Of a stretch of DNA of 32,000 nucleotides, positions 1-32,000 are shown one piece after another. The notes under the pieces are model-generated. The model ran no database searches and was not told where the DNA came from. It saw nothing but the letters and a program-made list of their open reading frames with translations. The position numbers were made by a program, and so were the translations under genes. Position 1 is the first letter of the stretch. Every line of letters begins with the position of its first letter. The stretch spans positions 18,240 to 50,239 of the forward strand of contig NZ_JPMI01000075.1 in assembly GCF_000733295.1 (NCBI RefSeq). Reading direction: 5' to 3'. The stretch is from Archangium violaceum Cb vi76. GTDB lineage: Bacteria > Myxococcota > Myxococcia > Myxococcales > Myxococcaceae.

Positions 1-336
1 GAGCGCTTCCTGAGGGACTGCTCGGAGTACAGCGACGTGCGCGGGCTGCCGGACTCGTTGCGCGAGGAGATGGAGGAGCACTTCGCGGGGCTGTTGGACG
101 CGCTGTGGAAGCTGGACTGGCTGGTGTTCGGCGAGGCGCGCGAGACGACGCTGGTGCCTGGGGAGGACCCGGTGCGGGGGCGAGCGGTGACGTTGTGCCT
201 GGCGCGCTACGACAGTCCGTCGGTGCAACTGGGGGAGAAGCTGCGCCGGTACGTGGAGAGCTTCAAGGAAGCGGTGGTGCGCATCGAGGGCCGCTCCGAC
301 GCCAACGAGGGCGGAGCCGGCAATCTGTTGCACTGA
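1..336 (+). CDS. 3' end of a hypothetical protein (5' end lies outside the window)
   Basis: Frame 1 is open from base 1 to the TGA at 334-336. Codon usage is GC3-rich and the sequence is protein-like (…LREEMEEHFAGLLDALWKLDWLVFGEA…). No motif recognised. Confidence 0.5.
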   Translation, partial: ERFLRDCSEYSDVRGLPDSLREEMEEHFAGLLDALWKLDWLVFGEARETTLVPGEDPVRGRAVTLCLARYDSPSVQLGEKLRRYVESFKEAVVRIEGRSDANEGGAGNLLH

Positions 337-339
337 ACT

Positions 340-360
340 CCCTCTCCCTCTGGGAGAGGG
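340..360. terminator. Perfect 9-bp hairpin between convergent genes
   Basis: ccctctccc (340-348), loop tct, gggagaggg (352-360). It sits 4 nt after the stop of the plus-strand gene and upstream of the stop of the minus-strand lipoprotein gene. There is no clear U-run. Confidence 0.4.
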
Positions 361-447
361 TCGGGGTGAGGGTTTGCCACCACTCCGGGCAGTAGGGCGA
401 AGGCGGTGACACGAGCGGCACCGCCTCCGCCCCGGTACCACGGACTG

Positions 448-651
448 CTACAGCCAGCAGGCGTCGGGGCTGTCACCGGTGCGGGTGGTGAGGCCCTTGG
501 AAAGCTTCTGGCGCTGGACGACGGGGGACTGCTGGGTGCCCGTCTCGGGGGGCGAGGTGGGCTCGGACTCGAGACCACCACCGCAGGCGGCGAGCAACGG
601 CAGCAGGGCGAGGGCGCGCGGGCCACAGCGCTTCGCGGACGGGGGGAGCAT
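448..651 (-). CDS. Small putative lipoprotein (67 aa)
   Basis: Signal peptide with lipobox (ALALLPLLAAC|GGG). A GGAAGGAA Shine-Dalgarno-like sequence lies just upstream of the ATG. The mature part is Pro/Thr/Ser-rich. Confidence 0.5.
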   Translation of the reverse strand: MLPPSAKRCGPRALALLPLLAACGGGLESEPTSPPETGTQQSPVVQRQKLSKGLTTRTGDSPDACWL

Positions 652-766
652 GGAATTCCTTCCGGAGGGGGGACGTCCGGACCTTATCCGGTAGTTTCCG
701 GAGTTCCACGTTCAAGTCAATACGCTGGAATGTTACAGAATGTTTTGTCTGGCAAATGACCCTGTC

Positions 767-797
767 CCGTGACGGGCGCGCGAGGTGGCCGTCACGG
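767..797 (-). terminator. 9-bp stem hairpin downstream of the 811-1533 gene
   Basis: ccgtgacgg (767-775) pairs with ccgtcacgg (789-797) around a 13-nt loop. It lies in the comparatively AT-rich spacer 652-810. There is no U-run, so function is uncertain. Confidence 0.3.
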
Positions 798-810
798 AGG
801 GGGGAGGCGG

Positions 811-1533
811 TCAGCGGGCCTGGAAGTGCCTGGAGTAGAGGGACTCGAGGGACTGGAAGTAGCCGCGCTCTTCCCACATGGCGGTGGCGAGCCGTTCGGC
901 GAGGGAGGCGACTTCCTGCTCCTCGCCCTCGAGGGGAGTGCGGGGAGCGCCGTTCCACGACTCGAGGGCCTTGGTGAGCTCGGAGAGGAGGAGTCGGCTG
1001 CCGGCGAAGAGACGGCGGAGGGCCTGGTTGACGGGGCGGGCGTCCAGCTCCTTGCAGGCGGCGTCGATGGCGGCGTGGACGCGGCGGGGGACGTCCTCGG
1101 TGGCGAGGGTGGTGGCGTCGAGATCTCCCCGCTCGAGGGCATGCTGGAGGAGGTAGCCGTGGTGGAGGGAGACGGAGGCCATGTCCACGCAGTCCTTCAC
1201 CCAGATGGCGGTGGCCAGACGCCTGTAGGCCTTGCGCCAGGTGAGGCGCAGGGAGAAGAGGGCCGTCTTGCTGGCGAACTGCTGGAGGCGGCTGCCCTCG
1301 CGGGGGTGGAGGCCGGCGAGCACGGTGACGGTGCGATCCGGCGGGGAGAAGGAGCGCTCGCGGAGGATGGAGCGGACCATGCCCTCGCGGACGCGGCGCA
1401 GGGCGTACTCGTCGAGGAAGGGGACGGGGATGAGGGGAGTGAGGCCGGAGGCCACGGCGTACAGCGCCACACGCTGCACCTGGGGGGACACGGCGGAGGG
1501 CTGCGGCTCGGAGCCGGATGTCTGGGAGGACAT
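811..1533 (-). CDS. Conserved hypothetical protein (240 aa)
   Basis: Clean ORF with protein-like composition (…LIPVPFLDEYALRRVREGMVRSILRE…). It is on the same strand as the kinase gene and 73 nt downstream of it. No catalytic motif recognised. Confidence 0.6.
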   Translation of the reverse strand: MSSQTSGSEPQPSAVSPQVQRVALYAVASGLTPLIPVPFLDEYALRRVREGMVRSILRERSFSPPDRTVTVLAGLHPREGSRLQQFASKTALFSLRLTWRKAYRRLATAIWVKDCVDMASVSLHHGYLLQHALERGDLDATTLATEDVPRRVHAAIDAACKELDARPVNQALRRLFAGSRLLLSELTKALESWNGAPRTPLEGEEQEVASLAERLATAMWEERGYFQSLESLYSRHFQAR

Positions 1534-1606
1534 AGAGGAGTCAGCGGGGAATTAGCACGGACGGGTGCGCGCCGTGAGGCTCACCGCGTGGCGGGGGCCG
1601 CGAGCG

Positions 1607-3502
<1,896 letters not shown>

Positions 3503-3750
3503 GGGTCGGACGACGCTGAGGGCGTGCTGGGATGGTCCCACGAAATGTCCCCCCCGGGACATCCCCCAACCGCCTGGGTTTGGAACTCGGAAGCCATTGT
3601 CTCCCACCCGCCCGTGTAGGCGCAGTGAGCCGGGCTGTAATGATTCACTCCGGGTGCGGACTTGTGCTCGCTAGCCGACAGTGGAGGGAAGAGGCGGAGG
3701 GAGGAGCAGTAGGGTGGTGAGCACTCACCGGCGGGGCGAGGGTCAGCCGA

Positions 3751-5358
3751 TCACGGCCCCACGAGGACGCCCGGATTGAGAATCCCCCGCGGATCCAACG
3801 CGCCCTTCACGGCCTTCAAGGCGAGAGCGAACGGCTCGGGGCGCTCGCGGTCATACCAGGGGCGATGGAGCCGGCCCACGGCGTGGTGGTGGGTGATGGT
3901 GCCGCCGTGCGCCGAGATGGCCTCACTGGCGGCCTGCTTGAGCGCCATCCACTGCTCCAGCTCGCCGCCGCGCTTCGCGGGGCCGAGGAACGTGTAATAG
4001 GGCGCGGGCCCATCCGGGTAGACGTGGGTGAAGCGGCAGCTCACGGTCCCGCCGCCGCAGAAGCGCTCGAGGGCTCCTCGTACGGCATCCAGGATGGCGC
4101 CATGGAGCGAGTCGAACCTGTCCCAGGTGCAAGCGGTCTCGAAGGTATCCGCGATGACGCCGAGGCTCACCATGACGTTCTGCAGATACGGAGCCTCGAT
4201 GAAGGCCGAGCGCCAGCTCTCGGCGGCGCCACTGGCGCGCGGCTGTACCCCCGGCTCATCGGAGCGGTAGCGGGCACCTTCGCGGCACTCGCCACCGTGG
4301 GAGGCGGTGATGGCGAGCGCTCTCTCCATCCAGGCGTGCAGCGGATGATCGGCGGACTCGAAGGCGAGCACGAGCACGCTGGAACCATCCCCGGCGACGC
4401 CATTGAGGAAGGACTCCTGCGCGTCGAGGAGCCTGCAATTGGAGGGATGAAGCCCGGACTGTGAGAGCTCGCGGACGGCGCGCACGGCGGCATCGAACTC
4501 GGAGAAGTGGACGCTGGCGCTGGCGCGGAAGCGGGGGCGGGACTGGAGCCGTACCCATGCCTCGGTGATGACACCGAGCGTGCCCTCGGAGCCGAGCACG
4601 AGCCTGTCCGGAGAGGGGCCGGCGCCCGAGGCGGGAAGGCGGCGCGTCTCGTAGAGCCCGCGCGGGGTGAGCATGCGGGTGGACTGCACCAGGTCGTCGA
4701 TGTGCGTGTAGAGCGTGGCGAAGTGGCCACCGGCGCGTGTGGCGATCCACCCGCCGAGCGTGGAGAACTCGAAGGACTGGGGGAAGTGGCGCAGGGTGAA
4801 TCCATGCGGGGCGAGCTGGGACTCGAGCACGGGCCCGGTGGCACCGGCCTGGATGCGAGCCGAGCGCGAGATGGGGTCCACCTCGACGACACGGTCCAGG
4901 CGGCGCAGGTCCATGGACACGGCGCCACGGAAACCATTCCCGATGGCGGCCTCGACACCGCGCACGACGCTGGTGCCTCCGCCGAAGGGGATGAGGGCCA
5001 CGTGGTGGTCTCCGCACCAGTCCATGAGGGCGCGCACGTCCTCCTCGGAGCGGGGGCGGGCGACGAAGTCGGGCGCGGAGGAGAAGTCGCCGTGGAAGCC
5101 GCGCACGAGGTCCCCATAGCCCTTGCCATAGGTGTGCGCGGCGCGGTCCGCCTCATCCACCGAGCACAGGGTGGAGAGGGATGGGGGCGGAGCGACACGG
5201 GGGCTCGGGAGCCGCGGGGCCGAGGCGGGCTCATGGGGCTCCAGGGAGGGGCCGCCGAGGAGCGGGGAGACCTGTTCGGCGAGGGCTCTGCGTGCCTCGG
5301 TATCGGGGAACTTGTCCGCGTAACCCCAGCCCCAGATGCTCGTCGCGCGAGTGCTCAT
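3751..5358 (-). CDS. FAD-linked oxidase, alkyl-dihydroxyacetonephosphate synthase (AGPS)-like
   Basis: N-terminal SIWGWGYADKFPD, followed by FAD-binding PCMH-type blocks (VALIPFGGGTSVVRG, HFPQSFEFSTLGGWIATRAGG). Start chosen at MSTRATS (5358); the ORF is open to 5442. Confidence 0.85.
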   Translation of the reverse strand: MSTRATSIWGWGYADKFPDTEARRALAEQVSPLLGGPSLEPHEPASAPRLPSPRVAPPPSLSTLCSVDEADRAAHTYGKGYGDLVRGFHGDFSSAPDFVARPRSEEDVRALMDWCGDHHVALIPFGGGTSVVRGVEAAIGNGFRGAVSMDLRRLDRVVEVDPISRSARIQAGATGPVLESQLAPHGFTLRHFPQSFEFSTLGGWIATRAGGHFATLYTHIDDLVQSTRMLTPRGLYETRRLPASGAGPSPDRLVLGSEGTLGVITEAWVRLQSRPRFRASASVHFSEFDAAVRAVRELSQSGLHPSNCRLLDAQESFLNGVAGDGSSVLVLAFESADHPLHAWMERALAITASHGGECREGARYRSDEPGVQPRASGAAESWRSAFIEAPYLQNVMVSLGVIADTFETACTWDRFDSLHGAILDAVRGALERFCGGGTVSCRFTHVYPDGPAPYYTFLGPAKRGGELEQWMALKQAASEAISAHGGTITHHHAVGRLHRPWYDRERPEPFALALKAVKGALDPRGILNPGVLVGP

Positions 5359-5488
5359 GGGGCGCGAGCGTACGCGGATCTTCTTCCGATAGCGCGTGTC
5401 TGCTCGCGGAACTCCCGTGGCATCCGGTCTGGATTCGAACACCGTGGATTGACGATGGGCCCGGCCTCGCTGCCGTTATGGTGGTGGC

Positions 5489-6490
5489 ATGTCGTCATCG
5501 CCGCCGGCCAGTTGCCCCGAGCTCACCACGCCCGTCGACCTGTGCCTCACCAACGGCCGCCTCAACCCGGCCGCCATCGGGTACAGCCGGCGCCCGCTGC
5601 ATCGCACCCACCTCTCGGGATGGGGCCGCACCAAGCGCTGGGAGTATTGGGGCATCGTGACTCCCACCCATGTCATTGGGGTCACCGTGTCGAGCCTCGA
5701 CTATGCCGGCGTGCTCCAATTCTATCTGCTCGATCGCACCACGGGCGTAAACCGCGAAGAGGGCGCGCTCGTGCCACTCGCCATCGGCGTGACGCTGCCG
5801 GATGACGAGCCGCCGCTCACCGTGACCGCGAAGGCCCGGCATCTCGACTTCGAGTTCACCGACGAGGCCGGTGGCACCCGGCTGCGAGCGCGCCTCGGGG
5901 GCCTCGAGCTGGACGTGTTCGCACAGCATGCCGGCGAGTCGCTGAGCGTCGTCGTGCCGTGGAGCGATACCCGGTTCCAGTACACCGTCAAGGATCTGTC
6001 CCGCCCCGTATCGGGCGTGCTGCGAATCGACGGGGTCGAGCATCCGATTCCCGCGGCTGGCTCGTGGGCCGTGCTCGATCGCGGCCGCGGCAAATGGCCC
6101 TACCGCATGACCTGGAACTGGGCGGCCGGCTCCGGAGTGGTCGACGGGCATCGTCTGGGATTGCAACTCGGCGGCAAGTGGACCGATGGCACGGGCAGCA
6201 CCGAGAACGCGCTCATCGTCGATGGCGTGTTGCATTTCATTCCCGAGCAGCTGTGCTGGGAGTACGACACCGGTCTCTGGTCCGCGCCGTGGCGGATCCA
6301 CGGCGAGCGTGTCGATGCCACCCTTACCCCGTTCCATGTCCGGCACGCGGCCACCAATGCGATCGTGATCGCGTCCTCGACGCAGCAGGCCTTTGGCGTG
6401 TGGTCGGGCTGGGCGACCGATACCGCCGGCAACCGGTTCAGCGTCGATGGCCTCGTGGGCTGGGCGGAGCAGGCCGCGAATCGGTGGTAG
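5489..6490 (+). CDS. DUF2804-like protein
   Basis: 333-aa ORF with TKRWEYWGIVTP and a beta-rich composition that I recall as typical of DUF2804. Assigned from memory only. Confidence 0.6.
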   Translation: MSSSPPASCPELTTPVDLCLTNGRLNPAAIGYSRRPLHRTHLSGWGRTKRWEYWGIVTPTHVIGVTVSSLDYAGVLQFYLLDRTTGVNREEGALVPLAIGVTLPDDEPPLTVTAKARHLDFEFTDEAGGTRLRARLGGLELDVFAQHAGESLSVVVPWSDTRFQYTVKDLSRPVSGVLRIDGVEHPIPAAGSWAVLDRGRGKWPYRMTWNWAAGSGVVDGHRLGLQLGGKWTDGTGSTENALIVDGVLHFIPEQLCWEYDTGLWSAPWRIHGERVDATLTPFHVRHAATNAIVIASSTQQAFGVWSGWATDTAGNRFSVDGLVGWAEQAANRW

Positions 6491-6524
6491 CCGGAGCGGC
6501 ATCCCCGGATGGCGGGTGAATGCC

Positions 6525-7730
6525 TCAGGGCACGGGAATCTCCGGCTCCCAGGCCCCGCTGGCCGCCTCGGGCCGCTCTGGCCTCCTCGGTGTCTCGCGC
6601 AGCACCGGCAGCGGGAACTTGAATGGCTTCCCATCCGACGCGTGCGTGTGCCCCGTCACCTCCGCGGCGCCCATTGCCTCGCGCTGCGGCTGGAACGTGG
6701 CCTGCGGATCCCTCGCCGACGCCTTGCCCGCGTGGAACATCGCGAAGCGCGTGGCAATCGCTCCCGCCGTGCCGAGCAGCGCCCCCGCCACCTTCATCCA
6801 CCGGGTCCGCCTCGGCCACAGCCCCAACGCCAGTGACGCCGCGGCGCACACCCGGGCCGCCTTCCACAGCGTCCCCGAGACTCCCTGCTTCAGCGGCCGC
6901 TCCAGCACCTCCAGGCCCGAGGCCTCGTGCCGCACCGCGACGCCCGTCATCAGCTCGCCCACCTTGCCCATCGTGCTGAACAGGTGGAGCACCTTCGCCT
7001 CGTGGCTCGAGTGCGGCAGCAACTCCAGCAGGCTTCCCGCGCTCGCCACCGCCGAGGACATGAACAACAACGGCAAGGACTTGCGCGTGGCCTGCCACAC
7101 CGGCACCGCCGTATTCGCGAGCAGCACCGCCGTGTACCCCGCGAGCGGCAGCCCGAGCAGCCCCGCCGCCACCGCCGCTCCATCTCCCACTCGCCCCAGC
7201 CACCCGCGCCGGCTCGCGAACAGCACGGCCGCCGAGTTCATCGCCCCCGAGCCCACCATCACCCACGAGCCCACGCTCATCGGCGACGTGGGACGGAACA
7301 CCCGCAACATGTTCAGTAAGCGCTCGGGCCGCCCCAGGTCATGGATGAGCAGCCCCGAGCTCACGATGTCTCCCACCGCTCCCACCCACCGGCACCGGTA
7401 CCCCAGCTTCCTCAATCCCTCTCCACCCACCGCCTCCGCCGCCACGCCCAGCACGCTCGCCGCGCCCGCCACGCCACCCACGTAGAAGTACAGCGGGATG
7501 CTCCAGATCCACACCGGCTCCTTGAGGGCCGGTTGTCCGTAGTAGCTCGGCTCTTCCGCGTTCACCCCCGACACCGAGGGCCTCGTCCGCAACAGCGCGC
7601 GAGAGGGATTGGCCTCATCCGTGTCCTTCACCCGCTGTTGCGCGCCCTCGCCGGACAAATCGCCCAACCGCGAGTCGATGTTGCGGCCGTCCTGCCGCTT
7701 CTCCAGATCCTCGGGCCGGATGTCACCCAC
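6525..7730 (-). CDS. nrfD: NrfD/PsrC-family membrane anchor subunit of the formate dehydrogenase complex
   Basis: GTG start overlaps the stop of the upstream 4Fe-4S gene by 8 nt. It has multiple hydrophobic helices (IPLYFYVGGVAGAASVLGV…). The position after the alpha and beta subunits is typical of complex iron-sulfur molybdoenzyme (CISM) operons. Confidence 0.8.
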   Translation of the reverse strand: MGDIRPEDLEKRQDGRNIDSRLGDLSGEGAQQRVKDTDEANPSRALLRTRPSVSGVNAEEPSYYGQPALKEPVWIWSIPLYFYVGGVAGAASVLGVAAEAVGGEGLRKLGYRCRWVGAVGDIVSSGLLIHDLGRPERLLNMLRVFRPTSPMSVGSWVMVGSGAMNSAAVLFASRRGWLGRVGDGAAVAAGLLGLPLAGYTAVLLANTAVPVWQATRKSLPLLFMSSAVASAGSLLELLPHSSHEAKVLHLFSTMGKVGELMTGVAVRHEASGLEVLERPLKQGVSGTLWKAARVCAAASLALGLWPRRTRWMKVAGALLGTAGAIATRFAMFHAGKASARDPQATFQPQREAMGAAEVTGHTHASDGKPFKFPLPVLRETPRRPERPEAASGAWEPEIPVP

Positions 7731-8523
7731 GCACCACCTCCCGTCCCAGCAGCACCGCCCCGAGCGCCACCACCGCCATCCCCAGCGCTCCCCATCCCGC
7801 CGACACCCACGCCTCCCGGCCCTTCATCGTCGGCACCACCGGATCCGGCGGCAGGTTGTAGACCTCGGGCTTGTCCACCAGGAGGAAGAAGGCATTCAGC
7901 CCGCCCGTGCCCGGTTGGTTCTCCGCGTCCGCGCCATACAGATACGCCTGCTCCAATCCCTTCTCATGCAACTGCTCCACCCGGCGTTGGGCCCGCTCGC
8001 GCAGCTCGTCCACGTCGCCGAACTGGATGGACGCCGTGGGGCATGCCTTGGCGCACGCGGGCGTCATGTCCTCGCCCAGCCGGTCGTAACAGAGCGTGCA
8101 CTTCCACGCGCGCCCATCATCCTCGCGCCGGTCCACCACGCCGAAGGGACACGCCGCCACGCAGTAGCCGCAGCCGTTGCACACGTCCGGTTGCACGTAC
8201 ACGGTGTCGAACTCCGTGCGGATGATGGCGCCCGTGGGACATGCCTCCAGGCACCCGGCCCGCTGGCAGTGCTTGCACACGTCCGAGGCCATCAACCACG
8301 AGAAGTCCAACAGCCCCACCGTCTGCGTGGGCAGCGGCACCGGCCGCTCGACGAAGGCCACGTGCCTCCACGTCGACGAGCCCAGGTGCCCCGTGTTGTC
8401 GTACGACATGCCGGTGAGCTGGAAGCCATCATCCGGCAACTGGTTCCACTGTTTGCAGGCCACCTCACACGCCTTGCAGCCGATGCACAGCGTGGTGTCG
8501 GTGAAGAATCCCTTCTGTCCCAT
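7723..8523 (-). CDS. Formate dehydrogenase beta subunit, 4Fe-4S ferredoxin-type (FdnH-like)
   Basis: Several Cys clusters: CIGCKACEVACK, CKHCQRAGCLEACP, CNGCGYCVAACP, CTLCYDRL…CAKACP. It has a C-terminal TM helix (WGALGMAVVALGAVLLG). It starts 6 nt after the alpha subunit stop. Confidence 0.9.
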   Translation of the reverse strand: MGQKGFFTDTTLCIGCKACEVACKQWNQLPDDGFQLTGMSYDNTGHLGSSTWRHVAFVERPVPLPTQTVGLLDFSWLMASDVCKHCQRAGCLEACPTGAIIRTEFDTVYVQPDVCNGCGYCVAACPFGVVDRREDDGRAWKCTLCYDRLGEDMTPACAKACPTASIQFGDVDELRERAQRRVEQLHEKGLEQAYLYGADAENQPGTGGLNAFFLLVDKPEVYNLPPDPVVPTMKGREAWVSAGWGALGMAVVALGAVLLGREVVRG

Positions 8524-8529
8524 GGGGCG

Positions 8530-11500
8530 TTACTCCTTGTCCTGCGGCGGTTGCTCGGGCGGGCCGACGCCTTCCAAATCCCTCGGCACCTCCACCACGC
8601 CCGGGGGCAGCGGCCAGGGTTCCCAGCCAAACGCCGCGCGCCGGTCGTGGCTCCTCCTCCCGGGCAGGAGGTTGCACGTGAAGGCCTTGGACTCCTGGAT
8701 GGAGACGTTCGGATCCGCCGTGAAGCCAATCAGGTCATTCGTGCTGTCACCGTGCACACGTCCCGTGTAGCCCCAGTGGTACGGCAGGCCCACCTGGTGC
8801 ACCCGCCTGCCGCCGAGCCGCAGCGGCCGCATGCGCTCCGTCACCAGCACCCGGCATTCGATTTCCCCGCGTGCCGTGTACACCGTGCACCACCCTCCGT
8901 TCTCCAGCTCGGCTTCCTCGGCCAGCTCCGGAGACACCTCGACGAACAGCTCCGGCTGCAACTCGCTCAGCCAGGACAGCCAGCGCGACATGCCGCCCGC
9001 CGTGTGATGCTCGGTGAGCCGGTACGTGGTGACCACATACGGGTAGCGCGGATCCCCCCACGCCCGGTGCATGGGATTGTCCTTACGCCGCCACTCGTGC
9101 CGCGCCGGATTGCACTGCTGCCCGTAGAGGAAGTTGGGGACCGGTGACTCCAGTGGCTCGTAGTGCGTGGGCAGCGGGCCGTCCATCATCCCGCTCGGTG
9201 CGAACAGCCAGCCCTTCCCGTCCGCCTGCATGAGGAACGGATCATCCCCGGAGATGACATCCAGTCCCCGGTCGCCCTTGTCCGCCCGGTACGAGGGTGG
9301 ACGGTCCGCGATGAAGTCCGGTACGTCCTCGCCCGTCCATCTGCCCCGCTGCGCGTCCCACCAGACGTACTTCTTCCGCTCGCTCCAGGGGCGGCCCTCG
9401 AGGTCCGCCGAGGCCCGGTTGTAGAGGAGGCGCCGGTTGGCCGGCCACGCCCAGCCCCACTCGGAGGCCACCCATGTCTGCTCGCGGCCCGGCTTGCGGC
9501 GCGCCGGCTGGTTCACCCCGTCCGCGTAGCACCCCGAGTACAGCCAGCAGCCGCATGCCGTGGAGCCATCGTCCTTCAGCTCCGTGAAGCCAGACACCGG
9601 CTTGCCGTCCGCCACGGTGCAGCCGTTGATCTCCCTCAGCACGGCCTCGGCCTCGGGCTCCTCGCGCGGGCCCTTCGTCGGGTAGTCCCACGTCAGGGCC
9701 TGGATGGCCCGGTCCTTCTCCTCCCTCGAGTCCGCGTAGAGCTTCTTGAGCCGCCGCCCGAGCTCGTAGAGGAAGGACAAGTCACTGCGCGCCTCGCCGG
9801 GAGCCTCCACGGCCTTGTGGTGCCATTGCAGCAGGCGCTGGGTGTTGGTGAAGGTGCCCTCCTTCTCCGTGTGCGCGGCGGCCGGGATGAAGAAGACCTC
9901 GGTTTGAATGTCCTGGGGCCGCACGTCGCCGCGGAGCACCTCGGGGGCGGAGCGCCAGAACTCGGCCGTCTCGGTGAGGGTGAGGTCGCTCACCACCAGC
10001 CACTCCAGCTTCTGCAACCCCTTGCGCTGGAGGGCGCCGTTCATCGAGCCCACCACGGGGTTCTCGCCCATGACGAAGTAGCCCTTCACCTGGCCGTCGG
10101 CCATGTTGGCCACCGTGGACATGTGCGAGTGGTCCCCGGTGAGCTTCGGTATCCAGTGGAAGCCCCACTCGTTCTTCTTCGTCGCGGCGTCGCCGTAGTA
10201 CGCCTTGAGGAGCGAGACGATGTACTTGGGGAACTGGCTCCACCAGCCGCTGGCGGACTCGTTGTTGTGGATGTACTGGGCGAGCCGCTGCGCGTCCGGC
10301 GCGTGCGGCATGGGGATGTAGCCGGGCAGCAGGTTGTAGAGGGTGGGGATGTCGCTGGAGCCCTGGATGGAGGCGTGGCCTCGCAGGGCCATGATGCCGC
10401 CGCCGGGCCGGCCGATGTTGCCGAGCAGCAACTGCACGATGGCGGCGGCGCGGATGTACTGCACGCCCACCGAGTGTTGCGTCCAGCCCACCGCGTAGCA
10501 GAAGGCGCTGGTGCGCTCGCGCCCCGAGTTGTCGCAGAGCGTCTTCGCCACCTTCAGGAACAGCTCCTTCGGCACGCCGCAGATGCGCGAGACGACGTCC
10601 GGCGTGTAGCGCGCGTAGTGGCGCTTGAGCACCTGGAAGACACAGCGCGGGTGCTGGAGCGTCTTGTCCCGGGGCACCTCGGTGATGTGTTTGCCGCGCA
10701 CCTTGCCGTGTCCACCCGCGCCCGGCTCGGAGAAGACCTCCTTGTGGCCCGCGGCGGGCACCACACCGTCCATGCCCTCGTACTGCCAGGTGTGCGGCCC
10801 GTACTTGCCCGTCTCCGGGTCATAGCCGCTGAAGAGGCCGTCCAGGTCCTCGGTGTCCTGGAAGTCCTCGCGGAGGATGGCGGGCGCGTTGGTGTAGTGG
10901 ACGACGTAGTCGTGGAAGTAGCGCTCGTTCTCCAGGAGGTAGTGGATGAGGCCGCCCAGGAACGCGATGTCCGAGCCCGCGCGCAGCGGCACGTACGTGT
11001 CCGCCATGGCGCTGGTGCGCGTGAAGCGCGGATCCACGTGGATGAGCGTGGCGCCGCGCTCACGGGCCTCCATCACCCACTGGAAGCCCACCGGGTGACA
11101 CTCGGCCATGTTGCTGCCCATGATGACGATGCAATCCGCGTTCGCCAGGTCCTGCTGGAACGTGGTGGCACCGCCCCGGCCGAACGAGATGCCCAGACCG
11201 GGCACCGTGGACGAGTGTCATATTCGGGCCTGGTTCTCCACCTGGACGATGCCGAGCCCGCCGGTGAAGAGCTTCTTGATGAGGTAGTTCTCCTCGTTGT
11301 CGAGCGTGGCGCCGCCCAGGTGGGCAATCCCCAGGGTGCGGTTGAGCGTCCTCCCCTTGTCGTCGTGAGACTCCCAGGTGGAGTCACGTGCCTGCTTCAC
11401 GCGCTCGGCGATCATGTCGAGCGCCTTGTGCAGGGGGATGCGTTCCCACTGCATGGCGCGGGGACGCCGGTAGAGGACATCCGTGACGCGGTGGGTGCCG

Positions 11501-11826
11501 GTGACGAGCTGGAAGGAGGCGGCGCCCTTGGGGCAGAGCCGGCCACGGGAGATGGGCGAGTCCTCGTCGCCCTCGATGTCGAGAATCCTGCCGTCCTTGA
11601 CGTAGACCTTCTGCCCGCAGCCCACGGCACAGTAGGGGCAGATGGAGCGGACGACCTTGTCGGCCTGGACGGTGCGCGGCGCGAGCTTCTCGCTGCGCGC
11701 GGACATCGCCGTCTCACCGAGCGCGGTGGAGTCCTTGTTCCGCAGCTGACGGAGGAGCGGCCAGCGGGAGAACAGAGCGAAGAGTCCCAAGACATGCCTC
11801 CGGAGAAGACGTGACTCCGAAGGCAA
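8530..11826 (-). CDS. fdnG: Formate dehydrogenase alpha subunit (Mo/W-bis-PGD), selenocysteine-containing; ORFs 11218-11826 and 8530-11205 are a single gene
   Basis: The N-terminus carries a twin-arginine-like LLRRHVLGLF and the 4Fe-4S motif CPYCAVGCG. The sequence …VENQARI-TGA-HSSTVPGLGISFGRGGATT… matches the …ARV-U-HGPTV…FGRG… region of E. coli FdnG as I recall it. Both halves are in one frame. The start (TTG at 11826) is uncertain. Confidence 0.9.
11188..11220 (-). promoter_or_regulatory. Sec-UGA (11218-11220) plus a SECIS-like hairpin (11188-11206)
   Basis: The minus-strand RNA reads UGA CAC UCG UCC AC-GGUGCCC-GGUCU-GGGCAUC. This gives a 7-bp stem (one G-U pair) with a GGUCU apical loop, starting 11 nt after the UGA. 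Confidence 0.7.
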
Positions 11827-11920
11827 GGTGGGGCTTCAGGCACCGGGAAGCGAGAGGGTGCGAGCCTGTACCGCGGGCCCATCTCCCCTCGTCTCCAGGG
11901 CAACCAGCCAGGCTCGAATC

Positions 11921-12439
11921 CTAGAGGACGCCGATGACCTCGCCGCGGGTGATGAACTCACCCCGGACGGTGTAACCCGAGTACCACGCGGTGTTCCGGG
12001 TGCCGTTCTTGTCCACCTGGAAGTGGGTGAGCGCCTGGGTGACAGCGCCGGTCCCGCCGACGTTGCCGAGCGAGCACCGGTCACACGTCCTGTCGGTGGA
12101 GTTGGCGGTCCTGTTGAAGTGCCACATGCGGAACACGTTGCCATCCGCGAAGGTATGCGACACCGCGTTCTGGTTGCCGCTGCCACTGCCGGTGCAGACG
12201 GCGCTGGTGGTCCGGATGGTGAAGTTCCAGTACATGGAGCCCGCGAACATGGCGTCGACCGGGTCCAGGTTGCATCGGCCGGTGAGGTCCACCGCGCCGT
12301 GGAACGCGCCGCTCGAGTAGTACGTGGTGTCCGTCACCGTTCCGTCGTGGGGTGCGCGCACCTCGAGTGCGATCGCCACCGTGGGAATGAGCGCCAGGGA
12401 CGCCAGCGCCGCGAGGGAATGCTTCAGGGTGTGAGGCAT
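11921..12439 (-). CDS. Secreted minimal M23 peptidase paralog P1 (degenerate HxH motif)
   Basis: Signal peptide LAALASLALIPTVAIA. It has HxxxD (FHGAVD) and MWHF, and the block GNVGGTGAVTQALTHFQVDKNG, in which the first His of HxH is Leu. The start at 12439 has an AGGAA RBS; the ATG at 12460 is an alternative. Confidence 0.8.
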   Translation of the reverse strand: MPHTLKHSLAALASLALIPTVAIALEVRAPHDGTVTDTTYYSSGAFHGAVDLTGRCNLDPVDAMFAGSMYWNFTIRTTSAVCTGSGSGNQNAVSHTFADGNVFRMWHFNRTANSTDRTCDRCSLGNVGGTGAVTQALTHFQVDKNGTRNTAWYSGYTVRGEFITRGEVIGVL

Positions 12440-12531
12440 GGTTGGTTCCTTTCGTGCCACCGGCCGGAGAGCGGAACCGGACGGCTCCGCTCCCTGGCCC
12501 GGTGCCGGGCTCGAGATACGGCCCGCTCGAA

Positions 12532-13059
12532 TCAGTCGAGGACGCCGAGCGTCTCGGTGCGGTCCACGGCCTCGCCCTTGGTGGTGTAGCCGGAGTACCA
12601 GGAGGTGTCGTACGTGCCGCTCTTGGTCTGCTGCATGTGCGTGTGGGCGCCGGTGGAGTTACCCGTGGAGCCCTCGTCGCCGACCTGGCAGCGGTCGCAG
12701 GTCTTGTCCACCGAGGCGGCCGTCTTGTTGAAGTGCCAGATGCGGAACTGCCAGCCGTCCGCCCAGGTGTGCAGCGCCTCGTTCTGGTTGCCGCTGCCGT
12801 TGCCCGAGTTGCAGTAGTGGGCGGTGGTGCGGATGGACACGTTCCAGTAGACCGAGCCCACCACGCCCGTCTCCACGCCCCAGTAGTCGCAGGTGCCGCT
12901 GGACACGTCGATGGCGCCGTGGAACGAGCCGCTCGAGTAGTAGGTGGTGGTGGTGACGGTGGCGGGGTACGGCGCCTTGACGGTGTGGGCGGTCACGGCC
13001 GCGGGGACGAGAGCCAGGGAAGCCAGGGCCGCCAGGGACAGCTTCATCGTGTTGCGCAT
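12532..13059 (-). CDS. Secreted minimal M23 (beta-lytic/LasA-like) peptidase P2
   Basis: Signal peptide MRNTMKLSLAALASLALVPAAVTA. Motifs FHGAIDVS (HxxxD), IWHF, GDEGSTGNSTGAHTHMQ (HxH). Four conserved Cys including CDRC. Confidence 0.85.
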   Translation of the reverse strand: MRNTMKLSLAALASLALVPAAVTAHTVKAPYPATVTTTTYYSSGSFHGAIDVSSGTCDYWGVETGVVGSVYWNVSIRTTAHYCNSGNGSGNQNEALHTWADGWQFRIWHFNKTAASVDKTCDRCQVGDEGSTGNSTGAHTHMQQTKSGTYDTSWYSGYTTKGEAVDRTETLGVLD

Positions 13060-13096
13060 CGTTTTTTCCTCTCGAGCCGGTGCACGGCCCTCGTGA

Positions 13097-13103
13097 GGGG
13101 GGG
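13097..13103 (-). repeat. Poly-C(7) tract (G7 on the plus strand) in the B1-P2 intergenic leader
   Basis: Read directly from the sequence. The homologous positions carry C10 (17370-17379) and C6 (16052-16057). Confidence 0.9.
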
Positions 13104-13110
13104 TGGACGT

Positions 13111-14103
13111 CTACGGAACCTGCTGCATCCGCTGCTTCTCCCTCAGGATCAGGTTCCACTCCTGAAGGTCCAGACCGAGAACTCGAATCCACGCGTCGAT
13201 CTCCGGCGCCAGGCTGGGGTCGGTGCTCCGCAGCCGCTGCAGCTCGGGAATCGCTCCAATGAAGCCCAACTGGGCGATGCTCTGCAGCAGCGCCTTGCGC
13301 ACCCCGGCATCCTGCTCGTCGCGGTACATGGCGAGCACGGACTGCCGGGCGCTGGCCATCTGCTCCGCGGGCACGCCGCCCAGCGCGAGCGCCGCCGCCT
13401 TGCGCACCTCGGCATCCTCGCTGCGCAGCAGGGATTGAATCTTCCCGGCCGACTCGGCGCTGATCATCTGCGTGTTCATGTTGCCGAGGATCTTCGCCGT
13501 CACCTTGGGATCGGTGGAGGCGGTGGCGGCGGACACGGCGGCATCCGAGGCCGGGCCGTGGTAGCCCGCGTAGACCTCCTGGATGTCCTCGACGATGTTC
13601 TGGGCCGCTTCCTGGCGCACCTCGGGGGAGGCGTCGCGCACCAGCTTCTCGTACGCGCCATCCGTGCTCTCCAGGGCGCTGGTGCGGCGCATGGAGCGCA
13701 CGGCGGCGGCGCGCAGGGCCGGGTCACGCTCCTCGATGGCCCGCTTCGCCACGGCCTTGATGGCCTCGGGGTCCGCGCCGCGCTCGGTGCGCGCCACCAG
13801 GGCGGCCGCGAGGTGCTCGGACATGACGGGGTCCGTCTCCCGCTCGAACGCGGCGCGGAGCTCGCTGTCCGGCAGGGTGACGGCGGCCTCGCGCAGCAGC
13901 GTCCGCATGTACTTCTTGTACGCCGCGGAGTTCGACTCGAGCCCCTGGCGGATGGAGTCCATCAGGCCCTGCACCGAGCAGCGCTCGCCCTCGAGCGCGG
14001 GGCCGGGGGCGACCACCTGGGCCGCGGCCACGCCAGGCAGCAGCGCGCACAGCGTGAGCGCCAGCAGGAGGGGACGGGTGGAAAAGGAAGGGGTGCGTGT
14101 CAT
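13111..14103 (-). CDS. Secreted HEAT-like repeat protein B1 (330 aa)
   Basis: Start trimmed to MTRTPSFSTRPLLLALTLCALLPGVAAAQ (signal peptide). HEAT-like repeats: DPALRAAAVRSM, SPEVRQEAAQNI, DAEVRKAAALALG, DAGVRKALLQSIAQLG. It aligns end to end with the paralog at 17386-18384. Confidence 0.75.
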   Translation of the reverse strand: MTRTPSFSTRPLLLALTLCALLPGVAAAQVVAPGPALEGERCSVQGLMDSIRQGLESNSAAYKKYMRTLLREAAVTLPDSELRAAFERETDPVMSEHLAAALVARTERGADPEAIKAVAKRAIEERDPALRAAAVRSMRRTSALESTDGAYEKLVRDASPEVRQEAAQNIVEDIQEVYAGYHGPASDAAVSAATASTDPKVTAKILGNMNTQMISAESAGKIQSLLRSEDAEVRKAAALALGGVPAEQMASARQSVLAMYRDEQDAGVRKALLQSIAQLGFIGAIPELQRLRSTDPSLAPEIDAWIRVLGLDLQEWNLILREKQRMQQVP

Positions 14104-14117
14104 GGTCGTTCCCGGGC

Positions 14118-15341
14118 TCACTCGTGGCGGTCGAGGCAGCTGAAGGGATCCTGGTTGGGCAGGCTGTTGTAGAGCCGCACGAAGTCCAGGATGCCGCTCG
14201 CGTAGAGGCGCTCGAAGTCCTGGTAGATGGGCTGGAAGCGCGGATCCATCGTGGCCATGTTCGCCATGACGGGCAGGGCGCGCTTGCCGGCGGTGCGCGC
14301 GGAGAAGCGGAAGAGGGCCCACTTCACGCACAGCGATTGCTCGGTCTCGAAGGTCTTGGCGAACAGGTCCAACACCTTGCCCTTGTCCAGGGACAGGGAG
14401 AGGTTGTGCGCGGCCGCGTCCCGGCCCTCCTCGCTGCCCTCGCCCACGAGAATCCTGGCGAAGCGCTCGGTCTCCTCCGCGCTGAGCAGGGGCGCGGCGT
14501 GCATGGGCATCATCTGCCCCAGGTAGCGGATCTGCTCGTCGGGCGACTGGGCGCCGATGGTGAGCAGCTTGTCCATGTAGGGGCCGATGTTCTCGTTCTG
14601 CTTGAACTCGCGCTTCATGACGCGCGCGATGGTGCGGGCCGCGGCCCAGCCCGCCTCACCGGACACGGGGTCATTGGCGAAGGTGGTGAGCTTGTCGAGC
14701 GCCGCCGGCGCCAGCCGCTTCTGCGTGTCCAGCGCGGAGAGGATGCCCGCGCGCCGCTCGGTGGGGAGGGCGTTGTCCAGGCCCATGTCCAGCAGCTTCG
14801 TGGCCACCTGGGGCTGGTGGACGGCCTCGGAGTCCCGCACCGCCGTCAGGTACACCCCGAAAGGCTTGCCCGGGGCGTCGAGCGACCAGCTCAGCACCTG
14901 GAGCGCGTTGGCCGGGTCCTTGCCAATGAGCTCCGTGAGGCGCTCCCTCAGGAAGTCCCGGACGAGCCCGTCCCGCGAGTTGAGCAGCGGCTCGGCCCAC
15001 TGGCGGAAGTTGTGGATCGTCACGCCCTCGTTGAAGCGCTCCAGCTCCTTCCAGCAGAGGGTCTCCTGGAAGCGCGGGGCCTTGGCCTCCTCGCCCGGGA
15101 GCGAGGGGGCGCCGGTGGGACTGGGAGTGTTCGTCTTCCGGGCCGGGCCCTGCTTCGCGGACGCCTGAGCGGCGGCGGGGCCCGTCTCCACCGGCCCTTC
15201 CTTCGCCTCACCTCCGCGGCCAATCAGCGCCACACCGGCCAGCACGGCGACGAGGCCGGCTCCGGCGGCGAGCAGCGGCTTGCGCCGGCTGGAGGTGCCT
15301 GGAGGGGAAGAGGAGGGGGGCGGCGGAGAAGTGGGAGTCAT
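14118..15341 (-). CDS. Single-pass membrane protein A1 with a Pro-rich N-tail and a helical periplasmic domain
   Basis: One TM helix (PLLAAGAGLVAVLAGVALIG). Conserved blocks shared with 18401-19615: CW(K/E)(E/D)LERFNE, SGEAGW, RWALFRF(S/A)ARTAGK, DPF(S/G)CLDRHE. The stop lies 14 nt upstream of the B1 start. The start is taken at MTPTSPP by homology to A2; the ORF is open to 15398. Confidence 0.7.
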   Translation of the reverse strand: MTPTSPPPPSSSPPGTSSRRKPLLAAGAGLVAVLAGVALIGRGGEAKEGPVETGPAAAQASAKQGPARKTNTPSPTGAPSLPGEEAKAPRFQETLCWKELERFNEGVTIHNFRQWAEPLLNSRDGLVRDFLRERLTELIGKDPANALQVLSWSLDAPGKPFGVYLTAVRDSEAVHQPQVATKLLDMGLDNALPTERRAGILSALDTQKRLAPAALDKLTTFANDPVSGEAGWAAARTIARVMKREFKQNENIGPYMDKLLTIGAQSPDEQIRYLGQMMPMHAAPLLSAEETERFARILVGEGSEEGRDAAAHNLSLSLDKGKVLDLFAKTFETEQSLCVKWALFRFSARTAGKRALPVMANMATMDPRFQPIYQDFERLYASGILDFVRLYNSLPNQDPFSCLDRHE

Positions 15342-15440
15342 GGCGGTGGGCCCGGTCTGGGGTTCCATCTCTAGAGAGACCCCGGACCTCACCGCCATCT
15401 CACAAAAATGAATAAAACGAGAATTTCTCGGGAATTTGGA

Positions 15441-15466
15441 GCCTCCTGGTTTTCCCGCCAGGAGGC
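15441..15466 (-). terminator. 9-bp stem hairpin between the P3 stop and the A1 promoter region
   Basis: gcctcctgg (15441-15449) pairs with ccaggaggc (15458-15466) around an 8-nt loop. An AT-rich block (15399-15437) follows on the A1 side. Confidence 0.4.
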
Positions 15467-15490
15467 CGGAGGGCGGAGGAAGGCCCCCGC

Positions 15491-16015
15491 TCAGTCGAGG
15501 ACGCCGAGCGTCTCGCTGCGGTCCACGGCCTCACCGCGGGTGGTGTAGCCGGAGTACCAGGAGGTGTCCTTGGTGCCGTTCTTCTCCTGCATGAGGTGGG
15601 CGTGGGGGCCGGTGGCCTGGCCGGTGCCGCCTTCATTGCCCACCTGGCAGCGGTCGCACGTGCGGTCATACGAGTCGCTGGTCTTGATGAAGTGCTTCTG
15701 GTGGAACTTCCAGCCGTCCGCCCAGGTGTGCACCGCCATGTTGGCGTTCTCGTAGCCGTTGCCGTTGCAGACGACGCCGGAGGTATTGATGGTCACGTTC
15801 CAGTGGACGGAGCCCACCACGGCCGTCTCGGCGCCCCAGTAGTTGCAGCGGCCGCTGGAGACGTCGATGGCGCCGTGGTACCCGCCGCTCGGGTAGTAGG
15901 TGAGGGCGGTGATGGTGCCGGGGAAGGGGGCCTTGACGGTGTGGGCCGTCACGGCCGCGGGGACGAGCGCCAGGGAAGCGAGCGCGGCCAGGGTCATCTT
16001 CATCGTGTGACGCAT
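15491..16015 (-). CDS. Secreted minimal M23 peptidase P3
   Basis: The signal peptide is almost identical to that of P2 (MRHTMKMTLAALASLALVPAAVTAHTVKAP). Motifs YHGAIDVS, KHF, GNEGGTGQATGPHAHLMQ. The 3' end is near-identical in nucleotides to the P2 3' end. Confidence 0.85.
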   Translation of the reverse strand: MRHTMKMTLAALASLALVPAAVTAHTVKAPFPGTITALTYYPSGGYHGAIDVSSGRCNYWGAETAVVGSVHWNVTINTSGVVCNGNGYENANMAVHTWADGWKFHQKHFIKTSDSYDRTCDRCQVGNEGGTGQATGPHAHLMQEKNGTKDTSWYSGYTTRGEAVDRSETLGVLD

Positions 16016-16142
16016 CGTGTTTCCTTTCGGGCCGGCTTCACCGGCCCGCGTGGGGGGACTTCACTCATTGAAGAGGGTGCTGCCGCGCCGCCATCCCAGG
16101 AAAAACAGACAGGCCATGGGATGTCTGGCTTTGACGGGGAAC

Positions 16143-16667
16143 TCAGTCCAGCACACCGACGAGCTCGCCCAGCGAGAGGGCCTCGCCCACGGTGGAGTAG
16201 CCCGCGTACCAGGAGGTGTCCTTGGTGCCGGACTTGTCGCGCTGAAGGTGCAGGGAGTTGGCGGGAATGCCCTTGTCTCCCGCCGCGCCGATGTTGCAGC
16301 GGTCGCACGTGCGGTCAAACGTCTGGCCCGTCTTGTTGAAGTCCATCAGGCGGAAGGTGAAGCCGTCGGCGAAGGTGTGCTTCGCCACGTTCTGCGGGCC
16401 CGTCATGGCCGTGCCGCAGAGGGTGCTCGGAGTGTTGATGACCACGTTCCACGCCAGCGAGCCGGCGACGCCCGTGGTGATGGGGGTGGTGCCACACGTG
16501 CCGCCGTCGATGTCCACGGCGCCGTGGAACGCGCCGCTCGAGGAGTAGGTGGTGGCCGCCACGGTGCCAGCCAGCGGGGCGCCGACGTTGCGCGCGGCGG
16601 GAGAGGCGGCGGGGACGAGCGCGGCCAGCGCGGTGAGCGCCAGCAGGGACTTCATCGTTCGAGGCAT
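16143..16667 (-). CDS. Secreted M23-like paralog P4 (catalytic His residues lost)
   Basis: Start at MPRTMKSLL, with a GGAGGA RBS 8 nt upstream. HxxxD is kept (FHGAVDID). The middle His is replaced (LMDF instead of WHF) and HxH reads SLH (ANSLHLQRDKSG). Confidence 0.8.
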   Translation of the reverse strand: MPRTMKSLLALTALAALVPAASPAARNVGAPLAGTVAATTYSSSGAFHGAVDIDGGTCGTTPITTGVAGSLAWNVVINTPSTLCGTAMTGPQNVAKHTFADGFTFRLMDFNKTGQTFDRTCDRCNIGAAGDKGIPANSLHLQRDKSGTKDTSWYAGYSTVGEALSLGELVGVLD

Positions 16668-16734
16668 GGCGGAGTCCTCCCGGGCCGTGCCTGCCGCCCG
16701 GGTCATGGCTGTGAAGAAGGGGGGAGGAGACGGG

Positions 16735-16765
16735 CTGGGAGGCCCCGGACAGGCGCGCCTCCCAG
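16735..16765 (-). terminator. 9-bp stem hairpin downstream of the P5 stop
   Basis: ctgggaggc (16735-16743) pairs with gcctcccag (16757-16765) around a 13-nt loop. It lies in the 134-nt spacer between P5 and P4. Confidence 0.35.
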
Positions 16766-16801
16766 TGCACACGAGGCCCGGACAGGCCTGGTGACTACTG
16801 G

Positions 16802-17335
16802 TTACGTGGCGATGTTTCCGACGGTCTCGCCGCGGCTGAGGAACTCACCCCGGGTGGTGGTGCCGTCGTACCAGCCGGTGAGGTTGCTGCCGTTGCGGTC
16901 GACCTGCATGTGGGTGTGGGGGCCGGTGACGTTGCCCGTGCCGCCCTCGTCGCCGATCTGGCAGCGGTCGCACGTCTTGTCCACCGAGGCGCCGGTCTTG
17001 AGGAAGTGCCACTGGCGGAGGATCTTGCCGTTGGCGAAGGTGTGCTTCACCTCGTTCTGGTTGCCGCTGCCGTTGCCGTAGCACACGGTGCCGGTGGTCC
17101 GGATGGTGACGTTCCAGTGGAACGAGCCGTACGCGCCCGTCTCCACGCCCCAGTAGCCGCAGGCGTTGGCGCTGGAGATGTCCACCGCGCCGTGGAAGCT
17201 GCCGCTGGAGTAGTACGTGGTGGCCGTCACGGTGCCCGGGAAGGGCGAGCCGACCCGGACGTCGGCGGTCGCGGCCGCGGGGATGAACGCCAGGGAAGCC
17301 AGGACTGCCAGCGTCGTCTTCATCGTCTTACGCAT
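16802..17335 (-). CDS. Secreted minimal M23 peptidase P5
   Basis: Only the last 177 codons of the 509-aa ORF are credible. They give MRKTMKTTLAVLASLAFIPAAATA, then FHGAVDIS, QWHF, GDEGGTGNVTGPHTHMQVD. The RBS is GAGGAA. Confidence 0.85.
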   Translation of the reverse strand: MRKTMKTTLAVLASLAFIPAAATADVRVGSPFPGTVTATTYYSSGSFHGAVDISSANACGYWGVETGAYGSFHWNVTIRTTGTVCYGNGSGNQNEVKHTFANGKILRQWHFLKTGASVDKTCDRCQIGDEGGTGNVTGPHTHMQVDRNGSNLTGWYDGTTTRGEFLSRGETVGNIAT

Positions 17336-17369
17336 CGTTGTTCCTCTGGACCGGTGGACCGGCCCCAGT

Positions 17370-17379
17370 GGGGGGGGGG
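17370..17379 (-). repeat. Poly-C(10) tract (G10 on the plus strand) in the B2-P5 intergenic leader
   Basis: Read directly from the sequence. It lies 6 nt downstream of the B2 TAG stop on the minus strand. Confidence 0.9.
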
Positions 17380-17385
17380 TGTTCG

Positions 17386-18384
17386 CTACCGAGCCTGTTG
17401 CTGCCGCTGCTTCTCCCTCAGGATCAGGCTCCAATCCTGGTGGTTCATGTTGAGGACTCGAATCCAGCTGTCGATCTCCGACGTCATGCTCGGGTCGACA
17501 GCGCGCAACCGCTGGAGCTCGGGCACCGCGCCGGAGAAGCCGAGCCGGGCGATGCTCTGGAGGATGGCCTTGCGGACGGTGGGGTCCTTCTCGTCGCGGT
17601 ACATGCCGGTCAGCGACTGACGGGCGTTGGCCATCTCCGCCACGGGCACGCCGCCGAGCGCGGTGGACGCCGCGGCGCGGACCTCGGCGGAGTCGCTGCC
17701 CAGCAGCCGCTCGAGCTTGCGCGCCGAGTCGGAGCTGATCTCCCCCGTCATGAGCTGGCCGAGCACCTTCGCCGTCACCTTCGGGTCGTCCGAGGCCGCG
17801 GCCGCCGACACCGCGGTATCCGCCGCCGGGCCATGGTGCCCGCCGTAGACGTAATGGGTGTCCTCGACGAGGTTGGTCGCCGCTTCCATGCGCACCTCGG
17901 GCGAGGGATCTCTCACCAGGCGCTCGAACATCTCCCCGCTGCGCCCCAGCGCGCCGGTGCGGCGCATGGCGCGGACCGTGGCGGCGCGCAGGCCGGGGTC
18001 CCGGTCCTCCAGCGCCCGCTTCGCCACCACCTGGAAGGCATCGTCCTCCAGGCCGCGCTCGGTGCGCGCCACCAGGGCCGCCGCCAGGTGCTCCACCATC
18101 ACGGGGTCGTACTCGCGCTCGAAGGCGGCCTGGAGCTCGGCGCGCGGCAGGTTGACGGCGGACTCGCGCAGCAGCGTGCGCAGGTAGAGCTTGTAGGCCT
18201 CGGACCTGGACTTCATCCCGCGGCGGATGGAGTCCATCAGCCCCTCGACCGAGCACGTCGTGGGCTGGAGGGCGGGGGCCTCGCTCGAGGCGGACTGCCG
18301 CGCGGAAGCCAGGGCCGGCGCGAGCAGGCACACGGTGAGCGTCAGGGTGGGGAGCACGTTCATACGAAGGAAGGCGCGTGTCAT
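17386..18384 (-). CDS. Secreted HEAT-like repeat protein B2 (332 aa)
   Basis: Signal peptide MTRAFLRMNVLPTLTLTVCLLAPALASA. It is collinear with B1 (CSVEGLMDSIRRG, DPGLRAATVRAM, SPEVRMEAATN, SAEVRAAASTALG, ILREKQRQQQ). Confidence 0.8.
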   Translation of the reverse strand: MTRAFLRMNVLPTLTLTVCLLAPALASARQSASSEAPALQPTTCSVEGLMDSIRRGMKSRSEAYKLYLRTLLRESAVNLPRAELQAAFEREYDPVMVEHLAAALVARTERGLEDDAFQVVAKRALEDRDPGLRAATVRAMRRTGALGRSGEMFERLVRDPSPEVRMEAATNLVEDTHYVYGGHHGPAADTAVSAAAASDDPKVTAKVLGQLMTGEISSDSARKLERLLGSDSAEVRAAASTALGGVPVAEMANARQSLTGMYRDEKDPTVRKAILQSIARLGFSGAVPELQRLRAVDPSMTSEIDSWIRVLNMNHQDWSLILREKQRQQQAR

Positions 18385-18400
18385 GGGTGGGCTCCGGAGC

Positions 18401-19615
18401 TCATTCCTCGTGGCGGTCCAGGCAGCCGAAGGGATCGTCCGTGGGCAGGGAGAACCAGATGCGGTCGAAGTCGACGATGCCGCTGGCGTAGAGCTTCTCG
18501 AACTCCTGGTAGATGCCCTGGAAGCGCGGGTCCGTCATGGCCATGTCCGCCATGACCGGGAGCGCGTCCTTGCCCGCGGTGCGCGCCGCGAAGCGGAACA
18601 GGGCCCAGCGCACGCAGAGCTCCTTCTCGATTTGGAAGTTCTTGCCGTAGAGCTCCAGCGCCTGGGCCTTGTCCTCGGACATGGACAGCTCGTGCGCGGC
18701 CATCATGCGGACGTCCTCGCTGCCCTCGGTGGCCAGCAGCTTGCCGAGCCGCTCCGTGGCCTTCGTGTCGAGCGGCGCATCGGCGTCCATCCCCATCTCG
18801 GCCGCGAGGTAGCGCACCTGCTCGTCCGCCGACTGGCTGCTGATGGTGAGGAGCTTGTCGAGGTAGGGCTTGAAGTTGCCGGACTTCTTGAAGTCCTCCT
18901 TCATCACCCGGCCGATGGCGCGCGTGGTGACCCAGCCGGCCTCGCCCGAGGCGGCGTCCTGCGCGAAGGTGGCCAGCTTGTCGAGCGCCGCCGGCTCCAG
19001 CCGGGGCATGCGCTGCAGCTCGTCCAGGAAGCCCGCGCGCCGGCCCAGGTCCATCTTCTCGTCCAGCCCGAGCTCGGTGAGCCGCGCGGCCATCTTGGGC
19101 AGGGCCTTGGAGCCCCGCAGGCCGCCCATGAACAGCTTGAACTCGGCGGGCGAGGCCTCGCGCGCCCAGTCCAGCACCTCGCTGGCGCGGCCCGCGTCAT
19201 CGCCGATGAGCTCGCCCAGGCGCGCCTTGAGGTAGTCGAGGACGAGCGGATCCTTCACGGCCAGCAGCGGCCTGGCCCACTCGCGGAACGTCTCCAGCGT
19301 CACCGACTCGTTGAAGCGCTCCAGGTCCTCCCAGCAGACGGTGGTGTTGAACTGCTGGGGCTTCGACTCGGCCTGCACGGGCGCGTTCTGGCCGGCGGGC
19401 CCGCCCTTGGAAGCGGAGGGGCCGGTGGACGAGGGCTGGGGCGCGGCGGCCTGGGAGGCCTCGGGCTTGCCGCCCTCCTCGGAGGCGCCACGGGAGAGGA
19501 GCGCCACCGCGGACAGCAGGGCCACGGCACCGAGCGCGATCGCCACCTTCGGGCCGCGGCGGGCCGTGTCATTCACCGGAAGGGACGCGGAGCGATGGGA
19601 GGATTCTGGAGTCAT
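18401..19615 (-). CDS. Single-pass membrane protein A2, paralog of A1
   Basis: TM helix VAIALGAVALLSAVALL and the same conserved blocks as A1. The stop lies 16 nt upstream of the B2 start. An AAGGAC RBS precedes the ATG. Confidence 0.8.
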   Translation of the reverse strand: MTPESSHRSASLPVNDTARRGPKVAIALGAVALLSAVALLSRGASEEGGKPEASQAAAPQPSSTGPSASKGGPAGQNAPVQAESKPQQFNTTVCWEDLERFNESVTLETFREWARPLLAVKDPLVLDYLKARLGELIGDDAGRASEVLDWAREASPAEFKLFMGGLRGSKALPKMAARLTELGLDEKMDLGRRAGFLDELQRMPRLEPAALDKLATFAQDAASGEAGWVTTRAIGRVMKEDFKKSGNFKPYLDKLLTISSQSADEQVRYLAAEMGMDADAPLDTKATERLGKLLATEGSEDVRMMAAHELSMSEDKAQALELYGKNFQIEKELCVRWALFRFAARTAGKDALPVMADMAMTDPRFQGIYQEFEKLYASGIVDFDRIWFSLPTDDPFGCLDRHEE

Positions 19616-19766
19616 GGGTCCTTATCTGGAAGAGGCCCTGAATCCTCGCGCATCCCAAAAAAGTGAAAAATCCCGGTAAAGAAGGAAGCACTGGAAGTGA
19701 ATGAGACCTGATTCCAGGGGGTTACGTGCCGGGGGCGGGGGCGGCGGAAGGGCGAGCCGGGATAAT

Positions 19767-19874
19767 TCACGGGAAATTCAGGAGCCCCAGGCGCATCGAC
19801 AGCTGGGTGCCCTCCCTGGCGCCGCCGGAGATGTCACCGCCGATGAGGTGGGGGTTGTCGGCCTCGTACTGCTT
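19767..19874 (-). pseudogene. Orphan fragment of a CrtI-family oxidoreductase 3' region
   Basis: It translates to KQYEADNPHLIGGDISGGAREGTQLSMRLGLLNFP*. The intact gene (24277-25710) has AQYEAYNPNFIGGDISGGAMEGSQLFARP at the matching position. Nucleotide similarity extends over about 70 bp (19801-19871 vs 24437-24507). Confidence 0.75.
19817..19846. repeat. Left copy of a 30-bp perfect direct repeat
   Basis: tggcgccgccggagatgtcaccgccgatga is identical to 24453-24482, in the same orientation. Confidence 0.9.
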
Positions 19875-20088
19875 ACGAGGTGTGGCTTGCCGGAGGGGTC
19901 TGCTTTTCGACGGCCGCGGCAATCAGAGGTGCCATGACGCGCAGCCCCTCCAAGGAGAGCCGGCCGGCCTGATATTGGGCATACCAAGCCCGTCGTTGGC
20001 GCAGGACTCTCTCATCATGGACGATGGGGAGGGCTCGCAGCGTGGCCTCCGCGAGGGGCCGTGCTTCCAGGGGCACCTTGCTGGTCAT
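19873..20088 (-). CDS. Small ORF (71 aa), possibly the C-terminal remnant of an HNH-partner protein
   Basis: The ATG overlaps the upstream stop as TGATG. The sequence MTSKVPLEARPLAEATLRALPIVHDERVLRQRRAWYAQY… resembles the C-terminal helical part of ATPase-associated HNH proteins, as far as I remember them. Confidence 0.35.
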   Translation of the reverse strand: MTSKVPLEARPLAEATLRALPIVHDERVLRQRRAWYAQYQAGRLSLEGLRVMAPLIAAAVEKQTPPASHTS

Positions 20089-20300
20089 CACGAGCGGAAG
20101 TGATCGACCGTGCCGTTGAGGTCCCACATCGCGGTGTAGCCACAGCGGTTCTTGAAACCGTCCATGAGCTGGCCCCGGAAGGGGGACCACAGGTCGCGAG
20201 GACGCTCGGCGTGGGGGTTTCGCGAGAGCCAGTCTTGACCCGGCCGGCGGGCCCTGGCGTTGAAGTCCGGTGGTTCCGGAACGCGTGCGACGGGAATCAT
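20088..20300 (-). CDS. Small ORF (70 aa) resembling the N-terminal half of a TIGR02646-like HNH protein
   Basis: The ATG overlaps the ATPase-like gene stop as ATGA (20297-20300). The sequence …LWSPFRGQLMDGFKNRCGYTAMWDLNGTVDHFRS* fits the …CxYxE…(V/I)(E/D)HFxP… pattern, but terminates right after DHFRS. Confidence 0.45.
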   Translation of the reverse strand: MIPVARVPEPPDFNARARRPGQDWLSRNPHAERPRDLWSPFRGQLMDGFKNRCGYTAMWDLNGTVDHFRS

Positions 20301-22915
20301 CGCACCGCACCGCTCGCGACCAGCCAGCGGGGCCAGAAGGGATCGTTCCCTGGGAGCGTCTCCTGGAGCTTCTGGTTGATCTTTCCGGGTGACTCGTAAC
20401 CGGGCAGCGCCTCGTTGCGCATGTACGCCTCCGCGGCTTCGATGGCCTGCTCTGCTTCCTGGGAGCGTGCCTGCTTGAGGCCAAAGGTCTCGGAGACGAG
20501 CCAGTTGACCGCATCTCCCTGCATGGCCCAGGGTTGCTCCTCGACGAGGATGCGGCCCTGCTCGAGGCCGAAGTGGAAGACCTTGTCCCGCTCCGTATCG
20601 AAGTGGCGCTCCAATGAGGCCATCACCAGCGGTGAATGCGTGCTGGCGACCACCTGTACCTGGACTTCTCCCGTCAGCCGCTGGATGACGCGGAGCAGGG
20701 CGGGGAGGAACAACCGCTGCCACTTGGGGTGCAGGTGTGATTCCACCTCGTCGATGAGGAGGAGCAGTCGGTGGGTAACGGGCTGCCCGGCGAGGCGTGC
20801 GGCCTCACGGTGCTCGTTCCAGGACCAGACCAGCAGATAGGCGAGACCCAGAACGCGCCTCACCGCGGCCGATGCGTGGATGACCGGTACGGTGCCGTAG
20901 GACATCTCCAGCGTGGGGATGTCCAGGGCCTGGTGGATTGAAACACGGGCCGGGCTGCCGGGACGCAGGGGCTCGTCCGGCAGTGACAGCCCCGCGAGGA
21001 CCTCCTTCAATGAATCGAAGAGGCCGGTGCGCCGGTACTGCCAATGCACCCAGTCGCGCACCAGTCCGTTGCACCAGGTGGTGCCGTGCTCGTCCAGCCC
21101 GTTCCACAGGGTCTCCGGCGTGAAGCGGTACATGGACAGTGCGTCGGCGCGGCCATTGCCGGAAGGCACGGCGTTGCGGATGGGATCCCAGACGGAGAAA
21201 CCTCCATCGGCCCGGGCGTAGAGGGCGAGGGTGTGGGAGGCGGGCCACCGCGGAGGGCGCACCCACTGCTCCCTGACCGCATCGAAGTGGCCCTCCACGT
21301 CGGGGTCCGCTTTCGCGCCCACGAGAATGGCCGCCCTGGCTCGTCCCTCCTTGATTTCCGCCGACCAGCTTCCAAGGGAAACTCCATGGGTGGCCTTCAG
21401 CTCCTCGTCGCTCAGCGAGAGCCGGACGATGGACTCGGCAAGGCCCTCGCGCAGTGCGCTCGAATGGCGCAGGGTCTTGTCCTGAATGGCCGCATAGACA
21501 CGCTCCTCCTTGGGCATGTCGTATTGGGGATCCAACTCCCCCAGCACTTCGAGAGCCACGTCAACGAAGGTTCGGAGCTGGGTGTCGGTGAGCTTCCCCG
21601 CCAGCCGTTTCCAGGCCTCAGCGGAAGAAGCCCATCTCCAGGACTTGCCTCCCCATCGCTCGGTGTCGGCCACGATGGGCATACCAGGCTCGCGGCTCCT
21701 GGCGGCGCACAGTTGCTCCACCTCCTTCGGGTCCGCTCCGAGCCGCCGGAGCGCCTCCTGATCAGCCTCGTTCGACGGCGTCCATGCGCCAGCCAGCAGC
21801 ATGACGAGCAGTGCGGCCTCGTCCTCCCTTCCTGGGCGAGAGGGGGCCCGGTAGCCCGCCAGGGTCTGATAGGCGGACACCCGCCCTCCCGCCTCCCGGG
21901 CCAGCCGCTCCGCGTCGGCTTCTCGTACACCCGCATGGACGAGCACCTCGGCGAAGGACTTGAACGGGATGGGCTCGAGCAGGACATGGGGACGTCCACT
22001 TCCCGAGGCATCTTCCGGCACCACGACGAACGCGTTGCTCGTGACCGCTTCTCCCGGGTCGAAGTCCTCGAAGCCAGGAAGGAGGACGAGCGGCTGGGCC
22101 TGATGCGCACGCACGGCCCAACGCCATGCTTCCCGGCTCTCCACGACCAGGGCCCTCGCCAACCACTGCTCCCGCTCGGTTCGTGGGGACGTCGCCAGGG
22201 ATGCGGCGACGAAGAGCAGCGCCTCCTCTCGTGTCCCGCCCCGTACATGCAGTGGCTGGGGACGAGCCCCCTTGAGCCAGTCCCGCACGAACTGCGCCGC
22301 CTTCTGTCGCTCCCGTCCCGCCACGACCAGTTCGGGGGGGCAGGGGTTGGGTCCTGCCACGACCGCTCCAGCGGTGGAGGAAGTCCTCCACATCCGTGAG
22401 CTCCGCCGCGGGTTGTTTCAGGGCGGAAGTGGAGAACCAGCATGCCACGGCCGGGGTCTGCGCCAGCCAGGCCGCGAGGTCATCCGCATCGTAGACGCGC
22501 ACGTCGGCCCAGATGCCCTGGCGTCGCTTCTCGGTGACCCAGGCCTCCTTCTCCGGCTGCCCGAAACGTCGCGCGGTGACCGCGACATAGGTCGTGCGAG
22601 AGGCGTCGATGGAAGAGGCGGAGGCCTGCTGCGTGCGCTTGGTGAAGTCTTCCTCCAGCTTCGGACGGACCCTCTTCTCCACCGAGAGCTCCCAGACCGA
22701 TGGGCCGGCTGGCCAGAACGGCCCGGCCCTGGCCGAGATCACGATGCCGTCCCACCCCTTCAGCCGTACGCCGCTGTCGGCGGGCATGCTGATGGATTGA
22801 AGGGGGCGCTCGCCAGCAACAACCTCCGCACCAACTCGGGTAGCATGGGCGGCGCGTCGGTGCGCTCGGCCCACTGAACGAGTGCCTCTCCTTTGATATC
22901 CCTCAATGAGGCCAT
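20297..22915 (-). pseudogene. Large (about 870 aa) defence-like protein: conserved N-terminal domain, helical middle, P-loop-less ABC/AAA_21-type ATPase C-terminus. It is interrupted by two homopolymer frameshifts.
   Basis: Three collinear coding segments: 22915-~22804 (MASLRDIKGEALVQWAERTDAPPMLPELVRRLLLASAP), ~22803-~22341 (LQSISMPADSGVRLKGWDG…FLHRWSGRGRTQPLPP, other frame) and ~22340-20297 (ELVVAGRERQ…). The C-terminus has LLLIDEVESHLHPKWQR and VVASTHSPLV. Confidence 0.6.
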
Positions 22916-23194
22916 GGCTTCTGCCTACCATGGCCTCCACATCCGGGGCAGTTCATGTTCCGGGGCCTGGCAGCATCCAGCATGCGCTCCTGCATCCCCG
23001 GCCGGGGAGCAAGCCCGGCGCTCCCCGGAGCAACGGACTGAAGTACTGGACCGCCACCCGCTGTGGCTCGCCCGGCACCGTCCAACCCGGAATGTTCATG
23101 GCTCTCCATTTCTGGGCGCGGGAGGGGATGGGGCCACCCGCTCCAAGGTACGATGAGCCCAGAGGCGCTCGGCGGTGGCCACAGTGGAGGGCTC

Positions 23195-23674
23195 ATGCGG
23201 ATCTGGAGATTTGTCGCCGTGGTGGCCGGGGTACTCGCCGCTGGGTGTGCCCACTCCACGGACAGCACGGCGGACGCATCCAGCAGTCGGTACCTGGAAC
23301 GTCTCGAGGCCGACGCTCGAGCCGGATGCAGTTCAGTGGGTGCACGCATCAATGCGCTGATCGCGAGGGGGCAGTTCGCCGAGGCGGAAGTATTGATCGC
23401 CGAGGCGACCGCTGGAGGGCTGATTTCGCAACCGCAGGCCGCGGAGAAGCTGCAAAAGATTGCGCAGCTGAGCACCAAGGTCGGGCAGCTTTCGGCATCC
23501 CTCCAACGCGCGAAGGATTTCCCCTCGCAGCTCAAGGACCATACCCTGTTCGAGGTGAAGCAGATGCTGGAGAACAAGAACTTCAGCCTCGCGACGGAAG
23601 CTCAGTTGAAGATGGTGAAGAAGCTGCTCGAGGATCCAGAGCGGGTCATGGAGAAGATGGGCACGGTGAGGTGA
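23195..23674 (+). CDS. Putative lipoprotein (159 aa)
   Basis: Start trimmed to MRIWRFVAVVAGVLAAGC|AHS. The mature part is helical and Lys/Glu/Gln-rich. Third-position GC is visibly lower than in neighbouring genes. Confidence 0.6.
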   Translation: MRIWRFVAVVAGVLAAGCAHSTDSTADASSSRYLERLEADARAGCSSVGARINALIARGQFAEAEVLIAEATAGGLISQPQAAEKLQKIAQLSTKVGQLSASLQRAKDFPSQLKDHTLFEVKQMLENKNFSLATEAQLKMVKKLLEDPERVMEKMGTVR

Positions 23675-23677
23675 ATC

Positions 23678-24220
23678 ATGGCGCACCCTGGATTGGAGGA
23701 CCTGGTGGAGCGATTCCGGGAGGCCCGGCGCGAGGCCGAGGCCGACCCGGGCAACCCCGGGCAACTCGAGTTGCACAGGAGACTGGCCGAGGACTGCCCC
23801 GCATTCACCCAGAACCTCCTCTTCCTGGCCTGGCGGCTCCTCCGGTTCGAAGGTCCCGAGCGGCCGCTCGAGGACCGGCTCGCTGAAGTCCAACGTCTGT
23901 TGGAAATGGCCGTCCTGGGCTCGTACCGGAGTGCTCCCGCCGTCGTGGAGCTCGGCTTCTTCCTGGACACCTACCGCGATGCTCCCCACGAGGCCGCCCG
24001 CCTCTACGAGGAGGCCGGCGCCAGGGCCCTCGAGACGGTCAGGGAGTCCTGGCGCGGATTGATTCGATACTGGAACGACGAGCGCACGAAAGAGACGCTG
24101 GAGAAGGCGCTGAAGCTCGGTGAGCTGGCGGAGAAGCTGTTCCCGGACCACACGCCGCTCATGCTCGAGGTGCTCACGACCCGGCGGTACGCGGCCCTCG
24201 ACGGGCTCCTCTCGCCGTAG
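23678..24220 (+). CDS. Hypothetical helical protein (180 aa)
   Basis: It starts 4 nt after the lipoprotein stop, so it is probably co-transcribed. Composition is protein-like. No motif recognised. Confidence 0.6.
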   Translation: MAHPGLEDLVERFREARREAEADPGNPGQLELHRRLAEDCPAFTQNLLFLAWRLLRFEGPERPLEDRLAEVQRLLEMAVLGSYRSAPAVVELGFFLDTYRDAPHEAARLYEEAGARALETVRESWRGLIRYWNDERTKETLEKALKLGELAEKLFPDHTPLMLEVLTTRRYAALDGLLSP

Positions 24221-24276
24221 CCCCCGCCGGTGCTCCCCGGTGACGTGGCCCATTGGGACGCCCATGACGAGGCCTC

Positions 24277-25710
24277 TCACCCCTTGCGCCACACCTCGCT
24301 GGCGAGCAGCGCGCGGGCGGCGAGGAAGCCACACAGCCCGTGCACGCCGGGCCCCGGAGGCGTGGAGGCCGAGCACAGGTAGAGGCGTGGGTCCGGCGTG
24401 GCGTAGGGGACGAGCCGCGCCACGGGCCGGGCGAAGAGCTGCGAGCCCTCCATGGCGCCGCCGGAGATGTCACCGCCGATGAAGTTGGGGTTGTAGGCCT
24501 CGTACTGCGCGGGCGAGCGCGTGTGCCGGGCGAGGATGCGCTCGCGGAAACCGGGAGCGCCGCGCTCCACCTGGGCCTCTATCCGCTCCGTCATGTCCTC
24601 GGTGCAGCCGTGGGGGACGTGGCAGTACGCCCAGCCGGTGTGCTGGCCCGAGGGGGCGCGGCTCGGGTCGAAGAGCGTGTGCTGGGCGAGCAGCACGTAG
24701 GGGCGCTCGGGAATCTCCCCGCGCGAGACGGCGGCCTCGCTGGCGGAGATCTCCTCCAGGGTGCCGCCGAGGTGCACGGTGCCGGCGCGGGCACACGCGG
24801 GGGCGCGCCAGGGAATGGGGCCGGAGAGGGCCCAGTCCACCTTGAAGACACCGGGCCCGTAGCGGAAGCGCTGGAGCTTCTCCACGTAGGACGGAGGCAG
24901 CCGGTGGCCGGCGAGCTTCACGAGCTGCCGGGGCGTCACGTCGAGCAGCACGGCGCGCGAGCGGGGCAGCTCGTCCACGTTGAGCACGCGGTGCCCCGTC
25001 TCCACCTCGCCGCCGAGCGCGCGCAGGTAGCTGACGAGCGCGTCCACGAGCTTCTGCGTGCCACCGCGGGGGAAGGGCCAGCCCACGGCGTGGCCGGAGG
25101 CGAGCAGCAGAATCCCGAAGGCGGAGGTGAAGGGCTTCTCCAGGGCGGAGAAGGAGTGCGCGGCGGAGCCGGCGAAGAGGGCGCGCGCGAGGGGCCCCTG
25201 GAAGGCCCGCGAGGCGAGCGAGTGCGCGGGACGCAGGGCGCGCAGGCCGAAGCGGGCGAGGCGGATGGGACGGCGGGGGAGGCGCAGCGGGTCACCGAGC
25301 TGGGCCATGACGTCGTCGAAGGCGCGCACCATGGGGCGCATCCACTTCACATAGCGCTCGGCGTCGGGGCCGAGCCCCTGGGCGGTGGCCTCGAGGGAGC
25401 GCTCGAGGAGGGCGGCGGTGCCGTTGTCGAGCGGATGGGCGAGGGGGGCCTCGGGGTGGACCCATTCGAGGCCATGGGAGGCGAGGGGCAACTGGCGGAA
25501 GAAGGGCGAGGCGGCGGCGAGCGGGTGGATGGCGGAGCAGACGTCGTGGACGAAGCCGGGGAGGGTGAGCTCGGCCGAGCGGGCGCCACCGCCGGGAGTG
25601 GGGCCGGCCTCGAAGACACGCACGGAGCGGCCCGCGCGCGCCAGGGAGATGGCGGCGGCGAGCCCGTTGGGACCGGCGCCCACCACGACGGCATCGAGCA
25701 TGGAGCTCAT
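24277..25710 (-). CDS. NAD(P)/FAD-dependent oxidoreductase, phytoene desaturase (CrtI) family
   Basis: N-terminal dinucleotide-binding fold DAVVVGAGPNGLAAAISLARAG…FEAGPTPGGGA. The C-terminal block is LYLCSASTPPGPGVHG. Confidence 0.9.
   Translation of the reverse strand: MSSMLDAVVVGAGPNGLAAAISLARAGRSVRVFEAGPTPGGGARSAELTLPGFVHDVCSAIHPLAAASPFFRQLPLASHGLEWVHPEAPLAHPLDNGTAALLERSLEATAQGLGPDAERYVKWMRPMVRAFDDVMAQLGDPLRLPRRPIRLARFGLRALRPAHSLASRAFQGPLARALFAGSAAHSFSALEKPFTSAFGILLLASGHAVGWPFPRGGTQKLVDALVSYLRALGGEVETGHRVLNVDELPRSRAVLLDVTPRQLVKLAGHRLPPSYVEKLQRFRYGPGVFKVDWALSGPIPWRAPACARAGTVHLGGTLEEISASEAAVSRGEIPERPYVLLAQHTLFDPSRAPSGQHTGWAYCHVPHGCTEDMTERIEAQVERGAPGFRERILARHTRSPAQYEAYNPNFIGGDISGGAMEGSQLFARPVARLVPYATPDPRLYLCSASTPPGPGVHGLCGFLAARALLASEVWRKG
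24453..24482. repeat. Right copy of the 30-bp perfect direct repeat (inside the oxidoreductase gene)
   Basis: Identical to 19817-19846. Confidence 0.9.
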
Positions 25711-25934
25711 GGGTCGTGGAGCTTCACCCGACCTGATGGGGACAGGAGGGAGATGTCACCGGGTTGCGTTCACCAGTGGACGTCCGAGGTCGTCTGGCAC
25801 CATGGCACCCGGGCGGGCAGGCGGGGGACGAGGGGGCGCGAGGTGCGCGGAGGGGGCGGGAATTCCCATCCTTCGGGGCGGGAGTGCGGCTCGAGCGAGT
25901 CCCGGCGCGGGGCCCGGGAGACAGGGGAGAGGAC

Positions 25935-26918
25935 ATGGCTCGCCAGGACCTGAAGGGCAAGGTCGCCATCGTGACGGGGGCGTCGAGCGGAGTGGGCTGG
26001 CAGGCGGCGGTGCGCCTGGGCGAGGCGGGGGTGAAGCTGTGCATCACCGCGCGCCGGGTGGAGGCGCTGGAGAAACTGCGCCACGAATTGGAGTCGAAGG
26101 GCGTGGAATGTATTTCAGTGCCTGGAGACGTGACGGTGCAGGCGGACGTGGAGCAGGTGGTGCGCGAGTGCCTGACGCACCATGGCCGGGTGGACATCCT
26201 GGTGAACGACGCGGGAGTGCAGTCGTACGGCTTCTTCGACGAGCTGCCGTGGGAGCACCTCACGCGCACCTTCGACATCAACGTGTTTGGCTTCATGCGC
26301 TTCGCGCGGGCGGTGCTGCCGCATTTCAAGGCGCAGGGCAGCGGCCACATCCTGAATGTGCAGTCGATGCTGTCGAAGGGCTCGGCGCCACTGCTGGCGG
26401 CGTACAGCGCGAGCAAGCACGCGACACTGGGGTGGGCGAAGTGCCTGGAGATGGAGTTGGTGGGCACGGGGATACAGGTGTCGAACGTGCTGGTGCCCTC
26501 GGTGGCGACGAACATGTTCGCGCACGCGCCGACGATGTTCGGCCTGGCGCCGAAGCCGGTGCCGCCGACGTATGACCCGGACGTGGCGGCGCGAGCGGTG
26601 GTGCGGTGCGCGACGTGGCCGGGGAGGACGGTGGTGCCTGTGTTCCTCGGAGGGCGGCTGCTGTTGTGGGTGAACGCGCTCTTCCCGAGGGTGGGCAAGG
26701 CGTTGATGGGCCGGTTCGGCGCGCGGATGCAGATGATGGACGAGCCCCTTCATCGGCCCGAGGGCAATCTCTTCCGGCCGATGGCGCAGGGCGTGGGCCC
26801 GTACGGGCCGGTGCCTCCGACGCCACTGTGGAAGCGGTTGTCGGCGACGGCGGGCCTCGCCGCGCTGTTGGGGGGCGTGGTGCTGGGCGTGGCGGGACTG
26901 GCCCGCGCGGCGCGCTGA
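25935..26918 (+). CDS. SDR-family oxidoreductase with a C-terminal hydrophobic tail
   Basis: Start at MARQDLKGKVAIVTGASSGVG (the TGxxxGxG motif), preceded by a GGGGAGAGG RBS. It has YSASKHA (YxxxK) and a C-terminal TM-like segment LAALLGGVVLGVAGL. Confidence 0.9.
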   Translation: MARQDLKGKVAIVTGASSGVGWQAAVRLGEAGVKLCITARRVEALEKLRHELESKGVECISVPGDVTVQADVEQVVRECLTHHGRVDILVNDAGVQSYGFFDELPWEHLTRTFDINVFGFMRFARAVLPHFKAQGSGHILNVQSMLSKGSAPLLAAYSASKHATLGWAKCLEMELVGTGIQVSNVLVPSVATNMFAHAPTMFGLAPKPVPPTYDPDVAARAVVRCATWPGRTVVPVFLGGRLLLWVNALFPRVGKALMGRFGARMQMMDEPLHRPEGNLFRPMAQGVGPYGPVPPTPLWKRLSATAGLAALLGGVVLGVAGLARAAR

Positions 26919-27002
26919 GAGGACTCGGGACCCTACCTCTCCCGTCAGACCTTCCTGTAGGATGTGAGCAGTCAGGCGGGAAGGCCTGCGGGAGGAGCGC
27001 GG

Positions 27003-27587
27003 ATGGGCAAGGGAAAGCGTCCAGCCACCTACGAGGACATCGAGGCGTTACCACCGGGGTGGGTGGGGGAGAGCATCGACGACGAGCTCTATGCCTTTCC
27101 CCGCCCATCGACGTGGAACCTGTGGGCGATGTCGGTGCTCGGTGCACGACTGGGGCGCACCTTTGGTGTTGGGCACGGCGGGCGGGGTGGCTGGTGGCTC
27201 GTGAGGGAGCCGGAGTGGCACTTCGGCCGGCAGGTGCTGGTGCCGGATCTGGCGGGCTGGCGTTACGAACGGGCTCCCGGGTTGTTCGAGCAGGATGCGC
27301 CCTTCTTCGACCTGACGCCCGATTGGGTCTGTGAGGTGCTCTCCCCATCCACGGAGGCGTTGGACCGGGAACACAAGCTGCGGCTCTACCATCAAGAGGG
27401 CGTGAGCCACGCGTGGTTGGTGGACCCGCGGGCGCACACGCTGGAGGTCTACCGGCGGGGGGCTCGAGGTTGGCGGCTCACACGGTACGGAGGCGGGGAA
27501 GTGGTCCACGCCGAGCCATTCGACGCCGAGCCACTGGACCTGGGGCGCCTCTGGGCGCCGGGTTCCATGCCCGCGCCCGGGCCTTGA
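27003..27587 (+). CDS. Uma2-family (DUF820) putative endonuclease
   Basis: TYEDIEALPPGW…, VPDLAGW…, PDWVCEVLSPST…DREHKLRLYHQEGVSHAWLVDP…LEVYR. This is the characteristic Uma2 PD-(D/E)xK-like layout. Confidence 0.8.
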   Translation: MGKGKRPATYEDIEALPPGWVGESIDDELYAFPRPSTWNLWAMSVLGARLGRTFGVGHGGRGGWWLVREPEWHFGRQVLVPDLAGWRYERAPGLFEQDAPFFDLTPDWVCEVLSPSTEALDREHKLRLYHQEGVSHAWLVDPRAHTLEVYRRGARGWRLTRYGGGEVVHAEPFDAEPLDLGRLWAPGSMPAPGP

Positions 27588-27597
27588 TGCTCATGGT

Positions 27598-27957
27598 CTA
27601 CGAAGGAGGCGCGCCCAGGGTTCGGAGGAAATCCTCCACGGTGGTGGTGGGGTGAAGCACGAGGAAGTGCCCTTCGCTGGAGACGGAGACCTGCTCGGCC
27701 AGCAGGACGGAGCGGCACCAGAGGGCAAGCTCGGCACAGTCATGCGCATCTCCCGTGAAGTCGAGTGATGGGACCGGGCGGCAGAGGGACCCGGTGACGG
27801 AAGCGTGCACCATGGGTACCTGGAAGGAGAGGGTGCGGTGCGGGTTCGTGTCCGGCTCCAGTTTGACGTGGGCGGAGGGCCAGTGCTGGCGGAGGCTCTG
27901 GGCGAAATCGCTGGGAGGCAGGCTCCACCGAGGCCTGGCGGTGAGGCTGTAGTTCCT
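27598..27957 (-). pseudogene. Second tandem paralog of the 27958-28335 ORF, with no start codon at the homologous position
   Basis: Directly after the TAG of the upstream copy, the same frame continues as RNYSLTARPRWSLPPSDFAQSLRQHW…VPMVHASVTGSL…AELALWCRSV…. This is collinear with NYFLVMLSGWRFSARDFKHRLLTRW…LPMVHSRLEGAL…AEFALWVRSF…. The first ATG gives only 71 aa. Confidence 0.4.
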
Positions 27958-28335
27958 CTATCCAGGGGGAGGAGGGGAGTAGTCGAAGAGACGGAAGAGA
28001 TCGGCGGGAGAGGTGTCGGCCGTCAGGTCGAGCTGTGCGCTGGCGCCCTTGTCACAGAAGTGGAGGCGCTCGGCCGAGGGGACGAAGGAGCGGACCCAGA
28101 GAGCGAACTCGGCGACATCGCGGAGGTCGCCGTCCAAGGCAATGCCCGAGCCATCGCGGCGCAGAGCGCCCTCCAGCCTGGAGTGGACCATGGGAAGCGT
28201 GAACTCGAAGCGGTCGAGACTCCCGGGGCCCGTGTCCTCCTCGAGCGTGGCGTTGGACCAGCGTGTCAGCAGCCGGTGTTTGAAGTCCCGGGCGGAGAAA
28301 CGCCAGCCCGAGAGCATGACGAGGAAGTAGTTCAC
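27958..28335 (-). CDS. Hypothetical protein (125 aa), first of two tandem paralogs
   Basis: A GTG start at 28335 overlaps the TGA of the upstream ORF (GTGA). The alternative ATG at 28395 would overlap the upstream gene by 64 nt. Confidence 0.5.
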   Translation of the reverse strand: MNYFLVMLSGWRFSARDFKHRLLTRWSNATLEEDTGPGSLDRFEFTLPMVHSRLEGALRRDGSGIALDGDLRDVAEFALWVRSFVPSAERLHFCDKGASAQLDLTADTSPADLFRLFDYSPPPPG

Positions 28336-28727
28336 TCCTCCGAGTTCTCCATCGCATCCAACTCTTCGATGGAGGGGAAGCGGATGAAGACCCACTCACC
28401 GTCGCGCATGCGTGTGACGTTGTGGCGAGTACCCGCGATGACAATGACCGCCTCATAGGGCACAGCCACCTGGGCCCGCAGCCAGGCCAGGGCCTCATCC
28501 CTGGTGCCGAAGGAACGTAGGGGCTTCGGCCAGGCTTCTTCTGTGTTGAAAACCCTGACGTACTCCCAGAAATCCTTCATCCGGCCGATGTGCTGGACGA
28601 AGTGAAGCGCCAGTGCTGCGGTCTTGATGGTGGCGACCGTCTCCGGCTCGTGCGCGTGCTGTTCGTCCAGCGTTCCGAGGGAGTTCATGAGGTCTTCCAG
28701 CTTGGAATCCATGCTCCCCGCATACAT
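28332..28727 (-). CDS. Hypothetical protein (about 126-131 aa)
   Basis: Clean ORF with lower GC3 than the window average. Sequence MDSKLEDLMNSLGTLDEQ…; no motif recognised. Its 5' end abuts or overlaps the truncated 5' edge of the plus-strand phosphoesterase relic. Confidence 0.55.
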   Translation of the reverse strand: MYAGSMDSKLEDLMNSLGTLDEQHAHEPETVATIKTAALALHFVQHIGRMKDFWEYVRVFNTEEAWPKPLRSFGTRDEALAWLRAQVAVPYEAVIVIAGTRHNVTRMRDGEWVFIRFPSIEELDAMENSEE

Positions 28728-29646
28728 GGCGGAACATCGACGAGCTGCTGAAGGACGGGCCCATCGACCTCGTCTGTTTCACCGGCGATGTGGCCGACTG
28801 GGGCAAGCCCGAGGAGTACGGGCCCGCCACCGATTTCATCCAAGCGCTTCTCGAGCGCCTCTCCCTTCCTGTCGAGCGACTCTTCCTCGTCCCTGGCAAC
28901 CACGACATCGACCGCACGCAGGGCAAGAGCGCCTGGTCGAAGCTGAGAGGCAAGAAGGGTCTGCTCTTCCAGGTGAATCCGCTCGACCTGTCGCGCTGGA
29001 TGGCGGGAGGACGGCCACCGCTCGGTCTGGAAAAGGTCAAGCGCGAGGTGGCTCTCCCGGCAGGGTGCCTATCGCGAGTGGGTCTCCACGAAGCTGGGGC
29101 GGAAGGAGCTCGTCCCGTCCGAGAAGTCGCCCCACCCCTTCCTGGGCTACCGCCAGACACTCCGGCTTCCAGGCCAGCCATTCGACATGCATATCGTGGG
29201 CCTCGACTCCGCGTGGCTCGCGGGCGATGACGACGACAAGGGGAAGTTGCTCCTCACGACGAACCAGGTAGGGCGGCTGACCACCGATGCCCAAGGGGAG
29301 CGCCTGTCGGGCTTCCGCCTCGCCCTTGTCCACCACCCTGGGGGACGTGCGGTCGCGGGCGGTGGCGATGGGGAAGGTGGCGGACATCCTCCAGGCAAGA
29401 GGGGAGATGGAGGAGGCGCTGAGGATACGGCGGGAGGAGGAGTTGCCCGTCTACGAGCGGCTGGGGGACGTGCGGTCGTTGCTGGTTGGCCGCGCCAATC
29501 TGGCGCTGCTCTACTTGCAGCGAGGTCGACCAGAAGACCGGAACCTGGCCGCCGAGCTTCTTCGGCTGGCGCTAACGTCAGCGGAAGCCCTCCGGCTTCC
29601 CGAAGCCGTACAGATTCGGGATATCCAACGTCACTTTGGCCTGTAG
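28721..29646 (+). pseudogene. Relic of a metallophosphoesterase-…-TPR protein: 5'-truncated, one frameshift, one large internal deletion
   Basis: Segment 1 (frame 2): WRNIDELLKDGPIDLVCFTGDVADWG…LFLVPGNHDIDR. Segment 2 (frame 0, from about 29040): AYREWVSTKLG…MHIVGLDSAWLAGDDDDKGKL…LALVHHP. Segment 3 (frame 1, from about 29338): LGDVRSRAVAMGKVADILQARGEMEEALRIRREEELPVYERLGDVRS…. The N-terminal metal-binding D-x-H block is missing. Confidence 0.6.
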
Positions 29647-29753
29647 AGGCTCGGAACCCGAGTTGCACGGGTGTGAATGCGGCGGTGCCTATTCCGCGAG
29701 TTGGATTCGAAAGGCTACCGGCAGGGTCACGTATGGAATAGGATGCACCGGGC

Positions 29754-30677
29754 ATGCATGTCCGCCCTCCCGCCCTGGTCTCCAGGGTCGTTGTCGTGCT
29801 TCTGGCCCTCCTGCTGCCACATGTCACGCAGGCGGATCCGTCATCGTGGCGCCCCATCGTGCTCTCCGAGCTACCACCGGGCCACATGGCCGAAATCCGG
29901 GTCGCCGCCGACGTTCCCACGTTGGTGCGCTTCGAATCCGAGCTCGATCCGGCGGGGACGCGGCTCCAAGAGCAGAACTCGTCTCCCTTCGAGTCGCTGG
30001 ACGTCTCCGGTCGCTTGTTGTTGCTCCACCCCTCGGCCAGCGCATGGCTCCTGCCACGCATGCACCTTCAGGTCCGTCGGATGGACGGCACGAGCCTGAT
30101 CCTCGTGCTCGTCCCCAGTCCTCCCGCCCTGGCGGATGCGCAGGTGGACGTCTTCCTCCACCCGTTCTCACCCGGGGCGCTGCGGGCTGCTCTGGAGAGG
30201 GTGGGCGCCGAGCATGAGGCGCTGAAGCTCCAGTACGCTTCGTCCCAGGCCGAACTCGCGCGTTATCGCGATGACGAGTTCAATGCCGATGTCGCCATCG
30301 CGGTGTTGCTGCTCGACGACGAAGCTTCCTCCCATCTGGTGAAGGACAACGTCCTCGAGGTCAAGAACGCGGATGTGCGGGCAAGTGCCTGGTTCGTGCG
30401 TCTCGCCGGGCGCTCGGCCTACGTCTTCCTCGTGATGAACCGCCACCGCACGGAGAACTGGACTCTGGGGCAGGGGTTGATTCTCAACGACAGGACCCGG
30501 GAGTCTCTCCCCGTCATCGTCCGGGCCCGTCCATCCATCATTCCACCCGGCGGAAGTGGGCGTGTCGTGCTCGTCACTCGAACTCCGCCCTCGGCGGGCA
30601 AGGCACGCTATGAAGTCCAACTCCAGGGGCCGGACGGTCCCAGATGGCAGCTCTGCTATTATGGGGCGGAGCTCTGA
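29754..30677 (+). CDS. Secreted DUF2381-like protein (Myxococcus paralogous family, from memory)
   Basis: Signal peptide VVVVLLALLLPHVTQA. It has a beta-rich N-terminal half, a coiled segment (ALKLQYASSQAELARYRDDE), and a C-terminal beta domain. Confidence 0.55.
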   Translation: MHVRPPALVSRVVVVLLALLLPHVTQADPSSWRPIVLSELPPGHMAEIRVAADVPTLVRFESELDPAGTRLQEQNSSPFESLDVSGRLLLLHPSASAWLLPRMHLQVRRMDGTSLILVLVPSPPALADAQVDVFLHPFSPGALRAALERVGAEHEALKLQYASSQAELARYRDDEFNADVAIAVLLLDDEASSHLVKDNVLEVKNADVRASAWFVRLAGRSAYVFLVMNRHRTENWTLGQGLILNDRTRESLPVIVRARPSIIPPGGSGRVVLVTRTPPSAGKARYEVQLQGPDGPRWQLCYYGAEL

Positions 30678-30714
30678 GCTTCGCGGGCCAGGGCTTCATT
30701 CCCCACAGAGGTTC

Positions 30715-31293
30715 ATGGACATGTCCCCGAGGAGAAGGCTTTACCTGCTCGCACTGGGAGCCCTGGCGTTTCTTTTCACCGCCTGCTCCGGTGTCCGCTT
30801 GCGGCCCGATGGAACTCCCGAGCCTCAGGACTGCCCACGTGAGGCCCTCGACGCCATGGCTCGGCTGGGAATCCATCCCAAGGACTCCCTCACGGTGCTC
30901 GTGGATGAGCGGTGGGGCGATCGCGGCGCGACACGGCTGGAGGAGGGTCCTGTCGTCGGCTACCTGGACTCGTCCCATGAGCAACTGCCCGAGAGGACCC
31001 GGCTGTTCGGGCAGGTCTGGACAGCGGGAGAGATGGTCACCGTGAGGTATTACGAGGCCGAGGTTCCTGGGCGGAGCCGGATGCCTTTCTGTGCCGAGGT
31101 CGACGACAGTGGTGGGCAGGTGAAGGATCCGTCATCGCCCCGAGGCGTGGCCATCATCCAGGACAATGTCGCCAATGCGAGGGTGGTCGCGCGTTATGGC
31201 GAGGTCGATCCTTCCCGGCCGAAAGGCCGGTTGTACATCTACGGGGACGTCGAGGAATTGCCGCCGGATGTGCGGGATTCGTTGAAGAAGTGA
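30715..31293 (+). CDS. Putative lipoprotein (192 aa)
   Basis: Start trimmed to MDMSPRRRLYLLALGALAFLFTAC|SG. It lies 37 nt downstream of the DUF2381-like gene. Confidence 0.6.
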   Translation: MDMSPRRRLYLLALGALAFLFTACSGVRLRPDGTPEPQDCPREALDAMARLGIHPKDSLTVLVDERWGDRGATRLEEGPVVGYLDSSHEQLPERTRLFGQVWTAGEMVTVRYYEAEVPGRSRMPFCAEVDDSGGQVKDPSSPRGVAIIQDNVANARVVARYGEVDPSRPKGRLYIYGDVEELPPDVRDSLKK

Positions 31294-31303
31294 GGCTGTT
31301 TGG

Positions 31304-31456
31304 GTGCAATGCCCTCCGCGGAATGAAACCCAGGTCGACCACAAAACGCCCAAGGCCAAGGGCGGCTCTGGCGATGTGGACAATGCCCAGGTGCTCTGTA
31401 GGGACTACAACCTCAAGAAGGGGAGCAAGGAGCCACAGAAGGAGGAAACGCCATGA
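31304..31456 (+). pseudogene. Orphan HNH-type nuclease tip (about 50 codons)
   Basis: The frame translates to (V)QCPPRNETQVDHKTPKAKGGSGDVDNAQVLCRDYNLKKGSKEPQKEETP*. This is an HNH core pattern (…DH..P…GG…N…LC…N..KG) with only two of the four usual Cys. There is no upstream toxin body. The stop overlaps the next ATG as ATGA. Confidence 0.45.
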
Positions 31457-31908
31457 CTTCATCCAGCGCGGATGGACGGATCAAGGTCGTCGTCAAGCTG
31501 GAGAAAGATGAAGACGACTACCCTCCCGTTGACTACGAGGGGCTGTGGGCGCTCCCCATTGGCGAGGGGTTGTTCCAGATTGACAACGTTCCCTTCTTCG
31601 CCAGGGGCATCGCCCATGGCGACATCGTTTCCGCTACGTTCGAGCAGCAGGAGCTTCGTTTCCGGGATGTCGTGCGCCCCTCGGGCCACAGCACCCTTCG
31701 CCTCATCATCTATGACGAGAAGGACATTCCTTCCGTCAGGGCTCTGCTCGAGGAGATGGGTTGCTCCATTGAGCAAAGCCACATCCCGGGGCTGATCTCC
31801 GTGGACGTTCCCCCCACTGTCTCCCTGGCGGTGTTGAGGACGTCCCTGGACGAAGGCGAGGCCCAGGAGCGATGGGGTTACGAAGAGGCCTGTCTCGCCT
31901 CGATTTGA
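31453..31908 (+). CDS. DUF4265-like protein, candidate immunity protein
   Basis: A strong AAGGAGGA RBS lies 6 nt upstream. The sequence …EGLWALPIGEGLFQIDNVPFFARGIAHGDIVSA…RPSGHSTLRL… matches my memory of DUF4265. GC3 is lower than the window average. Confidence 0.65.
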   Translation: MTSSSADGRIKVVVKLEKDEDDYPPVDYEGLWALPIGEGLFQIDNVPFFARGIAHGDIVSATFEQQELRFRDVVRPSGHSTLRLIIYDEKDIPSVRALLEEMGCSIEQSHIPGLISVDVPPTVSLAVLRTSLDEGEAQERWGYEEACLASI

Positions 31909-32000
31909 CCCCATCGGCTCATGGTTTCACCGGGTGCATCCCATTGCGTGGTCGCGCACGATGGCGAGAGCGATTCCTTCCGGCTGCCGGGGCGGGTATC

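Follow-up and report, generated by a model that had tools for sequence, protein, structure and literature searches.

A conserved myxobacterial gene trio in which a divergent M23-type peptidase lies beside two helical-repeat proteins

In myxobacteria, the gene of a small M23-type peptidase (P) is nearly always found beside the genes of two helical-repeat proteins (A and B), and the three form a conserved, previously undescribed trio. Judged from sequence and structure models, the two envelope proteins A and B probably control P. We tentatively favor the view that the trio is a controlled envelope module, in which A and B would bind and direct P and the presumed target is the producer's own cell wall.

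The trio was analyzed in a window, meaning the whole stretch of 32,000 nucleotides under study, from Archangium violaceum Cb vi76. All nine minus-strand ORFs proposed in the first-pass annotation were recovered at the coordinates given there, and its spacer lengths were reproduced exactly (14 and 16 nt from A to B; 51 and 50 nt from B to P). The features are collected in Table 1. The longest ORF of A1 spans 14118-15398, and orthologues support the start at 15341; the protein is identical to Q664_11785 of the same strain (100% identity). A1 and A2 share 51% identity (E 2e-143), B1 and B2 share 65% (E 6e-139), and P1 has 49-58% identity to P2-P5, so that by sequence comparison the A, B, and P copies are paralogues, with chance far exceeded.

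Table 1. Coordinates of the genes and spacers of the two cassettes in the window
Feature	Coordinates	Strand	Description	Basis
A2	18401..19615	-	404 aa, type-II membrane-anchored ARM/HEAT solenoid	ORF and start site
B2	17386..18384	-	332 aa, type-II periplasmic HEAT-repeat protein, signal peptide	
B2-P5 spacer	17336..17385	-	C-rich tract and hairpin before RBS	
P5	16802..17335	-	177 aa, type-II minimal M23 peptidase, H-D-H-H-H and four Cys complete	
P4	16143..16667	-	174 aa, degenerate M23 paralogue	
P3	15491..16015	-	174 aa, intact minimal M23 peptidase	
P3-A1 gap	15408..15465	-	two hairpins, then T-runs	sequence and terminator scan
A1	14118..15341	-	407 aa, type-I membrane-anchored ARM/HEAT solenoid; start MTPTS common to orthologues	
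B1	13111..14103	-	330 aa, type-I periplasmic HEAT-repeat protein, signal peptide	
B1-P2 spacer	13060..13110	-	layout as B2-P5 spacer: C-tract, hairpin, and RBS	
P2	12532..13059	-	175 aa, type-I minimal M23 peptidase, active site intact	
P1	11921..12439	-	172 aa, degenerate M23 paralogue	

The linkage of the three genes was conserved across lineages. A was followed by B in 54/54 genome loci, and P lay directly 3' of B in 51 of the 54, with an upstream P in two of the remaining three. Among the P-seeded metagenome loci, 27 could be assessed, and B immediately preceded P in 24 of them. Neither A nor B was found near weak matches resembling ordinary M23 proteins (0/49 loci, L099-L147; 26-37% identity). 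The alternative raised beforehand, that A and B usually occur without an adjacent M23 gene, was strongly contradicted by the locus counts. The literature searched does not mention the Myxococcus xanthus orthologues, in line with the earlier statement that an A-B pair beside M23 peptidases has no described role.

Distant lineages carried rearranged sets (P-A-B at L063 and L066, P-A at L057, and B-P at L056), and the genes flanking the trio varied between loci without conservation. Since the association outlasts changes of order, changes of flanks, and deep divergence, a tight functional and usually physical link is the simplest explanation. Synteny by itself is no proof of binding, and in the lineage of L010 and L074 the A-B pair lies about 3 kb from its P gene. 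Both points would fit co-transcription without contact, in which A and B have work of their own in the envelope, for example as sensors or as scaffolds of another machine, and this work needs local cutting by P; the A:B:P gene ratio of 1:1:1 in most genomes speaks against this arrangement, which we consider improbable.

The two cassettes belong to two types that are common to many genera and occupy separate loci in several genomes. The A, B, and P proteins of each cassette resembled their same-type counterparts from other genera more than they resembled the second cassette of this genome; A2, for example, clustered with the type of Vitiosangium, Hyalangium, and Cystobacter, and P5 grouped with P genes directly 3' of type-II B. 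This grouping bears out the proposed block copying of the unit, and retention of both copies in other Archangium genomes agrees with their being maintained. As both types are older than the divergence of the genera, the duplication is ancient, and the description of the locus as a local tandem duplication had to be given up. The trio occurred across Cystobacterineae genera, and the tree of each type tracked taxonomy.

The first-pass partition into A2-B2-P5-P4-P3 and A1-B1-P2-P1 was right in gene order, but its boundary after P3 is doubtful. In many genomes P3 orthologues lie just upstream of type-I A, also where no second cassette is adjacent, and P3, which has 72% identity to P2, grouped tightly with the P genes that lie upstream at L004, L006, L007, L013, L016, and others. 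From these sequence relationships, P3 probably belongs with cassette 1. The hairpins and T-runs between P3 and A1, where a terminator scan gave a match on the minus strand at 15430-15418, are likely terminator-like and mark a candidate border of two transcription units. In the B2-P5 spacer, a short G+C-rich hairpin (GGGGCCGG-UCCA-CCGGUCC) ends right before the RBS AGAGGAA. This hairpin was kept in 35 of 45 B-P spacers from elsewhere, with exchanges of GC/AU and G-C/C-G.

B had been described as a signal peptide followed by HEAT-like repeats, and both copies passed the Pfam HEAT_2 cut-off of 27.7 bits (B1, 47.2; B2, 68.5). There were 378 homologues of B1, and among the 120 matches listed all those with a named source were myxobacterial. 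A2 begins with a short N-terminal tail and one hydrophobic transmembrane stretch, which a low-complexity linker (about 55 aa) joins to a helical domain of about 310 aa in the periplasm. In the AF2 model of A1, residues 131-420 were all helical, with pLDDT above 87 (means of 10-residue blocks). The single transmembrane stretch and the all-helical model agree with the earlier description of A, in which the protein crosses the membrane once and has a helical domain in the periplasm. That description was incomplete in treating the domain as plainly helical, because A itself is a HEAT/ARM solenoid related to B. None of the curated domain models was passed by A, and the HEAT_2 match of A2 was weak (E 0.0035). 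The best Foldseek matches of A1 were importin-alpha, Vac8, designed armadillo, and alphaRep proteins. Moreover, A and B were colinear over 257 columns in hhalign, and a distant A-like protein matched the B model at E 2.4e-8. These comparisons and the model indicate that A and B are ARM/HEAT solenoids and distant paralogues of each other. Solenoids of this kind generally bind proteins or extended peptides. Three Cys are conserved in the helical domain of A2 and one near the N-terminus of B2; a lone Cys in the N-terminal region is conserved at homologous positions in both A and B.

The assignment of P as an M23-type peptidase lacking a propeptide and a targeting domain was upheld by its fold, its profile matches, and its layout. 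A 24-residue signal peptide is directly followed by the domain, without a propeptide, an occluding domain, or a wall-binding domain. The AF2 model of P2 (pLDDT 88, pTM 0.81) was searched against the PDB with Foldseek, and the top 50 matches, at probabilities of about 0.92-1.00, were all M23/LytM domains. The TM-scores were only 0.3-0.57, which marks the domain as divergent. By sequence, P stayed below the Pfam PF01551 cut-off of 28.7 bits (best 19.1 bits for P1, the highest of the five); the P-family profile reached proteins that pass this cut-off at 81-207 bits (P0281, 86; P0284, 207), and P0273 passes it at 35.6 bits. In the PDB sequence-profile search, zoocin A and LytM were the sole matches, with alignments spanning both HxH and the catalytic His. 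Thus, the model and the profiles identify P as a divergent M23 zinc peptidase with a LytM fold of about 150 aa. The family is tiny and almost confined to Myxococcota; in a set of 1.84 billion proteins it accounted for just 36 of the 50%-identity clusters.

P1-P5 and 87 of 89 family members have all the zinc ligands: HxxxD supplies a His and an Asp, and HxH its second His. The complete H-D-H-H-H set was found in 56/56 P genes directly 3' of B. The four conserved Cys noted at first, including CDRC, proved invariant in the 89 P sequences examined. Both catalytic His, the first of HxH and one about 30 residues upstream, were present in P2, P3, and P5. As in LytM, HxH is preceded at 30 residues by a catalytic His, and a Tyr precedes the first His by 6 residues; the roles of these residues, a catalytic His and an oxyanion-stabilizing Tyr, are taken from the M23 literature (PMC9662197). 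From sequence and model, P is accordingly described as a Sec-exported, disulfide-stabilized zinc endopeptidase with predicted cleavage activity.

The suggested likeness to the beta-lytic/LasA branch was not supported. M23A enzymes (beta-lytic protease, LasA, and pseudoalterin) have an H(x)12D spacing and are made as pre-pro-enzymes (PMC9662197), whereas P has HGA(I/V)D, i.e. HxxxD, spaced as in the LytM/zoocin group, and no pre-pro form. LasA and BLP did occur among the fold matches of P2, ranking no better than LytM or DipM. P shares its fold and HxxxD/HxH zinc site with LytM, lysostaphin, and zoocin A of M23B (PMC9662197). It differs from them in its four invariant Cys, in the lack of a propeptide, occluding segment, and SH3b-type targeting domain, in its sub-threshold Pfam score, and in the size of its family. 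Some M23 enzymes, including LasA, cleave proteins (PMC9662197), and P may likewise be a protein protease, with A and B as substrates, export adaptors, or chaperones in a myxobacterial surface or matrix process. The high divergence of P and the tendency of ARM/HEAT solenoids to hold extended peptides would suit such a role. It is nevertheless unlikely, given that the 50 structural neighbors are all wall hydrolases or their regulators, that the oxyanion Tyr and catalytic His are positioned as in LytM, and that no candidate substrate gene was found among the genes flanking the trio.

The M23 motif set claimed for all P copies was complete in P2, P3, and P5, but P1 and P4 lack a catalytic His. In P1, Leu replaces the first His of HxH; P4 has lost both catalytic His, with WHF changed to MDF (Asp for His) and HxH lacking its first His. 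Both retain the three zinc ligands and the four Cys. P2 was the most conserved P at this locus (96% identity to the L001 and L002 orthologues), followed in the comparison with L001 by P5 and P3 (94%) and P4 (87%); P1 had just 69% and 59% identity to its L001 and L002 counterparts. The proteins of P1 and P4 diverged about 2 to 10 times faster than the intact copies; dN/dS estimates are unreliable at this genome's high GC. In the P tree, P4 joined L001_8700 in a long-branch clade. Copies of the P1/P4 type have kept signal peptides, zinc ligands, Cys, and intact ORFs in several species despite the lost catalytic His, and intact and degenerate copies are adjacent (P2+P1 and P5+P4). The degenerate M23 (LytM) domains of EnvC and NlpD serve as regulators, and Csd1-Csd2 of Helicobacter pylori, whose dimers were among the best Foldseek matches of P2, likewise pair an active with a degenerate M23 protein. 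P1 and P4 differ from these in keeping all three zinc ligands, and a dimer with the intact copies is hypothetical. They could equally be decaying copies, because they are restricted to Archangium arrays and evolve fast.

The number of P copies per Archangium cassette (2-4, with the extras evolving fast) looks more like an arsenal than housekeeping. Together with the P-family loci L081 and L091, where neither A nor B was found within 6 kb, it stands against remodeling of the producer's own wall. It would fit a serious, though less favored, rival in which P is exported past the outer membrane and lyses prey while A and B hold it inactive in the periplasm. The host is a predator, and P has an intact active site and no latency device of its own; unrestrained periplasmic P would be dangerous. 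The conserved lone N-terminal Cys of A and B could cap the zinc. There is also a precedent in Bdellovibrio, where the ankyrin protein Bd3460 blocks the predator's own DD-endopeptidases, complexing targets encoded at two loci (PMC4686830). As in the trio, a helical-repeat envelope partner accompanies predator wall endopeptidases, Bd3459 and Bd0816, with one partner serving several enzymes. The enzymes are of the PBP4 type whereas P is M23, Bd3460 is a single small protein whereas A and B are two large ARM/HEAT paralogues with A tethered to the membrane, and inhibition has been demonstrated for Bd3460 but is hypothetical for A and B. M23 T6SS effectors with neighboring signal-peptide genes offer a second parallel: WHIX effectors carry an M23 domain and are encoded beside a periplasm-targeted partner (PMC12135965). 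In contrast, P carries a Sec signal peptide itself and lacks a T6SS marker domain, and its partners A and B are solenoids kept from genus to genus rather than small polymorphic immunity genes.

Several observations weigh against a weapon and in favor of housekeeping. The orthologues in M. xanthus, MXAN_0549-0551, are conserved across sequenced strains, and all 36 A sequences of the M. xanthus group fell into one 90%-identity cluster, found on many contigs of genome size. Thus, the trio is conserved and apparently vertical, whereas known myxobacterial toxins are strain-polymorphic. The hallmark of effector-immunity systems, strain polymorphism with patchy or horizontal spread, was looked for and rejected on the single cluster and the taxonomy-tracking trees. 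The expression evidence is thin and comes from Myxococcus, another genus than Archangium: MXAN_0549-0551 were steadily expressed over 96 h of development (about 22-90 RPKM), and MXAN_0550 and MXAN_0551 were higher in nutrient medium than under starvation. Neither of these two genes appeared in the live-prey or dead-prey expression lists, and P itself was absent from the M. xanthus differential-expression lists. The missing prey induction is compatible with a weapon, because the authors of the prey transcriptome call M. xanthus constitutively toxic. MXAN_0549-0551 were not found in the OMV proteome supplementary files, an absence that is weak evidence. With a median pI of 6.4, mature P is close to neutral, whereas typical lytic enzymes are basic (PMC9662197); P also has no wall-targeting domain. 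Finally, two 300-aa solenoids, one of them membrane-tethered, would be an unusually heavy cost for immunity.

For remodeling of the producer's own wall, a close parallel is NlpI, a membrane-anchored TPR protein of E. coli that binds MepS, MepM, and other hydrolases and organizes or restricts what these enzymes do to the cell's own wall (PMC7049810). Like A and B as proposed here, it is a helical-repeat envelope protein that binds wall endopeptidases, including an M23 enzyme. However, NlpI is an outer-membrane lipoprotein that is encoded away from its clients and works with the Prc protease, whereas A and B have no sequence relation to it and show strict linkage to a single peptidase family.

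In the module that we tentatively favor, A is tethered to the inner membrane through its flexible linker of about 55 residues, and B is soluble in the periplasm. The A-B pair, possibly joined through the homologous lone N-terminal Cys, would bind P directly and set the place and timing of its cuts, whether by restraint or by activation. The target would be the peptide cross-links of the producer's own peptidoglycan during vegetative growth. The Archangium P copies without a catalytic His may act as non-catalytic partners, similar to Csd2 or EnvC. Much as NlpI and FtsEX-EnvC serve other wall hydrolases, A and B would thus substitute for the propeptides and occluding domains of other M23 enzymes.

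Nine co-directional genes occupied 11921-19615 on the minus strand of the window, whose G+C content was 64-74%. They belong to three families, namely A (a membrane-anchored ARM/HEAT solenoid), B (a HEAT protein with a signal peptide), and P (a minimal M23 peptidase), arranged as cassette 1 (A1, B1, P2, P1) and cassette 2 (A2, B2, P5, P4) with P3 between them. The first-pass annotation had described a duplicated array of this kind, and it was confirmed: the open reading frames were recovered, and paralogy was significant within all three families, with 51% identity between A1 and A2 (E 2e-143), 65% between B1 and B2 (E 6e-139), and 49-58% between P1 and P2-P5. The spacer lengths were likewise reproduced, at 14 and 16 nt from A to B and 51 and 50 nt from B to P. 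A1 was 100% identical to the hypothetical protein Q664_11785 of Archangium violaceum Cb vi76.

Genes of the two cassettes in the window
Gene	Position	Strand	Remark
A2	18401-19615	minus	
B2	17386-18384	minus	
P5	16802-17335	minus	
P4	16143-16667	minus	
P3	15491-16015	minus	
A1	14118-15398	minus	methionine of MTP... at 15341 is the start in most orthologues
B1	13111-14103	minus	
P2	12532-13059	minus	
P1	11921-12439	minus	

Two other loci adjoin the array. Directly upstream of A2 lies a Septu anti-phage defence locus (19897-22393, minus strand), in which PtuA (20297-22393, 698 aa) matched the PADLOC model PDLC00307 with an E value of 9e-129. PtuB model positions 1-75 were found in one frame (about 20300-20091) and 123-191 in another (about 20103-19897), with positions 76-122 missing; PtuB is likely broken, either as a pseudogene or by an assembly frameshift. 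On the other side, a molybdopterin oxidoreductase resembling formate dehydrogenase alpha (8530-11826, minus strand; Fe4S4, Molybdopterin, and Molydop_binding domains) is interrupted at 11218-11220, after ...VENQARI, by a TGA in frame. Since enzymes of the family carry selenocysteine at this position, the TGA probably encodes Sec and does not end the gene.

When 185,579 species genomes were searched using the A alignment, 54 loci were recovered. Those with a named genus were myxobacterial throughout (Archangium, Hyalangium, Cystobacter, Vitiosangium, Corallococcus, Myxococcus, Pyxidicoccus, Citreicoccus), and the scan also returned one MAG labelled Polyangia and one Myxococcus-like record labelled Comamonas. 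A was followed by B in all 54 loci, and B directly by P in 51 of them; two of the three remaining loci had P upstream, and the third was cut off by the contig end. The alternative that A and B usually occur away from M23 genes, which the first-pass annotation had named as grounds against its own proposal, was thus not what was found. When metagenomes were scanned with P as the seed, B lay directly upstream in 24 of 27 assessable loci and an A-B pair lay 3 kb from P at one locus, while two loci (L081 and L091) had no A or B within 6 kb. Around weak P matches resembling ordinary M23 proteins (26-37% identity, L099-L147), neither A nor B was present at any of 49 loci. Distant relatives of P occurred in other gene orders, with P-A-B in L063 and L066, P-A in L057, and B-P in L056; two further contigs around such relatives, L058 and L059, were of insufficient length to inform on gene order. 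The flanking genes differed between Archangium and M. xanthus. Taken together, the comparative evidence that A-B-P is a self-contained functional trio is strong. On the metagenome contig of L057 (853-2534, 59% G+C), an ECF sigma factor gene precedes P and an A-like gene, with a CHAT-like C-terminal fragment upstream; this P scored 35.6 bits, above the Pfam M23 cut-off. The arrangement is a hint that, in this lower-GC lineage, the module is under ECF-dependent (envelope-stress) control.

In a tree of concatenated A, B, and P sequences, the trios split into two types. Cassette 1 grouped with the trios of M. xanthus, Pyxidicoccus, and most Corallococcus (type I), and cassette 2 with those of Vitiosangium, Hyalangium, Cystobacter, Citreicoccus, and some Myxococcus species (type II). 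The same split was seen in A, B, and P separately; therefore, the unit was copied whole, as had been proposed from the preserved spacing. In several genomes the two types are both present, each at its own locus (L015 and L034; L010 and L046; L007 and L050), and the tandem arrangement was found only in Archangium loci (L001, L002, L003, L045, and the window). Judged by these trees, the duplication is ancient, and a recent local tandem duplication was rejected on the same basis. Members of the P3 orthology group immediately precede type-I A genes, also in places without a neighbouring type-II cassette, so the natural units are probably A2-B2-P5-P4 and P3-A1-B1-P2-P1. Running counter to the assignment of P3 to cassette 1, the P3-A1 gap (15408-15465, minus strand) contains a terminator-like element in which two hairpins (CCTCCTGG...CCAGGAGG and CGAGAAATTCTCG) lead into T-runs and a stretch rich in A+T, an uncommon feature where genomic G+C is about 69%. 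Cassette 1 may have a promoter after this element.

P matched the Pfam Peptidase_M23 model only below threshold (best 19.1 bits against a cut-off of 28.7), and an NCBIfam search of P gave no significant match. A profile of 30 family members matched only M23 chains in the PDB, zoocin A (E 8.5e-4) and LytM, in an alignment passing through the histidine of the WHF motif and the TGPHxH motif. The AF2 model of P2 was confident (pLDDT 88, pTM 0.81), and its best 50 Foldseek matches in the PDB were all M23/LytM domains, including DipM, LytM, LasA, ShyA, EnpA, Csd1/Csd2, lysostaphin, and zoocin A. Because the TM-scores were modest (0.3-0.57), the domain is considered divergent. Searching 1.84 billion representative proteins with the P profile gave only 36 clusters at E values up to 1e-3, and the weaker matches were proteins above the Pfam M23 cut-off (81-207 bits). 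The residues of P also fit the roles assigned to those of LytM (PMC9662197), in that P has HxxxD with its His and Asp, the HxH motif, a catalytic His placed 30 residues upstream of HxH, and a Tyr at a distance of six residues ahead of the first His. The M23 fold of P rests on this combination of profile, model, wide search, and residue evidence. The affinity to the beta-lytic/LasA branch suggested earlier was rejected on motif spacing, because P shares HxxxD with the LytM/lysostaphin group (M23B), whereas LasA, the M23A example of the same review, has H(x)12D (PMC9662197). The Lysobacter enzyme LssL described in the literature is an unrelated M23-SH3b protein. The P signal peptide of 24 residues is immediately followed by the folded domain, with neither propeptide nor targeting domain. 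Four cysteines recurred without exception in the 89 P sequences examined, consistent with an exported protein that contains two disulfides, and mature P is near neutral (median pI 6.4). By sequence and model, P is a predicted minimal periplasmic M23 endopeptidase.

The H-D-H-H-H set was complete in all 56 P genes directly after B in the 54 genome loci. Eight of the 10 P genes in second place after B had lost one or both catalytic His residues while keeping the three zinc ligands and the cysteines; all eight, with P1 and P4 of the window among them, were from Archangium. The degenerate genes formed long-branch clades and diverged faster, with identities between the window and its L001 orthologues of 69% for P1 and 87% for P4 compared with 94-96% for P2, P3, and P5. 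Divergence was judged by relative protein divergence alone. The dN/dS ratios (0.1 to above 1) were not used; synonymous distances among Archangium orthologues and among paralogues were too small to be plausible, as extreme GC3 codon bias would lead one to expect. The degenerate copies may act as partners without catalytic activity, like Csd2, EnvC, or NlpD, or may simply be decaying. P copy number ranged from one per cassette to three or four tandem genes, varying in Archangium genomes and soil metagenomes (L003, L005, L045, L068, L073), and variant copies in these arrays carried Asn at the catalytic-His position or, in one copy, Pro at the first zinc ligand. A distant relative, P0274 (184 aa; L060 / L061 8001-8555, from a metagenome and MAG GCA_034691105.1), lacks both HxxxD and HxH and has no A or B neighbour. 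It follows a 559-aa secreted protein of unassigned family, and its neighbourhood, with Colicin-DNase/WHH, Lipase_3, DUF6310/DUF5953, antitoxin, and NACHT genes, looks like a toxin island.

B carries a signal peptide and scored above the Pfam HEAT_2 cut-off (47 and 69 bits). A begins with a short tail, whose basic residues ahead of a hydrophobic stretch of 19 residues suggest an N-in orientation, and continues with a low-complexity linker of about 55 residues and an acidic (median pI 5.2) helical domain of about 310 residues. Curated families in Pfam, NCBIfam, and PADLOC gave nothing meaningful for A. The AF2 model, disordered over residues 1-112 and helical from residue 116, had means above 87 in every 10-residue pLDDT block of residues 131-420. 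Since its best fold matches were importin-alpha, Vac8, designed armadillo, and alphaRep proteins, A was assigned as an ARM/HEAT solenoid; scaffolds of this kind bind proteins or peptides in extended form. A and B aligned colinearly over 257 columns in hhalign (E 0.0012), the distant A-like protein of L066 matched the B model (E 2.4e-8), and the two appear to be distant paralogues. A has three invariant cysteines and B one; an N-terminal cysteine is kept at the equivalent position of both, even in distant lineages, making an A-B disulfide or a metal-capping role possible.

The B-P spacer (13060-13110 and 17336-17385 in the window) combines a C-rich tract with a short hairpin of high G+C content, GGGCCGG-loop-CCGGCCC in its general form, ending 1-2 nt ahead of the P ribosome-binding site. 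The hairpin was present in 35 of 45 spacers across genera (L001-L054), with paired changes from GC to AU at one pair and from GCCGG/CCGGC to GCCGC/GCGGC at another, and was absent from short spacers of 20-30 nt, including those of the M. xanthus group. It may serve as an intercistronic stabiliser or processing site.

M. xanthus DK1622 carries a single copy of the trio, MXAN_0551 (A), MXAN_0550 (B), and MXAN_0549 (P), and among the papers searched none named MXAN_0549-0553. In a developmental RNA-seq supplement (PMC6791715), MXAN_0549-0551 were expressed at about 22-90 RPKM over 96 h, and the value for P was roughly double those for A and B when sampling began. A sporulation-specific role was dropped as the leading idea because of this flat expression through development; a paper on myxobacterial sporulation implicates lytic transglycosylases and not M23 enzymes. 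In a prey-exposure supplement (PMC5857379), MXAN_0550 and MXAN_0551 were listed under "Nutrition vs Starvation, up" alone, with log values of 5.6 and 4.3, and were missing from the live-prey and dead-prey lists. The orthologues had no entry in the supplementary table of a predation-versus-development transcriptome and were not found in the supplementary files examined for an OMV proteome (PMC4158809). All 36 A sequences of the M. xanthus group fell into one 90%-identity cluster. Coming from another genus, these expression and conservation data, with the pI values, lean weakly toward a conserved growth-associated envelope function over a prey-induced or strain-variable weapon. That the module remodels the cell's own wall is our tentative preference, held at less than even confidence, and a weapon plus guard is somewhat less likely; what probability remains is shared by action of P on something other than peptidoglycan and by co-expression of genes whose products do not touch.

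For the trio, we infer a mechanism in which A and B would bind P and determine the site and timing of its cutting, supplying in trans the control that other M23 enzymes, such as LytM and Csd3 (PMC9662197), carry as propeptides or occluding domains. This would parallel NlpI with MepS/MepM (PMC7049810) and Bd3460 with the Bdellovibrio endopeptidases (PMC4686830). Such control by A and B may take the form of restraint or of activation. In a more specific version, which we consider rather unlikely, A and B would be latency factors dedicated to an M23 peptidase and acting in trans, the first of their kind: the solenoid tethered to the inner membrane and the soluble one would replace the missing propeptide, clamp P, and cap its zinc site, perhaps via the conserved lone N-terminal Cys in a cysteine switch-like manner, releasing it only at defined envelope sites or on export, with dead P paralogues as decoys or co-regulators.

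How wall-cutting enzymes are kept from destroying the cell's own sacculus is a central question of the cell envelope, and M23 enzymes are known to be controlled by built-in propeptides or occluding domains, by substrate modification, or by loss of catalysis. Regulated wall hydrolases and helical-repeat partners are already known, so the general principle has precedent. What is new here comprises an M23 subfamily that scores under the curated thresholds, the unmodelled A family, the strict trio with tethered and soluble solenoid paralogues, and the intact/degenerate peptidase pairs. As a finding drawn from sequences and models this is solid, and the function of the trio is our interpretation of it. 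If true, a separately encoded, conserved solenoid pair would be a different form of M23 control, and three uncharacterised families would be defined, namely a new subfamily of M23, the A family, for which curated models are lacking, and one particular HEAT family. The trio is directly testable in the genetically tractable M. xanthus, and if it is predatory, the P proteins would be unusually small lytic enzymes with a natural inhibitor, of interest for enzybiotic design.

Follow-up and report, generated by a model that had tools for sequence, protein, structure and literature searches.

Septu, the pairing of an ABC ATPase (PtuA) with an HNH nuclease (PtuB), reportedly owes its naming to Doron 2018 and is modelled as such in PADLOC-DB. 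OLD-family nucleases, the other ABC-ATPase family of relevance here, consist of an ABC ATPase with a C-terminal Toprim domain. Septu immunity needs PtuA K43 (Walker A) and D316, and PtuB H75 and N91, each of them (PMC13096335). Defence by retron Ec78 is likewise abolished by PtuA-E396Q and by PtuB-H57A, and in retron Ec78/Eco7 (type I-A) the PtuA-PtuB pair is coupled to a separate upstream sensing/sequestering module (PMC12819146).

The window analysed here, a stretch of 32,000 nucleotides taken as a whole, comes from Archangium violaceum Cb vi76, recognised as the source by five neighbouring proteins (exact look-up gave no record for the window's oxidoreductase or for the 698-aa ORF), and the segment 19873-22915 on its minus strand is very probably the recently inactivated remnant of a two-gene, Septu-type anti-phage operon. 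The first-pass annotation had proposed a Septu/PtuAB-type pair of ATPase and HNH nuclease with an extra N-terminal module, and the PADLOC profiles agree (PDLC00307, E=1.4e-128; PDLC00348, E=8.8e-21). The likeness to Septu lies in the C-terminal 340 aa of the large gene product, a close PtuA homologue, in the downstream ORF fragments, which are PtuB, and in the ATGA overlap between the two. The window copy differs in that its PtuA has no P-loop lobe and its PtuB no HNH core. A further difference is that intact PtuA is here the C-terminal module of a protein of ~1,700 aa, whereas it stands alone, at ~420 aa, in more than 1,000 relatives. As in retron Ec78/Eco7, the pair is joined to another module, but that module is a protein fused to PtuA and not a reverse transcriptase with msDNA.

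The intact form of the operon can be seen in L014, a metagenome contig, where a 1,709-aa ORF without internal stop carries GDNSTGKT at residue 1327, and a 193-aa ptuB overlaps this gene by 4 bp and lies upstream of fdh genes. Three independent metagenome contigs carry the same protein (L014/P0239). The first gene comprises two parts. Part 1 is a ~1,290-aa protein of the PHROG 18693 family, in which an N-terminal PD-(D/E)xK-like domain is followed by an Avs/Apaf-1-like STAND module and a C-terminal region of ~770 aa; part 2 is a Pro/Ala/Gln-rich linker and then a complete PtuA ABC ATPase, whose Walker A is the GDNSTGKT just mentioned. The second gene encodes the PtuB HNH nuclease of 193 aa; an ATGA or GTGA overlap couples its translation to that of the first. 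This coupled arrangement is kept in the window (ATGA at 20297-20300), and the gene order is the same in the orthologous locus L002 and in L014. Window residues 1-520 are 79% identical to L014 residues 1-519, residues 516-872 are 86.6% identical, gap-free, to L014 residues 1353-1709, and apart from four lesions the reading frames of the window align with L014 without gaps. The features, including the lesions as located against L014 and the further orthologues L001 and L002, are as follows.

22802-22915, minus strand: 5' segment of the fused gene, ATG and codons 1-38 in frame A, the first helices of the nuclease-like domain
22802-22806, unstranded: lesion 1, the G5/C5 run one base short (-1 frameshift), from alignments with L014, L001 and L002
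22341-22801, minus strand: codons 39-194 in frame B, the PD-(D/E)xK-like core, from translation, conservation and models
22334-22340, unstranded: lesion 2, the G7/C7 run with one base extra (+1 frameshift), frame A restored, from alignments
21353-22333, minus strand: STAND/NLR-like alpha/beta and helical module, codons ~195-519 (AlphaFold2 pLDDT 93.8; Foldseek)
21352-21356, unstranded: lesion 3, junction of the in-frame 2,517-bp deletion, from blastn breakpoints and junction sequences
20297-21352, minus strand: PtuA remnant, profile positions 74-417 of 424, without the P-loop lobe (PADLOC, Pfam, L014 alignment)
20297-20299, minus strand: PtuA stop codon, from translation
20095-20300, minus strand: PtuB 5' fragment, its ATG overlapping the PtuA stop (ATGA); PDLC00348 positions 1-75 of 198, E=8.8e-21
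20094-20095, unstranded: lesion 4, out-of-frame 151-bp deletion with loss of the PtuB HNH core (SIKRDRSLAYEWSNYRYASQWLNSSKRAGEV...), from global alignment with L014
19873-20094, minus strand: PtuB 3' fragment in another frame (LVMTSKVPLEARPLAEATLRALPIVHDERVL...AAAVEKQT); PDLC00348 positions 128-191, E=5.2e-13
19873-19875, minus strand: stop of the PtuB 3' fragment, from translation
19801-19872, minus strand: 72 bp copied from inside the FAD-oxidoreductase gene at 24280-25710, adjoining the PtuB remnant (blastn, tblastn)

The two frameshifts had been read by eye from the letters, and the reading holds. Translation confirms that the minus-strand ATG at 22915 opens MASLRDIKGEALVQWAERTDAPPMLPELVRRLLLASAP, the homopolymers are where they were claimed to be (plus-strand G5 at 22802-22806 and G7 at 22334-22340), and adding one C at the C5 run and removing one at the C7 run yields a single 872-aa ORF ending at 20297, against a claimed ~870 aa. 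The middle 155 codons do lie in another frame, and that frame is 81% identical to the orthologues and is therefore homologous, not a chance reading. The placing of the switches on the homopolymers is also upheld, since L014, L001 and L002 read both sites in one frame; relative to these three unshifted orthologues, the alignment gives the window a -1 indel at C5 (GCT/GCG/GCA CCC in the orthologues, GC-CCCC in the window) and a +1 indel at C7 (CTG-CCC-GCC/TCC-GAG against CTGCCCCCCCGAA). Beyond lesion 1 the shifted frame meets a stop 13 codons on. The segment ahead of it, codons 1-38, is 82% identical to residues 1-38 of the relative P0001 and falls in the PHROG 18693 match (residues 10-504). Because the genome is a Roche 454 GS FLX/Newbler draft at ~13-15x, the two homopolymer indels could be base-calling artefacts and not mutations. 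No frame errors relative to orthologues were found in the 19 other CDS of the window (17.9 kb, with 23 5-mer and 8 6-mer runs), and these 17.9 kb of validated intact CDS hold no G/C run of 7 or more.

The third lesion is of a different order. It is an in-frame loss of the segment that corresponds to L014 residues ~520-1352 (~833 codons), with blastn breakpoints at 9557->12078 in L001 and 2168->4686 in L014, and it took with it the end of the NLR-like part (~770 aa at the C terminus), the linker, and the first 73 positions of the PtuA profile, the Walker A among them. To judge from these alignments, the native protein is the ~1,709-aa form and the repaired 872-aa product is not, because the 2,517-bp internal deletion removed ~833 codons. 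A caution follows for repair by eye, which can give a plausible ORF that is still short of 833 codons. At the right breakpoint of the window, nothing is deleted in the close relative L012, which reads ..AWPGPAKEGRARAAILVGAK across it. No repeat able to cause assembly collapse is present at the deletion junction, where a weak microhomology (GGCGGAA vs GGCGAA) is not diagnostic; an assembly error at either deletion junction is formally conceivable.

What remains of PtuA matches PDLC00307 strongly (E=1.4e-128, residues 533-868), over positions 74-417 only and thus not at full length; intact relatives span positions 2-417. The Walker B (LLLIDEVESHLHP, LLLIDE) and the H-loop ASTHSP noted by the first-pass annotation are present, inside the PtuA/AAA_21 match, and its statement that GxxxxGK[ST] is nowhere to be found extends to relaxed variants throughout the repaired protein. 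Its explanation does not survive: the ATPase is not one that inherently does without a Walker A, the motif being missing because the internal deletion removed its codons, and every intact relative examined for the motif has GDNSxGKT. Nor is AILVGAKADPDVEG the expected P-loop position, as GDNSTGKT lies ~40 residues upstream of the equivalent ATILVGSKETPDVES in intact relatives; AILVGAK, considered as a degenerate P-loop, was rejected, because in the alignment it falls on a conserved strand, ~40 residues C-terminal to the true P-loop. The label 'OLD-like' likewise finds no support. Pfam gives significant matches only to AAA_21 (6.4e-12) and AAA_15, with no Toprim match. AAA_21 (AbiEii-like) and AAA_15 cover the Walker B/H-loop region of the window protein, which is the extent of the likeness to the OLD family, whereas no Toprim is listed for it and the PtuA models are best by far. 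A Pfam match of the repaired protein to UVSSA_N is at chance level (E 0.2), and the NCBIfam models for retron PtuA, restriction-associated AAA and MADS3 all score far below their cut-offs (38 bits vs 500 for retron PtuA).

The partner gene is broken as well. An ATGA-coupled HNH-like ORF had been described, and the overlap is indeed there; the ORF itself is only a 70-codon PtuB fragment (positions 1-75 of 198) that ends ...NGTVDHFR, followed in the shifted frame by a serine and TGATGA. Global alignment with L014 over ptuB shows a single gap of 151 bp, which removes ...WSNYRYASQWLNSSK..., so the H-N-H core is not intact: the candidate catalytic His (DHF) is kept and the Asn region is lost. The two large deletions by themselves inactivate the system, indels aside, and of the three options left by the first-pass annotation it is the inactivated system that the evidence favours, a sequencing artefact being an option for the two indels only. 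Because the Walker A and the PtuB catalytic core, both essential in the published mutagenesis, have been lost, a PtuA without Walker A together with a PtuB without its HNH Asn region would give no immunity, and the locus is probably now inert.

Independent decay is seen in relatives too. L001 has the gene for a 1,710-aa protein with one TGG->TGA nonsense codon, and a ptuB with a 114-bp deletion. In M. boletus the counterpart of L014 residues ~390-1232 is deleted in frame, which leaves a protein of ~861 aa with the P-loop kept, and at the same locus the sister strains KYC5002 and F0U59 have only a 37-codon scrap of PtuB. Pairwise dN/dS values are 0.15-0.25 (~0.15 for the PtuA remnant). Synonymous and nonsynonymous changes on the window lineage (28/13 and 31/12) are in the same proportion as on the L001 lineage; the absence of any visible relaxation of selection on the window lineage fits very recent loss and continued function equally.

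Could the system nevertheless be alive, with the indels as 454 errors and the cell making an 872-aa protein and a working partner nuclease? The Roche 454 GS FLX assembly at ~13-15x would allow it, as would the position of both indels in G/C runs that are 6-mers once corrected, the lack of a nonsynonymous excess on the window lineage, and frames that are ungapped against L014 outside the four lesions. It is very unlikely all the same. The repaired protein would still be without PtuA positions 1-73, Walker A included, ptuB is frameshifted with 151 bp and the HNH core gone, and neither deletion is a homopolymer error; the 19 other CDS in the window are free of frame errors, and the cassette is almost wholly lost in the sister strains. 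We consider it highly improbable that the window holds a P-loop-independent PtuA variant, fused to the nuclease-like and NLR-like head and kept for a new role that needs no ATP, be it as scaffold, decoy or regulator. In its favour, the 2,517 bp were lost in frame, M. boletus has reached a similarly short protein of ~861 aa by a different in-frame deletion, and the dN/dS of the PtuA remnant is ~0.15, yet canonical GxNxxGK[ST] is present in all 18 fused relatives, in P0002 and in the M. boletus short form, and Septu needs the Walker A Lys (PMC13096335). Moreover, the ORF of the window is also interrupted 13 codons past the first indel, its partner PtuB is destroyed, and no second case of the same deletion was found, L012 being undeleted at the junction.

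Phase variation or programmed frameshifting, with C5 and C7 as switches or recoding sites, would account for two mutually compensating shifts that fall exactly on homopolymers. It is barely credible when L014, L001 and L002 show no homopolymer at the first site or the second and keep a single frame throughout, and when the frame entered at the first site runs into a stop after 13 codons. Recoding would have to happen twice, in a coupled manner and 468 nt apart; no slippery heptamer is evident by eye, the available relatives show neither variation in tract length nor conserved tracts, and the product would still be without Walker A. The remaining reading is a chimera, in which the 5' part of a separate large gene and the 3' end of a neighbouring stand-alone ptuA were brought together by a deletion. 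It was suggested by a first homologue search that gave one N-terminal-only and one C-terminal-only match, and by most family members being without ATPase, but it retains next to no plausibility: L001 has the same single fused gene apart from one nonsense codon, and L014/P0239 and no fewer than 17 further representatives have both parts in one ORF, joined by a linker, on which ground the chimera was rejected. The deletion was therefore internal to one pre-existing fused gene. The locus is an ordinary, recently pseudogenised defence operon: its genes have decayed, and no novel type of ATPase has arisen. The relic in the window matters little in itself, and its P-loop-less ABC ATPase is a deletion artefact, not a new mechanism.

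The intact relatives direct attention to the fused partner. Its N-terminal domain had been called possibly nuclease-like. Pfam finds no match in the N-terminal part; the head was modelled from the P0001 segment, which is 82% identical to repaired residues 1-197, and the AlphaFold2 models have pLDDT 92-94. The fold appears PD-(D/E)xK-like, which agrees with the suggestion, with weak Foldseek support: the top matches are mainly PD-(D/E)xK proteins (MUS81, Can2, Card1, EcoT38I, Bse634I, SgrAI, LmuA and Hef, E 5e-3 to ~1), and lower in the list unrelated folds are interspersed (APOBEC3, small GTPases, RFC). The order of secondary structure fits the restriction-endonuclease-like alpha-beta-beta-beta-alpha-beta core, and the canonical (D/E)xK triad is not contiguous (E76-L-S). 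Across 52 family members D56 is invariant, E76 and K86 are conserved in at least 90%, and D90 and R94 are near-invariant.

The module that follows fits a STAND/AAA+ nucleotide-binding-domain fold with helical/winged-helix domains behind it, and gives Foldseek matches to Avs3 (8dgc, E=2e-5), Avs4 (8dgf), Apaf-1, CED-4, SAMD9 and NLRC4, with E from 2e-5 to 2e-2 and a Foldseek probability of up to 0.99, at low TM-scores (0.19-0.30). The resemblance to Avs3, Avs4, Apaf-1 and CED-4 thus lies in a nuclease-like head, a central AAA+/STAND-like alpha/beta-plus-helical module (top E 2e-5 to 5e-4, probability 0.99) and a long C-terminal region. The fused partner family differs from these Avs/NLR proteins in having no Walker A/B at the NOD, as well as in the TM-scores of 0.19-0.30, and the window keeps only its first ~519 residues. 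The place where Avs proteins have a C-terminal repeat (TPR-like) sensor domain is occupied in relatives by ~770 aa and is deleted in the window. In none of the 52 aligned members does the NOD have a Walker A or a Walker B: the P-loop position reads x-S-x-x-E-A (slice 'V.A.S..EA.AFVAA' and 'PL.L.P'), and P takes the place of D/E at the end of the Walker B strand. A precedent for a degenerate motif is KpAvs8 (PMC13581612). PADLOC gave no match for three stand-alone members, and thus no AVAST/NLR-type model; Pfam found nothing in the same three except an N-terminal HTH in P0040, and a search of the PDB with a profile built on the aligned family returned chance-level matches only.

The family is very large and unannotated, with 5,145 representative clusters at 50% identity of the PHROG 18693 type. 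Stand-alone relatives match positions 4-1251 of that profile, with E down to 1e-144, and window residues 10-504 match positions 7-492 of 1258 (E=1.8e-32), not end to end; the profile differs from the fused protein in having no ATPase module, it has no assigned function, and the window keeps the first 40% of it only. Most family members (~1,260 aa) are without ATPase. A complete C-terminal PtuA with GxNxxGK[ST] is present in 18 of the best 150 representatives, and 5 further long ones have AAA_21/AAA_15; of the closest representatives, about one in six carries a complete PtuA in fusion, followed by PtuB where checked. The NLR-like protein fused to PtuA is thus a widespread architecture. Members of the family occur in mobile and defence contexts, adjoining TrwC and type I R-M. 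A whole-word literature search found no published description of an NLR-PtuA fusion.

Our proposal for the intact operons is tentative, and we hold it at slightly short of even chances: L014-type operons would be an undescribed Septu subtype, in which an Avs-like STAND protein with a PD-(D/E)xK-like head and no working NTPase motifs is covalently fused to PtuA as the phage sensor that licenses the PtuAB nuclease, and the stand-alone PHROG 18693 proteins would be an NLR-like defence family without functional P-loop. The NLR-like part of the intact ancestor probably sensed a phage cue and controlled the PtuA-PtuB nuclease complex, a control that would parallel that of the PtuAB module by retron Ec78, and the nuclease-like head, for its part, may bind DNA or serve as a further effector. 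If true, the co-option of PtuAB by retron Ec78 would have a protein-based counterpart here. Through the NLR-PtuA fusions, a connection between NLR-like sensing and the Septu effector pair can be put to the test.

The natural deletion variants, in the window, M. boletus and L001, mark domain boundaries. The edge of the remnant bears a further trace: the 72-bp copy next to ptuB matches L001 at 1371-1444 and L009/L011 at 10761-10832 by blastn, and residues 402-428 of the oxidoreductase by tblastn. It is a scar left when a rearrangement brought the cassette to this site.

The minus-strand feature at 19873-22915 is an ordinary Septu-type operon that has recently become pseudogenised. Translation opens at ATG 22915 (MASLRDIKGE...LLLASAP), continues after LLLASAP for 155 codons in a second frame (LQSISMP...TQPLPP), and returns to the frame of the ATG in a 698-aa ORF that ends at 20297. 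The switches fall on a plus-strand G5 run (22802-22806) and a G7 run (22334-22340); adding one C to the first (C5 as read) and removing one from the second (C7) gives a single ORF of 872 aa, in which no GxxxxGK[ST] occurs anywhere. The frame-shifted segment is 81% identical to its orthologues, so the pattern does not arise by chance. The metagenome contig with an intact operon (L014), an Archangium sp. MAG (L001) and Melittangium boletus (L002) are all unshifted across both sites (GCT/GCG/GCA-CCC and CTG-CCC-GCC/TCC), and the window therefore carries a real -1 and +1 relative to these orthologues. This agrees with the first-pass annotation, which had proposed compensating frameshifts on the C5 and C7 runs and a repaired product of about 870 aa without a Walker A.

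The Walker A is missing because of a 2,517-bp internal deletion. Residues 533-868 of the repaired product match PtuA in PADLOC (PDLC00307, E=1.4e-128), over profile positions 74-417 of 424 only. In the first homologue search, a 1,462-aa protein from the Archangium MAG (P0001) aligned with the first 60% of the query and a 783-aa M. boletus protein (P0002) with its last 41%. P0001 extends ∼800 residues beyond the window's N-terminal part and then reads ...RLNLLAGDNSTGKT...ATILVGSKETPDVES..., a complete PtuA N-terminus, with PtuA positions 2-166 assigned by PADLOC to residues 1301-1461. An exhaustive search yielded intact full-length forms, among them the fusion protein P0239, encoded on L014: an ORF of 1,709 aa that no stop interrupts, with GDNSTGKT at residue 1327, present on three independent metagenome contigs. 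On its 3′ side are an overlapping 193-aa PtuB and then the formate dehydrogenase genes that also flank the Archangium and Melittangium copies. Window residues 1-520 align with L014 1-519 at 79%, and residues 516-872 with 1353-1709 at 87%, ungapped. At the DNA level the breakpoints (L014 2168->4686; L001 9557->12078) define an in-frame deletion of 2,517 bp, with its junction at window 21352-21356. A metagenomic relative close to the window allele (L012) reads ...AWPGPAKEGRARAAILVGAK... through the right breakpoint, and hence an undeleted allele exists in nature. The suggestion of an ABC ATPase naturally devoid of a Walker A is thus not borne out. The sequence AILVGAKADPDVEG, earlier taken as the expected P-loop position, was rejected as a degenerate P-loop, being a conserved strand ∼40 residues downstream of the true one.

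The 70-codon ORF downstream is PtuB (PADLOC PDLC00348, E=8.8e-21), covering positions 1-75 of 198 only, and further downstream another frame holds a second stretch of PtuB (positions 128-191). Global alignment with L014 places one 151-bp gap between window 20095 and 20094; this deletion takes out SIKRDRSLAYEWSNYRYASQWLNSSKRAGEV... and shifts the PtuB frame; the apparent TGATGA ‘double stop’ simply comes from out-of-frame reading of GTG-ATG-ACC. The earlier Septu/PtuAB assignment was therefore right by PADLOC, but the PtuA and PtuB genes are both internally truncated. Mutagenesis has shown that Septu immunity needs each of the PtuA Walker A Lys and Walker B Asp and the PtuB H-N-H His and Asn (PMC13096335), and retron Ec78 likewise needs both ATPase and HNH activities (PMC12819146). 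The window carries four lesions and lacks motifs whose necessity for Septu has been established experimentally. The partner nuclease PtuB is dead here too, and we infer that the locus as a whole is non-functional.

Roche 454 sequencing is error-prone for homopolymer length, and the two homopolymer indels may be artefacts of this kind. The Cb vi76 draft genome was obtained on the Roche 454 GS FLX and assembled with Newbler at ∼13-15x coverage (PMC4263843). However, the 19 other CDS of the window (17.9 kb), which contain 23 G/C runs of five and eight of six, are single-frame relative to their orthologues. Moreover, over 3.3-4 kb at 97% identity with the sister strains A. violaceum KYC5002 and A. 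gephyra F0U59, indels of 1-2 bp are confined to one intergenic spacer; the same comparison shows a 28-bp gap relative to F0U59 upstream of an oxidoreductase gene. On balance, we lean modestly towards real mutations. The verdict on the operon is the same whichever way the indels fall, since the 2,517-bp and 151-bp deletions are not homopolymer errors; no assembly-collapsing repeat is present in connection with either. Long G/C homopolymers outside the ORFs validated as single-frame occur at 17370 (G10), 13097 (G7) and 3549 (C7), and in the 24221-24276 spacer two homopolymers, at 24234 and 24249, differ slightly in length from those of the sister strains. In a 454 assembly, these are the positions at greatest risk of a miscall.

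The evolutionary picture is one of progressive decay, each available relative having its own damage. In L001 (JANODR010000171.1), a TGG->TGA nonsense mutation (12387-12389, DWVD*QYRR) splits the fused gene into pieces of 1,462 and 234 aa, and an in-frame loss of 114 bp (13336-13451) shortens PtuB; an environmental sequence 98% identical to L001 (L013) has neither defect, keeping the Trp and a full-length PtuB. M. boletus (CP185340.1, L002 7767-10352) has an in-frame deletion of ∼843 codons (L014 residues ∼390-1232, ∼2.5 kb), but its Walker A is retained and its 190-aa PtuB is intact. Its annotated 783-aa ‘AAA family ATPase’ starts ∼78 codons late; the ORF runs from MVSPRDIQ.. and encodes ∼861 aa, which together with PtuB may be a functional short form. 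In KYC5002 and F0U59, which match the window's flanks at 97% identity, all that is left at the locus is a 37-codon PtuB remnant (L009 9558-9668; L011 9396-9506), with 62% and 57% identity, respectively, to PtuB residues 22-57. Both sister strains carry a 212-aa membrane-protein gene that the window does not have.

The cassette also occupies another site in the window's clade. Its canonical position is immediately upstream of fdh, the arrangement in L014, L001 and M. boletus. In the window, that position (11909-12459; compare L014 502-6329) holds a 179-aa M23-like paralogue, and in this clade the cassette thus lies ∼8 kb away, between genes of 404 and 203 aa. One short feature adjoins it:

19801-19872, directly after the PtuB relic: 72-bp duplicate of a segment (residues ∼402-428) of the FAD-dependent oxidoreductase gene at 24280-25710

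The duplicate is absent at the equivalent position in KYC5002 and F0U59, and resembles a scar left by the rearrangement that moved the cassette. Pairwise dN/dS is 0.15-0.25, and the synonymous/nonsynonymous counts are the same in the window lineage (28/13 and 31/12) as in the L001 lineage. This argues for purifying selection over most of the gene's history and for recent lesions. Three of four independent deletions are in frame (2,517 bp in the window, ∼2.5 kb in M. boletus, 114 bp in L001 PtuB), where chance would give this in ∼11% of cases; selection against polar or toxic truncations is one possible reason, and the bias may also be meaningless.

By itself the window feature holds little interest; the intact NLR-like–PtuA architecture reached through it holds a moderate amount. 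AlphaFold2 modelled repaired residues 1-520 with pLDDT 93.8 and pTM 0.91, and a Foldseek search against the PDB returned, with low TM-scores, Avs3 (8dgc, E=2e-5), Avs4 (8dgf), Apaf-1, CED-4, SAMD9, NLRC4 and plant resistosomes, with RFC clamp loaders ranking next. These hits point to a STAND/AAA+ architecture. In the family alignment, Walker A and Walker B are missing throughout at the expected STAND positions; KpAvs8 (PMC13581612) is a published precedent for an Avs protein with degenerate motifs. Residues 1-197, modelled through the 82%-identical segment of P0001 (pLDDT 91.6), form an alpha-beta-beta-beta-alpha-beta core whose best Foldseek matches are mainly PD-(D/E)xK nucleases (MUS81, Can2, Card1, EcoT38I, Bse634I, SgrAI, LmuA, Hef), at weak E-values of 5e-3 to ∼1; unrelated folds appear further down. 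D56 never varies, and conservation reaches at least 90% at E76, K86, D90 and R94. The first-pass annotation had suggested that the N-terminus could be nuclease-like, and on this evidence ‘nuclease-like’ is a reasonable but not proven label for this head.

The intact architecture belongs to an uncharacterised, widespread NLR-like family in which fusion to PtuA is frequent. By sequence, the family has no match in PADLOC or the PDB, and in Pfam the sole hit is an N-terminal HTH of a single member. It does match PHROG 18693, of unknown function, from end to end. The family is large: at E<=1e-3 it counts 5,145 representative clusters, and the stricter cut-off of E<=1e-30 leaves 2,271. Most members are stand-alone proteins of ∼1,260 aa, some with an N-terminal XRE or excisionase HTH, and lie in mobile or defence contexts, for example beside TrwC and type I R-M. 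Of the stand-alone members on L004 (ENA ERZ21830278 contig_3) and L005-L007, one has a TrwC relaxase on one side and a type I R-M operon on the other. Others belong to an island that also contains Lsr2 and an ECF sigma factor; there, the large gene is preceded by an ORF of 64-80 aa whose end is ∼10 bp away. A complete C-terminal PtuA with GxNxxGK[ST] is present in 18 of the 150 best representatives, and five further long members of this set that were checked have AAA_21/AAA_15 modules. Ordinary PtuA, in contrast, is a stand-alone protein of ∼420 aa in more than 1,000 relatives. No description of an NLR-like–PtuA fusion was found in the searchable literature, which is not proof of novelty.

The intact relatives directly show the NLR-like part and PtuA in one protein, with PtuB next. 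By analogy with retron Ec78, which sequesters PtuAB (PMC12819146), the NLR-like part of the intact ancestor may have acted on the PtuA-PtuB nuclease complex as its sensor or regulator. The nuclease-like head would be a putative second effector or DNA-binding element.

Elsewhere in the window, the following features were noted:

11218-11220, minus strand: in-frame TGA (NQARI*HSST) of a molybdopterin formate dehydrogenase, within the fdh alpha gene at 8530-11826
∼12,460-19,615, minus strand: tandem paralogous copies of a triplet of ∼405-aa, ∼330-aa HEAT-repeat and ∼175-aa M23-peptidase-like genes
27003-27584: Uma2-family endonuclease
31313-31453: HNH-endonuclease gene reduced to its last ∼47 codons (143 aa in KYC5002)
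31453-31902: intact DUF4265 gene, after the HNH-endonuclease remnant

The fdh alpha TGA is common to L001, L002 and L014 and is almost certainly a selenocysteine codon, not a lesion; gene callers break the gene into pieces of 190/202 and 891 aa. Copies of the triplet share 65-88% identity among themselves and with their counterparts in L001, KYC5002 and F0U59, their number varies between strains, and the 175-aa M23-like gene also has extra single copies. The region of the HNH remnant, DUF4265 and Uma2 genes is variable and rich in nuclease and immunity-like genes.
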